Positions 1-64,000 of a stretch of DNA of 64,000 nt are shown here, in pieces. A program made the position numbers and the translations under genes. Every line of letters begins with the position of its first letter. The stretch's first letter is position 1. Origin of the DNA: a virus (Duplodnaviria; Caudoviricetes). The stretch covers positions 5,657 to 69,656 of IMG/VR virus record IMGVR_UViG_3300017774_005022; one strand, written 5' to 3'. The notes beneath the pieces were generated by a model that ran no database searches, was not told the DNA's origin, and was given only the letters and a program-made list of their open reading frames with translations.

Positions 1-1608
1 AGTGGTCTTGTTATTCCGGCGAACCTTATGATTGGAGAAGATCTAGCTCCTGCTCCAAGAAACATGCGTCACGTTGAGATTCGTGGGACAGCAACTATTG
101 GTCACCCCTATACGGATGATACAATAATCGGAGCCAATTATGTTTCTGTTACAGATCAAGTAAACTTCACCAACTCAATAGCAACGTGGAACAGCAATAC
201 AGTTACCATGGATATGCCCATTGCATTCTCCACCAACACGGCAGCCGCTACCACCCGTACCAACCTCGGTCTGGGAACCGCTGCAACAAATCCCGCATCG
301 GCATTTCAGCCATCATCGGTAGTATTGAGTAATCTTGCCAATAATAACGGATCTTCTCTTACCAACCTATCCGCTTCTGGTGTAGTTGGAATCTTGGCCA
401 CCAATGGTAATGGAGCAGGATTAACCAACCTCACAGCAGCTAATATTACGGGAACAGTTGGTTTGGCATCTAATGTCACCGGAACAATCGCCATCAGTAA
501 CGGCGGAAGCGGAGCCACTACGGCTGGAGGAGCTAGAACAAACTTGGGCTTGGGAGCGACAAACAGTGTTTCATTTTCTAACATCTCGGCAACTGGTTAT
601 ATCTCTATGGGCACTAGTGCCCCTCTCCTAAAATCGGAAACGGCTGGTGTTGTTGGTTTTTATGATAGCGTAGATGATGAATATGTTTTAAGCATTCCAA
701 ATGATAACGACGATGTCACAATTAACGCTCAGTGGAACAATGCTGGGGTGCGAAGCAATTTGGGCCTTGGAGCATCTAATACTGTTCGTTTTAAGGCCAT
801 TTGGTTACAAGATCCTGCTGTCGGCGGAATGAGTAATAGTATTACATATTGGATTGATGGGATTAATTTTAATACAGCAGGTGAGACGTATTTTCAAACT
901 GAAGCCGGATATGGGGTTGTGTCCTACAAGCCAATTTATTTTTCGGCAGCATCTAATGCTGCAATTACCCGCACAAACCTCAGTCTCGGCTGGTCTGCGT
1001 TGACCAACACCAATCCAGCGGGATTTAACACCTCTCTCTATGGCAGCGGAACCAACCCCGTCTTATACAACACAAACGGACAGGTGGTAAGCCCGACCAA
1101 CTTCTGGCAAGTGGCTCCGATTGTGACGAGGTTTGTTGAGTCCCAACCAGTAGCCAACCAAACTACCAACATCACCGCAGCCCGAAACCTTCACATTCAT
1201 AGCTTGGCTATTTCCACCACAGGAGTCACCAATACCATCGGCCTCCCAACCAACAACTCATTCGATGGAGATATTGCATTGGTTGTCCACAAAGGGCCAA
1301 CATCCAGCGTTACGGCGGTAAGGACAGTTGGAGCGGCAACCAACCTCGTCACACTGAACCGACCTGAAGAGGCGGTGGAGTTTGTGTATTACAACAACGT
1401 GTGGCAGTTTAATCACAACCGATCATTTGTTGAGCCCATCTTCTTCTCTGGCACCAATGCAGCGGGTCATGCGGCGGAAAGCAGAACCAATCTCGGCCTT
1501 GGGGGTGGGGTGACCACCAACATCGATATCAAGTTAAACAACAACAATGGAATGCGACTTTATTTTACCAATGGCATTCTCACCAATGCAGTAACCCCGA
1601 TTCCTTAA
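1..1608 (+). CDS. Tail fibre / long virion fibre protein, 5'-partial (frame open from nt 1; first ATG at 28)
   Basis: No stop in frame 1 upstream of ATG28. T/N/G/A-rich with repeated (A/T)RTNLGLG motifs and GGSGATTAGGARTNLGLG fibre modules; shares modules with the ORF at 61857-64000. Confidence 0.8.
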   Translation, partial: SGLVIPANLMIGEDLAPAPRNMRHVEIRGTATIGHPYTDDTIIGANYVSVTDQVNFTNSIATWNSNTVTMDMPIAFSTNTAAATTRTNLGLGTAATNPASAFQPSSVVLSNLANNNGSSLTNLSASGVVGILATNGNGAGLTNLTAANITGTVGLASNVTGTIAISNGGSGATTAGGARTNLGLGATNSVSFSNISATGYISMGTSAPLLKSETAGVVGFYDSVDDEYVLSIPNDNDDVTINAQWNNAGVRSNLGLGASNTVRFKAIWLQDPAVGGMSNSITYWIDGINFNTAGETYFQTEAGYGVVSYKPIYFSAASNAAITRTNLSLGWSALTNTNPAGFNTSLYGSGTNPVLYNTNGQVVSPTNFWQVAPIVTRFVESQPVANQTTNITAARNLHIHSLAISTTGVTNTIGLPTNNSFDGDIALVVHKGPTSSVTAVRTVGAATNLVTLNRPEEAVEFVYYNNVWQFNHNRSFVEPIFFSGTNAAGHAAESRTNLGLGGGVTTNIDIKLNNNNGMRLYFTNGILTNAVTPIP

Positions 1609-2153
1609 TGACCAAACCCAAGCAGTCCAAGCAAGAAACTAAGTCTCTGCTTCCCGGCTTAGACTATCCGGTAGCTTTGCTGGCGGTCAGGGGTTACTAC
1701 AGCAAGACCTTTGCACCCGAAGGCAACAACATCGGAGTTTACGATGACGCCATATTCCTTGTGTCAGAATACGGACACTACCCATTCAACGCGAACACCG
1801 ACCCCTCTACCCTAAAACCAAGGGTGGCGAGGCTGAAAGCGGGGGTGTGGCAATATCGACTCGGCATCCACAACATCAATAAAGCCAAACATCGGCAATA
1901 TCCGGCCTTGGTACAAGCTGCTCCCGTAACCGTATCGAGAGTCGGTGCTGGAGACGATACTGGTTGGTTTGGCATCAATATCCATAAGGGATCAAATAAC
2001 TCTACTTCTTCTGAGGGCTGCCAGACGATCCCCCCTTCGCAGTGGGGTAGCTTTTATGAACTGGTAAAGATGGAAATGAAACGTGCCGGAGTTAAAACCA
2101 TCCCGTACGTTTTGGTTGATAAATCTCCAAATACATGGCACAAAAACGTCTAG
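1608..2153 (+). CDS. Putative endolysin / cell-wall enzyme with L,D-transpeptidase (YkuD)-like His/Cys motif
   Basis: Motif GINIHKGSNNSTSSEGCQTIP resembles the YkuD H-x(n)-S-x-G-C catalytic signature; lies directly after the fibre gene. Confidence 0.6.
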   Translation: MTKPKQSKQETKSLLPGLDYPVALLAVRGYYSKTFAPEGNNIGVYDDAIFLVSEYGHYPFNANTDPSTLKPRVARLKAGVWQYRLGIHNINKAKHRQYPALVQAAPVTVSRVGAGDDTGWFGINIHKGSNNSTSSEGCQTIPPSQWGSFYELVKMEMKRAGVKTIPYVLVDKSPNTWHKNV

Positions 2154-4747
2154 TCGCGCCTGATACGCCTATAACTAGTTACCCTACCCCAGAGGTAGCG
2201 AACATCGTTATAACCCTTGACGTAGATTCCCGCCTACCGGGGTACAAGGTTCTTGAATACGGGACTTTGTACCCAGACCAAACGCGGTATCCCGGAGCCA
2301 AGCTAGTCGCACAGGCCCCTCTTGAAGACGATCGTTTCGTCCGCAGAGTTTTTGCTACAGATAGGGTAAACCAAGATACGTACAACTACGCCATTAGGTT
2401 CAGCGCAGGCGAACCCGACTACCCCATTTATGTCCGTACCTATGTTGAACTCCGGGACACTTACGCACCGCTCCCCGATAACAGTCCGGACCCAGTAATT
2501 CCGGGTGCTTTTTTGGTCGATGAAGAGGCATCCCCCGCTGAAGGGGAACTCAACAACCTGTATCTTACGGTAACCCGTATTTATGAAACTCTCCCCGGAC
2601 CTTTGGTCCTTTCTTCTCGGTACGATGACGATTTGGGCCTTGTTCAAATACGCAGGCGCAGCGTTGTTAACAGTGGGCAGTTAGCTTCTCTTACAGAGAA
2701 TACCCGGACTACTTACGAGGCACGAGAGGGTGCTGCTGGAGTTTACACGGAGATTGAAGAATCTTGGTCCACGGAACTAGATGGAGAAGGTAATTCACAG
2801 TTCCCGGTCAAGGATCGGGATATTTATGACCCGTCTCGCGGAGCCATTCAAGAACGCCGCCAGCTTGTTTCTACTACGGGAAGCGAAGCCGCCTCGCTTG
2901 TTAACAACAATGGCGTTATCACACAGATTTCTTACGAAGCCTACAACGAATTTCTCTCTTTTAAGATTGTTCAGACTTACAACGTCAATGGGCCTCAACT
3001 TACAGGTTTTGTTACTACTAATGAAGGGCAGTTGGCCACTGTAACGACTCAGCGTAAAGGTTCTGACAACTACGTAGCCCCACAACCCACCGCAACCAAA
3101 ACGGTTGAGGTCGACCGCGAGGATGCAGAGTCTGTTGTTGAAAGAGTTATCGACATACCCGGAGTGTTTGCGGGAGAAATTTATCGTAAGACCAAAGAAG
3201 ATCTGACTCCGACAAAGTTTAAAGCCCGTGTGTTGGAATCTACTACAGAGCAAAATACTGCGGGAACTGCGGCGTCTAATTTTACGTTAAATACCAACGA
3301 GTTTGTAAAAACCGAGCAGCAAGTAACCAAATTTGTTAAACGTACTTCAACAACTTCCCGAACAACGCCGACTACCTCATCTTTCGTAGAACAAGTTTTG
3401 ACTAATCAGGGGCAGCTTGGAACCCGGACTATTACGCTTTCTTCCGGAGCACAAGTGATTACCCCCCTGTCGGCTGTGATTGTAGACTCCGACGTAGAAG
3501 AACTAGGAGATGGGCGTACGGTTAAAACAGTAGTAACCGTACCCGTAGTTTTTGATTCAATGACTCAGTCTGTGCAAAGACCGGATGTCATCCCGGAAAA
3601 ATTTAGGTCTAATGTAGGGGTTCTCAGGACAGAGAAAATTGTACCCCAAACTGAGGTAACCACTCCGACACTTGAGTTAGACGAATATTTAAAAACTGAA
3701 CAAAGACTCACAGAGTTCACGGTTCAGAGGACTACAGTATCTAGATCCCCCACACTTAATCAACTTGATGGCAAGAGATTAGAAGAAAACTTTGGGATAC
3801 AACTCCCTTACACGGAATACATTTCAGCTTCGATCCCTCCCGGCGAAACAATAGAAGGCGAAGGTTTGGGGTCCGGAGTAAATTTGGTTCGGTCTTACAG
3901 TGTAGGTGGGCTAAATCAAACCCTTGGCGGTTTTAACGTAAAAATACCAACGTCGATAGACTTAGATCTACCACCCGTCTTAAAAAACGTAGTAGTAAAG
4001 TGGAAAAAAGAAAAAAGTACTTCCGTTGATGAAAGGGATGTTTCGGGTCTGCAGGGTAGTTTTATGAGCATAACTCAACAAGACAGCGGGAGCGTATCTT
4101 CCACAATTTCAATAGTTCCAACAGTGGACTTAGAATTAGAACAAAGTTGGGGTAGAAACCTCCCCGCCACCGTCCACTTGTTTTTTCTCAAGAAAGAAAA
4201 CTTAACTGACGCACAGATACGTAGTAAAACAGGCGCAACAGCTAAGTGGCCCATACTAAAACCAAAAAGTTTTACGACAACTATCTACGGTAAGAGCGAA
4301 CGTAAAAGTCTCCAAGCCGCAGTACAACGCAGCATACAACTTCATGAAATAGGGCAGGGTTACGGATATCAACCTTCTACTGGATCATCAGAAGAGTCTT
4401 CAGCATCTTTAATACCCGTTGCCGTAAATATCCCTTTGTGTATAACTCAACAAAAACTTATTAACGAATCCGAAAGTGATAATAATAGCGGCCTGAAGAT
4501 TGTCTTAAAATACGTAGGGTTTAACGGAACAAGTCCGACTGGGGTTCCGTTTTCATTCAGCGATGTGAACATTGACCGTCCGCTAAACCATACCCTCAGT
4601 GTTTTGGCTAATTTTACGGTTCCGGCTACCGTTCCAGACAAATTGCCAAGCAGCGGTACTTATGTAATTAGTTCCAGCAGCGAGCCATATAAATTTGGAT
4701 GGTATTTTGTCCGTGCCGTGACTTTCGATGCGTCTCAGTTGGCATAA
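2135..4747 (+). CDS. 870-aa virion (tail-associated) protein with internal repeats
   Basis: Long ORF in the structural operon. Thr/Val-rich beta-type composition; duplicated ~55-aa units (KEDLTPTKF...EFVKTEQQVTKF and RPDVIPEKF...EYLKTEQRLTEF). Confidence 0.6.
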   Translation: MAQKRLVAPDTPITSYPTPEVANIVITLDVDSRLPGYKVLEYGTLYPDQTRYPGAKLVAQAPLEDDRFVRRVFATDRVNQDTYNYAIRFSAGEPDYPIYVRTYVELRDTYAPLPDNSPDPVIPGAFLVDEEASPAEGELNNLYLTVTRIYETLPGPLVLSSRYDDDLGLVQIRRRSVVNSGQLASLTENTRTTYEAREGAAGVYTEIEESWSTELDGEGNSQFPVKDRDIYDPSRGAIQERRQLVSTTGSEAASLVNNNGVITQISYEAYNEFLSFKIVQTYNVNGPQLTGFVTTNEGQLATVTTQRKGSDNYVAPQPTATKTVEVDREDAESVVERVIDIPGVFAGEIYRKTKEDLTPTKFKARVLESTTEQNTAGTAASNFTLNTNEFVKTEQQVTKFVKRTSTTSRTTPTTSSFVEQVLTNQGQLGTRTITLSSGAQVITPLSAVIVDSDVEELGDGRTVKTVVTVPVVFDSMTQSVQRPDVIPEKFRSNVGVLRTEKIVPQTEVTTPTLELDEYLKTEQRLTEFTVQRTTVSRSPTLNQLDGKRLEENFGIQLPYTEYISASIPPGETIEGEGLGSGVNLVRSYSVGGLNQTLGGFNVKIPTSIDLDLPPVLKNVVVKWKKEKSTSVDERDVSGLQGSFMSITQQDSGSVSSTISIVPTVDLELEQSWGRNLPATVHLFFLKKENLTDAQIRSKTGATAKWPILKPKSFTTTIYGKSERKSLQAAVQRSIQLHEIGQGYGYQPSTGSSEESSASLIPVAVNIPLCITQQKLINESESDNNSGLKIVLKYVGFNGTSPTGVPFSFSDVNIDRPLNHTLSVLANFTVPATVPDKLPSSGTYVISSSSEPYKFGWYFVRAVTFDASQLA

Positions 4748-4750
4748 CTT

Positions 4751-5554
4751 ATGACTTCGGAAGAACGCAGTGTGCTTAACGCAACTCGCAATTTGGAGCG
4801 AAAGCAACAAAGAGCAGAGGCTTCCAAAGCCTTGGAGTCCAAAAACGTAAATCTGCAAGAAGTTGCAAGGCAAGGCGGATCTTTGGGTAGGAAGATTGAA
4901 AGAGAAGTGAGGCGGTTTGAAGCGACAGGTAGGGTGAGTAATTGGCTAGCAGGAGAAACTGCAAAAGCGGAAGCTGCTCAAAATGCTGCTCAACAATCAG
5001 GTTTTAGTCCCCCCCGGTCACAACCTCCTTCAAATACCAATGTACCGCTAGCTCCTATACCACTATTGCCGAGTGACTACTTCTCCCCACGCCCTCTTGA
5101 TTTAAAACCGGATATTACCCCTCCGACTCCAGAACAAAGGACTTGTATTGGCCTTAATTTATATACCAAAAGTGTCATCGTTTCGCCCAACACGCCACCG
5201 GTCACCCAAGTATGGATCGGTGCTGGCGTGGTCGGCGGTGTGCTTCCCACCGGATTTACTTATTCTGAAGGAAAATTTGTAGCCAGCGGCGGTAGCGGAG
5301 AGGTGTATGTAGAACTAACAATTGACCAAACTACGGGAGAACTGGAGTCTGTGCAGATAGATGAAGCGGCCTCCACTCCCTCAAATACAAGTACGAAATT
5401 TCGCTACTCGCTGGGATATTACGAATACCTCAACGGTACGCCTGAAGTTACTAATTATAGCTGCGGAAGCGTAGATTACACTATATGCCGGAACTGGTTT
5501 ACCAGTACGCTCCCTTTTTATCAGGTCACTTTTTATAGAGCAGGAACAGCATAA
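4751..5554 (+). CDS. Hypothetical virion protein (basic helical N-terminus, Pro linker, beta-rich C-terminus)
   Basis: 267-aa ORF tightly coupled to its neighbours in the structural operon. Confidence 0.6.
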   Translation: MTSEERSVLNATRNLERKQQRAEASKALESKNVNLQEVARQGGSLGRKIEREVRRFEATGRVSNWLAGETAKAEAAQNAAQQSGFSPPRSQPPSNTNVPLAPIPLLPSDYFSPRPLDLKPDITPPTPEQRTCIGLNLYTKSVIVSPNTPPVTQVWIGAGVVGGVLPTGFTYSEGKFVASGGSGEVYVELTIDQTTGELESVQIDEAASTPSNTSTKFRYSLGYYEYLNGTPEVTNYSCGSVDYTICRNWFTSTLPFYQVTFYRAGTA

Positions 5555-7812
5555 TGATTGCAAATGTAGAAGTCGGAGGAAACCTCCCTAATGCGTGGTT
5601 TCCGGAGGGCCAAGGCAATCCACGAGTAGGGTGTGGTTGTTGCAGATGGCCAAACCACATTCGCATTGTTTTGCAACACGCTTCTTTTAACAGGGAGTGC
5701 AACACCAATTGTTTTGTTCGCGAAGTGCCCATAGGTGTACGTCCACCGGAAGATGGAGGTTTTGCATTTTATGACCGCTTAATAGGACCTTGGCAAACTA
5801 ATGTACAATCATCCGGATCGATAAACCTTTCGTTTTCAGCGGCAGCAGGAGATCCGGGATTTGCTGATGCTTACGAATCTAACTTCTCCCGCACAACTTC
5901 GGCTTTTTTTGCCTACAAAGACACGGTGGTTTCTGGTGAAGAGGGGTGCCCCTGTGAACAGAGCTATAGTGAAACCCAATCTTCTGGTTCTAAAAAAACT
6001 ATCGAGAGATCTGGGTATGATTGCTGGGTGTCCGGTTATGGCGAACCACAACCCCCACTCACAGAATGGACGGACGAAGAACAGATGACTTGCAATCAAG
6101 CGTCTGGATCGGGGACTTCAGACGGTCTTGGGGGTGCGTTTAACCCCGGTGGAGGTGAGTTCGGGGGCGGTGGAGCTTCGGGCTCTTGGGGAGAGGGATC
6201 TACTGACCCCAACTTCAGCACACTGCCCGAAGAACTAAACAAGTACATCACGGGTGCGGCCCCCTACATGACCCCCGATCAGGTAAGAAATTTAGTAGAC
6301 ACGTTAAAGCTGTACGAACAAATCACAGGCAACCAGTTGGCACTAGTGTTCACCCCCAACAATCCAAACGGCACATACGATCCGTTTGCCTTGGCCGAGC
6401 AATACGGAGTCGGCAGAGGTGAAGGGACAGATAGTGGGATCATTATATTTGTTCATCCAGAGTCTCGCAACTGGCAGGTGGCGACAGGTTACGGCATGGA
6501 GGCCGACATAACAGACATAGTCTCAAATCAAATCATGTCAGCGGCTTTTGGTTCTGGTGCTTCCGGCAACCTTTTTGGCTCTGTTTCGCAAGCGGTGCAG
6601 GGCTTTACAGGAATTTCAACTCCTAACACACCCAATACGGGGGGTGTCGGGGATGGCACGACACAACAGGGTCAGAATTGCGACCTTGAATGTCCCCCAA
6701 TATCAAACCCGCCGGATACAGTATTGTTTGGCGGCGGGGTAGCGGGCTCCGTTACTCAAAGTTTTACCTACGGACGTTCGGGACAAACTATATGTGGGGG
6801 CACTTTTCTGGAGCAGACTTTCCCAACCTCTACCTCCGAAACCACCCCATTCGGAGAAGACTGTGAGCCGGGTAATTGTCCCGTGCCATATCCATGGTCT
6901 TTTCAAGGTCTTGGTGGTTTATCTATCCCCTTTGACACAATTAACACCGTGTACGGTGGGGAAAGTGCAGCCTGTGTGTTTTCAGAAGCAGAGGGAGTTA
7001 ACTTCCCAGATTTTCCAGTTATAACACGATTAACGCCTGCAAACTTTGATAATAATGGTTTTACAACGCTATCGAGCCCGTTGCTGCTCCCCGGTCAAGG
7101 CTACTTGGCACCTTCGTATCGCTTTGCACAGGGACAAAACGGTAGGTACAAATCACAATCCGAACAGCATGTTAAATGGAGGATTGCCCACAATCCAATT
7201 GCAGGGTGTTATTTAAAAGTTTGGTTCGTAAAAAAAATAACTATAACCAGACGGGGAATATACCCAACAGAAAATCTACCAAGCATAATATCCTACGAAG
7301 ACGCAGGCACCTACACATGGGACTCGCAAACAGTTGAAGATGGTCGCTGCATTAAAAATAGTCTGTCGGTATATGATGTACAAAACATTGTGTACGGACC
7401 TGACAATATTGTCCCTATTCCCCAACCAGTGGCAAGTGCGCGGGAATTTGGCAGGACAGAGGAAATATTCATAAAGAAAATTTCTGCCGTAAGGGGTTAT
7501 GAGCCTCCTAATCCTCCAGAAGACAAACCTTTGGGGCTAGAAACAAAAGATATATCAATTGCTCCCGATCAGTGTTTAAGTTGCGGAAGTTACAGCCAAA
7601 CAAATTTTGATGACTTCACGGGAGAACCTACCGGAGCATTTTCTCTTAACGGACAATCAGAGGCTTGGAGTTGCCCATTCAGATTCATCCCAGAACTCGT
7701 AGATCCAGCCTACCCGCCCTGCTGTGCGGGACATAACCAAGCCGCCACGGATTATCCTGAGTACTATGCGCTACCCGCAGGATGCGATCCCGACCCCGCA
7801 CCGGAACCGTAG
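5554..7812 (+). CDS. Cys-rich virion protein with an embedded TPM (TLP18.3/Psb32/MOLO-1) domain
   Basis: Residues encoded at ~6241-6610 (YITGAAPYMTPDQ...EQITGNQLALV...YGVGRGEGTDSGIIIFVHPESRNWQVATGYGMEADITD) follow the YgcG/TPM pattern; preceded by GGGEFGGGGASGSW. Confidence 0.7.
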   Translation: MIANVEVGGNLPNAWFPEGQGNPRVGCGCCRWPNHIRIVLQHASFNRECNTNCFVREVPIGVRPPEDGGFAFYDRLIGPWQTNVQSSGSINLSFSAAAGDPGFADAYESNFSRTTSAFFAYKDTVVSGEEGCPCEQSYSETQSSGSKKTIERSGYDCWVSGYGEPQPPLTEWTDEEQMTCNQASGSGTSDGLGGAFNPGGGEFGGGGASGSWGEGSTDPNFSTLPEELNKYITGAAPYMTPDQVRNLVDTLKLYEQITGNQLALVFTPNNPNGTYDPFALAEQYGVGRGEGTDSGIIIFVHPESRNWQVATGYGMEADITDIVSNQIMSAAFGSGASGNLFGSVSQAVQGFTGISTPNTPNTGGVGDGTTQQGQNCDLECPPISNPPDTVLFGGGVAGSVTQSFTYGRSGQTICGGTFLEQTFPTSTSETTPFGEDCEPGNCPVPYPWSFQGLGGLSIPFDTINTVYGGESAACVFSEAEGVNFPDFPVITRLTPANFDNNGFTTLSSPLLLPGQGYLAPSYRFAQGQNGRYKSQSEQHVKWRIAHNPIAGCYLKVWFVKKITITRRGIYPTENLPSIISYEDAGTYTWDSQTVEDGRCIKNSLSVYDVQNIVYGPDNIVPIPQPVASAREFGRTEEIFIKKISAVRGYEPPNPPEDKPLGLETKDISIAPDQCLSCGSYSQTNFDDFTGEPTGAFSLNGQSEAWSCPFRFIPELVDPAYPPCCAGHNQAATDYPEYYALPAGCDPDPAPEP

Positions 7813-7819
7813 TAAAAAT

Positions 7820-8341
7820 ATGGAGAAACTTCCGCCACCTGTGGTCGAAACCCGCATGTTCAAATGTCAGAATTGTGAGGGGGATCACGACTACGAAAAC
7901 CCTTGCGCGTCTTGCCCCAGCGGAAATTGGGGTCCGGTGTTTTGCGACGAAAGGTCTATCGACGCTATAGAGATTGTGGGACGCGCTTTTAAGCTGACAC
8001 CAGAAGAAGAAAAAGCGGTAGAGCGCGGGGCAAACGTCCCCAAACAAAGAGTCGCTAATTTCTTTAAAGAAGCGTTAAGGAAACAACAGGAAGAAGAGAC
8101 GGGGGGTGAAGTTACCCCGCCCTCTACCCTAAACATGGCAGCTTCTTTTACCAAGGCAATGCGAGAGGAGGCCGCAGCCCTGTTTACTCAAGACAAGCTA
8201 GACCCCGAAGAAATACAAAAAAGAAGGGACATTTGTTCTGGGTGTCAAATGTTCGCGAATGGTAGGTGCAAAAAGTGCGGATGCTTCCTAAAGCTGAAAA
8301 CAAGGATGCGTAGCCAACATTGCCCTATAGGAAAGTGGTAA
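7820..8341 (+). CDS. Cys-rich protein with C-terminal DUF6171-like zinc-binding domain
   Basis: C-terminus RRDICSGC...RCKKCGCFLKLKTRMRSQHCPIGKW. ATG7820 follows the upstream stop at 7812, so it is preferred over the longer ORF start at 7724. Confidence 0.7.
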   Translation: MEKLPPPVVETRMFKCQNCEGDHDYENPCASCPSGNWGPVFCDERSIDAIEIVGRAFKLTPEEEKAVERGANVPKQRVANFFKEALRKQQEEETGGEVTPPSTLNMAASFTKAMREEAAALFTQDKLDPEEIQKRRDICSGCQMFANGRCKKCGCFLKLKTRMRSQHCPIGKW

Positions 8342-8450
8342 ATCTTGACACAAAACTCTCTTTTTACGATAAATCAATGGGTAATAAACCTTGATTCCGG
8401 GGTCAATATAAAGTAATTTCCCCGCTAAAGAAACCGCAATTTTAACTGTA

Positions 8451-9410
8451 ATGATTGTCTCCCAAGTTCGCCAACTCCTACACCATCATGTAAGCCCAGA
8501 CGGGCCGAACAGCATGCTTGTACCAGCACGTATCAACGAGTTGTGTGAGCGTTTTTTCGTCAGTGGTAAGTGGAAGGGAATGCTGGTCGAGGTAAGTCTG
8601 GACGCTACCGAGGGCTACGTAACCCTGCCACGGAGGTGCGAATCTGTCCTTGGAATCACGGTACAAAAGGCTCCGAAGACTCCTTTTGGCAGGTGGTACA
8701 GCTTCTCCCCCGGAGGCCCCGGCGAGGTAGATTTGGAATCCTACAGCGGTCCTGATGTGGTGGTAGATCAGGGGGACGGCTTCGTCACCTACAAAGACTC
8801 TCCTTACGAGTCTTTCCGTCTTCGCCTCAAGGTTCCCAATGCATCTGATCGCAACGCGGGGAACAGTTTTATCATCAAGGGTACGGACTCTGACGGCAAG
8901 CCTGTGTACAACTCTGATGGCGAAGAGGGTTTGGTGGTCAATCTCTCTGCTTCAGAGAACACGACTACGCAGTACTTCTCTACTATCACCAGTATTACTA
9001 AAGCCCCTACCTTGGGCTACGTAACCCTTTGGGCCGTAAATGCTTCAAACGCCGAGACTCAAATTGGTGAGTACGAGCCGGGGGAGACGAACATCAGTTA
9101 CCGAAGGTACCGGGTCACACGGGCCGATACTTCAGAAGTCCCGACTGTGAACGCTCTTTGTAAACGCAGGTACGTTCCCGTGGTTTCTGAGAACGATGAC
9201 GTGATTCCCGGAAACATGGGTGCCTTGAAGCTGGGCTTGATTTCTCTTAAGTACGAGGATACAAATGACTTGGAAAGAGCTACGGAATACTTTACAAGGG
9301 CATTGTCACTGCTGAACGCAGAGTTGCGTGAACAGCGGGGCGGTCAAATCAATACTATGCGGTTTAGTCCACACGGGTTCGGTCTGAGTCGCGTTGCCAA
9401 GCATTACTAA
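8451..9410 (+). CDS. Putative head-tail adaptor / tail tubular protein A-like
   Basis: Helical N- and C-terminal segments (INELCERF...; LKLGLISLKYED...YFTRALSLLNAEL) around a beta insert; sits before the internal virion genes. Confidence 0.5.
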   Translation: MIVSQVRQLLHHHVSPDGPNSMLVPARINELCERFFVSGKWKGMLVEVSLDATEGYVTLPRRCESVLGITVQKAPKTPFGRWYSFSPGGPGEVDLESYSGPDVVVDQGDGFVTYKDSPYESFRLRLKVPNASDRNAGNSFIIKGTDSDGKPVYNSDGEEGLVVNLSASENTTTQYFSTITSITKAPTLGYVTLWAVNASNAETQIGEYEPGETNISYRRYRVTRADTSEVPTVNALCKRRYVPVVSENDDVIPGNMGALKLGLISLKYEDTNDLERATEYFTRALSLLNAELREQRGGQINTMRFSPHGFGLSRVAKHY

Positions 9411-9413
9411 AAT

Positions 9414-10511
9414 ATGGCTACACCCGCCGAGATCAGAGCAAATTATTACAGAGGCAAGCAGCGTTCGCCCGAGGCGCAGGCTATCGCAAAACGTTTGGAA
9501 GAAGCCCCGCGCAAGAGTATTGAGGAATCGGGTAGAATTAGCAAATTTAACGAAGGTCGCGACCCCTTCCTGAACACTCTTTCTGACGCAGAACTAGCAC
9601 TTGCTCCGGGCGGTTTTTCATCTGTTGACATGAACCCCGGTGCTCGTCGCGAGACTGTCCGTGCTGCTGTCGAAGCCGAGATCCCCGATTGGCTACCCGC
9701 CGAAGTTGAAAATCGTTTGCGCGAACGTCAAGATGCTATGGGCCGTAAGCTCACTGAACGTGAGAAGGAACAGGCCGAGTACGAACGTATGGCCGGGGTT
9801 CCCACCCGCACTTTACTCCCCGGAGAAGATACTGGAACTTTGGTTTCTTCTGCCACTAAACGTGAACAGGCGGCGAAACCCGAAACAGAGGCAGAAAGAC
9901 TTCTAAATGAAGATCCTGCGCAGCGAGCCTTACTCGCGCCGATCCGTGAGCAACTTGCAGAGCAAAAAGCTGGGGAAGAAGATGCGGCTATTAAACTAGC
10001 TCAGTTTCGCGCAAGCGCAGATAAAAACGTACAAGAAAAACGCAAAGAAAAAGAAAAAAGCGAAGGCGCGAGAGCAAAAGATCTATTTGCATCTTGGGAC
10101 GCAGATAAGGCAGCCCGAGCCGAGGGGGAGAGTTACCAAAAAGACGCAGGACGAAGACTCGCACAGGTCAGACGTAGCCTACGTAGCGAAGATTTAACTG
10201 CAGCGCAGTTTAACGAATTGATGGACGAAGAAGCTTTGCTTCGAGGTGTGATTGGGCTCAGAGACCAAGGATTTTCTAACGAAGTTACGGCCCTTGGCCG
10301 GGATCTAGAAGCAAATCGTCGTAAGAGGAAAGGTGAGGGGGATCAACTCAGAGCAGCAGCTTTAAAACGCGCTCTTGCTGCAGACACCGAAGCTGGGGGA
10401 GTGGAAAGATCAAAAACGGTTGTAGATGAGTTTAATTTTCCCTTAAGTAACACCCTCCGCAGTTTCTCAAACCTTTCGGGTTTCTCTTCTGGTTTCACTG
10501 GCTTAAAATAA
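9414..10511 (+). CDS. Putative internal virion (ejection) protein, coiled-coil
   Basis: 365 aa, A/E/R/K-rich and helical; first of three increasingly large genes, as for podoviral ejection proteins. Confidence 0.55.
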   Translation: MATPAEIRANYYRGKQRSPEAQAIAKRLEEAPRKSIEESGRISKFNEGRDPFLNTLSDAELALAPGGFSSVDMNPGARRETVRAAVEAEIPDWLPAEVENRLRERQDAMGRKLTEREKEQAEYERMAGVPTRTLLPGEDTGTLVSSATKREQAAKPETEAERLLNEDPAQRALLAPIREQLAEQKAGEEDAAIKLAQFRASADKNVQEKRKEKEKSEGARAKDLFASWDADKAARAEGESYQKDAGRRLAQVRRSLRSEDLTAAQFNELMDEEALLRGVIGLRDQGFSNEVTALGRDLEANRRKRKGEGDQLRAAALKRALAADTEAGGVERSKTVVDEFNFPLSNTLRSFSNLSGFSSGFTGLK

Positions 10512-10515
10512 AATT

Positions 10516-11847
10516 ATGGCTGAAGAATCCCGCTCAACTTTTGACTTCTCCGATCAGTTTGGATCTGATCCGATTACTCGACGTTACCGCCCTACAAATT
10601 TAGTAGACATCCGTGGAGCAGAAGCGGGGGCACGTGAGGCGGCAGCTACTCGAGAATTGGCCGAAGCTAATCTAGCCAAAGTGCAAGCTGAGCTAACTGC
10701 TCAAATGGCTCCCATGAAAATGGGGGTGGAAATGGTTACTACAATGTCGGAATTGGTGAAAAACCGCGCTGCGATGCAAGAAAAATCTGCTATTAGCATG
10801 GCCGCAGCAACAATTTCCGAAGCTTTGGGCAACCCTAATCTTGATCTCAAGGGGTTGTCACAACTGGCATCCGGTTCTAATGCTATCGGGCTCCAAGATA
10901 CAGAGACAGGGGTGAGAGTACGCTCCCTTATGCTAGACAAATTTAGGCAGGCAGTGGACAATGCAGAATCGCCCTATGAAGTGGATACCATTTTTAGTTC
11001 CATTCCCTCAACATTGGCTGCTGAACCCCCGTTTGTTACCGCTCGCGCAAATGCTTTGTCACAAGCTAACTTGAGACAAGGGGTCCAGCAATCGTTCGCA
11101 TCTGAACCTTCTCTTGGTAAAGTACCTGTTACCCCAGCAGGTGGCGTTGATGTGCCGGGGGCTCAGATAAGCATTGCTGCCAAAGCAGGAGACCTAGAAA
11201 GGAGAAAAGAAGCTGGGGCCAATCTTAAATTTGTGCGGGACCAAATTGAGTCTTTGGAGCGTAAGGCAGCAACGGCAGATTTAACCCCAAGTGAACTTCT
11301 AGAACGTGAAACACTTGAGGCAGATGCACGTAGACTTTTGGGAATAGTAATGCAGCGAGATGTTTCAGAGGGGTCACAACCCACTGATTCCGCAGCCCCT
11401 CCGGGGGACAGGGTTGGGAATATCCTCCCACAGAGCGCGGTTACGGCTCCAGATCAAGCAGCAGCTGCATCTGCCGCAGCTACAGCTACTGGTGGTGCAA
11501 CGACTACGCCAGAGACTTCGGCTTCCGCCCCAGTCCCGACAGCACTTCCCTTAACTTTGGCAGAGGAAGCGAGACAAGCTGTCGAACAGGCACAGCAAGC
11601 CGAAATCCGCGCTAGCACGGCACCGGCTCGTGAAGAGAGACAAGTCGAGGCCGAAAGAAAAATCGAGGAAGGTACGCGGCTTATAAATTTAAGGAACCTT
11701 GTTAAGGAAAAATCTAGTCTTCTTAAAGCTATCTACGAGAATGAAGCAGGACAAAAACTTAAACCGGGAATAACCTCTGATTCAGATATTGTAAAACGTG
11801 TTCTGGCAAGAATTGCAGAGATAGATAAAGAACTTCCCAAAAAATAA
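10516..11847 (+). CDS. Putative internal virion (ejection) protein
   Basis: 443 aa, Ala-rich and helical; starts MAEESRS; directly precedes the giant internal protein. Confidence 0.55.
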   Translation: MAEESRSTFDFSDQFGSDPITRRYRPTNLVDIRGAEAGAREAAATRELAEANLAKVQAELTAQMAPMKMGVEMVTTMSELVKNRAAMQEKSAISMAAATISEALGNPNLDLKGLSQLASGSNAIGLQDTETGVRVRSLMLDKFRQAVDNAESPYEVDTIFSSIPSTLAAEPPFVTARANALSQANLRQGVQQSFASEPSLGKVPVTPAGGVDVPGAQISIAAKAGDLERRKEAGANLKFVRDQIESLERKAATADLTPSELLERETLEADARRLLGIVMQRDVSEGSQPTDSAAPPGDRVGNILPQSAVTAPDQAAAASAAATATGGATTTPETSASAPVPTALPLTLAEEARQAVEQAQQAEIRASTAPAREERQVEAERKIEEGTRLINLRNLVKEKSSLLKAIYENEAGQKLKPGITSDSDIVKRVLARIAEIDKELPKK

Positions 11848-11848
11848 T

Positions 11849-14800
11849 ATGGCTCTTACTAGACCTCCAACTTGGGGAGAAGTTGAGCAGGATGAGAGGT
11901 TTAAAGCCTTAACTCCTGATTTAAAATTACAGGCACTTAACAATTGGTCTAAACTCTCTAGAGAATACGGAACGTCTACTGGTTTATTCTACTCGCCCGA
12001 CGAACAGAACAAGTATCTTAACACTCTGGATGTTAAAACTAGGGAGTACGAATCCTTAATTCCTAAAAATGTAGGTACTTTGGAGGGTATTACCAATGCC
12101 GCAGCCAACGCTTGGGATTCTTCGCAACAAGCATTGAAGGCTGTCGGCGGGGTGTCGCCCGAAGAAGCTGCTGAAATTTCAAAGATCGAGTACGACAAGC
12201 AAGCGCGTAGTCTTGCTCCGGGTTATCGCGACTACCTAGACGCTCAAGGACTGGATGCGGTAAAAGCATTTGCAGTTAATCCTATAGAGGTTACCACAAA
12301 CATTGTGGCCGAGGGTCTGGCTGGTAGCGTTCCCGCACTAGCTGCAGGTCTCGCTACTGGGTTGGCGGGGGCCGCGATCGGCGCACCGACTGTTGTTGGC
12401 GCACCTATCGGTTTCATGGCGGGTCAAGTAACAGGTACTTTTGCCGGATCTCTGGCTACCGAATACGGCGGCAAGATTTTACAAGAACTCCAAGAGGCCG
12501 GGATGGACATGACCAATCCCGACAGCATCATTGAATTTTTCTCCAATGAAGAATTGGTTAATGCAGCGCGGGAAAAGGGTTTAAAAAGAGGTATACCCAT
12601 TGCCATATTTGATGCTTTTTCGGCAGGTATCGGCGGCAGGGTTAGTTCGATTGTCAAAGCTGCGACAAAAGCTCCCGTAGGTTCGGTCGCTCGCAACGTA
12701 GCCGAAAGTGGCGCAGTTCAAGCCCTAACTAAAACCCCCACAAGGCTCGTCGCTACAGAACTTGGTATCCAAGCTGGGGCGGGTGGTCTGGGTGAAGTTG
12801 CAGGATCTTTGGTTGCTGGGGATCCTATTGAAGGTAAATCTGTTTTTGCCGAGATTCTTGGCGAAGCTGGTCCAGCTATTGCAGAAATTGCTACGGGTCG
12901 AGTTTCCTCTGGATTCAATGCGAAGAAAGCCGAGGCTAAAGCGGCCCGAGATAAGAAAGTTTCTGAGACTCTTAAAACTGAACAAACTTTGCAGGAAAAC
13001 AATGCGCCCCTGACCGCTAAAGCTTTGAGAGACGCAACCGTGGGTTCCTTGAAAGAAGACACCGATCGCGTAGAAACCATAGTATCTGATATCGAAGAGA
13101 GGGAGCAAACAGCTGCTGCAGAAGCAGCTTATCGGGAGCAGAGACCTCCAATCATCTTGCCGCCAGCCACTCCTGCAGTTGTAACTCCTACTCCGGCTCC
13201 TGCGGAACTTGAGCGTATAAAACCTGCAGAAGAGCAAGTTTTTTCCACAATAGAGGAAGCTAACAGATGGTTCAGATCTTTTAATCCGGAAGAAATTTCA
13301 AGCACTGGAACAACTACGCAGAATGGGAGGGTAGTGGCTAGGGTAAGTTTTATTCCGAAAAGTAGTACAACTGCGCCCACTCCAGCAGTGGTAACTCCCA
13401 CTCCCGCTCCTGCGGCGGTAACTCCTGCTCCTGCAGTTGTAACCCCGGCTCCTGTTCCTACTCCTGTGGCGGTAGCTCCTGTTCCTACTCCCGCAGTTGT
13501 AACTCCTACTCCCGCAGTTGTAACTCCTACTCCCGTTCCTACTCCTGCTCCTGCGGCGGTAACCCCCACTCCGGCTCCTGCCGCACCCACAGCCCAGCGT
13601 CCAGAGTTAGCTGAAGCGATTAAGAGGCGTAACGTCAACGAAGATGGCACGATCTGGCTTGATGGAAACCGAGTTGCGGCTACTCCCGAGAACGTCGAGA
13701 GGGTACTTTCATCACAAACACGCACCGCAGACTCAGAAAATTTACAACGTAGCATTGCGCGACTAGAGCAACTCGCTAAAGAAATGCCTGACGCGGATAT
13801 CGAGACTGTTCGGAGGATGGGTTATCAAGAAAAACTTTCCGGGCTCGAAGCCGATACCCGCTTGGGGTCTTTTGTAGAAGCACTCAAAGAGGCGAAATAC
13901 CGACTACAACAATCTCAGCAATACGCAGCGGACTTGCGACTCGCGTCAGCTATGGCAACCGAAGCCGTTGCTCCCGCACCCACCCCTGCTCCTGCTCCTG
14001 CCACTGCCCCCGCTCCGGTAGTTGAAACTCCTGCTCCTGCTCCTGCTCCGGTAGTTGAAACCACTGCTCCGGAACTGCAAGCACCGAACCCCGATGCGCA
14101 GGCATATGAAGACGAACTAGTTCAAGAATCTCTGAACGCAGGGACCAAGGTACCACAACGCACGGTAGAGCAGATCCGTAAAGATATTAAAGGAACGGGT
14201 AGGTATCCCGGCCAATATCAAGTTGAGATCCGTAAACTCCGTGAGCGTGTAAAAGCTCGTCTTGCCGCCGCAACCCCGACCCCAACCCCAACCGCTCCTG
14301 CAGCTGTAGCTGCCCCGACTGCTCTACCAACCGAACAGGAAACACTGATCGAGGAGAGTTTACAAAAAGGCGGGGTCCCTTCTACAGCCGCAATCAAAAG
14401 TAGGTTTAAAGAAGCTGGCGTAGAGCAACAACGAGCAGTGCGTACAGAAGGAGTTCGGAGACTAGCTTCTAATTACGGCATTGAGTATTCCGATACTTTA
14501 GACATGGTGAAGGATTTTGATAAAAAAGATTCCCTACCCGTGCGTCTGGTGCCGTCTGCTGAAGAGGGTGTCAGTACTGTTGAACCAGTTTTCGTAAACA
14601 ACCCCGATGTTGCAGCACGTCAACTGGACAAAGGATATACTCTTACGGTGCCCGAAAACATGCGGAACAACGTGGCTCCGGGAATTACTTTCGACCCCAA
14701 TACTGGGCAGGTGACTTCAGCCCAATCGCGTGGATTCACGGTCCAGAAGCTGGGAGAGTTGGCTAAACAAGTCCGAGATTCAAGGGTTAAAGTAGAGGGT

Positions 14801-17800
14801 TCGGCTGACATTAACTCTGAAGCCGACATGAAAAAGCTCAGGGTAGGGGTACAAAAACTGAGCAAGAATAAAGATTTTGAAACCCAACTGCGCGGCGTAA
14901 TAACACGTCTGGCCGAGTTCAACACTAACCTGCCCATAAGTGATAAAAGCATACTGGAGACAAAAGCCCTGTCTATTTGGGTTGATGGTCAATTGAAAAA
15001 CAAACCCATTGACCCGGCTTTGGCTTGGAAGTTTGCCGAAAGAAAACTAGCCCCGAAGCTGGCTGTGCGGGTGCAAGAAGAATCTTTACAAGCAGCTTAT
15101 ACCGAGAGTGGCCAGACCCTAGAAAACGTACTATCATCAGAAGAGCCTACGCAGGAACAACTTGATGCCGAAGCCGAGCAGCTGGTGGAAGTGGCGGCTG
15201 CAGCTGCTGAGACTGGGGAGGTTTACAAACCAGAAGCTGAAACGGGTACAGTTGTAGCGACGAGTCGCGCCAGTCGTATATCGTACGATCAGGCTAAAAA
15301 TCTTGTCAGCAATCCTAGGCCCCCTGCAAATTTAGACAAAGCTGCCAAAGCTCAGTTTGCTCAATTTTTGCAAGAGGCCGGGGACCTTATTGAGTTTACC
15401 AAAGATATCCGGGCACAACTCCTTAAAGATGGTGTCAGTGCCAAAGACTACGGCAATTGGACATATGACGATTTTGCCAACGTAGATGTCGGTAATACTG
15501 GCGTAGTCCTTGAATCTAGCGCACGCGAAGACAGTCCATACATCCGCGAGCAGATTGGGTGGTTTGATAACATCGCAAATCAATTGGGGGTGCCAGATAT
15601 TGGTTTCTTTACGCCGGAACAGTTCAGCACTATCTCCAGATACTATGCGGACAAGTACCGTCCTTACTTTGATGCTGGCAATACTACACTGCCTGCGGAC
15701 TCATCAGTAGCGGATTTAGAAAATATCCAAAAAATATTCGAAACGGGGGTGGGTACCGCCAGCGCATACAGGACTACTTTGCAGGAGCTTCAAGGTAACT
15801 ACCCCGGTATTCGTAGGATCATTTACTCCACAAAGAAGCTGGCGAATGCTTGGTATGATCCTAAGTATCCCGGCGTGGTGTTTTTCAATCCGGTGCAGCT
15901 TGAGCGCGAGGTAGCGGGACTGACGGAATCCGAAGCGTTCCCCGTACTCCGAGCCATCATGGATGAGGAGTATGATCACTACGTCACGGTTGGCGTTATC
16001 TCCCCGGAACAAGCTGCTGATATAGTTGGTGGGTTAGATGAATTGGTGTTGCAAAATGTCATCGATGAGTATCTCCCAGCTGATCAATTTCAAACAACGG
16101 AAGACAGGCAAGCAGCCATAGATGAGTTGATGGCTAATCCTAGCTCCGTGGGCTACGAGTACTTGCGCATGATTCGTCAGCGTATGAAGCGCGGTCTGAC
16201 CACAGAAGATCTTACAAACAACATTCCGCAAAGCATCAAGGATAAAATATTTCAAATGATCCGCGCATTGATTGCCAAAATGCGGACACGTCTTCTTGTA
16301 TATCGCGATCCCGTACTAGCACGTGCAACCCAAGCAGTTGAACGCGGCTACAGGGTTATGGAGATTCGTGAAGAGATCAACAATCTCTCTCCCGAAGATC
16401 GGGACTTCTTGTACGAGAATCCTATTCTATACAAAGAACTTTTTGCTAAACCCAAACAAGGGACGATCGAATCAAAACAAATTCTGATTAACAACGCTGC
16501 AGAAGCAGAAAAGATAAAGCCGGGAAAGAGCTACTGGATTCTGCCTAGCGGACAAGTAATCGATGTTGTGGGCGTTGACTTCAGTAATGCAAACCCAACA
16601 CATGGTAGATACGTACGCCAATGGGTACGGGGGAACTTGCGTAATCAATCTGAATCTATCGAAAATAAAGAGATTGCTAGGAAAATTGAAGATCGAGCTA
16701 GGGATTTAATGGCTCAAGACATTGGGTTTTTAGAGTACGATGAAACTGCTCTAGAGGAAGAATATCAAGAAGCCGTTGCCGTGCAGGAAGCTCTGGGAGA
16801 CGAGCCTCCGGATAGGGATCAGTTTATGCGTGATGCCTATAACAGCGCAGGTCCGACCGATGCGGCGTATAATTTAGCAGCTATATCACAGGGTTGGGCG
16901 CGGGTAGCGGTGCCTAGGCAGATGGATCAAGACCGACCACTGACGATACAAGTGTCAAAAAATAAACTGGGTAAGGGGGCCAACGTAACAATAGGAGAGT
17001 TGACACAACTAAGACCTACTTACGTCACGGATGAATCTACAAGCGTAGTTGGAGATTACTTAGGAGCTAAAGTAGCGGGGTACTTGGGTGAAACAGTTGA
17101 AGGCGTACCTGCAGTAATGGTGCCCAAACGCGATGCGTTTTCTTTCCTACAGTACTTGAGGAGCATGCCCAACCAAGCTCCGTTTCTACCTTCGGCACCC
17201 GGAAAACGTACGAAAGGAACTCGTGCTTCAGATAAGGTTTTTATCAAAGGAGGCATTTGGTCTTCGGGACTCTTTACCCCGAAACAACGGGATATTATTC
17301 TTGCAGGTAAGAGCGAAGTTGCTGCTGCAAACAATGAATTTAAGTTTGCCCTTGAAGCTTTAGACAGATCCGTCAAGAAAGCATATGGTAAAACTCCCCC
17401 TGTCGACGTTATCAACAGTGTCTTGGGTTCCACGGAAAACCCGCTTACCGATGCACAGGTTCAAGATATCAAAGACTACACTAAAACTCTTAGGGCACGT
17501 AAGCTCGAAGCCGACGAAATTAGTGAACTGGTAGGTATCCGTAAAGCCGCGTTTCGTAACGTTAATCAAAACGCACAGAGGGCAAAGATTGCAGCGGACC
17601 TCGCTACATTAGATCCAAAGGTAGCGCAAAGCATAACGGCCATGCGTCAAAAACTGGACTTGCTATCTACTAAATTGATAGAGGGGGGCTACATTGCGCA
17701 GGAACTGATTCCGGTATTTGAGGGTAACATGGAGTTGTATCTACACCGTAACTACGCAATTTATAATGACCCTATTTGGAAAGAGTACATGACTAATCCG

Positions 17801-20293
17801 CAGACAGCGGAGCACATGAAAATTCGCACAGCATTTGAAAAGCTAGCTACGGATCGTGCCGTGGCCGAGAAGGTCGCGGAGCTTCGCCGCGAGTCGCGCA
17901 AAGTCGACCCAACTAAGGTGATGTCTATAGCCGATGCTAAGACTGAGGTGAAGAATAACTACACTGACTGGGTGGCTCGTCGTGTAGATGAAATTACTAC
18001 AGATTTCCTAGACGTTGCGGATCAAGACAGTTACAAATTTTTTGTCGGAGGTTCTTCCCTGCCCGGAAAACGTAGCTTGGATATCTTAAAAGTTAGGGGG
18101 CAGTTGCCAAAAGAAGTTCGAGATTTTTGGGGTGAGGAGAAAGACATCAAACTAAACTTTGTGCAAGCCGCCGGGAAAATGGCTTCTTTTATTTCAGCTA
18201 CCGATACCGCTAGAAACATACTGGAAAATGGTATTAGTGAAGGATTTATCTGGAAGAGGAACTACGACAACAGGGTTGTGTTTAACGGCAAGACTCGTAA
18301 ATACGATGTGATTCTAGGAGATGTTCGTAAAGAGGGGTTCAACACAGAGAAAGAAGCTGAAGCTTGGAGACAGACGGAATACCCCGCTGCGGCTCCGAAA
18401 CTCGCAGCTTCCGTACATCCGAAAGGTTTTGTGAGGCTTCTTAAGAAAGGCGCAAACCCTCAAAGTGTGGCTCCGTTAGATGGGGCATATGGCCCACCAG
18501 AATTGAGGGACGCATTGAATCAAGCGTTCAATCCTAAAGCTACTGCGGGATGGGCTAACTGGTTTAGTGCGCTTTCACTTGTAGCCATGTCTGCCAAAAC
18601 CGTGGGTTACCTACCCCGGTCTGCGATACGGAATTTTTTAGGCAACCCCCTAATCATTCTTTCTAAAGGTTTGTTTAACTTGAGCGATCCTATGTCGATG
18701 GTTAAGTCTATGGCGGATGGGTTTAAAGTTGCTGGTCTTAATCTTGGACTGCGTAGCGGTAAGTTGTTAAATGTGCAACCTTTGCTACAGAAATTAATTA
18801 GGCTTGGGGTAGTGAACGATACATTTAATGGAGGCTTGTTGAAGCAACTTTATGAAGACAGCAACGAGATACCTATTTTAAAGGCTTTGTTTTCAGATAC
18901 TCCTTACGACAGTAAGCTAAAGAACTTGGGAGTGGGGGTCGCCAAGAAGATTGGCAAAGTTTACAGCATAGCTACGGACATCTACACAGGTGTTGATGAT
19001 ATTTGGAAAGTCTATGCGTGGCAGCAGGAGCGCATAAAACAGGCAAACGCCAATCCTAGTTTGTCTGAGAGTGAGCTTGATGAAGCTGCGGCCTACAATG
19101 TACGTAACACAGTGCCGACATATAGTCTGTCTCCCGAGATAACTAAGGAGATACGTAGGATTCCCATACTTGCACCATTTATCACGTGGACTAGCGAGGT
19201 TCTCCGTACTACCAGTAACGGTATCGCAATAGCTAACGCAGAAATTAAAGAAGGTATTGCTACCAAAAATAAAGCTTTGTACGCCAACGGAATATCGAGG
19301 TGGGCAGGACTGATTTCGGCACTGGGCATCATACCCGCTGCTTCAGCTGTATCTAATGCAGTCTTCAATAACGGTGAAGAAGATGACGAGGCTGTGCGAG
19401 AGTTGCTACCCGACTGGCAGAAAAATGCGCAGATCGTGCTTCTTGGAAAACCAGAAGGTGGTAAGGTACGGTATCTCGATCTTAGTTACCTCGACCCTTT
19501 TCAAGTATTTAAAGAGCCCATAATTGCAGCTATAAGAGGTCTGAGTTCGGGGGACGATTTGCTTAAAGTAGTATCTGATACTGGCAGTGAAGCTCTTCGA
19601 CCTCTATTTTCGGAACAGCTGTTTTTTGGCGCGGTACTCGACGCTATGCGGAATAGGACAGCGGATGGCTTTCAAATAACCAACCCCCAAAATACGGTAG
19701 CCAAACAGACTTACGATAAAGTGAAACATGTGGCTGCCAGCCTCACGCCCGGAGTATTGGCAAGTACGATACCCAATATTATTCGTGGGGCGAAGGGAGA
19801 AATCTCTAGAAACGGACAGGTGTACAGTCTAAGTAACGAACTATACAGCACTGCTTTTGGGCAAAAAATTGGCGAGATGGACGCCCAAACTAAACTTAGA
19901 GGTAGGGTGTCTTCCTACAAACGCGACAACGCAGACTCTTCCAGCTTATTTAACGATGTGTTTCTTAATCGCGGAACCGTCGAACCGGGCGAGGTTGCCG
20001 CAGCATTTGAAAGAGCTTCAAAAGCAAAAGAGGAAATTTACAATGAGTTGAGAGATGCTTACGAAAGTGCGTTGAAACTCGGCGTTTCTAAAAAAGAAGC
20101 ATACCTAATTCTTACGGGTCAGGGTACTGGCGAAGGGTTGAGTAAAGATCTAGCAATTAGCATTGTTAGAGGTAGGTACGTACCCTATAGACCCAACGTA
20201 ACGACTTTAAAACGCGCAGTGGCTACTAGACCAAATGGTCGGGAGCGCGTCGATGAGTTGCGCAAATACTTAGCCGAAAAGCCACGTGACTAA
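11849..20293 (+). CDS. Giant internal virion / polyvalent ejection protein (2814 aa)
   Basis: N-terminal G/A-rich hydrophobic helices (LAAGLATGLAGAAIGAPTVVGAPIGF), Pro/Thr linkers, zincin-like segment (NAWYDPKYPGVVFFNP...MDEEYDH), and a helical C-terminus with YLDLSYLDPF, typical of large ejection proteins. Confidence 0.75.
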   Translation: MALTRPPTWGEVEQDERFKALTPDLKLQALNNWSKLSREYGTSTGLFYSPDEQNKYLNTLDVKTREYESLIPKNVGTLEGITNAAANAWDSSQQALKAVGGVSPEEAAEISKIEYDKQARSLAPGYRDYLDAQGLDAVKAFAVNPIEVTTNIVAEGLAGSVPALAAGLATGLAGAAIGAPTVVGAPIGFMAGQVTGTFAGSLATEYGGKILQELQEAGMDMTNPDSIIEFFSNEELVNAAREKGLKRGIPIAIFDAFSAGIGGRVSSIVKAATKAPVGSVARNVAESGAVQALTKTPTRLVATELGIQAGAGGLGEVAGSLVAGDPIEGKSVFAEILGEAGPAIAEIATGRVSSGFNAKKAEAKAARDKKVSETLKTEQTLQENNAPLTAKALRDATVGSLKEDTDRVETIVSDIEEREQTAAAEAAYREQRPPIILPPATPAVVTPTPAPAELERIKPAEEQVFSTIEEANRWFRSFNPEEISSTGTTTQNGRVVARVSFIPKSSTTAPTPAVVTPTPAPAAVTPAPAVVTPAPVPTPVAVAPVPTPAVVTPTPAVVTPTPVPTPAPAAVTPTPAPAAPTAQRPELAEAIKRRNVNEDGTIWLDGNRVAATPENVERVLSSQTRTADSENLQRSIARLEQLAKEMPDADIETVRRMGYQEKLSGLEADTRLGSFVEALKEAKYRLQQSQQYAADLRLASAMATEAVAPAPTPAPAPATAPAPVVETPAPAPAPVVETTAPELQAPNPDAQAYEDELVQESLNAGTKVPQRTVEQIRKDIKGTGRYPGQYQVEIRKLRERVKARLAAATPTPTPTAPAAVAAPTALPTEQETLIEESLQKGGVPSTAAIKSRFKEAGVEQQRAVRTEGVRRLASNYGIEYSDTLDMVKDFDKKDSLPVRLVPSAEEGVSTVEPVFVNNPDVAARQLDKGYTLTVPENMRNNVAPGITFDPNTGQVTSAQSRGFTVQKLGELAKQVRDSRVKVEGSADINSEADMKKLRVGVQKLSKNKDFETQLRGVITRLAEFNTNLPISDKSILETKALSIWVDGQLKNKPIDPALAWKFAERKLAPKLAVRVQEESLQAAYTESGQTLENVLSSEEPTQEQLDAEAEQLVEVAAAAAETGEVYKPEAETGTVVATSRASRISYDQAKNLVSNPRPPANLDKAAKAQFAQFLQEAGDLIEFTKDIRAQLLKDGVSAKDYGNWTYDDFANVDVGNTGVVLESSAREDSPYIREQIGWFDNIANQLGVPDIGFFTPEQFSTISRYYADKYRPYFDAGNTTLPADSSVADLENIQKIFETGVGTASAYRTTLQELQGNYPGIRRIIYSTKKLANAWYDPKYPGVVFFNPVQLEREVAGLTESEAFPVLRAIMDEEYDHYVTVGVISPEQAADIVGGLDELVLQNVIDEYLPADQFQTTEDRQAAIDELMANPSSVGYEYLRMIRQRMKRGLTTEDLTNNIPQSIKDKIFQMIRALIAKMRTRLLVYRDPVLARATQAVERGYRVMEIREEINNLSPEDRDFLYENPILYKELFAKPKQGTIESKQILINNAAEAEKIKPGKSYWILPSGQVIDVVGVDFSNANPTHGRYVRQWVRGNLRNQSESIENKEIARKIEDRARDLMAQDIGFLEYDETALEEEYQEAVAVQEALGDEPPDRDQFMRDAYNSAGPTDAAYNLAAISQGWARVAVPRQMDQDRPLTIQVSKNKLGKGANVTIGELTQLRPTYVTDESTSVVGDYLGAKVAGYLGETVEGVPAVMVPKRDAFSFLQYLRSMPNQAPFLPSAPGKRTKGTRASDKVFIKGGIWSSGLFTPKQRDIILAGKSEVAAANNEFKFALEALDRSVKKAYGKTPPVDVINSVLGSTENPLTDAQVQDIKDYTKTLRARKLEADEISELVGIRKAAFRNVNQNAQRAKIAADLATLDPKVAQSITAMRQKLDLLSTKLIEGGYIAQELIPVFEGNMELYLHRNYAIYNDPIWKEYMTNPQTAEHMKIRTAFEKLATDRAVAEKVAELRRESRKVDPTKVMSIADAKTEVKNNYTDWVARRVDEITTDFLDVADQDSYKFFVGGSSLPGKRSLDILKVRGQLPKEVRDFWGEEKDIKLNFVQAAGKMASFISATDTARNILENGISEGFIWKRNYDNRVVFNGKTRKYDVILGDVRKEGFNTEKEAEAWRQTEYPAAAPKLAASVHPKGFVRLLKKGANPQSVAPLDGAYGPPELRDALNQAFNPKATAGWANWFSALSLVAMSAKTVGYLPRSAIRNFLGNPLIILSKGLFNLSDPMSMVKSMADGFKVAGLNLGLRSGKLLNVQPLLQKLIRLGVVNDTFNGGLLKQLYEDSNEIPILKALFSDTPYDSKLKNLGVGVAKKIGKVYSIATDIYTGVDDIWKVYAWQQERIKQANANPSLSESELDEAAAYNVRNTVPTYSLSPEITKEIRRIPILAPFITWTSEVLRTTSNGIAIANAEIKEGIATKNKALYANGISRWAGLISALGIIPAASAVSNAVFNNGEEDDEAVRELLPDWQKNAQIVLLGKPEGGKVRYLDLSYLDPFQVFKEPIIAAIRGLSSGDDLLKVVSDTGSEALRPLFSEQLFFGAVLDAMRNRTADGFQITNPQNTVAKQTYDKVKHVAASLTPGVLASTIPNIIRGAKGEISRNGQVYSLSNELYSTAFGQKIGEMDAQTKLRGRVSSYKRDNADSSSLFNDVFLNRGTVEPGEVAAAFERASKAKEEIYNELRDAYESALKLGVSKKEAYLILTGQGTGEGLSKDLAISIVRGRYVPYRPNVTTLKRAVATRPNGRERVDELRKYLAEKPRD
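13169..14322 (+). repeat. Coding tandem repeats giving Pro/Thr/Ala/Val linkers (TPTPAVV, PAPAPVVET)
   Basis: Degenerate ACTCCT/GCTCCT-based units; main arrays at ~13375-13590 and ~13969-14070. Confidence 0.9.
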
Positions 20294-20306
20294 GACCGGG
20301 AGTAAT

Positions 20307-20414
20307 ATGAGCGGGAGCAGGAACATACCCGCAGTCAAGAAAGCTCCAGATACAGCTTTAATTGGTGTCGTTACAATATCTATTTTTGTTAGTGTGTTAT
20401 TCATAATATGTTAA
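20307..20414 (+). CDS. 35-aa single-TM protein (not in ORF track)
   Basis: MSGSRNIPAVKKAPDTALIGVVTISIFVSVLFIIC*; fills the gap and overlaps the next start. Confidence 0.4.
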   Translation: MSGSRNIPAVKKAPDTALIGVVTISIFVSVLFIIC

Positions 20415-21001
20415 AGTTAAAAATTAATAATGTGATACCTACCGGGGGGTGGGTATATACTCATCCTAGTACTGGGTTTGTAGTCACGGCTCCTACTTGG
20501 AACGATTTGATTCTTCGGATTAGGAAGTATCGTATCGCCAATGGTATCTCTCTCGGCACGAACTTTGAAGAAACCATTGGTAGTGAAATTTGCCAGCAGC
20601 AAGGGTGGTCGGAACCAAATTGCATGCAAGAAGAACCCACTTCTTTAAAGTTACGGAGCATAGGTATGCAAGATGTTGTAGGGTTTCTTAAGGTTCTTAA
20701 ACACTGGCTTCTTAACAACCCCGTCTTTGTCGAACCCGAGGAAGCGGAACGAAGGGCTGGTATTTGTGCTACCTGTCCCTACAATGTCGATGTTAGCGGG
20801 TGCATGGGTTGCACCAACATTGCGGGACTGATTTTTAATGTCACTGGAGATCGTACAACTTCGCATGATTTAAGACTACGTAACTGTCAAATGTGTGGTT
20901 GTGTTAATAAGGCTCAAGTTTGGGTGCCACAAGAAACCTTGGCTCAAGGGCTCACTTCTGAGATAAGAGAAAGCCTACCCGCTTGGTGCTGGAAAAAGTA
21001 A
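20408..21001 (+). CDS. Cys-rich protein (multiple CxxC), last gene of the + strand structural operon
   Basis: ERRAGICATCP...GCMGC...NCQMCGC...CWKK; similar in style to the DUF6171-like domain at 7820. Confidence 0.7.
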   Translation: MLKLKINNVIPTGGWVYTHPSTGFVVTAPTWNDLILRIRKYRIANGISLGTNFEETIGSEICQQQGWSEPNCMQEEPTSLKLRSIGMQDVVGFLKVLKHWLLNNPVFVEPEEAERRAGICATCPYNVDVSGCMGCTNIAGLIFNVTGDRTTSHDLRLRNCQMCGCVNKAQVWVPQETLAQGLTSEIRESLPAWCWKK

Positions 21002-21003
21002 GG

Positions 21004-21270
21004 TCAATACAGTTCATGCTCTTCAACATCCCGATCAGGTTCGTAAAGCTCTATCCCAAAGTCAGGCTCATAGCTTTGGACAAGCGGGTTCCAAATCTTT
21101 CCTTTGGACGCGACTAGGTTGCGGTAGTTGTCTACGGCATTGAGCCAGCTAAACTCTAAGGGCTGGTTCCACTCCCTTGCTTCGGGGAAGTTCCAAGGGT
21201 ATGGACGTGGAATTGTTGAACAACCCACTGCCAGTAGGGCTAAGACTGCTCCTTGAATTCGTAGAACCAT
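21004..21270 (-). CDS. Small lipoprotein (88 aa)
   Basis: MVLRIQGAVLALLAVGC lipobox; AGGAGG SD upstream of ATG21270. The ORF-track start at 21513 overlaps another gene. Confidence 0.6.
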   Translation of the reverse strand: MVLRIQGAVLALLAVGCSTIPRPYPWNFPEAREWNQPLEFSWLNAVDNYRNLVASKGKIWNPLVQSYEPDFGIELYEPDRDVEEHELY

Positions 21271-21887
21271 AGCTCCTCCTCGCTTTCGCTGACCCAACGG
21301 CTTCCGGTGTGTTCGCAACTGAACTCCTGACTGAAGACTTTCCAGTCGGGCTTTTTCGGGAATGACTTGGCAATAAATGACCCGCCATCCATCCAAAGAA
21401 CTCGATTGTTGGGCTGGATAAAGAACTGCCCATCGCCTTTGAACACGTGGCCGCATTTGTGCCCCGCTGCTAGTTCTCCATATCCACTTTGAAACTGGGG
21501 GCCGAGAGCCCAATCCAAGGTAAACATGTACTGCGCTTTGTGCAGGGTGCGGTCTTTAAGCATGATATTCGCCGCACGATTTTTACAGTACTCAATGATT
21601 CCAGCGGAGCAGTAGTAGCTCATGGTGTCCCAAAGTTGTATCCAGTCCAAGGGGTAGCTAGTACCTCCGGTATCTTCGGTGTGGAGATATTGGATCGGGA
21701 CTCTTGCGTGTTGACTTCCGTACTCGGTCATTACACTAAACAACCCACACCGCTGTGGGATGGAGGTGAAGTTGAACACTTCTACCACAAGTCTTTTTCG
21801 GTTTACATCCGGTTCGAGGTCGTAGAGGAATCCGGTGTCGAGGTGAGCGAAAAATACGGGTATGTTGATGTTTAAATAATTGCTCAT
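21240..21887 (-). CDS. Conserved phage hypothetical protein
   Basis: YLNINIP...IQLWD...HKCGH...QPNNRVLW pattern, recognised from many aquatic phages. Confidence 0.65.
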   Translation of the reverse strand: MSNYLNINIPVFFAHLDTGFLYDLEPDVNRKRLVVEVFNFTSIPQRCGLFSVMTEYGSQHARVPIQYLHTEDTGGTSYPLDWIQLWDTMSYYCSAGIIEYCKNRAANIMLKDRTLHKAQYMFTLDWALGPQFQSGYGELAAGHKCGHVFKGDGQFFIQPNNRVLWMDGGSFIAKSFPKKPDWKVFSQEFSCEHTGSRWVSESEEELWFYEFKEQS

Positions 21888-22432
21888 TTAAATTTAGGAC
21901 AAGACTCGAAAGTATGGCCCGTGTTGTCTTTGCGGGAAACTAAAGGGTTGACGCTGCTTGGTATCGGCCAGTCTATTGCTGCGGTTTTGTCGTTCCACAA
22001 TAAGGTGTGTTCGGAAGTTGGGTCGTAGTAGCGGGTGCATTTGTAGTGGAAGATAACATCATCACTAAGACTGAAAAAACCGTGGGCAAATCCTTCCGGC
22101 ACAAACAGCATGAGCTTGTTGTATTCGGATAGCACGAATCCCTGCCACTCCCCAAAAGTATCAGAAGACTTTCGCAAGTCTACGATAACATCAAAGACGC
22201 AACCTTGCAGCACAGACACCAGTTTCTTTTGGGGATTGGGGAGTTGGTAATGGAGGCCGCGCAGCACGTTCTTTTTGGAATAGCTTACGTTGTCTTGAAC
22301 AAAGGTAAGCGGCAGCCCTAGTTTATCAAGGGTTCCTTGGTTCCAAGGTTCAAAGAAGCATCCCCGCTCGTCCTCGAATACCCTCGGATTAAGTAGCAGG
22401 GCGTCTTTAAGATTGGTTGGATAGATTATCAT
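21884..22432 (-). CDS. rmlC: dTDP-4-dehydrorhamnose 3,5-epimerase
   Basis: FEDERGCFFE, QDNVSYSKKNVLRGLHYQ, DVIVDLRKSSDTFGEW, VPEGFAHGF, YKCTRYYDP; full-length cupin. Confidence 0.95.
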   Translation of the reverse strand: MIIYPTNLKDALLLNPRVFEDERGCFFEPWNQGTLDKLGLPLTFVQDNVSYSKKNVLRGLHYQLPNPQKKLVSVLQGCVFDVIVDLRKSSDTFGEWQGFVLSEYNKLMLFVPEGFAHGFFSLSDDVIFHYKCTRYYDPTSEHTLLWNDKTAAIDWPIPSSVNPLVSRKDNTGHTFESCPKFK

Positions 22433-22850
22433 CTAACAGATTCAATGACACATCGGCTTCGCAGAACATCTTTCTAGCGATTTCGAAGGACTCTGTCCAT
22501 CGGTTAACTGGCGCATTTGGGCAATAAACTCTTTTAATCCCAGATTGGATGATGGCTGCGGCACACTGGCAACAGGGCTGGAATGGCCAGACATAAATAG
22601 CGTAGTCCGTAAGCTGTTCGTGCGCCGTGAGTATGGCATTTACTTCAGCATGCACGATATACTGTAGCTTCTTGTCACGGTCCAGTAGTCGTTCGGGGCT
22701 GTCTTCCACACCACGCGGTAGGCCGTTGAACCCTATGCTGGCGATGGTTCTGTCGGGCCGTACGATAACGGTCCCACATTGGGTGCTAGGATCTTTGCTC
22801 CAGTTGGCTACGTGTTTAGCCAAATCTAAGAAGCGTGTATCCCATTTCAT
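22407..22850 (-). CDS. dCMP deaminase
   Basis: WSKDPSTQCG, GFNGLPRG, HAEVNA and PCCQC zinc motifs. Confidence 0.92.
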   Translation of the reverse strand: MKWDTRFLDLAKHVANWSKDPSTQCGTVIVRPDRTIASIGFNGLPRGVEDSPERLLDRDKKLQYIVHAEVNAILTAHEQLTDYAIYVWPFQPCCQCAAAIIQSGIKRVYCPNAPVNRWTESFEIARKMFCEADVSLNLLDDNLSNQS

Positions 22851-23536
22851 GCTAGTAATCTTTCAATCTCTTCGATGTGCGTCTCGATGCCATCCCAAGA
22901 ACGGAACTGGCGAACGTAGGTAGGATCTCCGAGAGGGTCTCTCCATTCAAATTTATCGTTGTGCATTGCCCACAAATACGCGCCGATTACGTTGAACTCG
23001 CTAAACGATCTAAAGGGTCTATCTAAAACAAATTCTTCCAAAGTCTTGGAATATTTTTCTTCGATGAATCCGCGAAGCTGACCATACACCCATCTCGGAT
23101 ACACAAAAGGAAACCTTCGCATAAACTCATTCTCCGGAACCCAACCTAGTACTTCCGATACTATTGGTTGCCAAGGACATCCCGGCAACTTGGAATATGG
23201 TTCATAATATTGAATAGTCTTACCACCTATAATGAAAGTTTCTGGGGTCACCTCTTGGGTGAACACGGTGTCTGAGTCAAAGTGCAGTATAAAATCTGCG
23301 TCAGTATAGGTGTCGACCATCAACTTAGTAATCTGCTGCCCGAGGTAATCGTCGGAATAAATCGGACACTCGTGAATTTTTTCGAGTGTTAGATGTTTTA
23401 GATCATCTCCTTGTCCTTGGGGTACAACAATGTGTATGTTGCGAAACCCTTTGGCTCGCATGTTTATTGATCTGAGGGCGTGGGGTAGCCACGAGAAGTC
23501 ACCACTATACGATCGAATTACTATGTCCGTTGTCAT
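22847..23536 (-). CDS. Glycosyltransferase-like protein (GT-A fold, DUF6492-like)
   Basis: IVIRSYSGD start, YLGQQITKL, ILHFDSD (DxD), FSEFNVIG. Confidence 0.65.
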   Translation of the reverse strand: MTTDIVIRSYSGDFSWLPHALRSINMRAKGFRNIHIVVPQGQGDDLKHLTLEKIHECPIYSDDYLGQQITKLMVDTYTDADFILHFDSDTVFTQEVTPETFIIGGKTIQYYEPYSKLPGCPWQPIVSEVLGWVPENEFMRRFPFVYPRWVYGQLRGFIEEKYSKTLEEFVLDRPFRSFSEFNVIGAYLWAMHNDKFEWRDPLGDPTYVRQFRSWDGIETHIEEIERLLA

Positions 23537-24087
23537 TAGAATTGAAGAATGATAAGGGCATCATCAAAGCGGCCCTTTGCGTTGCGGAAATCTAGAGTAA
23601 CACAATCGGCATGCAACTTCCGAAAAGCGGAGGACACGCTGTCGAAGTCTAGTATATCCTCGACAATGTAAATCCCGCCGGGGTTCATGCAGCTTCGCAA
23701 TAAATTGAAAGTCGTTACTTGATCTGAGGGCATGTGAGACCCGTCATCAATCACAACATCAAATTTCGTGTCTCCTAGTTTGTCCAAGATCTCCGGTTTA
23801 GTGGCATCGGCTTCGAGTATGTTGACACGCGGAGCTTTGAACTCAGAGGTATCAAATACAATACTAATGTCCGCTCCGTATATCCTAGCATCCTTGCCAA
23901 AGTATTCATCCCACATTCGAACCGAGTAGCCGAAAGCCAAGCCGATCTCTAAGATGGTTCCGGATTCACGGTACGGCTTCAGTAGTTCTTCGTATACGGG
24001 AATGTACGAGTGCAGGTTGCCCTTATCGGCATGTCCGACATCTCCCTCAAGCCCGTGCTTCGAGTATATTTCTTGTAGAGTTTGCAT
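23536..24087 (-). CDS. Class I SAM-dependent methyltransferase (sugar O-methyltransferase-like)
   Basis: ILEIG...G.S, IYGADI, FDVVIDDGSH, PGGIYIVED. Confidence 0.9.
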   Translation of the reverse strand: MQTLQEIYSKHGLEGDVGHADKGNLHSYIPVYEELLKPYRESGTILEIGLAFGYSVRMWDEYFGKDARIYGADISIVFDTSEFKAPRVNILEADATKPEILDKLGDTKFDVVIDDGSHMPSDQVTTFNLLRSCMNPGGIYIVEDILDFDSVSSAFRKLHADCVTLDFRNAKGRFDDALIILQF

Positions 24088-24092
24088 ATGGT

Positions 24093-24848
24093 TTAATACG
24101 ATAGATTGTAAGCTTGCCTATCTAAATCTGTAATTTCAATACAAGGACTGGCGAACATATCTTCTCCGGAGACTGCTTCCCAGAACTCATTAGTAAGTGG
24201 CAGCCGCAAGAACTTCTCGTTCATACTTTTCATTAACCACAGCGTGAAATATTTTGAGGTGTGGTTTGGAGTGTAGCACATCTTAAGCTTGGTCCAGTTC
24301 TCTTTGAAATACTCGGCCATGTCCGGAAAATCTGAAATCTTGCAGATAGAACAAAACTTCTCAATCGCCAGTAGGCCACGCTCTGACCAATCATCAGGCA
24401 CGACTCCCGTGGTAACGAAGTCGTTGTAGAATATGAAGTGATCATGAAAGTTGGGTATGGAAATATCTATCCCGGCTTTCATACCGAACTGGTAGATATT
24501 TTTATCGGCTTCTCTGGATGTATTAAACATCCCGTAGTTACCGAAGTGTTCGTGGATAAAGATGTCAGTGGAGCCGAGTAGAGGCAGGATACGTTCGTCA
24601 GTCTCCAATGAATCTATGGCTTTCTCAAAACTTTCTACTAGCTGGTCGTTTGAATCCCAGTGCCAGTCGAAAGGATTGACGTAAGAGATGGTCATTGAGC
24701 CGTCACTCATGTTGTTCCACCTAGTGAGGTAGTTTAGAAATGCCATCGTCCTACACGAACCTAAAATTAATACGTGGGTTGCTCCGCTTCCTGTTCTATA
24801 AAAACCATCGCGCAACTGTGCTAGCTTTGTGTCGTAAGTATATATCAT
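24093..24848 (-). CDS. Hypothetical protein, possibly SGNH/WcbI-like glycan acyl-modifying enzyme
   Basis: ILGSCR near the N-terminus and YTPNH near the C-terminus; lies within the glycan cassette. Confidence 0.35.
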   Translation of the reverse strand: MIYTYDTKLAQLRDGFYRTGSGATHVLILGSCRTMAFLNYLTRWNNMSDGSMTISYVNPFDWHWDSNDQLVESFEKAIDSLETDERILPLLGSTDIFIHEHFGNYGMFNTSREADKNIYQFGMKAGIDISIPNFHDHFIFYNDFVTTGVVPDDWSERGLLAIEKFCSICKISDFPDMAEYFKENWTKLKMCYTPNHTSKYFTLWLMKSMNEKFLRLPLTNEFWEAVSGEDMFASPCIEITDLDRQAYNLSY

Positions 24849-25561
24849 ACAATATGTTTGTGTAGTTCTCGCATCATCGTTAGATCGAGGCTTCTGTTGT
24901 GATCCTGCTTAAGTCTGAAAAAGAAATGCCTTTCGGCTTTACGCATGTCTGAAAAATCTCGAAAGGTAAAGTTGTCGGAACCGCCGTAGCATAGGCATAG
25001 GTATTCATCAGAGTTATTTAGATTGAGGGAACAAGCCATTGCACCTTGGTCGAGCGAGATGTTAAGAGCTTCTGCCATCCTTGAAATAGCTACATCTTCC
25101 ATAAGATCATTCCGCCAAATGTCTTTGTTGGCTACTATTTTTTCTACGACATCCCGTGAAAGAATAAACTGACCGCCACCCCAAAGAAAACGGACACCCA
25201 GCTCGCTGCCCGTGACAAGTGCTTTAAGCACTCCAAGTTTTGGTAGGGTCTGAACATGCTCGACTAGATTTTTTTTGTGGACGTAACAACTGGAGTTAGG
25301 TCTTGCCATGTACTCCCAATCTGGGATAGCGAGTGCTAGTTCGAAGGCTTCCATGGTTCGGCTAGACAGGTCATCAAGATCATCACTAATCTTGGAGTAG
25401 AAAATATTGTTGCCTACTGGACCGGAAGTGTTGCCGCAGTAGTACATGGTGCGAGTACTAGGGTGCTCGATTTTGTCCCAAGTATCCCTAGAGGTGTCCA
25501 TGAGTTCACCCCAAGGAGTTCTTCTGGAACTCATTACCAGTATTAGAATAGATTTTTCCAC
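24845..25561 (-). CDS. Glycosyltransferase, GT31/fringe-like
   Basis: ILILVMSS, YMARPNSSCYVH, FLWGGGQFILSRDVV, MEDVAISRM. Confidence 0.7.
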   Translation of the reverse strand: MEKSILILVMSSRRTPWGELMDTSRDTWDKIEHPSTRTMYYCGNTSGPVGNNIFYSKISDDLDDLSSRTMEAFELALAIPDWEYMARPNSSCYVHKKNLVEHVQTLPKLGVLKALVTGSELGVRFLWGGGQFILSRDVVEKIVANKDIWRNDLMEDVAISRMAEALNISLDQGAMACSLNLNNSDEYLCLCYGGSDNFTFRDFSDMRKAERHFFFRLKQDHNRSLDLTMMRELHKHIV

Positions 25562-25565
25562 GAAC

Positions 25566-25799
25566 CTACCTAAAGCGTGAAGCTTTATCGGCGATCTTTT
25601 TAGGCTGCTTCACAAACTGTTTACCGGAACGATTGCCCTCGGCTTTGGCTTTGTTGGTAGCGGCTTTCTCTGCGGGGGAGAGCGCATTCCAAGCTGCGTC
25701 TGGCAGGTAACGTTTCTTACCTTTGGACGGAGTGCTGTCGGACGTACGCCATTCTTGGGCTGTCCAATCTTTAAGGGACTGTTGAGATTTTTTAAGCAT
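25566..25799 (-). CDS. DUF5872-like protein, C-terminal half
   Basis: SQQSLKDWTAQEWRT...RYLPDAAWNALSPAEKAATNKAK.EG...GKQFV. Confidence 0.75.
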   Translation of the reverse strand: MLKKSQQSLKDWTAQEWRTSDSTPSKGKKRYLPDAAWNALSPAEKAATNKAKAEGNRSGKQFVKQPKKIADKASRFR

Positions 25800-25801
25800 G
25801 G

Positions 25802-25981
25802 TTAGTTACTATAGCCGCCGCCAGATTTTTTGTAAGCTGACGCCAGAAGTTGTGCTTTGCGAGCCGACCATTCGCCCGGATCGCCGCCCTTGGTACCTGC
25901 TTTAATGCGATTAAACAAACGTTTACGCATGGTTGGTTTGGTATAGTTACCTGCTTCGTTTACTTTGCTTTTTGATTCCAT
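25802..25981 (-). CDS. DUF5872-like protein, N-terminal half (59 aa, not in ORF track)
   Basis: Translated by hand: MESKSKVNEAGNYTKPTMRKRLFNRIKAGTKGGDPGEWSARKAQLLASAYKKSGGGYSN*. Confidence 0.8.
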   Translation of the reverse strand: MESKSKVNEAGNYTKPTMRKRLFNRIKAGTKGGDPGEWSARKAQLLASAYKKSGGGYSN

Positions 25982-26080
25982 AAGTACTGTGCCTCCTACT
26001 CGTGGTAGTTTTTAATAGCATCGACTGCGATGGCCACGCCTATCGACAAGACAATGAGAAAGAAGCCGAACTCAGCCATA

Positions 26081-26224
26081 CTACTTGGCGAGCATGAAGA
26101 GACCCGCGTTTGCGAAAGCGTATCCCGCATACGCGAGACACATCCCATGATTCCCCCGCCATCCTTGTTCGATTGAAACATAAGCGTAGATAAATCCTAC
26201 TAAGATTATGAGGGGTCCGGACAT
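26081..26224 (-). CDS. 47-aa two-TM small membrane protein (not in ORF track)
   Basis: MSGPLIILVGFIYAYVSIEQGWRGNHGMCLAYAGYAFANAGLFMLAK*; ATGA overlap with the upstream gene. Confidence 0.65.
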   Translation of the reverse strand: MSGPLIILVGFIYAYVSIEQGWRGNHGMCLAYAGYAFANAGLFMLAK

Positions 26225-26412
26225 CAGACTACAACTTCCCCTTTATATAGGGAAGCTGAAGCTTTTTTAACGAAGAGCCACGCCAGAGCTACTCTCCCCC
26301 AAAGACTGCAAGCACGGAAGTGTACATCAACTTCCGAGTCTGCCATTTCGATTACTTCGATTCTGGCTTTGGTTTTTGGCTTACGTTTAGGTTTTGTATT
26401 TTTACTTTTCAT
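26224..26412 (-). CDS. Hypothetical protein (62 aa)
   Basis: Coupled ORF with a basic N-terminus. Confidence 0.5.
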   Translation of the reverse strand: MKSKNTKPKRKPKTKARIEVIEMADSEVDVHFRACSLWGRVALAWLFVKKASASLYKGEVVV

Positions 26413-26416
26413 AAAT

Positions 26417-26707
26417 TTAAATAATTACTCCGTCATTGTGTTTGGCTACGAAAGCACATACTTCCCCAGCCAGACGCCCAATCTCTTCAACAGCTTCTTC
26501 ATCTATATCGAAAAGTCTAGAATGAATCAACTCATGGCACACAAGTTCGATGCCCCTACTTTTGATGCCTCGGGGGTGTAGATAGATAACTCTATCGTCG
26601 AGAACACAGAGACCATCATAAGCAGCTTTACCGGGAGGACGTTGTATTTTTACCTTCCACCAACGGCCTGCAATTTTTATGCGTTTGGTTGGTATCTTCT
26701 GTTTCAT
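26417..26707 (-). CDS. Small zincin-like metallopeptidase (HExxH)
   Basis: YDGLC...IYL...VCHELIH...EEAVE. Confidence 0.65.
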   Translation of the reverse strand: MKQKIPTKRIKIAGRWWKVKIQRPPGKAAYDGLCVLDDRVIYLHPRGIKSRGIELVCHELIHSRLFDIDEEAVEEIGRLAGEVCAFVAKHNDGVII

Positions 26708-26806
26708 GTGTCAAAGACAAATAATATCTTCAAAAAATGGCGTATCAACCAGAAAAAAAGAGCCCAGAAAACTAAACAACCTAGTACTAAACTAGGTATA
26801 GTGAGA

Positions 26807-27283
26807 TTAACGCGAGAGTTTTTTCTTTGTGTATTTGTTTTCATTGCCGATAAGATGCCAAGCTGAATTGTATTCGTGATACTTGTTACTTAAATTCAAA
26901 TTAACGGTCTCTAATCTATCCACTGGGATTATCCACCAAGTGTTGAGTGGCATGATGAAGGCTGCATAAATATCGCAGTCTCTCCAGTTATAGGATTTCC
27001 TTACTCTGCCCCTGCCATAAACAGTCTTGAACCGATAGGCTCCATTTGAAGTTTTGCTAACGTACTTAATTTGAACCCTACTCAGTGTCTTTTGGGTGTC
27101 GACGATGGCATCATATCTGGTGTCTTCGCCGACAGGGATGGAGACTTTCCAGCCTCGCTTCATACACTCTACCATGAAGGCTAGTTCATACAAAGCTCCG
27201 TTGTGTTTATGTGAGAGGGTCACGTTAATAAAACTAGCGAGGGCTTTGGTCCATGAAGTAGGCGTCTGTTGGTCTGCCGCCAT
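26807..27283 (-). CDS. PD-(D/E)XK endonuclease (group I intron-associated PDDEXK_5-like), free-standing
   Basis: GALYELAF...VSIPVGEDTRYDAIVD...RVQIK...Y...DCDIYAAF. Start uncertain (ATG27283 or GTG27223). Confidence 0.8.
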   Translation of the reverse strand: MAADQQTPTSWTKALASFINVTLSHKHNGALYELAFMVECMKRGWKVSIPVGEDTRYDAIVDTQKTLSRVQIKYVSKTSNGAYRFKTVYGRGRVRKSYNWRDCDIYAAFIMPLNTWWIIPVDRLETVNLNLSNKYHEYNSAWHLIGNENKYTKKKLSR

Positions 27284-27381
27284 AATACTCGCACCCTTCA
27301 GATAGTAGCACGAACCCAACAGCGACAGCCAACAAACACACTACTATCATAGGATGCAGTTTTGCAACCTTGATCGCCGAG

Positions 27382-27600
27382 TCACTGCTTGCTGCGATTG
27401 ACTGACTTAGATAAGACTCGGAGGTTATTAGCTGCATTGTGTAGACCATTGATGTGGTCAACATCTTTGCCGTCTCCTTTGCGAACCTTGCCCTTACGCA
27501 TCATCATGCGTCGAGCGGCGTTGCGAACAGCGCGGCGTTTCTTCTGGTCTTCGGTACCTTGGTAGTTTTCGTACTCGGCTTTGTAGTTACGGTTGCTCAT
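27382..27600 (-). CDS. Small HNH endonuclease
   Basis: RNYKAEY...RAVRNAARR...GDGKDVDH...N...NLRV.S.S.NRS. Confidence 0.8.
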   Translation of the reverse strand: MSNRNYKAEYENYQGTEDQKKRRAVRNAARRMMMRKGKVRKGDGKDVDHINGLHNAANNLRVLSKSVNRSKQ

Positions 27601-27808
27601 CGTTACTGAAGTCTGGTTCGGCTCCTCCATCCTCCACTTTCAAACTGGGCAGTTCGTTGAGCAAGGACATTTCGAGAACCGTGTCTGCAATCTTCAATGA
27701 GACTACCGACAAGGCGTCGACATTCCAACCTTTATTTTCTGGCTGTGAGGCGAGCAGTCCCGAGAGGGCGTGTCCTGCAAGCATGATGCGTCTATCTTCT
27801 GGTTTCAT
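27587..27808 (-). CDS. Hypothetical protein (73 aa)
   Basis: R...AG.ALSGLLA...SLKIADTVL pattern common in small phage proteins. Confidence 0.55.
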   Translation of the reverse strand: MKPEDRRIMLAGHALSGLLASQPENKGWNVDALSVVSLKIADTVLEMSLLNELPSLKVEDGGAEPDFSNDEQP

Positions 27809-27809
27809 A

Positions 27810-27914
27810 TTAGTGCTTTCTGTAGGTTACGTTGAACACGTTTGGGTCCCAGCATGCGCGGCAACTGCCGCATTTGTTATCCTGCTTACTCGCTGGGCAA
27901 GTGAAGCTGGTCTG
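27810..27914 (-). pseudogene. Start-less remnant resembling the C-terminus of phage GP88-family proteins
   Basis: QTSFTCPASKQDNKCGSCRACWDPNVFNVTYRKH*, bounded upstream by an in-frame TAA with no start codon. Confidence 0.55.
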
Positions 27915-27917
27915 TTA

Positions 27918-27946
27918 ATCATGTGTAACATAGGGTATACTGTCAA
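27918..27946 (-). promoter_or_regulatory. Sigma70-type promoter candidate
   Basis: TTGACA (27946-27941), 17-nt spacer, CATGAT (27923-27918). Confidence 0.5.
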
Positions 27947-28132
27947 GTTGTTCGCGTGTTGTTCTGCCGGATGCGCGACCCCCGACATCTATCGAGAGCT
28001 ACTAGTGGATATGTAATCAACTGCGCCATTATTACGAAGGAGGTAACCTGTCGTAGAAGTGGTTGCGTTATTATTGTCTGATGTTGTAGCATGGAAGCAT
28101 CACCCCCTTATAAGTTGTTGGTTTAGATTGAC

Positions 28133-28423
28133 TTAGTTATTTTTAAAGTCAATCGGACTGGTTTTTAATAGTGTCTCAATAGGAATGTACCTGCCTTCTT
28201 GTGCGATCATATCTGGTTCTGGAATCACAAATGCTGGCGTCATGTAAATGATCTCATCATCTGGATCCATAGCTGGGATGAACAACACATCGCAGGTCTC
28301 CCCGGTTTTGCAATCTAGACACTTAACTATTTCGCAGTCTTCAAAGCGGTTAGCTAGGAAGAGGCGAATGACGGAGAGGCGTACCAACGCCCCCGGATCT
28401 ACTGGTTCTGTTTCATCTGACAT
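28133..28423 (-). CDS. Hypothetical protein (96 aa)
   Basis: ORF in a tandem - strand array. Confidence 0.55.
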   Translation of the reverse strand: MSDETEPVDPGALVRLSVIRLFLANRFEDCEIVKCLDCKTGETCDVLFIPAMDPDDEIIYMTPAFVIPEPDMIAQEGRYIPIETLLKTSPIDFKNN

Positions 28424-28424
28424 A

Positions 28425-28793
28425 TTAGGTTTTCATTTTTTCTATAACTTTGGAGGTTAATACTTTACCCCATGACTCCGGTGTTAACTCGGCCATCTGA
28501 ACAGATGGGGACGAGAACAACCGGAGCCATCGGGTCAAGGGTTCGGAGTTCGGGGACAGGTCATCGTACAAACAATACTCGCGGACAAAGACAACCAGAT
28601 CTTCCACAAAAAGAAAGACACAGTCATCCGTATCTTCTTGATAGCAGGGGTAGCCATCTTCCCCCACATTGTCTGCCATCCTTGAAGCAGTCTGTAACCA
28701 TTGTTGAGTGGACGCTGCACTGGCCCAGTCTGGGAGTACGTAGCTAGGATCTCTAGCCAACGATACAACCATCTGCACTTCGTGGCTTGTCAC
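28425..28793 (-). CDS. Hypothetical protein (122 aa)
   Basis: ORF coupled to the upstream gene by an ATGA overlap. Confidence 0.55.
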   Translation of the reverse strand: MTSHEVQMVVSLARDPSYVLPDWASAASTQQWLQTASRMADNVGEDGYPCYQEDTDDCVFLFVEDLVVFVREYCLYDDLSPNSEPLTRWLRLFSSPSVQMAELTPESWGKVLTSKVIEKMKT

Positions 28794-29473
28794 GACATGG
28801 CGAGCTTGACCAAAGTCGCGCTGGTCACAGCGAGGTTCCGGTCAATGCTAGCTAGGGATTCCTCGGCTTTCTTACGCTCGGCAGTCCGCTCGGGCTTCGC
28901 CTCTACGCGATCCAAGTAATCCTGCGGGATGAAGGCTCGCAGTTCTGCCCAACTTTTGAGGGCCGAGTTCAAAGACTTGGCCGATCTCAAGTAGGTTAAG
29001 ATATCTTGAGATATTTTAGCCCACTTGGCGTGGAGTTCTTCGTACTGCCGGAACTTATCGAATAGTTCTTTTAGTTTTCCGGATAGCTTGTCCTCATGTA
29101 TTTTGTAATCGTGCCCAGAAGTATGGCCCGGAGGTAGTAAGAAAGAAGCACCACTCTTTAAGTGTACTCTAATATCGTCGGTCTTTGGCTTCTCATCGGT
29201 CTTTGTCTCATCCTTGGTGCTTCTAGTAACCTCCATGCAAAGGTATGGACGATACGAATTTTTCAAATCCGTCATCCATTCTTTGGGCATTTGTTTCCTT
29301 AAGTCTACGTGTTTACCCCACACCAAGTTTGTTAGTTCCTCACTGTCTCCTTCTATTACGAATAGTTTTTCGTATTCGCAATTGCCAAGGTTGAGCTTGG
29401 TATCTCTGTCCCTCATGTTTTGAATGTGTGTGCAAACGTTTCCTGTCAACTCACTTGTTATTCTTACGTTCAT
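28790..29473 (-). CDS. Nmad5-like (nucleotide modification-associated domain 5) protein
   Basis: MNVRITSEL N-terminus and C-terminal ILTYLRSAKSLNSALKSWAELRAFIP pattern. Confidence 0.5.
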   Translation of the reverse strand: MNVRITSELTGNVCTHIQNMRDRDTKLNLGNCEYEKLFVIEGDSEELTNLVWGKHVDLRKQMPKEWMTDLKNSYRPYLCMEVTRSTKDETKTDEKPKTDDIRVHLKSGASFLLPPGHTSGHDYKIHEDKLSGKLKELFDKFRQYEELHAKWAKISQDILTYLRSAKSLNSALKSWAELRAFIPQDYLDRVEAKPERTAERKKAEESLASIDRNLAVTSATLVKLAMS

Positions 29474-29560
29474 ATATTTATCTTTCTTTTGTGTTTATGG
29501 TTTATGTTAAAGTCCCCTTTACCAAGGTTCGCCAGCAACGAAGGGGTGACGCTGTCAATG

Positions 29561-29584
29561 AAAACCGGAAGTACATCTTCCGGT
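29561..29584 (-). terminator. Possible intrinsic terminator after the DUF3150-like gene
   Basis: Perfect 8-bp stem ACCGGAAG-5 nt-CTTCCGGT followed by a short T run on the - strand. Confidence 0.4.
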
Positions 29585-29619
29585 AGGCCCGAGACACTCT
29601 TGGCTTGTCAAGTTACTAC

Positions 29620-30510
29620 TTAGGCTGCCTGTTGGGCTGCGTTACTACCGCCCCCGAATCCCATGGCTGCAAGAATATCTTCAGCTTTGGACTTGAGTTC
29701 GGCACGGACATCGGCATTGTCACGGACCTCTTCGATGTCGTAACCGCCGATCTCCTGCATGGCGCGAACCCGCAGCTTCTCAAGCTCATCGTCTTTGGTG
29801 ACGTTAAGATTGGGGATCAACTCGCAGAGTTCCCGCAGGTTGCCGATCAACGAAGCATGGATGCGGGTACCTTCCCGCTTCTTGTTGGCCTCAACCATGC
29901 GAGCAATGATGTGCTGCAGCCTGTCGGCCAAGCGGCGATACAGATCATTACGAGCCTCGTTGGTTGCATCCGCGACACGGAGATCCGTCTCGGCACGGAT
30001 CTGTGCAATCGCTTCTTCCGGCATGTCATCCAAGCGGAAGTCACGGCTGTCGGGCATCGGGTGGTAGGCAACCTTGACGTGGAACTTACCGCGAACCTCG
30101 CCAAGTGGCGGGTAGTCGGCAAGGTTTGCCATAGCTCCCAACTGCATTATCGCCTTGTCTCGGTGCTGTTCGTAGTTGCTGCAGAAGTTGTCGAACAGGG
30201 AGTTCAACTCGTCGAGACGCCCTCGCATTTCATCGGTGAACTTGTCCCACTGTGCGACAGGCAGGAGACGCACGGCGTCATCGCCCCACGGCAGGGTGTT
30301 TTGGTAGAACCAAGTACGCAGCGCAGCGGCTTCGGCTTGGATAGGTTTGATACTCTCCTCGGGGAGGATGTTCTTCACGAACGCGCCAGCATTGTGTGAG
30401 GCGTTCTTGCTGATCAAGACCTCACGTGTGATGGTGCGGTCGGTTTTCTTGGGGTTGAATAGCCCAATGGATAGGCTGGTCAACATTGCTTGATTACGGA
30501 TTGTGCTCAT
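29620..30510 (-). CDS. DUF3150-like protein (AAA/vWA module partner)
   Basis: AMLTSLSIG...KKTDR...FYQNTLPWGDDAVRLLP...LADYP...VRGKF...P.PDSRDFR. Confidence 0.6.
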   Translation of the reverse strand: MSTIRNQAMLTSLSIGLFNPKKTDRTITREVLISKNASHNAGAFVKNILPEESIKPIQAEAAALRTWFYQNTLPWGDDAVRLLPVAQWDKFTDEMRGRLDELNSLFDNFCSNYEQHRDKAIMQLGAMANLADYPPLGEVRGKFHVKVAYHPMPDSRDFRLDDMPEEAIAQIRAETDLRVADATNEARNDLYRRLADRLQHIIARMVEANKKREGTRIHASLIGNLRELCELIPNLNVTKDDELEKLRVRAMQEIGGYDIEEVRDNADVRAELKSKAEDILAAMGFGGGSNAAQQAA

Positions 30511-30545
30511 ATGTTTATTGTATTTTGGGTTTGTGTTAAGGAGAC

Positions 30546-30588
30546 CCCTTGAGCCGCAAGCATTGGCTCATCGGCTCAAGGGATCAAG
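30546..30588. repeat. 11-bp inverted repeat plus tandem GGnTCAAG octamers
   Basis: CCCTTGAGCCG (30546-56) / CGGCTCAAGGG (30572-82), then GGATCAAG; intergenic. Confidence 0.8.
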
Positions 30589-30595
30589 GAATTAC

Positions 30596-31795
30596 TCAGC
30601 TATCCGCACTGTTGATGCGGACTACTTGGCCAAACGGATAGTCGGTGCCTCCGTAGTCGACCCAGATCACCGGATAGCCGGGATGCTCAGTCGGGAAGGC
30701 TCCGTAACCATCGGTGAAGTAGACCACTGCTTCAGGCGAATCGGGCAGAGACTTGACCCTGTCGAAGACAGGACGGAAGTCTGTGCCGCCACCACCCTTG
30801 GCAGTGAAGTCTCGAAGGTTGTCGCCGTAAGCGAACTCGCGTTCTTGATTGATCGCGGCATCGCAGTCGATGACAATGATCTTCTCTGGCTTGACGGTGT
30901 CCAAACAATACTGAACCTCCGCCATGAACTTGCCCAACATCTCGTTGGTTACCGAACCAGATGTATCCAAGGCAACAACGAAGGTGCCGACACGCTCGCT
31001 GTATAGAGTAGGCAGGAAGATGTCCTCCTCCATGAAGCGGCGATCGGGTCGTGTCTCATCGTAGTCATCGTTGGATGGAGCAGACAGCAATTCGCGCAGA
31101 ACCTCGCGCCAGTCTTGTGTGCCCTTGAGGTGTCGCTCGATAGCGCGGGTCATACTACCCGACTCGCGGCCCCGCAACTTGGAGGCGTTGATACCTTCAA
31201 CGGCTCGCTGACGCCAGTCCTCCTCGGTATTGCCATCGTCGGCAGCTGGGTCCGTGAAGTCGCCCATGCCACCGCTCTCGGCATCACCGCCGCCTCTACC
31301 GCCACCGCCACCGCCACCATCGGGGGGATCGGGCAGGAGATTGTATACTTCCTCCTCGGCCATGTTGTCGTATTTGGAATCAAGCAACCCGCCCTCGGGC
31401 AGCTTGAAGGGGGCGTGTCTACTGGCAGCAACCTCGTCCTCATTGTATTTCATGAGGTAGTTGTTGATCACGTAGTCCGTAGCGTAGTTCCACTTCTTCA
31501 TCTTGCGGCTGCCCTTGCGCCACAGATGGCCGAACGCCAAGTGAAGAACCTCGTGAGCGAGGACAGTCAGCAACTCGGTATCGTCGAGCGTGGCACAGAA
31601 GTCCGGATTGTATCGCATGCTTACACCATCCACACAGAATGTGGGGACGGCGTAGTCCTGCTTGACTCGCATCTTGAGTGCCAGCGCAGCGAAGAACGGA
31701 TGGTCTAATACCATCTTGACTACTGATTTCTCTACGCGCAGGGCTTCGTCATTGGCGTTGGCTTTCTTGCGGGGTTTTGTATTTGGATTACTCAT
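30596..31795 (-). CDS. Metallopeptidase + vWA domain protein (DUF2201-like)
   Basis: LAHEVLH...NYATDYVIN zincin half, G-rich linker, then VALDTSGS MIDAS, DCDAAI, GGGGTDFRPVF, VYFTDGYG. Confidence 0.9.
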   Translation of the reverse strand: MSNPNTKPRKKANANDEALRVEKSVVKMVLDHPFFAALALKMRVKQDYAVPTFCVDGVSMRYNPDFCATLDDTELLTVLAHEVLHLAFGHLWRKGSRKMKKWNYATDYVINNYLMKYNEDEVAASRHAPFKLPEGGLLDSKYDNMAEEEVYNLLPDPPDGGGGGGGRGGGDAESGGMGDFTDPAADDGNTEEDWRQRAVEGINASKLRGRESGSMTRAIERHLKGTQDWREVLRELLSAPSNDDYDETRPDRRFMEEDIFLPTLYSERVGTFVVALDTSGSVTNEMLGKFMAEVQYCLDTVKPEKIIVIDCDAAINQEREFAYGDNLRDFTAKGGGGTDFRPVFDRVKSLPDSPEAVVYFTDGYGAFPTEHPGYPVIWVDYGGTDYPFGQVVRINSADS

Positions 31796-31974
31796 AGTGT
31801 TTTTCCTTTCGATGGTGCTGATGTTACGATGCCGCGAGCGACTGAACGTGCGCCCGCTTCTACCTTGTCCAAGGTCTCTTGCGAGACTCGGGTGAACTCA
31901 TGTGCGCGAGTGGCTTTAGCCATCTCCAGCATATACTTCTTGACTTTGCTTTTGTTGGTTACGTTGTTACTCAT
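31792..31974 (-). CDS. Histone-fold protein (bacterial/archaeal-type, 60 aa)
   Basis: SKVKK helix 1, L1 TRVS, 26-aa helix 2 (QETLD...IVTSA), L2 GKTL; ATGA overlap with the vWA gene. Confidence 0.6.
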   Translation of the reverse strand: MSNNVTNKSKVKKYMLEMAKATRAHEFTRVSQETLDKVEAGARSVARGIVTSAPSKGKTL

Positions 31975-32114
31975 AGTTTAATTAGGTTTAGGATTGATGT
32001 TACTTTGATTACTTCGATGACAACCCACACGCGAAGGGCAATGGATACCATTGACGAGAGGGTGATGACTGAATAGGTAGCAAAGAAGTTTACTACGTTG
32101 TTTAGGGTTTCCAT
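31971..32114 (-). CDS. 47-aa hydrophobic protein
   Basis: METLNNVVNFFATYSVITLSSMVSIALRVWVVIEVIKV...; coupled to the histone-fold gene. Confidence 0.45.
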   Translation of the reverse strand: METLNNVVNFFATYSVITLSSMVSIALRVWVVIEVIKVTSILNLIKL

Positions 32115-32166
32115 GGAGTGGTAGTCCCCTGCAACAGGGTTAGCTGCTACAGGGGACCAAGGGTTC

Positions 32167-33210
32167 CTAGGATCCAAGGATCACGCTGCTGTTATCGGAT
32201 GCCCATTGTTGGAACGCAGGGTTCTTGAACGGAGCATCGGGTCCGGTCTTCTGCTGCATGGCGAGCTTGACACACAAGACCTCGACAGGCTTCTGCAATC
32301 GGGTCACGTAACGGAGGACGCGATCGAAGTTCTTGGCTGTCGACTTGTTGGACAAGGCAACAGACAAGGCATACTGAACGGACGGCTCGGTCGGAACGTC
32401 AGCCGTGTCGGGCGTCATCAAGATCGCATTGACATCGGGCAGGTCGTTGTAGACAGAGCAGAATCCAGCGAACTGCGAACCAATCGCAGGGCCAATGAGA
32501 CCTGCAATCATCGCTGAACGCACACTGGTCGTGGACTTCTTGCCATTGGACAAGAAGTTGGACACGAACTCCCAAGAGCGGGGTGAGGCGAACGCACCAC
32601 CCTGCCACTCCGCGCCGTTGAAATCCGACAGATGGCCGGGGCACATCTGCAGATAGGCGATGATCATGGGATTGAGGTTGGCACTCAAGGCCCAGCTGGT
32701 CCACTCATCGGTGTCGACACGCATGGTGATGTCGACCAAACGATTCTGTGTTGCGCTGGAGATACGCTCAACGTGAGCGCGATCCATGGCGCGGTTACCA
32801 GCGAGGACGATAAGCGTATCGTCGGGCACAGCGTAGTCACCAATGCAGCGGTCAAGCAGCAACTGGAGACTGGCATTCTGTGTAGCCTTCGGTGCGCAAG
32901 GGAACTCGTCCAGCAGCCAGACATTGCCAGCTTCGGTCGGGTAGTCGCTAGGCACACCGAACTTCATGAGCGGCGAGGCACCAGTGCGATCGAGGTAGGG
33001 GAAGCCACGGACATCGGTCGGTGCAGCATACGACAGACGAGTGTCGGTGAACCTGCGCGACTTGTTGTCCGAGAACTGCCGAATGACTGTGCTCTTACCC
33101 ACGCCGGGAGGGGCTTGAATAAAGGGCACGAGGTTTGACAACAGACAGTGGTCAAGAACTTCCATAAGCTCTGATGGTTTGATTGTGATTTGTGTAACTT
33201 TATTACTCAT
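32167..33210 (-). CDS. MoxR-type AAA+ ATPase
   Basis: QAPPGVGKST Walker A, VWLLDEF Walker B, LAGNR, SPRSW; ATG33210 follows an A-rich leader. Confidence 0.9.
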   Translation of the reverse strand: MSNKVTQITIKPSELMEVLDHCLLSNLVPFIQAPPGVGKSTVIRQFSDNKSRRFTDTRLSYAAPTDVRGFPYLDRTGASPLMKFGVPSDYPTEAGNVWLLDEFPCAPKATQNASLQLLLDRCIGDYAVPDDTLIVLAGNRAMDRAHVERISSATQNRLVDITMRVDTDEWTSWALSANLNPMIIAYLQMCPGHLSDFNGAEWQGGAFASPRSWEFVSNFLSNGKKSTTSVRSAMIAGLIGPAIGSQFAGFCSVYNDLPDVNAILMTPDTADVPTEPSVQYALSVALSNKSTAKNFDRVLRYVTRLQKPVEVLCVKLAMQQKTGPDAPFKNPAFQQWASDNSSVILGS

Positions 33211-33272
33211 ATGTTTTTTATTTTGTTTGTTTGTGTTGGTGCAAGGCAATCATTTGATTGCTTGCGAAAGGT

Positions 33273-33986
33273 TCATTTCTCTTTTAGTTTCTTGAGGACT
33301 TCTCTTGCTTTGATGTTCATCTTGGCGTCTGTAACCCAGTTGTCCAAGTCGGACGCCGACACTTGTTGGCCGACATAGGTTCCGAGTTGGACATACTCAT
33401 CGACTACACACTTCAAGCCCAAGCTGGAATGACCCATGGTCCAGCTGCCTGTCCAACCGCCAATACATGCGAGACGTTCGCGGAACGATTCGACATAGGC
33501 TGGCCAGTTGTTGGGTATGTCGGATGGCATGACATCCATGAGATGGTCGGGGACGAAGGCGAACTGATCGGTTCCCTCCGCACCCCTGCCGAACACATTC
33601 TGACCATCGGTGAGGATTTTGAACAGTTCGGAACGGCAACGCGCCGTCATCGAGTCGCTACCTTGGTAGTTGATCAGCCAGAAAGGCTTGTCTTTACTGC
33701 CAATAAACTTGGACAGCTTGAACAGATCGTAGCATCTAATGATCCGGCCTAGCGATTCGATCTTACGAACTTGATCCGAACTCGGGTGCATTCTGGAGTA
33801 TGTATAAGCGTGTTCGGGGTCACGCTTCCATTGGGTGACCACATCACCACTGGCCTCGACAGTCTTGACCCTTACATCGGGATCGTTGTCGGGATCGTCG
33901 GAGATTGAGATTCGTCTGATCCATTCATACAGACACGTGTGGTTTCCGAATACTAACTTGGGTCGTTTGGCTTTTTTGGTTTTCAT
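33273..33986 (-). CDS. Hypothetical early protein (237 aa)
   Basis: Coupled ORF in the early operon. Confidence 0.6.
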   Translation of the reverse strand: MKTKKAKRPKLVFGNHTCLYEWIRRISISDDPDNDPDVRVKTVEASGDVVTQWKRDPEHAYTYSRMHPSSDQVRKIESLGRIIRCYDLFKLSKFIGSKDKPFWLINYQGSDSMTARCRSELFKILTDGQNVFGRGAEGTDQFAFVPDHLMDVMPSDIPNNWPAYVESFRERLACIGGWTGSWTMGHSSLGLKCVVDEYVQLGTYVGQQVSASDLDNWVTDAKMNIKAREVLKKLKEK

Positions 33987-35318
33987 TTTTGTATACTTTT
34001 AGGGTCTTTCACCCATTCGATCTCGATACCTAGGTCGATCAGCGCGTCGAGATCGCGATGGTCGATAGTTTTGCGGCGGGTCAATACCTCAAGAGGCTTG
34101 ACCATGTCTCCGACTGGGTAGATGGTCTGCCGTCCGTAGACGGAACGTTCAAACAGTTTCAGTTTCACAGGCACAGAGGCTCAAGGGTTCAAGGTTGAGG
34201 TTCTTACGGATTGGATACTCCTCGATCGACTCGGCGAGTTCCATGGCGTAAGCCATCTTGTTGTTGAGGCAACGCCCCCTATGCTGGTAGGGGATGTCCA
34301 ACTCTACGAGATCGCAGAGTTCACGTATCGTGTTAACCAATGCTTGGGTGTGTTCTTCCATACTTTATTCCTCCGTGTTGTTTGTTTGTTGTTCGTCGTA
34401 GGGCGAGGGCATTGTGGTCCAGACAGCATCTTCGTTGTCGAGATCACAACTCCACGCCATAAGTTTAGAGTAGACCGGATACAGCCACGACAGACCTGCG
34501 TAGTTGAATATGGGGTAGCTGATCCAGTCGCCGAGTTTGTAGCAGATATGTGCCAGTATGATTCGAGGTTTCATAGTTTAGTAGGTTTGGTCTAGCTGCT
34601 CCACGTAGGAGCGCATCGAGTTGTTTAGTTGTGTTTCGTCAATGGCTAAATGCATGGCCCGAACGTAGGGATCACCCTCGGGCTGATACATGGTGACGAT
34701 ACGGAATCCAGATAGCTGGGAGCCAAGGACGAGGAGCTTGAGCCCCACGGACTGGCTGACTTTGGAGTAGAGATCGCTTAACATGATGATAGTTTATGGT
34801 CCTTGGCCATACGCAGGCACACCTTGTCGAGATAAACTTCCGGATTGTGGGAGTCCAACTTGCGGTAGACTTCCTCGATGAGGATGCTGTGTATCTCTTC
34901 GCAGGATGTTTCGTTGGCGATCTCAAGCTGCAGATTGAGCGGCTTGAGGGTTACGTTGATGTCGTATTTCATAGTTAGGGTGTAGGGATTAGCCAGTTTA
35001 CTAGTGCCATGAACCCAAGGAGCAGGAGTCCAAGGGCCACAATGGCGTTGAAGGATGGGTTGTTTATCTTCATTTGACGGTGCCTATAATGTTGGAAAGA
35101 CCCTTGTAGAATGGGTCGAGTTTTTCGAGTTCTTCGAACACTTGTTTCAAGTCGGTTAGTCTGCCTTGAGGTATGGAGATCAAAGCTCGGTGACCGTGAC
35201 CGTTCTCCAAAACCGCAAAACATTCCAGCATGGAGAAAACGCACAGGTTACGCGCTTTGTGTTCAAGGGATTCAAGTTTGGATTGCTTTTCTTCTTCTGT
35301 TTGTTTTATTTTTTTCAT
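33983..35318 (-). CDS. Run of ~7 small early hypothetical genes (33983-34174, 34149-34361, 34365-34574, 34578-34784, 34778-34972, 34975-35073, 35070-35318)
   Basis: Head-to-tail short ORFs with overlapping or abutting start/stop codons; the first has an RSVYGRQTIYP...KTI...L..LG motif common in phage early genes. Confidence 0.55.
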
Positions 35319-35322
35319 GGTT

Positions 35323-35925
35323 TTATTGTTCGGTTAGTTTGAGCAGAACGAGGGTCGCTTGCACGTCCTCGGGTAGCTCCGGTGTTGTGGTGATTCCATA
35401 CTCGGCCAATTTCTTGGCGAATCTGGAAACGAAGGTGTTGCGCTCCACAATCCACTCGTTGGCGAAGCGGAGACCCTGCGTCCGAGACCAGTCGGACCTT
35501 GCTCGCTTGGCTTTCAACGCGCACTTGCGTATTCTTTCGTGGTAGTAGGCGAGGACTCTGTCAGCCGAGACATCCGGAAGCCACGCACTGTCCGCATAAG
35601 ACAGCCGCAGCACGGCTATTTTCTGCAAGATTTTGGAGTTCACGAATCGGTAGCCCATTGTGTTGGCGTAGCTGTAAGCCAATCTCCGAGCTTGCTGTTG
35701 GTGTCTCGACGTGGTGTTGGAGTGCGTGTCTTCGTTGACTGTGAAGGTCGCGTATTCCGGAATCCATCGGATCAAGGGGTAGTGGTCTCCGTAGGAATAC
35801 ATGACGTGTTTATCTGCATAGACCTTGCGGCCCTTGGAATAGACGTTGAGGTTCGAGACGTTGAACATTAACCGATTGAGCCACATTTCTATGGCTTCAT
35901 GCGGTGTATTGAATGCAAACTTCAT
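35323..35925 (-). CDS. Early hypothetical protein (YSYG.HYP...HS.TTSRHQ family)
   Basis: Motif YSYGDHYPL...SNTTSRHQ, recurrent in phage early regions. Confidence 0.65.
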   Translation of the reverse strand: MKFAFNTPHEAIEMWLNRLMFNVSNLNVYSKGRKVYADKHVMYSYGDHYPLIRWIPEYATFTVNEDTHSNTTSRHQQQARRLAYSYANTMGYRFVNSKILQKIAVLRLSYADSAWLPDVSADRVLAYYHERIRKCALKAKRARSDWSRTQGLRFANEWIVERNTFVSRFAKKLAEYGITTTPELPEDVQATLVLLKLTEQ

Positions 35926-36163
35926 GGGATCAAGGAACCAAGGGAGAACGTCAGCGGTTCGAGCTTTGGTTCGGGAGTCAGCAGGTTGGTGACTGGCCTG
36001 TGCATGATGTCCTCCGCGAACTTCGCGGCGAGCATTTCCTCACGTGTCAGTTTCTTGAGCGCGGCCCGAGTCATGGACTCCGGAGAAGGCAGCGAGGTGT
36101 GACGATGCAGTTGTTTCATTGTTGTGTTTCGTTGTTGCTGTTGCTGGAGAGGCCAGCGGAAAG

Positions 36164-36237
36164 TGGAGCACCTTGTCGGAATCGAACCGACGATGAGACT
36201 TTTGCAGGGTCTTGCCTTACCACTTGGCTAAAGGTGC
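36164..36237 (-). tRNA. tRNA-Cys(GCA) with encoded CCA
   Basis: GCACCTT/AAGGTGC acceptor stem, D arm GCC-AAGTGGTAA-GGC, anticodon loop CT-GCA-AA, T arm GTCGG-TTCGATT-CCGAC, U73 discriminator, CCA; one C-A mismatch in the anticodon stem. Confidence 0.93.
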
Positions 36238-36243
36238 AGGAAG

Positions 36244-36483
36244 TTAGTTGAGCAGGAACAGGGGTTTCTCCTCGGATGGCCGTTCGTCAATGAGGTTTAG
36301 CCCCAATGTGAGCATGAGTCGAGCGACTAAGGCACAGTGGTTGTAGTGTTCTTCGATGTCCGAGTTGTTGATCGTGGACAGGGATTTCTCGGCCAGTTCA
36401 CAATAGGTGTTGTAGTATTCATCGGGCACGCCTGTCGTGTTGATGATGTCGATTACTCTGTTGAGGATGGTATCAGCGTTCAT
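36244..36483 (-). CDS. Hypothetical early protein (79 aa)
   Basis: ORF from ATG36483. Confidence 0.45.
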   Translation of the reverse strand: MNADTILNRVIDIINTTGVPDEYYNTYCELAEKSLSTINNSDIEEHYNHCALVARLMLTLGLNLIDERPSEEKPLFLLN

Positions 36484-36667
36484 TGGAGTGTTAGGCGGCG
36501 AGACGTTTGAGCAGGATTGCCCAGCTTCCGACAGGTATGCACTGGTTGGTGCCATCGTTGGTGCGGACAGTGATGCAACGGAGGACGTGTTCGCGTCTGC
36601 GTCTATTGCCTTCGATGACTGCTTTGATCCGCTTAATGTTATTCATTATGTTATTTTTGTTCATGGT

Positions 36668-37003
36668 TTAGTGTTGTAGCACGGGTGAATAGGCGGGAGG
36701 GTTACAGTGCCAGCACCGCTTGGGCAGGGCCTTGATACTGGCAAGGATGTCCGCGACTTCCGAGAAATCTAGAAATCCGGAAACATCGGAACGGCTTGAG
36801 GTTGGGGCATCGTAAACGATCTGGTCGGTATCCGCATTCATCACGGCGACCTCGAACAAGCCGTCATGACCTCCGTAAGAGTGGGCATGCGACACGATGG
36901 AGACAGCATAGCCATTGTCGAAGGCTACGCGCTTGTAGTAGAGGCCGCACTCCCCGAGATAAAAGGGCACGACTTCTTTGGAGAACCCGAAGGGTTTATT
37001 CAT
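36668..37003 (-). CDS. Conserved phage early protein (FDNGY.VS...SYGG..GLFEVAV family)
   Basis: Recognisable motif, widespread in phages. Confidence 0.7.
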   Translation of the reverse strand: MNKPFGFSKEVVPFYLGECGLYYKRVAFDNGYAVSIVSHAHSYGGHDGLFEVAVMNADTDQIVYDAPTSSRSDVSGFLDFSEVADILASIKALPKRCWHCNPPAYSPVLQH

Positions 37004-37088
37004 TGCTGGTTGGTTTCTAATGTGCGAGGGCAGACTCGCGGGAAAGTGTTTGACTCTGTAGATCAGGGATCATAGGTTCAAGGGATCA

Positions 37089-37595
37089 ATGGCTAAAACG
37101 AAGATAGCGAGAGAGACTTGGCTTGCAGTTAAGACGTGTTACCTTGCTGGAATGTCCACAAATGATATTGCGGACAAGTTCGGAATTAACAGAGATACCA
37201 TCACTACCAAGACGTGGAAGGCAGGATGGAATAAGCTACGGAAGTTGCCGGATAGTCAACCAGTAGAGAAGGGAATGGTAGAGAAGGTTGCCGACATGCT
37301 GGAAGAAGACTGGAAGACTAAAGGCTCGGCACACAGACGATTGGTGTTCGACAAGGCGAATTCTGCGCTGCGCGAGGCCAACATTCCAGCCCCGAGGACT
37401 TGGAAGGATGCCCAGATCGCGGATTCCATGGCTCGAAAGGCTGCTGGCCTCGAAGATTCAGAGAATACCAAGAGCACGATCGTGAATGTTGGTTGGCTGC
37501 AGCAGACAGCTGGAGGTGCCGTGACGAAGATAGACATTGAATCCGAGATCATCGACGCAGAAGTGGTCGAAGAGACGGCGATTCTGTCAGATTAG
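37089..37595 (+). CDS. Putative terminase small subunit (N-terminal HTH)
   Basis: W..VKTCYLAGMSTNDIADKFGINRDTI...KAGW, helical middle, acidic IIDAEVVEE tail; the only + strand gene in the early region. Confidence 0.65.
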   Translation: MAKTKIARETWLAVKTCYLAGMSTNDIADKFGINRDTITTKTWKAGWNKLRKLPDSQPVEKGMVEKVADMLEEDWKTKGSAHRRLVFDKANSALREANIPAPRTWKDAQIADSMARKAAGLEDSENTKSTIVNVGWLQQTAGGAVTKIDIESEIIDAEVVEETAILSD

Positions 37596-37645
37596 GGTCG
37601 AAGGTCTGACAACGGACTCTGTTACCCCTACGGATTTGAAATCCG

Positions 37646-38340
37646 TTAGAGCAATCCACGCCGCTTCAATTCGGCGATCATCTCGTCGAATGTCGGAAGG
37701 ACAACCTTGACCTTCGGTCTGCGCTTGCGGGTCTTTGGCTTGCGGAATCCGGGCGTCCGGAGGGCTGAATCGAATGACCAATCCTTGTCATGGAAGGCAT
37801 CGAAACGCTTCGCGCTTGCAGCTTCGGCCACGGAGCGAAAAACTCCGGAGATCGGGCGGCGTGAGATACACTGATTGTGTTGGGTTGGTGCTGGCATAAG
37901 TCGACCCTCTCCGTAAAGAGGGCCGAGTTAACACCCGCTGTCCGTTAGGCTACCGCGAGGATCGCCGAGGCAGCTTGCTGCGCTTGACGGCGAGTGATCT
38001 CCGCGATCAGGGCATCGGTGGACATCTTGCTCACGTCCACGTCCTTACGCTGCGCCTTGGTAGGAGCGGCGAGGGTCTGGTGGATGCGACCGCTTGCGGT
38101 CATGACCTGCTTCACGATCGTGTAACCTTGGCGCAGGGCCTCGTTCTGGTTGGCGATAGCGACACCTTGCATGGCGCGAATCCGGTCGTTCGCGGCCTTG
38201 CGAAGCTGACCTTTGGTCATGTTCGGGTTGGTGGTAGCAATCTCCGCTTTGAGGATTGCAATACTGAAGCCGTCAATCTTCTCCCCTTGGGAGAGAGGGC
38301 TGATGATGGAGGCTTCGTGACGGGTGATGATTTCGTTCAT
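37646..38340 (-). CDS. Two first early genes (37646-37897, 83 aa; 37945-38340, 131 aa)
   Basis: Basic small ORFs at the upstream end of the leftward early operon. Confidence 0.5.
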
Positions 38341-39707
38341 TTTTCTGATTTTCTACTGTTGTTGAGGTCGAATTCAACACCCTCGAAGAAGGTGCTGAAG
38401 TGACCCCACGCAACCGGGATTCCGTGAACCTTCAACGAAGATTCATGCATGACCTGCAACGCAGGGTGCATTGGTTCCCGATAGCATGGGAATCAGTCCT
38501 TTTTTGTGTAGGTTAGCGTATCACGGGCATTCCACTCTCCGTAGAGTGGTCGTTTAACCGCTAACTTTCGTCCCTTTTTAACTCGGTAGGGATGGAGACA
38601 TCTTGCTCCGCTTCCAGCGTCCCCTTGTGCCATACCTAACACCCTTGATCCTGCACCCTGACCCACCATGGTATCCGACAGAGAACCGCCGTATTCGATG
38701 GAGACCGCAGGAGGATGCCGTTGGCACAAGGCACTTATGCGCCTTGGCTTCTGGCCTGCACAAGCCCCATGGCCCATGCTACCACCTTTACATCCGCTTC
38801 GGATTTGTCGCCCAACCAAAGGTTCGTGCAATCATAGTAGGCTTTGGTTCACCTATGTCGCATTCACGATACCCCCAGCAAAGGAAGAAACGGATTGAAA
38901 TGTCAAAGAAGAATCGGTGGGCAACCTGCATTTGCAGGCCGTTCGGGTTTTCCGTGATCACCGCATCGTTGCCGAGTCACAACCACCGACATTCTCTAAA
39001 CCGATCGGCAAGGTCTGGCCTTTCCTGCGCATTATGCACGCGAAGGCCGTGCGCGAGCGGCGAGCGCGTGGATCGTGGGCGATGCACCTGCGCCTGCGCA
39101 CCCACCACGCGGGTGGGTAGGTGACGGGGGACACGCACGTTTGCATTTATATATACACCCTCTGAGAAAAAATTTTTTGGTTTCCCGACCTTGGACCCCC
39201 TGAACCCATGAAAACGCCTCCTAGGGGCCAAAGAATCAAAAGTAGGGGGATCAGGGGGCTGGACCTAACTGTCGTTTTTTTTTGACAGTTCCGTACTGTT
39301 TAACCCGGAGGCCTCGGATCGACTCTCAGTTAACCTATTGCCGCCACCTCAAACCTTTTGTAAGAAAAAGACCCCATTATTTCCGTCAGAGTACTCTGTT
39401 ATTTGTTGGAAAACGGAGCGACCCCTGTACCCTTCACACCCCCTTATGCTGCTTTACGACCTACGAGGGTATCCTTTAACGATACATAACATTGCTGTTC
39501 TTGTAACAAAATGTAGCGAGTTTTTGGTACTAATCGAACACTAATGCGTTATAAATTAGTACATCATTTCATAACGGAGTAGAGAATCGCTAATAGTTCA
39601 AATTTGGCTTGGACTATTTACGATTCTGTACTCATTTCGCACATTTTCACGGGTCAACCCACATGTGAGACAAGTTGTCCCTTAATCAAAGGATCCGTTA
39701 TCACATT

Positions 39708-40109
39708 GGGTAGGGGAGGAAAAAGTCACCCCTACCCACCTACAGAGAAAGGGTAGGGGAGGAAATCGCAAAAAATTCCACCCCTACCCACCTTAAGTGC
39801 TTGATTTTCAAAGTACTTAACTGGGGTTGGGTAGGGGATGTAGGGCTTTTTTAAATTGATTGAAGATAAATTATAATATAAGGAACCGGGAAATCCCCGG
39901 CGGGCTGGAAAATCCCGCGTGGAGCCGCACGGTTTCCAAAAAAAGCCCTACATCCCCTACCCAATCGGGGTTAAGTCCCTTGAACCCAGGAACTTATGAA
40001 CAATTTTTCACCCCTACCCTCACCCCTACCCACCCCTACCCATTTATTGATAAACCCTTGGATCCAAGGAACTTAGGACTTATTTTTCCACCCCTACCCA
40101 CCCCTACCC
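39708..40109. repeat. Array of 11 CCCCTACCC nonamers in both orientations with a perfect 26-bp inverted repeat
   Basis: Copies at 39708(rc), 39729, 39751(rc), 39781, 39829(rc), 39954, 40011, 40023, 40033, 40091, 40101. IR 39827-39852 / 39939-39964. Confidence 0.9.
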
Positions 40110-40199
40110 AATCGCCCTCCGGGTTCGATATTCTTGAATACCAAATAGTACTGATAACTCAAACTCAATTTTAGCCGCCGGGATATGGTACCGAGCGGT

Positions 40200-40541
40200 T
40201 TATTTAGACTTTAGCCTACCCTTTTCGTCTATGGAGCCGTGGTACTTTTTAGACCAGCTTTCGGCGTCTTTGGGATTACTAAATGATGGGTAGTTGGAAA
40301 AGCCGTAGTCCTTTGCTGTTTTTACGGCTTGTTTGATAGAGAGATCCTTGCCCCCAACCATTGTTGGGATTACGAAGGTTTTGTCTCCCAGACCCACTGT
40401 GGCTAATTTGACATTACTTCTACTTCCGTCCTTATTACTTACAAAGGGATGGGGGGATGGGAAGCCCTTAAATTCAGGCGGGGTTGGGCGGAAGTCCTTC
40501 ATAGCACGCGCCAGTAACTTACTTTTACTTTCTTCGGCCAT
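40200..40541 (-). CDS. Small basic protein, leader class A (MAEESKSKLLARAMKDFRPTP)
   Basis: C-terminal NKDGSRS.V...FVIPTMVGG...F.NP.DAESWSKKYH domain. Confidence 0.7.
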   Translation of the reverse strand: MAEESKSKLLARAMKDFRPTPPEFKGFPSPHPFVSNKDGSRSNVKLATVGLGDKTFVIPTMVGGKDLSIKQAVKTAKDYGFSNYPSFSNPKDAESWSKKYHGSIDEKGRLKSK

Positions 40542-40555
40542 GGGGCGTTGACTGG

Positions 40556-41179
40556 CTAATACGCTGTCGGACGAATGGGGCCGATACGTGAAGGTAACCC
40601 ACTACCCACTGTACCCATACTGCCAAAAGCAACCGAGTCATCTAGAAATTGTTTAGCTGAAGGAGGACCTGCAAATGCCGCATCTCCCTTTGCGGCATTA
40701 ACTAGTCGCTTGGGCGCGTTGATGAGTTTTTTTCTGTATGCTTGATGCGCCGAACGAACTTGGTCGGTTATATCTTCCCAAACGCCGGGTTTCGTATGCG
40801 CTTTAACGGTTACCTCGTTTAGAGCTAGTGGGCGGGACAGATCTTTAATTTTAGATGACGCTTCAAGGATGAACCCCTTTTGCCCATACGCTTGCGACTC
40901 ACTGCCGGGTTTGGCTGCACCAACAGACCAGTAGACTTTGTCTTTTCGTGTTTTTTGAGCAAACTCCGGTGGACGTACTTGTCCAGATCGCACCATGTCG
41001 TCAATTTGTGAGTTCCCTGTTGTACGGCTTACACGCGAGTCATCCCAGATTCCAAATTTATTTGATGAGTCCAAAATCCTGCCATGTACAGATTGACGTG
41101 CAACTCGGTCGCTTTCCGGGGTTGGGCGGAAGTCCTTCATAGCACGCGCCAGTAACTTACTTTTACTTTCTTCGGCCAC
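40556..41179 (-). CDS. Basic protein, leader class A (GTG start)
   Basis: Identical 62-nt leader to 40200-40541, unrelated body. Confidence 0.7.
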   Translation of the reverse strand: MAEESKSKLLARAMKDFRPTPESDRVARQSVHGRILDSSNKFGIWDDSRVSRTTGNSQIDDMVRSGQVRPPEFAQKTRKDKVYWSVGAAKPGSESQAYGQKGFILEASSKIKDLSRPLALNEVTVKAHTKPGVWEDITDQVRSAHQAYRKKLINAPKRLVNAAKGDAAFAGPPSAKQFLDDSVAFGSMGTVGSGLPSRIGPIRPTAY

Positions 41180-41183
41180 AACG

Positions 41184-41588
41184 TTAACTCAACAACCCCG
41201 TCTCCCTGACTCCCATGTTTGGGGTGGTGGTATTCTTGAGGCTACGCATCCCCCTCTTCAGGGCCGACTCTCTCCGCAACCTGTCGAAGTCCGACTCCTC
41301 GCTGAGTTCGGCGTCTTTACGGGCTTTAGCCTCGTCCTGCAACTGCTGGAACTTGGAGGCCGCTGTGCCGACCGCCGATGGCTGGGAGTCCCCCACAGCC
41401 GCTGCGCCTACGGGGCTCTGGTAGTTGCTCCAAGAACGCTGGGTGGTGTTCGCCCCCGGACTGGCTTGGGGGCTGTACTGCCTAGATGCGTAGTAGAAGT
41501 CAGTGCCGACCTTGTCCTGATAGGGTTTAGGACCCTCGTAGTTGCTCCACGAACGCTGGGTTACGTTACTTTTAGTTTTTTCGGCCAT
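41184..41588 (-). CDS. Small protein with degenerate class A leader (MAEKTKS) and internal TQRSWSNY duplication
   Basis: ATGGCCGAAAAAACTAAAAGTAA vs ATGGCCGAAGAAAGTAAAAGTAA. Confidence 0.65.
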   Translation of the reverse strand: MAEKTKSNVTQRSWSNYEGPKPYQDKVGTDFYYASRQYSPQASPGANTTQRSWSNYQSPVGAAAVGDSQPSAVGTAASKFQQLQDEAKARKDAELSEESDFDRLRRESALKRGMRSLKNTTTPNMGVRETGLLS

Positions 41589-41600
41589 AATATCAGGATA

Positions 41601-41957
41601 TTATTTTTTTCCCGACTTAAGTTGGCCCATCGACCCTTCCTTAAGCATGCGCTCTAGGCGCACTTTGTCACTTGCTTCGTAGGAACGCTGTCTGGGTGAA
41701 TTACTGGATTTGTATCCCGAACCTTGTTTTGGGTAGTTGATCAGATCCATCTCGCCCTCCCGCATCATGCTCTCCGTGGACGGCATGATCATTTTGGCGT
41801 TCGGAATCCTCTTCACCGAAATCGTGGGGCCAGCACCGAGGTCACGCAGAATGCGGTCCCGCTTCCTCTGTTTCTCGGCAGACTCACGCCCTGCACTACC
41901 TGCACTGCGTGGTTTGGCTATATCAAAAAGGTCTTTGGCTTGTTTTAGTTTGTCCAT
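41601..41957 (-). CDS. Small basic protein, leader class B (KLKQAK..FD.AKPRS.GSAGR.SAE)
   Basis: N-terminus homologous to 42300-42821. Confidence 0.7.
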   Translation of the reverse strand: MDKLKQAKDLFDIAKPRSAGSAGRESAEKQRKRDRILRDLGAGPTISVKRIPNAKMIMPSTESMMREGEMDLINYPKQGSGYKSSNSPRQRSYEASDKVRLERMLKEGSMGQLKSGKK

Positions 41958-41961
41958 ATGT

Positions 41962-42294
41962 TTAGTACACGTTTGTTTCGAAATTTGATTTGGCTTTTGA
42001 CAAGAAAGATGAATCCACTCCCGACCCCTTGTTTGCGTTTGCCATCAACTGTCTCTTTTTTTCAAGATCTCTCTCGTAACGACCCACGTCAAAAACATCA
42101 ACGGGCCGTCCCGCCCCAACATTTTGTTCCATTCGCTCCTTACCTTCCCTACCCGCTTGTCGGTAGCCGAGGCTATCTTTAAGTTGACCCATAACCCCAG
42201 CCGTTTTTCCCAGAGGGTCAAGGGTTCTCTGGGTTGTACTAACAACGGTAGGACGTGGTCCCGGTACGGTGCTTGGTCTGCCTATGTTAATCAT
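41962..42294 (-). CDS. Small basic hypothetical protein (110 aa)
   Basis: Tandem ORF within the six-gene cassette. Confidence 0.6.
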   Translation of the reverse strand: MINIGRPSTVPGPRPTVVSTTQRTLDPLGKTAGVMGQLKDSLGYRQAGREGKERMEQNVGAGRPVDVFDVGRYERDLEKKRQLMANANKGSGVDSSFLSKAKSNFETNVY

Positions 42295-42299
42295 ATTAA

Positions 42300-42821
42300 T
42301 TATTTTTTCTTTTTATAAATGGGTTTCGCGCCCGTAAGTTTTGGCGGCAGTTCTTTCCCATCACGGTAGTATCTAGAAATTGAATCAGCCATTTCAGGTA
42401 ACATATTCATAGGACTTGTATATGTCTTAGTCGGTTGCTCGTATCCCGCATCCCCCATAATCCTACGTTCACGATTATTCAAACTATAGACTTCCTGCGG
42501 GTTTGTGGCACGACTAGTTAACTTTTTCAGCACCCGCTCTTTGGCCACAGGGTTTTCCTTCACTACATCAAAAGTGTCCCCGGTGGCTTGAAGCCTGACC
42601 TGACTCTTTACATCGTCCGCTAGTTTACCGAAATTTTTACCAGTGTACCTTACTTTAGGTTGTTCCGTGCTGTAAGAAACTTCGCGATCTAAGACACGTT
42701 CCCCCATTTCTGCCGCTGCTTTATCACGCGACTGCTCCGCAGACCCCCGCCCCGCACTGCCCTTGCTGCGCGGTTTGGCTTTATCAAAATATTCTTTGGC
42801 CTGCTTAAGTTTGTTGCTCAT
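42300..42821 (-). CDS. Basic protein, leader class B
   Basis: MSNKLKQAKEYFDKAKPRSKGSAGRGSAEQ; unrelated body. Confidence 0.7.
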   Translation of the reverse strand: MSNKLKQAKEYFDKAKPRSKGSAGRGSAEQSRDKAAAEMGERVLDREVSYSTEQPKVRYTGKNFGKLADDVKSQVRLQATGDTFDVVKENPVAKERVLKKLTSRATNPQEVYSLNNRERRIMGDAGYEQPTKTYTSPMNMLPEMADSISRYYRDGKELPPKLTGAKPIYKKKK

Positions 42822-42826
42822 ATCAA

Positions 42827-44980
42827 TTATTTTTTCTTGGTAAAAGTTTCCTCAACTGAAATTACGTACCAAGTTTTACCATGATGTGAGACATGACGCA
42901 AGACTCTACTTGAAGATCTGTTTGCCAACATGCGCAGTTCGCGGCCAAGTCTCACCGGAGTGTACCGCGACAGCAGTGGCTTGAGCATGCCCTCGTCCAT
43001 ACCCATGACGCTGGAGAATAGGTCAGTCGCGGTGCCCTTCCACTCCTTCTTGGTCTTCTCGTCACGGCGCACCCCGCTGGCCCACCGATCAAGGATCTCC
43101 TCTAGTTTGGTAGCAGCGGAATCCTCGTTGGCTGACTCAATCATCTTGGGATGATGATAGGGCCGTATCCCGAACCTTGGATTCTCGGACCACTCGACGT
43201 GGATGGGCGGTGAATAGTCGAGTAACCACCGCAAGAAGTGTGGTAATTCTTTTTTGATAATCTCCTCGTTCTCCTTATTAGAGGAAAACTTGTGCTGGTA
43301 GGGCTCAAACTGGAAAAGCATTATCTTATCGAGGATGTTGTTGTCCAGAGTAGGCAGAACCGACAGAGAATGGGCGTCAGTGTTGAGAGTTAAGCACATG
43401 CAGCCCGTCCACGGCAATTCTGTGGCATCCTTGAACTTTGGATGGTATATAACCGTGGGGTTGGCTACGTGGGACTTCAAAGACTCTGAAAACTGACGGT
43501 GTTTGTCCGGATCAATGGCCGATTGGGGGTCATCGACCACCCAGTGTGGGTGTTCGGCCACTGTCTTGTTGAAGCTGGTTTTACCCTGTAAATAGGGAGC
43601 GGCGTCCGCCCAACCACCCAGACTGTCGCCCATGACCTTGCGGTTGAACAGGGTTTTCCCCTGACCCGCATCGCCAGCCAACACAATCAACTGGCTTTGC
43701 ACGGGTTCGAACTCCAAGGCTGCTTTGTACTTGCGTTTCCAGTAGGCCAGCCAGTAGGGAAGTTGCTCTTCGCCGAAGCAAGACCAGACCCACTCTCTGA
43801 GCCACGCCCAAGTAGACTCATCTCCCGTATCAGCAGGAGCAATCGCAGTGCGGTAGTTGATATTAAGTATTCTGGTGTTGCCGACATCGACTATCTCCCG
43901 CTTGTCGAACAAGATCGGTGCCGCCGCGTCCACCCGCCTCTGGGTTTCGATTGCGTGGAGTACTCGGTCCATTTGAGATGCACCCTTCTTGGACTCAGTC
44001 TTGATCCCATGAACCCTGAGACTTCGAGCCACGTTCTCCACTTTCGCATCGTACCAGCGATTGGCTCCGTTCTTGAACCAGTACGCCTTGCCATCATAGT
44101 AGTACTCCATGACGGCTTTGCCGATCACCTCTTGACGGTACTGGTCAACAAACTGCTTACCCAGCAGGTCGGCCCAAGTCATAAACGATTTACCAGCACG
44201 ATCCGTGTAGCAGATAATCCCCGCTTCGGCTACCTGACACCCGATGCGAGTGATCCCATCGTTAAGCCAAAAGGTCGGGCCACGAGACCCCACAGTGAAG
44301 TCTCCCGGCCACGCTCCGGGCCAGCGAGCTTCGACTTCGGCGGCGATCTTATCAATAGGAATTTCGAGATCGCTCCCCGCGACTTTGTTCCAGTCCACCT
44401 TGCCGCTGGCTTTGACGATCAAATCCCCCATCACGGTATCGGCTACTCCGGGAGTACCGCTTACGGGTACCCAGCCGTGGCCGATCTCAAATAGCTGGTT
44501 GAGTCTGAAGGTGCATTCGTCGATCCCCGGAAGGACATTGCCCAGCTTGAACTTCTTGGCAATCTCCTTCATCAGATGCTTCGTCATCTCCGGACAGTCC
44601 ACCAGCACCGGAGAGTCGAACTGCCAGACTACACGGGCATTGCCGCTGAAAGTACGGCTGACCGCAGCAGGCATCGCGTCCGCATCACAACGTGCAAGTA
44701 TGTCCTGCAGGTTGAAGTTAGGATCGAGCTTCGCATCGTAGTCAGCAACGAGCCCGTGGAGCCACTTCGCCGGATTCTCCAGCGAGATGCGCTTGTGCGG
44801 GTTGACGCCCTCCGCTGCCGTGTAAAAGCAGTGGTCTACAGCTTTGTCGCGCACCCACTTATCGTAGTCATCTTTGGTAGCTACGTTGGCGGGGTATCCG
44901 GATGAAGTTGCCAGCCACGGGTCGCACGGCATTTCCTGCACGTCCGAGGAGGCTAGGTTCTTTGCGTAGAATGTTTTCAT
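42827..44980 (-). CDS. Primase-helicase (primase-like N-terminus plus D5/SF3-type helicase)
   Basis: GLVADYD...RTFSGNARVVW primase-like part; LAGDAGQGKT Walker A, WVVDD Walker B, LTLN. Confidence 0.85.
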   Translation of the reverse strand: MKTFYAKNLASSDVQEMPCDPWLATSSGYPANVATKDDYDKWVRDKAVDHCFYTAAEGVNPHKRISLENPAKWLHGLVADYDAKLDPNFNLQDILARCDADAMPAAVSRTFSGNARVVWQFDSPVLVDCPEMTKHLMKEIAKKFKLGNVLPGIDECTFRLNQLFEIGHGWVPVSGTPGVADTVMGDLIVKASGKVDWNKVAGSDLEIPIDKIAAEVEARWPGAWPGDFTVGSRGPTFWLNDGITRIGCQVAEAGIICYTDRAGKSFMTWADLLGKQFVDQYRQEVIGKAVMEYYYDGKAYWFKNGANRWYDAKVENVARSLRVHGIKTESKKGASQMDRVLHAIETQRRVDAAAPILFDKREIVDVGNTRILNINYRTAIAPADTGDESTWAWLREWVWSCFGEEQLPYWLAYWKRKYKAALEFEPVQSQLIVLAGDAGQGKTLFNRKVMGDSLGGWADAAPYLQGKTSFNKTVAEHPHWVVDDPQSAIDPDKHRQFSESLKSHVANPTVIYHPKFKDATELPWTGCMCLTLNTDAHSLSVLPTLDNNILDKIMLFQFEPYQHKFSSNKENEEIIKKELPHFLRWLLDYSPPIHVEWSENPRFGIRPYHHPKMIESANEDSAATKLEEILDRWASGVRRDEKTKKEWKGTATDLFSSVMGMDEGMLKPLLSRYTPVRLGRELRMLANRSSSRVLRHVSHHGKTWYVISVEETFTKKK

Positions 44981-45189
44981 TGTGGATCTCTCACAAAGAC
45001 TTCCCCTTCAATGTCCATGTGCTCCAGTCTTCTGATTTTTAAACCGTTGTCGCTATAGGCCCACATCACCCCGTCTTCCGCCAGTTCAGTGGCTACGCCT
45101 TGGTTGAATTCAAACTTAAAGCGGTCTGTCCAACCACTAAGTCTTTCCAATACGTCGATTGAAGTCTGTGTCATTTGTGTGTTTGACAT
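44977..45189 (-). CDS. Hypothetical protein (70 aa)
   Basis: ATG45189; coupled to the primase start. Confidence 0.5.
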   Translation of the reverse strand: MSNTQMTQTSIDVLERLSGWTDRFKFEFNQGVATELAEDGVMWAYSDNGLKIRRLEHMDIEGEVFVRDPQ

Positions 45190-45194
45190 GGCGA

Positions 45195-45578
45195 TTATTT
45201 CCAAAGACCCCTGTGGCACATGAGCCCGATGATTCCGTAGTTCGCTACATCGAGCCAAGTGTCGGAGACCTTTTCGTGTTCGGGAGACTTGTCGTTCCAG
45301 ACCAGTGTTTTCAATCGTTCGAGCTTGTCGTTGAGTCGGACAATAACGCCCTTCTCGCCGAACGCGCTGATATTCCCCGGACCATAGTCCCGGTTCTTGC
45401 GATCAAGTAAGATGGCCGCTTCGCACAATGCATGGAAGCACTCCCGTCCCAGCTTGGTTTCGATACCCAAGTCGTGGGCTGCGTTCCGCATGATATCGTA
45501 AAGTTCCGCCTCAGTTTTGGGCCTAGATTCGAGCCCAAAGTCTTCGGGTTTGCAGGTGGTGGATACAGTGTTTGACAT
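45195..45578 (-). CDS. Nmad1 / DUF1599 protein
   Basis: LLDRKNRDYG...GVIVRLNDKLERL...DTWLDVANYGII. Confidence 0.85.
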   Translation of the reverse strand: MSNTVSTTCKPEDFGLESRPKTEAELYDIMRNAAHDLGIETKLGRECFHALCEAAILLDRKNRDYGPGNISAFGEKGVIVRLNDKLERLKTLVWNDKSPEHEKVSDTWLDVANYGIIGLMCHRGLWK

Positions 45579-45579
45579 A

Positions 45580-47334
45580 TTATTTTTCGTATTTTTTGGT
45601 TATCTTGGTTTCGCAAGCCAGAGGCAAATTACTAGCCCACTCAGGCGGTCTTTGCATGATTGCTTCAATAGTTTTCTTGGCGACATCAGCCTCGCTGTCT
45701 TTGACGCAGCAGACCACTTCGTCGTGGACTCGCATAATGACGGGAATGTTGGCTTCCCGTATGCGTCTCACTGCAGTCATAAAACAGTCTCTGGCCATTC
45801 CTTGGGTGATATTCTCGGTCAGGGAACCACCCCACCACTTCATTCGCACATACTTACCTCCGCGAACGATTTCAGCACTGAGATGGCCCTCGTTGTTGTT
45901 TGGGTTTCTGTATGAGAGTTTCCGGCCACTAGGTAATTCGACTTCGTAGGTTTCGTCATTCCGTGTCACCGACATGCGAAGATTGTTTTCCAGCAGTTTC
46001 CAAAGAGCGAGAACTTTTGGATTTTTTCTGCGATAGAGCGCAACCAGTTCCCCCGCACGATGGGTTTCGAGTTCGGTCACCTCACAAAAACGTTTGATAC
46101 CCATCCCGTAGCCTAGGCCCAGATTGAGTTGCTTTACCAAGTGCCGCACCCCTGTCTTGTCTTCCCGCAGGGATTCGGGTTTGTCCCAGAAACCCCAAGC
46201 CCTAGCCTGCGCTTCGTACAAGTCGGGACTCTTGGCAATAAAGTCGAGCATCTCCATATCTCCCGCCAGCCACGAAAGGCAGCGCGGTTCGATCTGAGAC
46301 AGATCTGAAATAACAAAGGAATATCCTTCCGGGGCCTCGATGAGCCCTCGAACATTGACCCCGTAGCTCTCGGCTCGCTGGAGGTTCTGCATATTGAGCC
46401 CAGCGTCTCCGCTGTCCCTACCCGTGGTAGCACCGAAGTATTTGAGGCCGTACGCCATCCAACCATCCGGTCGCAGACGCTTGCGCATCGTCTCCAGCTT
46501 CTTAAGGAGAATGTTGCATTTACGGTACTGACGCATAGCCGATACCCAAGGGTATGTCGCACCGTATTGAGCTTCCCACGCTTCACACTCCGGACTGTCT
46601 TCCGCCAGCGAAGGAGGCGGGGAAATTCCCACTTTCCGGCACTCTTCAGCCAACGCAAGGGCCGAGAGAGTTGGGCGATCGTCCTCAACCCACGGGAGTT
46701 TGATTCTAGCCTCCCAGAGCAAAACTTTAAGGTGTTCTATGCGATCTGATATCGTGACACTGTTGAGCGGCACTCCCTGCAGACACATTCTCGTGGTCTC
46801 CCTAGAGAGCCACCGCTCGTGTTCGGGCCAGCGATCGCCGTATTTCTCCCAAATCTGTAAGCAGAGTTCGGCGTCTTTGATGGCGTATTCCTCGACTTCT
46901 TTCCGGAACTCGGGGTCCATATTAGCCCAACGCTGCCCTTTCATTTTGTTTCGCGTGTCTTTCGACACATCTGCGCCAAGTAAAGTTGCAGAGGCGTTCT
47001 TAAGATTTCTCGGAGCCCCAAGGAATGCCGACAGGTCGGCGGTGCAGTCCCATACAGCGGGGAAATGGTGGGGGAGTTTGTCGGACTCAACCAGACTTTC
47101 GTATACGGGTTGGTCGAATGATCTGTTGTGGCTGACCCAACGCCAGTTAGCCCCCGATATGGAGGACCAATCAAAATTTTCGGGGTGGCCACAGTATTTA
47201 AGCCCCGTTGTAGTGGCAATAGTTACCAAATAAGCTTCGAATTCAGAATGGCGACAGTAGTGCCAGACCCCTTGTGTTTCGATCCCTATTTCTTCGTTGT
47301 AGAAAGTTTCGAAATCTACGGCAGCGGTTTCCAT
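45580..47334 (-). CDS. polA: Family A DNA polymerase with 3'-5' exonuclease
   Basis: VDFET exo I; SDLSQIEPR motif A; RHLVKQLNLGLGYG motif B; RVHDE motif C. Confidence 0.95.
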   Translation of the reverse strand: METAAVDFETFYNEEIGIETQGVWHYCRHSEFEAYLVTIATTTGLKYCGHPENFDWSSISGANWRWVSHNRSFDQPVYESLVESDKLPHHFPAVWDCTADLSAFLGAPRNLKNASATLLGADVSKDTRNKMKGQRWANMDPEFRKEVEEYAIKDAELCLQIWEKYGDRWPEHERWLSRETTRMCLQGVPLNSVTISDRIEHLKVLLWEARIKLPWVEDDRPTLSALALAEECRKVGISPPPSLAEDSPECEAWEAQYGATYPWVSAMRQYRKCNILLKKLETMRKRLRPDGWMAYGLKYFGATTGRDSGDAGLNMQNLQRAESYGVNVRGLIEAPEGYSFVISDLSQIEPRCLSWLAGDMEMLDFIAKSPDLYEAQARAWGFWDKPESLREDKTGVRHLVKQLNLGLGYGMGIKRFCEVTELETHRAGELVALYRRKNPKVLALWKLLENNLRMSVTRNDETYEVELPSGRKLSYRNPNNNEGHLSAEIVRGGKYVRMKWWGGSLTENITQGMARDCFMTAVRRIREANIPVIMRVHDEVVCCVKDSEADVAKKTIEAIMQRPPEWASNLPLACETKITKKYEK

Positions 47335-47349
47335 TTTATAAAAGTAAAG

Positions 47350-47459
47350 GTTCGGGTACAGCTTTGTTTCACACTAGGGAACACATGAGGGGCGTTTTTC
47401 ACGCCTACGATAACCCTGTCGTGCGGGATCTCCCCGCACAGCATTCGCCGTACCCGAAC
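47350..47459 (-). ncRNA. Candidate multi-stem cis-regulatory RNA in the polA leader
   Basis: 13-bp closing stem (GTTCGGGTACGGC / GCTGTACCCGAAC) enclosing hairpins GTGCGGG-gagat-CCCGCAC and GGCGT-gaaaa-ACGCC; ends 15 nt before the ATG. Confidence 0.5.
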
Positions 47460-47468
47460 TGTTAATTA

Positions 47469-48227
47469 CTAGGCATTCGCCATGGAATCAAAGAATGCAA
47501 TAGCATCCTTATCATGCATTCCACGGAATGTCACCTCCGGAATAAACCAAGATCCCTTGGTATTTTTCTGGAGTTGGCTTGTCAGATCCCACTCGCCAAG
47601 CCAGAGACCATCACGAAGCTGGCTGTAACCTGCTTTGATGACCTTTTTACCGACTGACGTGAACGCGGTAGAGGCAACAGTGTACACAGCATTTGTGTAC
47701 TGTTTGCCATCATGTTCGCGGTAGAAATGACTAGCATGCTGCTCAGAGATGCTGTCCGGTTTGGCAATCGCCAAAAACAGATGAGCAATCTCTTGGAAGT
47801 AGTTAGGCTCGCCATAACGGAGTGACCCGCCGTTGTCTATAACTTCTTGCTGAGTAGTAAACACCAGTGGGGTAGACGGATCACCGTACTCCAACTTCTG
47901 TTTATACTGCTTAACAAGGCGCAAGACCGTAACTTTAAGAGCGTCTTTGCCGTTGCTAAGATTGACTTCTTTGTCGAATACAAAGGAGCCGGGAATCAAG
48001 CCCGAATCCACGAGTGGCCCAGTCTTTTGAACTAGGTTGATACGAGGAAGGATGATGTCCTTTGTTGTGATCTCGCCTTCGATGCCTCGGGCACCGCCGC
48101 TGATCACTTTGTTAGTTGAAGACATCGTGACCGCTTTTGATTCGGCACCAGCCGGAACGATCTGAGCTTCGATGATTTCAGGCTCGCTGATAACAGGAGC
48201 CGCGTTTTTGAACGATACAGTAGACAT
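47469..48227 (-). CDS. Putative ssDNA-binding / recombination protein
   Basis: DIILPRINLVQKTG motif and KNTKGSWF C-terminus; positioned between the nuclease and PolA. Confidence 0.55.
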   Translation of the reverse strand: MSTVSFKNAAPVISEPEIIEAQIVPAGAESKAVTMSSTNKVISGGARGIEGEITTKDIILPRINLVQKTGPLVDSGLIPGSFVFDKEVNLSNGKDALKVTVLRLVKQYKQKLEYGDPSTPLVFTTQQEVIDNGGSLRYGEPNYFQEIAHLFLAIAKPDSISEQHASHFYREHDGKQYTNAVYTVASTAFTSVGKKVIKAGYSQLRDGLWLGEWDLTSQLQKNTKGSWFIPEVTFRGMHDKDAIAFFDSMANA

Positions 48228-48251
48228 ATGGTTTACTTAGTTTCTAATGGT

Positions 48252-50693
48252 TTATTGGTTTTTATTTTTTCTTAGTTGATAGGAAACCCCTTCATCTTGA
48301 AGGACCCCTAAATCCCGCAACTTCCCTTCGAGGGCAGCGCGAGTTTTCGCCTTTGTGCCGCGAGCGGCTTTCTGGGCAAAAATGTCTTCCAACTTGGTCA
48401 CGGAGACCTTGTCGACGGCAGAGAGGAAATCACGCAAGTCCACGCTATCCTTAACGGCCTCGTACGCACCTAGCGCACTTGTAATTGTTCTTGGCTTGGT
48501 CATCTCAATGACCTTGAACCCCGGAAGCTCCAAACCTTGATCCACGGCCATTTCGGTAGCCCGTTTACGGACCCCTGTCGCCCATGATTCAATGATGGGG
48601 ACTAAGGTTAGTAGGTCGGAAACTTTTTTAGGATCATCTTGTTCAGAACCACGGACAGAGTCTGGGATGACCAGTCCTTCCGTGTCGTATCGTTTCGCAA
48701 TGAGAAGAGCTTTCTCGGCCAACGCGGTGCATCGTGCCTGATTGCCACAATAATCGCAAACTCCAGCTTGCGGATTAAACACACCACCCAATTTGGCACG
48801 TTCGATGACTGTTGACACACGTAACTTGATACCACCCATATCACTTCTTTTGTACGTATGCATTGATACCTCGTCCCGCGCTGGCACGAGAAAATACATG
48901 GTGATTTCGTCAATATTGGTAAATTTTTGGAATAGTCCCAGCACGTAAGCCTGACCTTGGATATTGATTTCGGCGTCATCGATTGCGCTGAATCCGGTCT
49001 TGTAATCGATCGCGTCCGCTACGCCATTGGCGTACGTGATAAACCGATCACAGGTGCCGAAAGTACTGCGATCCGCGCCTAGATCAATATTGACCTTGAC
49101 CTCGCGAAAATCTTTCGTCACCTGCCTACCCTTGCAAATTTGGGCTACATAACCTTGGAGCAATTCATAGATGGATCGTTCCTCGTCGTTAGCACATTTG
49201 GACGGGTCATCGAACTCCATCGCTTCGTGAATTCGGTCACCCTTTTCGGAAGCCCAGTTCTTGCCTTCGCGGTTGCGCCAGCTGGGGCAAATCTCCTTGT
49301 ATTTGAGACTTGAAGGCCCGTGCTCCGCGTGAAGTTTCTCTACCGTTTGTGTCGGTTTCTCATTCATGTGCGGGACATTGATACTCAGTGTTTCCGGTTC
49401 GGTCAAATCTTTTTCGTGCAGATCCGAAATATTTTTTAATTTAGCTCGAACGCTCGTTTCAACTTTCTCTTCAACCGTACCCGCCGCGAAGAGGATCCGT
49501 TGAACGCTGTCGCTTTGGGCTCCTGCTCGGTCAACCCGTCCGATGGTTTGGAGCATGTCTTTGGCGTTGTACGTTGGTGAAATAAGGGCCGTGCGGGGAC
49601 GAACTCCCTTGACATCGTGGAGCGAAACTCCCAGTCCTCCAGCGGCAATGTTGCATAAGATAACGTGTGTTCTGTCTGCGCAAAAGTTATCCACGGCTTT
49701 TTCTCTGGCTTCCGCTTTTTGACCACCTTTGATGACTTCGTAAGGGACTTTGAGCCGTTGCCCAATCGCTTCAAGCGTAGCATCAAAGTTGAGGAAGACG
49801 GCCACCGAATTGCCTGCTTTGATTTCGTCTTCGATGATTTCAACCGTTGCTGGTACTTTTGCAAGTTCGATTCCTTGTCTAGCTCGGAGTTGAGCAACAA
49901 GTTTTTGGGCGGCTTTGTTTTTGCTGTCTCCCTTGGCCCTTTGTTCGAGGGCTGAGAGTTCTTGGTCCATTTCGTCATAAATTTTTTGGATCTGACCCTT
50001 GTCTCCGAAGTCTAACGGGTCGGTGATAATGCGTGTGTTTTTGAAAAAGTCTTTGAGGTCGGCTCGCGTCATGCGATCGCCCCGCGTTGGGTAGAGTTCT
50101 TGGTTTATGCTGTCTAGTGCCCATCGCTCGTTTTGCTTGAACTCCAGCGCACCCCACGGGTTTACGTAGCAGCCACGAGTCTTGGCCCAGTTAAAGTAGT
50201 TTGAGAGGCTGTGCAGCCCAAGCACAAACCCGCTGGCTCGCATCTCGGTAGGATCTTCGCAAGCTGACGCCGAAAGCAAAAGGTTTACCCACTTCTTTGC
50301 CGAGATCAGCATTTTGGCGTTCTTACTCCATAGTCCTTGGCATCGATGAACCTCGTCCCAAATGATTAGTGCATCGTCCGGTATCGTGAACGTGAAGTTC
50401 TTTGCCGCCCAGTGGCCGAATCGTGTGCGACCCGTGCGCAATTTTTCGTAGTTAACGATACCGATCACCGAAACACCTTGTTCAGCTAAAGTTTTTTCCC
50501 ACGAAGGGATGACGATTTTAGGGCAGATGACAAAGGCTTTCTTACCAAGGGCCTTGGTAGTTTCGACGGCGCAAACAGTTTTACCAGTCCCCGTGTCGCT
50601 GGAGTCAAGCGCGGCGTTGTTACGCAGCAAAGCCGTGCAGATTTTTTGCACATGCGTTGCTTGGACTGGGTAGAGAGTTTTCAGCGGTTCCAA
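48252..50693 (-). CDS. SNF2/SF2 helicase fused to a Cas4-like PD-(D/E)XK exonuclease (DUF2800-like)
   Basis: SDTGTGKT, WDEVHR, LSAS, QTIGRVDR; then HAEHGPSS...ICP, GDRIHE, FGTCD...IDYKTG, QGQAY, CDYC...C. Confidence 0.88.
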   Translation of the reverse strand: MEPLKTLYPVQATHVQKICTALLRNNAALDSSDTGTGKTVCAVETTKALGKKAFVICPKIVIPSWEKTLAEQGVSVIGIVNYEKLRTGRTRFGHWAAKNFTFTIPDDALIIWDEVHRCQGLWSKNAKMLISAKKWVNLLLSASACEDPTEMRASGFVLGLHSLSNYFNWAKTRGCYVNPWGALEFKQNERWALDSINQELYPTRGDRMTRADLKDFFKNTRIITDPLDFGDKGQIQKIYDEMDQELSALEQRAKGDSKNKAAQKLVAQLRARQGIELAKVPATVEIIEDEIKAGNSVAVFLNFDATLEAIGQRLKVPYEVIKGGQKAEAREKAVDNFCADRTHVILCNIAAGGLGVSLHDVKGVRPRTALISPTYNAKDMLQTIGRVDRAGAQSDSVQRILFAAGTVEEKVETSVRAKLKNISDLHEKDLTEPETLSINVPHMNEKPTQTVEKLHAEHGPSSLKYKEICPSWRNREGKNWASEKGDRIHEAMEFDDPSKCANDEERSIYELLQGYVAQICKGRQVTKDFREVKVNIDLGADRSTFGTCDRFITYANGVADAIDYKTGFSAIDDAEINIQGQAYVLGLFQKFTNIDEITMYFLVPARDEVSMHTYKRSDMGGIKLRVSTVIERAKLGGVFNPQAGVCDYCGNQARCTALAEKALLIAKRYDTEGLVIPDSVRGSEQDDPKKVSDLLTLVPIIESWATGVRKRATEMAVDQGLELPGFKVIEMTKPRTITSALGAYEAVKDSVDLRDFLSAVDKVSVTKLEDIFAQKAARGTKAKTRAALEGKLRDLGVLQDEGVSYQLRKNKNQ

Positions 50694-50950
50694 CCCTTCT
50701 TAAGATGTCCAAAATCCCTAGGTTCCGTTACTTCGCACACTTCACCACAAATGCCACATTCATCAATGTGGTAGCAAGCTCCGTAGGGATTGCCTTCGGG
50801 TCTTTTCCCGTGGAGCTTACCGCAAGGATTGCAAATCCAATCCGGATACTTCTTACGGAAGATAGAATCGTAGTTTTTGCGATACTCGTCCCCGTTTACT
50901 GGACGGGGAGAGTCGCCTTTTCCTGCCTGACTTAGATCGTTAATAGCCAT
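50681..50950 (-). CDS. Small Cys-rich hypothetical protein
   Basis: GKGDSPRPV...NYDSIF plus CNPC...CGIC...TEPRDFGH. Confidence 0.6.
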   Translation of the reverse strand: MAINDLSQAGKGDSPRPVNGDEYRKNYDSIFRKKYPDWICNPCGKLHGKRPEGNPYGACYHIDECGICGEVCEVTEPRDFGHLKKGWNR

Positions 50951-51092
50951 GGTAAAAAATGTGACCCCCACACCAAGACCTTTAACAGGTCCCCCAAGTA
51001 TGAGAGGTCACTACACAGGGCAAGCTGTCAACATTGCGCGAGGTTCCCCCGAACCTTTTAATAATGTCCGCTTGTTCTCCCATATGTAAAAT

Positions 51093-51548
51093 TTAAATAA
51101 GTTCACGCTTGGCTGCGTGGTAAATTAGCAAGGCGTCCGCGTTCGCCAGAGTTACCTTGCGGTTTGGATAAAGCATTTGAGCTTTAGCCTTTAAATGGTT
51201 TTTCCACTCTGTTTTTGAACGCCCATTCGAGGTACCAAGCCCCAAGGCTTTCTGCCATTTTTGTGGTGTAACGTGCCTTATTTCGACACCCATTGCATGC
51301 GGTATAGCCTCTAAGTGCCCATAATTCTGACCGAAGTTAAACATAGCTGATCCCGGAGCACCTCTACCACCGATGTAGCCCCCCACTTTTTCGAGATAGA
51401 CCGTACAGTCTGCGACTTTAACGAGTTTTCGAAAAAGCTCAACCATGTCGCCAAGCGTATCCGGCATGTTAAAACAGTGCGGATCGTCGAGAGTTTGCCC
51501 TGCTACGAAGGCTCCAGATTTCCCCGGATCAATTGCTACGATAATCAT
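51093..51548 (-). CDS. RuvC-like Holliday junction resolvase
   Basis: IVAIDPG, VYLEKV, AMFNFGQNYG, VTPQKWQK, ADALLI. Confidence 0.88.
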   Translation of the reverse strand: MIIVAIDPGKSGAFVAGQTLDDPHCFNMPDTLGDMVELFRKLVKVADCTVYLEKVGGYIGGRGAPGSAMFNFGQNYGHLEAIPHAMGVEIRHVTPQKWQKALGLGTSNGRSKTEWKNHLKAKAQMLYPNRKVTLANADALLIYHAAKRELI

Positions 51549-51552
51549 TGGT

Positions 51553-51774
51553 TTAGTCGAAATGGAGGCAATGCTCTGTCTTCATTTGATTAATAAGCTC
51601 GTAAAGCTTTTCCACAGTAGCTGTATCCCAATCGGGATCAGTAGAATGGCGAATATGAGAACGAAGATGATTAGCAAACCCATCAAGAACAAAAAGAAAA
51701 TCGCTTGCTTTACAAGCCAAATCAAATTCCTGTCGCTCTTCGGGCAGTTTAAAGGAGAGGGTTCCATCAGCCAT
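51553..51774 (-). CDS. Conserved small phage protein
   Basis: TLSFKLPEE..EF..A...LR pattern. Confidence 0.6.
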   Translation of the reverse strand: MADGTLSFKLPEERQEFDLACKASDFLFVLDGFANHLRSHIRHSTDPDWDTATVEKLYELINQMKTEHCLHFD

Positions 51775-51780
51775 TTTATT

Positions 51781-52923
51781 TTAGGTTAGTGTAAGTACGT
51801 TGAACCACGTTTCAGCTTCGGATTTAGTCACGAGACCTTTGTAGTTTTGTTGGATAACTGTAGGTGAATTTCCACACTGTTCCGCTACTTCTGCTGCGTT
51901 TCGTGTTAAGGAAATTTGACACGAAATAAAAGTTTTACGCAACCCATTTTTTTTCCACGCGACCCCACTCCCACCCACCAGCTTTGAAATGTGGGTTGAA
52001 CAGCTATCCTGCAAAAATTTAGTGCAGTCCCTTAGTCTGGCTGTAACTGCGAGTTTTCGTAAGGTTTCTTCCACACATTTGGGAAAGTAAGCCACCCTAC
52101 CACGGTTGGTCTTGGTCAATTCTGGCCCAAGGATAAAAGCCCGTTCGTCCCAGTTGATGTCACTCCACTTCAAACGCTCAATTTCAGACATCCGGATACC
52201 CGCATACGCCCCCGCAATAAGCATGGGCAGGGATCGTTCGTCAGCCACAGCTACCAGTTTAGCCAGTTCCGCCGCAGTGAATAACTCAGGGCTTTTGTTT
52301 TTGAATTTCGGAAGTTCTGTCTCCTCAACACAGGATTTGTGGATGTAGTTCTGGTTTTTAGCCCATTTGAACAATCCACGAAGACTTGCCCGATGGTTAA
52401 ACCTAGTTCTCAGATCGATCATGTTCAACAGGTAGTCGTTTATTCCAGCGGAAGTTATCGCACTGATGTTGACACCTCCAAATTTAGTTGAAAATTTGTT
52501 CAAATGTTGTTGCAGAGTTTGTCGATATCTCGACCCTATGCCAGAATTGACCTTGACCGCTAGGTACCCCTGACATACTTTTTGAACCGTAATTGACGGC
52601 AGCAAATTGTGGGTTTGAGCGTAGTACTTGACTACCTCCTCTATCGGCACGTCCCCTACAACATGATCCCAACTTTTTTTGGACACAGCTTCCCGTTTAC
52701 GGGGTTCCTTGGGGGGATTACCTTCTCGGAACAATGTCATAATTTCAGTAGCTCGCGCCTCTGCGTCGAGTTGATCAGTAGTAGTTTCCCTAACTCGTTT
52801 ATCCCCTACGTACCACGAAATGGTGAACATATTACCACCGTCTTTAACTTGACGGTAAATAGTGATTTTGCCGTAGCGCGATTTGTGGACACGCGGCCAG
52901 TTCAGTGTTTGAGTCTGCTTCAT
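51781..52923 (-). CDS. int: Tyrosine recombinase / integrase
   Basis: AYAGIRMSEIERLKWSDI, TKTNRGR, NGLRKTFIS, GNSP.VI...Y; likely start ATG52923. Confidence 0.9.
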   Translation of the reverse strand: MKQTQTLNWPRVHKSRYGKITIYRQVKDGGNMFTISWYVGDKRVRETTTDQLDAEARATEIMTLFREGNPPKEPRKREAVSKKSWDHVVGDVPIEEVVKYYAQTHNLLPSITVQKVCQGYLAVKVNSGIGSRYRQTLQQHLNKFSTKFGGVNISAITSAGINDYLLNMIDLRTRFNHRASLRGLFKWAKNQNYIHKSCVEETELPKFKNKSPELFTAAELAKLVAVADERSLPMLIAGAYAGIRMSEIERLKWSDINWDERAFILGPELTKTNRGRVAYFPKCVEETLRKLAVTARLRDCTKFLQDSCSTHISKLVGGSGVAWKKNGLRKTFISCQISLTRNAAEVAEQCGNSPTVIQQNYKGLVTKSEAETWFNVLTLT

Positions 52924-52988
52924 GTGTTTAAAGTTGTGTGGGGCTACCTTGACTTCTCGGGCCAATCTTGTCAAAAACTTTTTTAACG

Positions 52989-54737
52989 ATGGCTTCAAAA
53001 AGTAAAATGGTGATGGTTTACGGACGGGAATTCCCTGCCGATATCACGTTGGTGACCTTGGAATTGAGTTGCCTCAATGATCCCCCTCCCCAGTCACCGG
53101 GGAAACTTTTCCACTTCAAACAAGTAGTGGATTTACTTTGGAACCATCCTGATTCCAAGATGCCGATCGAGTGGACGCCTTGGCTGGAGCGCATGATCGA
53201 GGCCGCTTTTGAACACAAGTACTTGGCGGTAGCTGGTTGCGCCAGTAGCGGTAAGTCCCAAGCGTACGCATTGTGGGCCATCGTAAATTTCCTCATGAAA
53301 CCTTGGGCCACGCTTGTTATCGTCACTTCAACAAGTTTAAAGGAGTCGCGGAAACGTATTTGGGGTGCAATTACCGACCTATGGCGAGCAGTTCCGGGGC
53401 TGCCGGGAAAACTAGTTGATTCAGTAGGCATGATCCGCATGGATGACGGCTCCGACACCAAATATGGTGATCGTTGTGGTATTGCCCTCGTAGCTGCTGA
53501 ACGTAAGAAAGAACGCGAGGCCGTGGGTAAATTGGTTGGTATCAAGCAGCAACGAGTGATTTTTATCGCAGATGAGTTGCCCGAACTCGGGGAGTCTATC
53601 CTCGAAGCCGCCTACACCAACTTGTCCAACAACCCATTTTTCCAACTCATAGGCATTGGCAACCCTGCCAGTTACTACGACCCCTTCGGTCAGTTCGCCA
53701 CCCCTAAAGACGGGTGGGGTTCAGTTACCGTGGAAGATGAGGAGTGGGAGACAGAACGAGGTCATTGCTTACACTTCGATGCACACAAGTCCCCTAACAT
53801 CATCGCCGGACACGTGGTGTACCCGTGGATGATAACCCCACAAAACCTTGCAGAAAGTGCGGATAAACTGGGAGACAACAGTCCCGGTTACTGGAGAATG
53901 TACCGTGGATTCTGGTGTCCGACAGGTTCGGATACCTCAATCTACAGCGAGTCTGACATCATCAAGTACGGAGCCGACCAGCGAGTTGAGTGGATTGACA
54001 AGCCCACCAAGGTAGCCGCTTTGGACCCCTCTTTCAGTGCTAACGGCGACCGCAGCGTTTTGTATTTTGGGTTTGTGGGAGTTAACATCAGTGGGAAGAG
54101 GGTTATTTGCCTTGATCACTACGAGGAGCTTCGAGAGGACGTGACCAACAAAGAGGAGCCTAGGGCTTTTCAAATTGCCCGACAATTTAAGGATAAGTGC
54201 GAAGCGTGGGGAGTAGCTCCCCAAGATGCTGCTTATGATGCCAGCGGAGGAGGTGCGCCCTTTGGTGACGTGGTAGATGCGCTCTGGTCCCGTAAGGTGC
54301 TTCGGGTGCAGTTCGGCGGTAAAGCCAGCGAAAAACCCGTGTCTCTAACAGACAGAGTACCGGGTCATGAGAGATACGCAAACAGAGTATCAGAGTTATG
54401 GTGGACAGGTAAGGAGTTGATACGGAATAAACAGCTATTCGGAGTGTGCCGGGAGTTGGTCCGAGAAATGACCGAACGACAGTACACCACGGAAAAAGGC
54501 TTGAGTATGCGTATACGAGTCGAAACCAAGTCGGATATGAAAGTTCGTATCGGCAAGTCTCCCGACATTTCAGACGCCGCTTTCATTTTAGTCGAGTTGT
54601 GTCGAACGAGGCACAAGCTAACCGCAATTGATAAAGTTGCCAACAATCCATATCAACAGGATGCAAGCTATAAAAAGTGGTTTAAAAAAGTTGACCTGAA
54701 CCGAAAAGCTAGTAAAACACTCACTTATGGGAGTTAA
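52989..54737 (+). CDS. terL: Terminase large subunit
   Basis: GCASSGKS Walker A, IFIADE Walker B, GIGNP, AALDPS...DRSV and SPDISDA nuclease motifs; start ATG52989 or 53007. Confidence 0.92.
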   Translation: MASKSKMVMVYGREFPADITLVTLELSCLNDPPPQSPGKLFHFKQVVDLLWNHPDSKMPIEWTPWLERMIEAAFEHKYLAVAGCASSGKSQAYALWAIVNFLMKPWATLVIVTSTSLKESRKRIWGAITDLWRAVPGLPGKLVDSVGMIRMDDGSDTKYGDRCGIALVAAERKKEREAVGKLVGIKQQRVIFIADELPELGESILEAAYTNLSNNPFFQLIGIGNPASYYDPFGQFATPKDGWGSVTVEDEEWETERGHCLHFDAHKSPNIIAGHVVYPWMITPQNLAESADKLGDNSPGYWRMYRGFWCPTGSDTSIYSESDIIKYGADQRVEWIDKPTKVAALDPSFSANGDRSVLYFGFVGVNISGKRVICLDHYEELREDVTNKEEPRAFQIARQFKDKCEAWGVAPQDAAYDASGGGAPFGDVVDALWSRKVLRVQFGGKASEKPVSLTDRVPGHERYANRVSELWWTGKELIRNKQLFGVCRELVREMTERQYTTEKGLSMRIRVETKSDMKVRIGKSPDISDAAFILVELCRTRHKLTAIDKVANNPYQQDASYKKWFKKVDLNRKASKTLTYGS

Positions 54738-54786
54738 GTCGGCAATCAAACCACTGCCGTAAACTTACCAAACTCGACAAAATCAC

Positions 54787-55674
54787 ATGCTTGTAATTAT
54801 CCCTGTCAGTGAAGCTGACGAGCAGATGGTCGGACCATCTTCGGAGTTGATCGCCAAACTAGGCGGCTGCCCCAATCATGATTTACTTGTGGTAGGTTCC
54901 ACAGATTGCCAGCCCTTGGTTAACGAACTCCACGCAAAGTTAAAAGGTCAATTCAGGGATACCTCCACTTACGTTTTCCAGTGTTTGGCGAGAGGTTGGC
55001 CGCTAGGACCTAATGCATATTTTCGCAATACTGTATCCTATCTGTACACAATAACAAATACGATTGACCAACCTTGGTATTGGTTTGAACTGGATAACAC
55101 ACCTCTCAAAAAAGGTTGGTTGGACGCCCTTCAAAAAGAATACGTTGCAGCACATGCGGTCTTCCTAGGAGCCAAACATGCTACTTACTATGTTGATCAA
55201 AATAACAAACTATTACCCAAAGGATATCACATGGCTGGTACGGGCATTTACCCCAAGAATTTCACGCAACTCTGTGATTTGTGGCGTTTTGAAGAGGGTG
55301 TAGCGTTTGATGTTTGGATTCAATGGGAGGTCATCAAGGCGGGGTTGACCGACACTCCTTTGATCCAGCATAACTGGAAAACTTGCAATTACCGTAGGGA
55401 GGGTGGGGAAATTGTCTGTGATAATTTTGACATGCCCCATCCAGATTTACACACCAACAAACCAATTTCTCCCGAAGCAGTTGTCGCCCATGGCTGCAAA
55501 GATCTTTCCTTGGCAAGGTTGCTTTTGTCTGAGCTAGGTGGTAATAAAGTCAAAACTAATTCTTCCCCCATTAGCGGGGATGTGGTAGAACCCGTTAAGT
55601 CAACAACCACCAAAAAGAAAATTGCGACAGATAGACGAGTGAAAAAAATTAAGAATAATTTAAAGCCTGAATGA
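54787..55674 (+). CDS. Putative glycosyltransferase-like protein
   Basis: VIIPVS start, WYWFELDNTPLKKGWLDAL, HMAGTGIYP, FDVW; basic tail. Confidence 0.45.
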   Translation: MLVIIPVSEADEQMVGPSSELIAKLGGCPNHDLLVVGSTDCQPLVNELHAKLKGQFRDTSTYVFQCLARGWPLGPNAYFRNTVSYLYTITNTIDQPWYWFELDNTPLKKGWLDALQKEYVAAHAVFLGAKHATYYVDQNNKLLPKGYHMAGTGIYPKNFTQLCDLWRFEEGVAFDVWIQWEVIKAGLTDTPLIQHNWKTCNYRREGGEIVCDNFDMPHPDLHTNKPISPEAVVAHGCKDLSLARLLLSELGGNKVKTNSSPISGDVVEPVKSTTTKKKIATDRRVKKIKNNLKPE

Positions 55675-57908
55675 ACGATACCCTTCTCCAAAACGTATCC
55701 GAAACTGGTGCGCCCCGTAGTCGTGTAAAAGATTCAAAGTCTTTGCACGAAATCTACCGCAAACTACGAGATGCGGACGATAAATCTTCAAAAAATCGCG
55801 CCGAAATCCAAGCGATGTTTGACGGAGTGCCTCCGTATAGCGATGTAGATCTTATGGCTAGTGGGCAATCCTACCGCTGTAACGTAAATTTTGATGAAGC
55901 CTCCACTATCCAAGAAAGCGCAATGGCTGGCTATGTGGATATTATCCATTCTGTAGAGCATCTCCTATCTTTAAAAACTGATCACGGAGACACCAAAACT
56001 CGTTTGGAGTATTCAAACGTTATTGCTGAAGAACTTACTAGGGCCATACGTTCGTGGCCGCAGTTTAACTTTAACTACCTCCTGCTCTGCCAGTATTTCG
56101 TCACTCATGGTGTGGGCATTGCGTACTGGGAGGATAATATCGACTGGCGTTGGCGCGTTTCGATGTTCGGCGATTTCCTTATCCCACGAAAGACTCTTGC
56201 GTGTGAAGACGAGATCGAAGTTGCTGTGTGCGTCAGGTCTTACCAAGCGCACCAGCTTTATCGCTTTATTGAGGATGCCGAGGCCGCTACCGACATGGGG
56301 TGGAACGTGGAAGAAGTTCGCAAAGCTTTGATTAAAGCCACTAACGGATCTACCGGAACTTTTACCGAGTGGGAAAAACTGCAGATCGAGTTGAAGAATA
56401 ACGACTTGTTTACAGGCACTGCAAACGCCTCAGAAGTAAAAGTTATCCACGCTTGGGTTAAAGAGTTCGATGGTTCGGTGTCCTATTACATGACTCTTGA
56501 GAATAATGAGTCGGAAGGTTTTCTCTGCGTTAAGCGCAGTCTTTACGATCACATCAATAGCGCGTTCGTCTTCTTCCCCTACGGCATTGGCACCAACGGC
56601 TACTATCATTCAATTCGAGGACTAGGCTATAAAATTTTTCCCCAAGTACAACTCAGCAACCGCCTCCGCTGCCAGATGGCAGACGGGGCAATGTTGAGTT
56701 CCACGCTACTGCTCCAGCCCCAGAACGAACAGGCACTTGAAGATCTAAACTTCACTTACTATGGTCCCTACTCCGTACTAGCACCGGACATGATTAACGT
56801 TGTCCCCAACGCCATGCCTGACGTGAGTAGGACCGCCATGCCGTTTTTGCAGGATCTTTCTGCTCAAATGCAGAGTAAAACTGCGAGCTATGATTCCGCG
56901 TCCGCGATATCGGACACCCGAGAGAAATCTAAACTGGAAGTACAGTCCATTCTCTCTAGCCAAGCGCGACTTTCGGTCGCCTCACTGAATCTGTTCTATG
57001 AACCTTGGGGCCGAGTACTCAAGGAAATGGTTCGCAGGTTTGTTCGGGGTGGGTACATGTCCGACGAACCGGGGGGTCGCGAAGTTCAAGATTTTTACAA
57101 TCGATGCGCTTTGCGGGGTATTCCTGTAGAAGCTATCCTCGCTGTCGACCTTAATTCCGTACGTCCTGTGCGAGCAATTGGCGCGGGTTCTGAGGCTGCC
57201 CGACTCCTAGCTACCAACGAGTTGATGGAACTTATGCCCGGTTTTGACGAGTATGGTCGTAAAGCCGCTCAACGAGATCGCGTTGCCGCACGATTTGGTT
57301 ATGATTTGGCGGATCGATACACCCCTGCTCCCGATGCAGAAGCGCGACCTGTTATCGATGTTAAGATCGCTGAACTCGAAAATGGAGACATGCGTTCCGG
57401 AAACCAAGTTCAGGTCCTGCCAAACGAAAATCATTTGGAACACGCCAAAGTTCACCTCGCCGCTCTGGGTCAGACCGCACAAACTGTAGAGGCAGGCCAA
57501 GCCCCAATCGAACAGGTAATTGACTTCCTTGTTAACCTGTACGGCCACGTCACTATTCACGTGGAGGAAGTTTCAAAGGATGCGACCATGCCCGAAGCTG
57601 GTGCAGCATTGAGGAAATCACTCCAGCAATTCGGGGAGATTATTAATAACGGGGTCAAACAAGTTCAAAAATTGCGGGAGCAACAGGAAAATCAAAGTGC
57701 TCCCGGAGCGGAAATGGCTGCTGCTGAGCAACAGTCTAAATACGCGGACACCCTCCAGCAAAAATTGCAGGAACATCAGGCCAAGTTGCAGATGATGCAG
57801 GAAACCCATCAGATGCGCTTGAATTTGCGTCTGGCAGATGTTCAGCAAAAATTAGCCTTGCGTGACGCAGAAGTTGCTAACAAGATCTCCAAGCAAACAC
57901 TCGTCTAA
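55671..57908 (+). CDS. Portal protein
   Basis: 745 aa after terL; F.LLCQYFVTHGVGIAYW, GYYHSIRGLG; helical crown C-terminus. Confidence 0.8.
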   Translation: MNDTLLQNVSETGAPRSRVKDSKSLHEIYRKLRDADDKSSKNRAEIQAMFDGVPPYSDVDLMASGQSYRCNVNFDEASTIQESAMAGYVDIIHSVEHLLSLKTDHGDTKTRLEYSNVIAEELTRAIRSWPQFNFNYLLLCQYFVTHGVGIAYWEDNIDWRWRVSMFGDFLIPRKTLACEDEIEVAVCVRSYQAHQLYRFIEDAEAATDMGWNVEEVRKALIKATNGSTGTFTEWEKLQIELKNNDLFTGTANASEVKVIHAWVKEFDGSVSYYMTLENNESEGFLCVKRSLYDHINSAFVFFPYGIGTNGYYHSIRGLGYKIFPQVQLSNRLRCQMADGAMLSSTLLLQPQNEQALEDLNFTYYGPYSVLAPDMINVVPNAMPDVSRTAMPFLQDLSAQMQSKTASYDSASAISDTREKSKLEVQSILSSQARLSVASLNLFYEPWGRVLKEMVRRFVRGGYMSDEPGGREVQDFYNRCALRGIPVEAILAVDLNSVRPVRAIGAGSEAARLLATNELMELMPGFDEYGRKAAQRDRVAARFGYDLADRYTPAPDAEARPVIDVKIAELENGDMRSGNQVQVLPNENHLEHAKVHLAALGQTAQTVEAGQAPIEQVIDFLVNLYGHVTIHVEEVSKDATMPEAGAALRKSLQQFGEIINNGVKQVQKLREQQENQSAPGAEMAAAEQQSKYADTLQQKLQEHQAKLQMMQETHQMRLNLRLADVQQKLALRDAEVANKISKQTLV

Positions 57909-57909
57909 C

Positions 57910-58146
57910 ATGCAAGTTAACAAACCCCGCCGTATCCAAGAAGGCGAGCCCGGATATGGTCGTAAAAAATTCAAAGTTTTAGCCAGTGAAAACGGCAAGA
58001 CAAAATCTGTCATGTTTGGCGATCCGAACATGACTATTAAAAAAAACATCCCCGAACGTAGGAAGTCTTTCCGTGCCCGACACGGGTGTGATACTAAAAA
58101 ACACAGCAAACTTTCAGCAGCTTATTGGTCTTGTAAGGCTTGGTAG
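57910..58146 (+). CDS. Small basic DUF5754-like protein
   Basis: FGDPNMTIKK..PERRKSFRARHGCD...KLSAAYWSCKAW. Confidence 0.75.
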   Translation: MQVNKPRRIQEGEPGYGRKKFKVLASENGKTKSVMFGDPNMTIKKNIPERRKSFRARHGCDTKKHSKLSAAYWSCKAW

Positions 58147-58147
58147 T

Positions 58148-58423
58148 ATGACACTTAAAGAATGGCACAGCGATCCGGAGCTTCGTATGGCTCTACGAAA
58201 AGTTCTTTCGACACCCCCTATGCGGGAAGCCTTGGAACTACTTACTCAAATTAATTTGCCTAGGTACACCACTCCCCAAAACGGGGACCCGATGATTTCT
58301 TCCGCCCTACAGCACGCCCGAAATTCCGGCTATTTTGATTTTAAACGCGCCCTCACTAAACTTACTGAGGACGCACCAGACCCTAAAAAACAACTCCCCG
58401 AACCTTGGGGCAGTGTTCAATAA
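58148..58423 (+). CDS. Hypothetical head-module protein (91 aa)
   Basis: ORF between portal and scaffold. Confidence 0.6.
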   Translation: MTLKEWHSDPELRMALRKVLSTPPMREALELLTQINLPRYTTPQNGDPMISSALQHARNSGYFDFKRALTKLTEDAPDPKKQLPEPWGSVQ

Positions 58424-58426
58424 TTT

Positions 58427-59632
58427 ATGAGTACAGAAAATACAGCTAATACAGCAACCGAAACCAGCACGTCTCCCACTTCTGCGGCAGACTTAACCCA
58501 GTCCCTGACAGCGGAAACGCCATCATCGACTGTAGACAACGTACCAACCGGAGATTTTGCTTCGTGGCTGGACGATAAATTTAACAGTTTTGAAAAGGGT
58601 CAAGAAGTTGCTCCTTGGGATAAGAAAGAGGAGACGGAGTCCGCAGAGAGTTCAGAGGAGACTAAAACAGAAACCAAGACAGAAGAAGTCGAGGAGAAAT
58701 CCGACACTGAAGAATCGGATGAGGAAGCTGTAAGTGAAGATACCAAGACCATGACGGGGTCTGCGGGAGCTAAATTTAAGGAGCTTAAAACTGAGCTAAA
58801 ATCTTATAAGTCGAAGATTGCAGAGATGGAGAAAATGTTGGCCGACAGAGAAACCCAATCGGGTAACTCTGAAGAATCTTCCCAACAGCTTGAAACTCTA
58901 AAAGCCAAACTCGATGAATACGAACGCGAAATAGCCGTTTCGAGGATTGAAGCTTCCCCTCAGTTTAAAGAGGCAGTTATGGGGCCGACCCAGATTATTT
59001 TGGACTCTGCCATCTCTCTGGCCGAGAAATACGAGGTAGCCCCGAGAAAACTTGTGGATGCCCTGCGGGAAGAAAGTGCAGGAGATGCCTCAGATTCTCT
59101 GACCGAAATGGCAGCTGACTTTAGTGAAAGAGATCGTATCCGGCTCTATCGCATGGCCGACGATCTGGCAGAAGTTTCGCGTAGGCGCGACTTCCTTAAA
59201 CAGAACGCGGCCAAAGCTATGGCCGAAATGACCGAGAAGCAACAAGCTTACGAGGTCGAGGCTGAGAAGAAATATCGTGAAGAGTCACTTAAAGTAGCCA
59301 ATACAACGTGGTCGGAGACCTTTGAGAACAACCCAGTTATCCAGTCCCTCGGAGAGGAAATTGTAAAAGAGTTGCGTTCTTCAGCCACCGAAAGCGATCT
59401 TCTCGACACCGCTCCGGAAGAACGTGCGTACGCTGTGTACGCTGGTGTGGCCCTACCCCACCTTGTTAAAAAATACACTGAAATTGCTAACAAACTAGTC
59501 GAAACTGAAAAAGCTCTCGGCAAGTATAAAAAAGCCACCCCTAAAGTAAGTGGTAACGTCGACACTTCTTCACAGAAGCAAGAAATCGGCGGCTTCTTAG
59601 ATGCGATTGAAAAAAGATTCATATCGGGTTAA
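58427..59632 (+). CDS. Capsid scaffolding protein
   Basis: Acidic disordered N-terminus, long coiled coils, directly upstream of the capsid gene. Confidence 0.8.
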   Translation: MSTENTANTATETSTSPTSAADLTQSLTAETPSSTVDNVPTGDFASWLDDKFNSFEKGQEVAPWDKKEETESAESSEETKTETKTEEVEEKSDTEESDEEAVSEDTKTMTGSAGAKFKELKTELKSYKSKIAEMEKMLADRETQSGNSEESSQQLETLKAKLDEYEREIAVSRIEASPQFKEAVMGPTQIILDSAISLAEKYEVAPRKLVDALREESAGDASDSLTEMAADFSERDRIRLYRMADDLAEVSRRRDFLKQNAAKAMAEMTEKQQAYEVEAEKKYREESLKVANTTWSETFENNPVIQSLGEEIVKELRSSATESDLLDTAPEERAYAVYAGVALPHLVKKYTEIANKLVETEKALGKYKKATPKVSGNVDTSSQKQEIGGFLDAIEKRFISG

Positions 59633-59672
59633 TTTTCTTATTGACTACTTTGGGGCTTTTGTTAATTTGCTA

Positions 59673-59885
59673 TCGTTCGTTGATATAGAACTAAAACTAT
59701 CAAAGCTCGCTCGGAGCTAATATCCGTTCTAAACCAGTCAGAGCTAAAAGGAGATGTAGTTAAAATCACATCTTCTCACGTTGGCTCACGTGAGATCGAA
59801 ATAAATAAAATCGGATAGGAAAGACATCACTTCGTGTGAAGTGTTGTAAAACCTATCCACTAATCTTAGATACCCAAGGAGGGTT
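59673..59885 (+). promoter_or_regulatory. Highly structured leader of the major capsid gene
   Basis: Consecutive hairpins AGCTC/GAGCT, AGATGT/ACATCT, TCTCACG/CGTGAGA, GGATAGG...CACTTC-GTGT-GAAGTG...CCTATCC, and ACCC-AAGGA-GGGT over the SD. Confidence 0.5.
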
Positions 59886-59891
59886 TTTATT

Positions 59892-61067
59892 ATGGCATAT
59901 ACCATCGACTCGTGGCTGGCTGCGGAAAGCGGACGCATCGGCCCCGATATTTACAACAAAACTTTGAACACGTCACCGTGGTTGAAGTTGGTCAAACAAG
60001 ATACGTGGCCCGACGAAATGGGCACCGACATCTCGGTTCTGACCTATTCCCGCTCACTGCCTGAAAGTGCAGACGCCCGTCTAACGTGGAACTCGGTCGG
60101 ATTCAACAACAACTCCAGCGGTGGAACTTGTGTTCCTTCGGCCACCCAAGTTAAGTTCTACAACAAGCTCGTTAGCTACAATCTGAAGCAGACTGCTATT
60201 GAGTCTCCTCCGATCTGCGTTAACGATCTGCGTTTCTCGTTCCGCCGTAAAGACCAGCTGAGCAACATTTTCCGTATCCTTACGGAGAATACCTCGTGGG
60301 CTTGGCAGACGCGCTATCGTGACGAGTACCTCCGTCTGTCCAACAACAAGATTCTGGCTAACGCCTCGATGACCTCCGGCACGGCGAATTTCCCTGCTGC
60401 TGAGCCTACTTCGAAGCTGGTCCAAGGAATCCTTGAGAAGATCCGCATGCGCCTCATCCGTGACGGTGCTGGCAATGATCCGCTTGGTCGCGAGAACGGC
60501 ACTCCGGTGTTCGGCCTCGTTTGCTCCAGTGAGACCTCCTTCGACCTCATCCGCAACCTTGCGGCTGATCGCGAGGATTATCGCTACAGCACCAAAGCCA
60601 ACGATCTGCTTGCTCCCCTCGGTGTCGAGCGTACCTACAAGGGCTTTTATCATCTTATCGATGATTTCATGCCCCGGTATTCCTACAGCGGCGGAACCTA
60701 TACGGAGATTCCTCCGTATGTTAAAGCCACTGCTGGTGGAGTTACCGAGTGGATCGTGAACCCGGCTTACGAACTGGCCCAATATGAAGTCTCCATTGTG
60801 TTCCACAAGGATGTCTATCATTCGGTCATTCCGGCCCCGATCACCAGCCCCGGCGGAAGCACGGCTTTCGATCCGGTTTCTTATCGTGGTGAGTTTAAAT
60901 GGCTCAACATCCGTGATAAGGCAGAAAATCCAGACGGAACTATCGGATATTTCCGAGGCATCCTATCTGCTGGTTCCAAGCCGATCCGGCCTGAGTGGGG
61001 TTACGCGATCATGCACACCCGTTGCGGCAACAATTTGGTTGCATCGCAGCTGGTCACCTGCTCCTAA
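59892..61067 (+). CDS. Major capsid protein
   Basis: 391 aa after the scaffold; strongly biased high-expression codon usage (TCC/CGT/GGT/ATC). Confidence 0.88.
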   Translation: MAYTIDSWLAAESGRIGPDIYNKTLNTSPWLKLVKQDTWPDEMGTDISVLTYSRSLPESADARLTWNSVGFNNNSSGGTCVPSATQVKFYNKLVSYNLKQTAIESPPICVNDLRFSFRRKDQLSNIFRILTENTSWAWQTRYRDEYLRLSNNKILANASMTSGTANFPAAEPTSKLVQGILEKIRMRLIRDGAGNDPLGRENGTPVFGLVCSSETSFDLIRNLAADREDYRYSTKANDLLAPLGVERTYKGFYHLIDDFMPRYSYSGGTYTEIPPYVKATAGGVTEWIVNPAYELAQYEVSIVFHKDVYHSVIPAPITSPGGSTAFDPVSYRGEFKWLNIRDKAENPDGTIGYFRGILSAGSKPIRPEWGYAIMHTRCGNNLVASQLVTCS

Positions 61068-61082
61068 TTAGTAATCATTGGT

Positions 61083-61119
61083 GGGGGAGGGGATAGCTTA
61101 ACAGCAATTCCTCTCCCCC
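61083..61119 (+). terminator. GC-rich hairpin after the capsid gene (terminator/attenuator candidate)
   Basis: GGGGGAGGGG / CCTCTCCCCC stem; no U-tract. Confidence 0.35.
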
Positions 61120-61130
61120 AACCCAATAAA

Positions 61131-61499
61131 ATGGAGTTAGTAATTGCAATCGCTCCGACCCAAATGGGTGGAGGCAAAAAATCTCGCAAGAAATGCGGTT
61201 GTGGAGACAAAAATATGGACGAAAAAACTATTGAATTTATGGCACCGGAAGGTATGGAAATGCCCGAAGGTCTGAATCCCGGAGATACCTTTGAAGCTAT
61301 GGCCACGGTCCAACTTGGGGAAGAGGGTAAACTTAACCTCACCGCCCTTGATGGCATGACTCTCGGCGGTATGGAAGAAGCCGAAGAAGAGGAAGGTGAA
61401 GAAGAGGGTGAAGAGATGACTGCCGAAGGTAATATGTCCGAAGGCGGTTTTCTCGATGCCGTGGAACGTAGGGCTACTTCGGAGAAAATGATGGCGTAA
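61131..61499 (+). CDS. Acidic protein carrying the scaffold-like C-terminal motif
   Basis: Glu-rich; ends GGFLDAVERR, matching the scaffold GGFLDAIEKR. Confidence 0.65.
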   Translation: MELVIAIAPTQMGGGKKSRKKCGCGDKNMDEKTIEFMAPEGMEMPEGLNPGDTFEAMATVQLGEEGKLNLTALDGMTLGGMEEAEEEEGEEEGEEMTAEGNMSEGGFLDAVERRATSEKMMA

Positions 61500-61506
61500 C
61501 TAGCTT

Positions 61507-61860
61507 GTGGCCGACTACCCATACATTGTTGACAATGTAATCCATCCGGTTGGCGATGATTGGGACTCAACTGTTCGCATCAATGACGCGGACGGGAACC
61601 CCAAAAATCTCACCGGATGGGTTTTTTGGGTTACTATTACTAAAGATTTGTCTTGGGACGATGATGAAGCTTACGTCCACAAATCTTTTACCCCAATTTA
61701 TCCGCTGTCCGGAGAAGTAACATTGGCAATAAGTGCCGATCAGCTTATGATTCCGGGACGTTACTATAGAGGCATTAAAGTTAAATCGGCTTCGGGTACC
61801 CGAACAACCCTTGTATCTGGAGTTTTTGATTTGGTGTCTGTACCGACTAAAGCTTTGTGA
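61507..61860 (+). CDS. Small beta-sandwich virion protein (BppU N-terminal-like fibre connector)
   Basis: GDDWDSTVRINDADGNPKNLTG...GEVTLAIS...GRYY...TTLVSG.F pattern. Confidence 0.6.
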   Translation: MADYPYIVDNVIHPVGDDWDSTVRINDADGNPKNLTGWVFWVTITKDLSWDDDEAYVHKSFTPIYPLSGEVTLAISADQLMIPGRYYRGIKVKSASGTRTTLVSGVFDLVSVPTKAL

Positions 61861-64000
61861 ACAATAAAACTTACGAGTTTGATTACGACGAGACAGTTAC
61901 TTCGGCAGGAACTGTCGCGGGTAGAATAGTATCTTACGACATAGTTTTTTCGGACTCTGTACCAACGGATAATGCGTCTTTAATTACTAGCGGAACTCTT
62001 TCTGATGCACGTCTATCCAGTAATGTCCCACTAAAGAACATGGCCAATATTTTTACTCAAAATCAAACGATTAACGGAGATGTGGAAGTAACCGATTCCA
62101 CAAAAGGTATTATTCTTAAAAGTGGTAATAATACTCGCTGGCGTATTACGATCACCGATAGCGGAACATTGCAACGTGTTGCGCTTTCAATACTGGCAGC
62201 ACTAGCAATAGTGTCTAGTTCGACGGCCCAAACAGTCACTGATGTAGTTGTTGGGACCAATGGAGTTCTTGTTGCACCGACAAATTTTTTCACAGCTAAC
62301 CTCCCCAATTGGGCAACCTCTACAAATCCGGCATCAGCGGCATCTAGTCTTGGGCAAACATTGTCCGCCCCCGCTTATCTCAGAACATCCTCACGCGACA
62401 CAGGTAGTAACAATACTGGCGGAATTGTTAGTGCCATAAGTTTCGACGGCATAAACTGGGAAGCGACTCGTAACCATACAATTTTCCCTGTTTTTTCGCG
62501 TGATGCATCACCACTTTGGTATTCAAACAAGTGGGTCTCAATTTATACAGACGCTTTTGGCTCCACAAATAAGACGTTTGGAATTGCGACCTCTACGGAT
62601 CTTTTGAGTTGGCAGACAAATTTCTCGGTGACTCTTACCGGGACAAATACGGTCGGAACGGGAAACAACGTCTGGGCACCAGAATGGTTTGTTGATGGAA
62701 CCAACGTCTATGCGCTTGTTCGTCTTTCAACGACCGCTGGAAACAACTATGGAGCACCGGGGGTTGGGTGGATGAGGGCACTGAATCCCGGTACGTGGAC
62801 AAGTTGGTCGGATTGGACTCCGTTTGATTCAACTGTCCGTGTTGATGCAAACGATTTTTACATTGTCAAAAAGGGCAGCCTCTATTGGCTTTTCAGTCAT
62901 GGAGGGACACATCTGAGTGGAAAACAACCGGCAGGATCAAATGTTGTCAATAACATCACTCTGCAATATTCAACAAACCCATTTGGAAATTACTCTCCCC
63001 TTGTTGAAATTACGGAACCGTTGCGAGCAATTATTCGTCCGGGCAATAGTTCGGCATTTTTTGAGGGACCCTCAGTTGTAAATGTTGAGGGTTCACGCTG
63101 GAGGCTCTTTTTCCAAGACGGCTTAGATAATACGGCTTGGGCTATTGACTCTTACGATGATTTTGCCACTTGGAATACAAACTCGCTTCGTCGTTTGCAA
63201 TATTCGGGATTTGATGGATCGGGACATGGCACTGTGGTTGGCATCAACGCAACCAATCAACAGGGTATAAGACAGGCCGTTCTGGCCTTGGGAACTGGGC
63301 CAACTATTGGTGGAGCGTGGCTGACTAACACCAACGTCACTAACTTCCGAACCGCTATTGGACTGGGTTCAGCAGCTACAAACGATGCTTCGGCATTCCA
63401 GCCCTCCTCGACCAATCTGACCAGCTTGGCATCGAACAATGCCATCAACCTTACAAACTTCCCTGCTTTGCTCCTTCGCACCAACGGTAGTGCAGCGGGA
63501 CTAACGAGCTTCCCGACCCTCAACCAGAATACCACAGGAACGGCAAGCAATGTCACAGGAGTGGTAGCTCTGACCAACGGCGGCACGGGAACAAATACCG
63601 CAGGAGGAGCCCGAACCAATCTTGAACTGGGGATTACCAACAGCGTTACGTTCAGCAATATCACGGCCAACGGAACCCTTGGTGTTAGCAACACCGCTGC
63701 ATTCGCAACCAACGTCTCTGTCGCGGGGAACCTTACGGTAAAGTCGCTGGTTACCAGTGATCCAGTTAACATCATACTAGACGCAACCCAAACATCCGCC
63801 GACACCAACGGGGTTTTGACCCTGCCCGACAACGCTAACTTAATCCGGTTAACGAACAACAACGCGATCAGCGCGGTCACCAATGGGCGGCTTGGGTCAT
63901 TCTACTACCTAGTGAATCAGGTCACCAATGGCACTTCTGTTACTCTTTCCAATGTCGGAGGCATCGTTATCGACGGCGCGGCCAACCTCACGCTGGCCCC
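61857..64000 (+). CDS. Tail fibre/spike with GH43-like five-bladed beta-propeller; 3'-partial, not in ORF track
   Basis: GTG start overlapping the upstream TGA; frame open to the window end (>714 aa). SFDGINW, RDAS, TSTDLLSW, VWAPEW, DANDF, FEGPSV motifs, then RTNL.LG fibre repeats. Confidence 0.85.
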   Translation, partial: MNNKTYEFDYDETVTSAGTVAGRIVSYDIVFSDSVPTDNASLITSGTLSDARLSSNVPLKNMANIFTQNQTINGDVEVTDSTKGIILKSGNNTRWRITITDSGTLQRVALSILAALAIVSSSTAQTVTDVVVGTNGVLVAPTNFFTANLPNWATSTNPASAASSLGQTLSAPAYLRTSSRDTGSNNTGGIVSAISFDGINWEATRNHTIFPVFSRDASPLWYSNKWVSIYTDAFGSTNKTFGIATSTDLLSWQTNFSVTLTGTNTVGTGNNVWAPEWFVDGTNVYALVRLSTTAGNNYGAPGVGWMRALNPGTWTSWSDWTPFDSTVRVDANDFYIVKKGSLYWLFSHGGTHLSGKQPAGSNVVNNITLQYSTNPFGNYSPLVEITEPLRAIIRPGNSSAFFEGPSVVNVEGSRWRLFFQDGLDNTAWAIDSYDDFATWNTNSLRRLQYSGFDGSGHGTVVGINATNQQGIRQAVLALGTGPTIGGAWLTNTNVTNFRTAIGLGSAATNDASAFQPSSTNLTSLASNNAINLTNFPALLLRTNGSAAGLTSFPTLNQNTTGTASNVTGVVALTNGGTGTNTAGGARTNLELGITNSVTFSNITANGTLGVSNTAAFATNVSVAGNLTVKSLVTSDPVNIILDATQTSADTNGVLTLPDNANLIRLTNNNAISAVTNGRLGSFYYLVNQVTNGTSVTLSNVGGIVIDGAANLTLA

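Follow-up and report, generated by a model that had tools for sequence, protein, structure and literature searches.

Two N-terminal leader classes on small basic proteins in a variable cassette of an uncultured 70-kb phage

The window (the 64,000-nucleotide stretch analysed here) belongs to an uncultured phage whose complete genome is 69.7 kb long, and it contains, directly after the primase/helicase gene, a cassette of six small genes (g1-g6) in which short leaders precede unrelated protein bodies. The leaders fall into two classes, A and B, that are different in kind. Judged by its substitution pattern, class B is under strong purifying selection as a peptide, and comparison among relatives indicates that recombination swaps the bodies behind it, the leader subtype tracking the phage lineage and not the body. 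Class A, judged by its distribution, is simply how proteins of the g2 family begin, and no general tag. We tentatively propose, with confidence that falls a little short of even, that leader B could be a docking peptide that loads the small proteins fused to it into the phage head for co-entry with the DNA.

Layout and variability of the cassette

The cassette is a highly variable accessory block encoding small, basic, hydrophilic proteins. Its six open reading frames lie head-to-tail on the minus strand with gaps of 4-14 nt, in agreement with a sequence-only reading of this DNA that had described six tandem genes and whose counts all reproduce. The start of g6 is 5 nt past the stop of the primase/helicase (DUF5906) gene (42827-44980, minus strand), placing the cassette at the end of a string of replication genes and on the other strand from the structural genes, a position that counts against packaging of its products; their uniformly basic character (pI 9.4-10.2) counts in favour of it. 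The primase/helicase is 99% identical at the amino acid level in L001 and L002, and the cassette after it differs. In G002, a relative that is ~90% identical in nucleotide sequence overall and 99% identical in primase protein sequence, there are three cassette genes against six here, g1-g3 being absent. In G001 nothing of the cassette follows the primase; a single class-B gene and a single g3-like gene are found in the head gene block instead.

Two of the six genes have neither leader as a full module. The g5 gene (41962-42294, minus strand; 110 aa) is without a shared leader, has a 52%-identical ortholog in G002/L002 and is absent from G001. The g3 gene (41184-41588, minus strand; 134 aa) contains an internal duplication (repeat D4) of a TQRSWSNY motif, and its homologs in G001, L004 and L009 (39-46% identity over 54-56 aa) are encoded immediately ahead of the portal. 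It had been described as starting with MAEKTKS on DNA nearly identical to that of class A; the start is as described, but the DNA likeness is limited to 25 nt at 88% identity (repeat D6), the stretch encoding MAEKTKS. An A-rich sequence upstream of g6 (repeat D9; 42812-42845, minus strand) recurs at 82% identity upstream of g5 (42285-42318), and the same context lies ahead of the first cassette gene in L002. A scan of the cassette for promoters and terminators gave results at chance level.

Searches of g1-g6 against PHROGs and Pfam, and of g2 and g6 against NCBIfam, returned no family match except one sub-threshold PHROG hit. Among 50,697 phage records, DNA and protein queries with the cassette region, the primase, the MCP-like and portal-like proteins, g1, g2 and g6 had zero matches, and TerL had weak matches only.

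Class B leader and the bodies behind it

Class B is an N-terminal module of ~30-35 aa composed of an amphipathic helix followed by KPRSxGSAGRxSAE; it reads xxKLKQAKEYFDKAKPRSKGSAGRxSAE, and its KPRSxGSxGR core is invariant across lineages. In the window it heads two genes. The g6 gene (42300-42821, minus strand; 173 aa) joins the leader to body B1 and has full-length homologs at 58-87% identity, among them an ortholog in L009 (59% identity) located between the TerL and p295 genes. Its leader (42714-42821, minus strand), ~36 aa of helix plus KPRSKGSAGRGSAE, has a 30-aa core identical to that of P0013. The g4 gene (41601-41957, minus strand; 118 aa) joins the leader (41859-41957, minus strand) to body B3, and its ortholog in L002 is 84 aa long and 88% identical, with a different C-terminal tail. 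The two leader copies form an 80-nt repeat (D1) at 79% identity.

The g4 and g6 leaders differ over 26 codons by 9 synonymous changes and 5 replacements, with 12 codons identical and 21 residues in common, exactly the counts from which selection on the peptide, and not just duplication of DNA, had been proposed. That proposal held up in the wider comparison: across the leaders of six class-B genes (Nei-Gojobori, 29 codons), dS is ~1 or saturated and dN is 0.02-0.51, giving dN/dS of 0.01-0.28 for the pairs in which dS could be estimated, and 0.09-0.16 for the g6 leader against other class B leaders. The hydrophobic moment of the class B helix exceeds that of 97.5% of shuffled sequences.

Among relatives, the class B leader is found on at least four non-homologous bodies (B1-B4), between which profile-profile comparison detects no similarity (probability <1%), the B3 body of g4 being likewise unlike B1, B2 and B4. 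The leaders of g6 and P0013 are 100% identical over 30 aa on unrelated bodies (B1 versus B2), as are those of P0010 and P0014, again with unrelated bodies, whereas pairs that share a body have class B leaders only 83% identical. A pattern scan of metagenomes for the leader B core gave just 10 matches, all out-of-frame and attributable to chance.

Recombination within a leader would in itself yield identical leaders on different bodies, and the leaders might therefore have no addressing role, serving as constant 5' ends (start codon, good translation initiation) and as homology arms for cassette exchange, with the conserved peptide reflecting a small structural element. We regard this as quite unlikely for class B: the synonymous sites of g4 and g6 are saturated and the peptide is kept, and DNA-level homology is therefore not the conserved thing. 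A module of 30-35 aa with an invariant KPRSxGSxGR core also exceeds what a start context would need.

Class A leader, the g2 family and the g1 chimera

Class A is a 62-nt repeat at 100% identity (D2; 40479-40540 and 41117-41178) that encodes (M/V)AEESKSKLLARAMKDFRPTP and reads MAEESKSKLLARAMKDFRPTP. As the sequence-only reading had stated, it stands on two unrelated bodies, g1 and g2 having no sequence in common beyond codon 21. In g2 (40556-41179, minus strand; 207 aa, GTG start) it is the native N-terminus, and the leader (41117-41179, minus strand) consists of the repeat plus the first base of the GTG. The homologs of g2 keep an LLxRAMxDFRPxPE core, before which 233-aa forms bear a different extension of ~30 aa; in this family the termini track lineage and the middle is exchanged, a pattern that speaks for the alternative in which leaders have no addressing role. 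In an unrelated type of phage, g2 homologs at 79% identity are encoded after the genes for the MCP and a 742-aa protein, in a row of structural genes.

Both leaders had been read as amphipathic helices and as swappable tags. These descriptions suit class B but not class A, whose hydrophobic moment is reached by 242 of 2000 shuffled sequences and whose occurrence is limited to the g2 family and one chimera, a restriction that counts against the packaging reading. Protein searches for class A on further bodies found none (with g2, only proteins of 113-363 aa; with g1, only 62-198 aa), and a DNA pattern scan of IMG/VR for the leader A core returned g2 homologs only. The proposed check of looking for the leaders on other bodies in relatives, then, was positive for class B and negative for class A beyond the g2 family and g1. 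A 443-aa protein starting MAEESRS (10516-11847, plus strand), previously termed an ejection protein and tied to class A by its first residues, does begin as described, but we rejected the tie. The 7-residue match has an E value of 0.12 within this one genome, a chance level, and the ortholog in G002 starts the same way, yet G002 has no class A gene; the protein is therefore unlinked to the cassette.

The g1 gene (40200-40541, minus strand; 113 aa) is clearly, on the evidence of its alignments, a chimera: a single, very recent copying event placed the g2 leader in front of a captured C-terminal domain by way of a 9-nt microhomology. The last 9 nt of its leader (40479-40541, minus strand), at 40479-40487, are the microhomology CCAACCCCG, which is in-frame and common to the donor-type gene, with the junction visible in a three-way alignment (A5). 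The body (40195-40487, minus strand) is 94% identical in nucleotide sequence to the 3' end, encoding the C-terminal domain, of a gene for a 492-aa protein in L037, another phage. The 62-nt class A repeat could in principle be an artefact in which assembly joined strain variants, as only one contig shows g1 fused to leader A. Such an origin is extremely improbable: the two copies differ in their flanks and first base (ATG versus GTG), the second lies 14 nt after the g2 stop codon, the junction coincides with the in-frame microhomology, and g2 with the class A leader occurs independently in P0018 and P0023.

The g1 body is a domain of ~90 aa (VIPTMVxGK...YPxF...H) that is found as a stand-alone protein and also embedded in large phage proteins. 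A profile search retrieved 1363 clusters, including proteins of 1600-3500 aa, two of which match ART-PolyVal (P0048 with 59 bits, above the Pfam cut-off, and P0083 below it). The domain also matches residues 263-339 of SPN1S_0017 (50 bits), a 938-aa structural protein of the epsilon15-like phage SPN1S whose gene adjoins internal virion protein genes, and a structure search of predicted viral proteins places it in proteins named as containing LPD, SLT and tape-measure domains. An AlphaFold2 model of g1 has a pLDDT of 88 and no solved structural relative (Foldseek E >= 1; VIA Z <= 3.6); an earlier model from a 9-sequence alignment was too poor (pLDDT 60) for its fold search to be informative. 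Homologs of the domain have either no N-terminal extension or one of dozens of unrelated kinds. This diversity and the fusion of a captured domain to the start of a neighbouring gene speak for leaders without an addressing role, and the many stand-alone proteins with no N-terminal extension also count against the packaging reading.

Gene context and a possible role in head loading

It is gene context that speaks for presence in the capsid and for injection. In four more distant relatives, whose TerL, portal-like and MCP-like proteins are 80%, 75% and 71% identical to those of this phage, a class-B gene stands not after the primase but between those for TerL and p295, and a g3-like gene immediately precedes the portal. 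In the window the same site (52968-57908, plus strand; TerL-like 52968-54737, p295 54787-55674, portal-like 55671-57908) is empty of class-B and g3-like genes; scaffold-like (58427-59632) and coat-like (59892-61067) genes come after it. The assignments of TerL, portal and MCP rest on weak similarity or gene position, which counts against the packaging reading: TerL was called by weak similarity to an annotated terminase, and the portal by language-model features (0.97; SU10/P22-like portal clusters), the portal-like proteins having no match among PDB sequences.

Head loading is plausible on this context. Leader B would dock on a conserved head-assembly component of its own phage, perhaps the scaffold, the portal or the terminase, carrying whichever small protein follows it into the assembling particle and later, together with the DNA, into the cell. 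A dedicated maturation protease would not be needed. The bodies may be exchangeable accessory proteins that act early or are associated with ejection. We searched the complete 69.7-kb genome for a prohead protease of the S77, S78, ClpP and S49 families and found no match to PF03420, PF04586, PF00574 or PF01343 at E <= 1, a search that a very divergent protease could escape; this negative result weighs against packaging. We are rather doubtful of the broader claim that leader B is a portable, protease-independent packaging tag of a 70-kb lineage with a P22/SU10-like portal, with the cargo swapped inside the tag.

Alternatively, leader B may dock on a partner outside the virion, either a host hub protein or a phage enzyme such as the terminase or the replisome, in which case the proteins would be unpackaged, newly made intracellular accessory or anti-defence factors. 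Several features suit this reading: the genes of the window and of G002 follow the primase inside the replication gene string, the class-B gene of relatives comes directly after that for TerL, the locus varies as accessory, anti-defence regions typically do, and the nearest relative of the g1 body, the L037 protein, is encoded among early-type genes. The KPRS motif can also sit internally, as in a 90-aa protein of L002. These last two observations count against packaging as well. The head-gene placement in four relatives, the g2 homologs in a structural row and the recurrence of the g1 domain in large virion-type proteins all argue the other way, and we consider a non-virion partner unlikely while giving it real weight.

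The gene order in relatives (TerL, class B, p295, g3-like) also brings to mind a leader that a modifying enzyme recognises, with the conserved protein p295 as the candidate maturase acting on many leader-tagged substrates. This appears very unlikely, as p295 has no family or solved-structure match (a profile search of PDB sequences was empty), the leader genes are 12 kb from it in the window and in G002, and a p295-like gene is retained, without any class-B gene, in the distant relative L035.

For the preferred reading, head loading by leader B, the closest model is found in the T-even phages, where diverse internal proteins have only the capsid targeting sequence (CTS) in common and the cargo is thought to be anti-defence (PMC3012670). 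The cassette resembles those loci in its unrelated small bodies with one short conserved N-terminal leader (here class B, four bodies), in a gene number and identity that differ among close relatives (six in the window, three in G002), and in short repeats that flank genes. Work by Repoila et al. (1994) reportedly dealt with the T-even internal-protein loci and likewise took their cargo to be anti-defence. The module exchange of class B, the variability of the locus and the head-block placement in relatives therefore fit the T4 analogy at the level of genetics. The parallel, proposed from the outset, does not extend to the leader itself or to its processing: leader B is 30-35 aa long against ~10-11 aa for the CTS, neither leader is similar to the T4 CTS (MKTYQEFIAE), no L/I-x-E closes either, and a leader-removing protease of the gp21 type (Peptidase_S77) was not found in the complete genome. 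This is, moreover, a 70-kb phage with a P22/SU10-like portal and not a T4-like myovirus, and packaging of the cassette proteins is putative. The cassette is best seen as a protease-less analogue of T4 internal-protein loci.

We also compared the cassette with the podovirus ejection proteins T7 gp14-16 and P22 gp7, gp16 and gp20, and with gp6.7 of T7. In P22, gp7 starts out with an N-terminal leader of ~20 aa that is removable, and gp6.7 of T7, small and basic, is a head protein whose gene immediately precedes that for the portal. Ejection proteins of short-tailed phages are packaged in the head and released on infection (PMC8954989). Canonical ejection proteins are conserved and essential and are not swapped between close relatives, whereas the cassette already differs between genomes that are 90% identical, resembles none of them in sequence and lies outside the ejection gene row (gp14/15/16-like), after the primase and on the opposite strand. 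Polyvalent or large internal virion proteins, for which packaging and injection are predicted (Iyer et al. 2017, PMC5512222), include the g1 domain among their modules; g1, unlike them, is a stand-alone protein of 113 aa, its domain is found in no polyvalent protein of this genome, and the other five cassette proteins have no such link. Polymorphic toxin and effector loci likewise pair an unvarying N-terminal module with C-terminal parts that are non-homologous and swapped by recombination at the junction, but the cassette proteins are very small, phage-encoded and without recognisable toxin/immunity pairs or trafficking domains.

Whatever the function of the leaders, their identity in front of unrelated bodies, seen in two sublineages, clearly documents modular evolution of phage proteins, and g1 documents the birth of a gene from the first 21 codons of a neighbour and a captured C-terminal domain. 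That domain, widespread, unnamed and with a confident predicted fold over ~90 aa, is defined here. If leader B does load proteins into heads, the T4 principle of one tag for many exchangeable injected proteins would hold in a small, uncultured and protease-less phage lineage as well, and the leader would provide a sequence rule for spotting injected effectors in metagenomic phages. The injected proteins of uncultured phages would then be predictable from sequence, and a new 30-aa handle would be available for putting proteins into capsids.

Genome setting and the cassette locus

The source record of the window is a single contig of 69,656 bp, rated complete. Tail and virion genes, among them one for a 2814-aa protein that matches a virion structural PHROG, lie on its + strand together with a head gene block of TerL-like, p295, portal-like, scaffold-like and MCP-like genes. 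The TerL-like gene (52968-54737, +) is weakly similar to an annotated terminase (31% identity over 120 aa), the portal-like gene (55671-57908, +) scores 0.97 for SU10/P22-like portal clusters on language-model features, and the scaffold-like and MCP-like genes were assigned from gene size and order. These structural assignments, based on low similarity or position, are tentative. The - strand encodes an integrase, a helicase-exonuclease, DNA polymerase A and a DUF5906 primase/helicase; the tyrosine-integrase-like gene (51781-52998, -; phrog_1, E 4e-28) lies beside the TerL gene and divergent from it, which suggests a temperate lifestyle. DNA and protein searches of 50,697 phage records found no cultured relative. 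The sole relative found in the species genome collection is L035, a 9.5-kb contig from a Planctomycetes-labelled marine metagenome bin, with a TerL 37% identical.

The six tandem small genes at 40200-42821 proposed by the sequence-only reading are genuine ORFs. They follow the primase gene on the - strand as g1 (40200-40541), g2 (40556-41179), g3 (41184-41588), g4 (41601-41957), g5 (41962-42294) and g6 (42300-42821), with intergenic gaps of 4-14 nt. Each of the six encodes a basic, hydrophilic product (pI 9.4-10.2, GRAVY -0.6 to -1.1); Pfam and PHROGs gave nothing above threshold for any of them, nor did NCBIfam match g2 or g6, the two searched. The g3 gene has an internal duplication of a TQRSWSNY(E/Q)xP motif (41413-41444 and 41530-41561; 32 nt, 88% identical), with a weaker copy (63%) reading TTQRT in the N-terminal part of g5 (42222-42253).

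The cassette locus is highly variable among relatives. G002 (70,180 bp, complete and bearing terminal repeats) is ~90% nucleotide-identical to the window and its primase 99% identical in amino acids, but its cassette position holds three genes only: a 90-aa KPRS protein, a g5 ortholog and an 84-aa g4 ortholog. No g1, g2 or g3 occurs anywhere in that genome. In G001 (70,776 bp, ~70% nucleotide-identical) the primase gene is followed only by a small membrane-protein ORF. Directly downstream of g1 lies a gene-poor stretch (39700-40110) with a dense GGGTAGGGG/CCCCTACCC repeat array and a 46-nt inverted repeat, conserved in G002.

The class A leader and the origin of g1

The exact 62-nt repeat underlying the class A leader, the N-terminus common to g1 and g2, is real, and an assembly artefact, an explanation that would touch class A only, is extremely improbable. 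As a swappable tag, class A does not hold up: it is a one-off chimera whose leader is native to the g2 family. Homologs of g2 retain LLxRAMxDFRPxPE as part of the protein, those of 233 aa with a different ~30-aa extension ahead of it, and the MAEESKS form of the g2 N-terminus is independently present in P0018 and P0023. Leader A was found on no other body in protein searches with g2 (113-363-aa proteins only) and g1 (62-198 aa only) or in a DNA pattern scan of IMG/VR. The g1 body (40195-40487) matches, at 94% nucleotide identity, the final ~290 nt of the gene for a 492-aa protein on L037, an unrelated 31-kb viral contig. Because a three-way alignment of g2, g1 and the L037 gene has only the 9-mer CCAACCCCG in common, at the junction, g1 is the first 21 codons of g2 joined at a microhomology to a captured C-terminal domain. 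In homologs of the g1 domain the N-terminal extension is one of dozens that are unrelated to each other, or is missing, which looks more like repeated capture than address tags. In the g2-family proteins P0023 and P0026 a ~150-aa middle looks identical by eye; the differing N- and C-termini co-vary and track phage type, a pattern that argues for mosaic recombination inside the gene in the very recent past.

Two further links to class A had been proposed. The g3 start resembles the leader, but over 7 residues only. The MAEESRS start of a 443-aa protein (10516-11847) is a chance-level match, kept in G002 although that genome lacks class A genes. Its gene lies upstream of the one for the giant 2814-aa virion protein; the product is only 60% identical in G002, against 86-96% for other structural proteins there, and undetectable in G001. 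It is therefore another fast-evolving virion-region gene.

The class B leader as an exchangeable module

The class B leader, the N-terminus common to g4 and g6, is an amphipathic helix followed by KPRSxGSAGRxSAE. The codon counts of the earlier reading reproduce exactly (12 identical, 9 synonymous and 5 replacements in 26 codons). For the leader, dN is 0.02-0.27 with synonymous sites saturated (dN/dS 0.01-0.28 for pairs with estimable dS), so the peptide, not the DNA, is conserved. This speaks against the leader being a constant gene end that lacks any addressing role, an explanation we consider rather improbable; recognition of leader B by a modifying enzyme is more improbable still.

In relatives, a pattern scan and protein search turned up leader B attached to four body types, so it is not tied to one: B1 (g6-like), B2 (P0013-17, L004), B3 (g4-like) and B4 (the 90-aa protein of L002). 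Stripped of their leaders, the bodies show no similarity in profile-profile comparison (probability <1% for every pair). Identical 30-aa leaders occur on g6 (B1) and P0013 (B2), and again on P0010 (B1) and P0014 (B2); same-body pairs have leaders only 83% identical. By sequence, then, leader subtype follows lineage, not body, and identical leaders on different bodies imply at least two body swaps behind a lineage-specific leader. In the protein of 90 aa that the first G002 cassette gene encodes (L002 12157-12429), the helix part of leader B apparently occurs twice, MGDQYKTVFEKVK... and ...LQARAEAYDKVK, before PRSKGSAGR; its KPRS motif is thus internal, yet an N-terminal helix is kept.

The genomic position of these genes also varies. 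In G001/L003, L004, L008 and L009, whose TerL, portal-like and MCP-like proteins are 80%, 75% and 71% identical to those of the window, a class-B gene separates the TerL gene from p295, and in G001, L004 and L009, the contigs covering that part, a g3-like TQRSWSNY gene lies just upstream of the portal gene. Both head-block positions are empty in the window and G002, where the genes come after the primase gene instead. The distant relative L035 has no class-B gene. The p295 gene itself (window 54787-55674; L009 3263-4144) encodes a conserved protein matching nothing in Pfam, PHROG, NCBIfam or PDB sequences. Every close relative has it between TerL and portal, at 52% identity in G001-type genomes, and in relatives it is flanked by the class-B and g3-like genes; the L035 homolog (5588-6403), 28% identical, sits just after the portal gene instead.

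Body domains and a possible role for leader B

The g1-domain profile matches 1363 clusters at 50% identity, from stand-alone ~100-aa proteins to proteins of up to 3517 aa; two large members match ART-PolyVal, one above and one below the Pfam cut-off. An AF2 model of g1 from a 63-sequence alignment (pLDDT 88) consists of beta-hairpins and two helices, with the leader as a low-confidence helix. Structure searches returned no solved relative; among predicted viral structures the model matches domains inside 700-1232-aa phage proteins whose names cite a large-polyvalent-protein-associated domain, a transglycosylase SLT domain or a tape measure protein. According to a published prediction, polyvalent proteins are packaged and injected (PMC5512222). 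In the epsilon15-like phage SPN1S, the g1 profile matches residues 263-339 of a 938-aa 'head / minor structural protein' (50 bits), encoded directly after two 'internal virion proteins'; podovirus ejection protein genes lie in such rows (PMC8954989). A different phage type encodes g2 homologs (79% identical) in its row of structural genes, following MCP and the gene for a 742-aa protein.

Counter to a virion link, the 492-aa g1 relative (L037 4801-6279) is encoded among early-type genes, as might be expected if leader B docked to a partner outside the virion, which we regard as unlikely. Its C-terminal domain is 92% amino acid-identical to the g1 body, which indicates that the domain moved recently from one type of phage to another; the 400 aa at its N-terminal end match no family.

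T-even internal-protein loci encode diverse proteins with only the capsid targeting sequence in common (PMC3012670). The genetics of leader B are alike, one shared leader on diverse proteins, and this half of the proposed T4 parallel stands. The cassette falls outside that system, however: leader B is longer, has an unrelated sequence and does not end in an L/I-x-E site, and no prohead protease of the S77, S78, ClpP or S49 type is detectable in the complete genome. The sequence-only reading was thus right in what it observed, and its interpretation is borne out in part. We tentatively favor a reading in which leader B would dock onto a conserved partner of phage origin as heads are assembled; the exchangeable small basic proteins behind it would thereby be packaged, and may then enter the cell together with the DNA.
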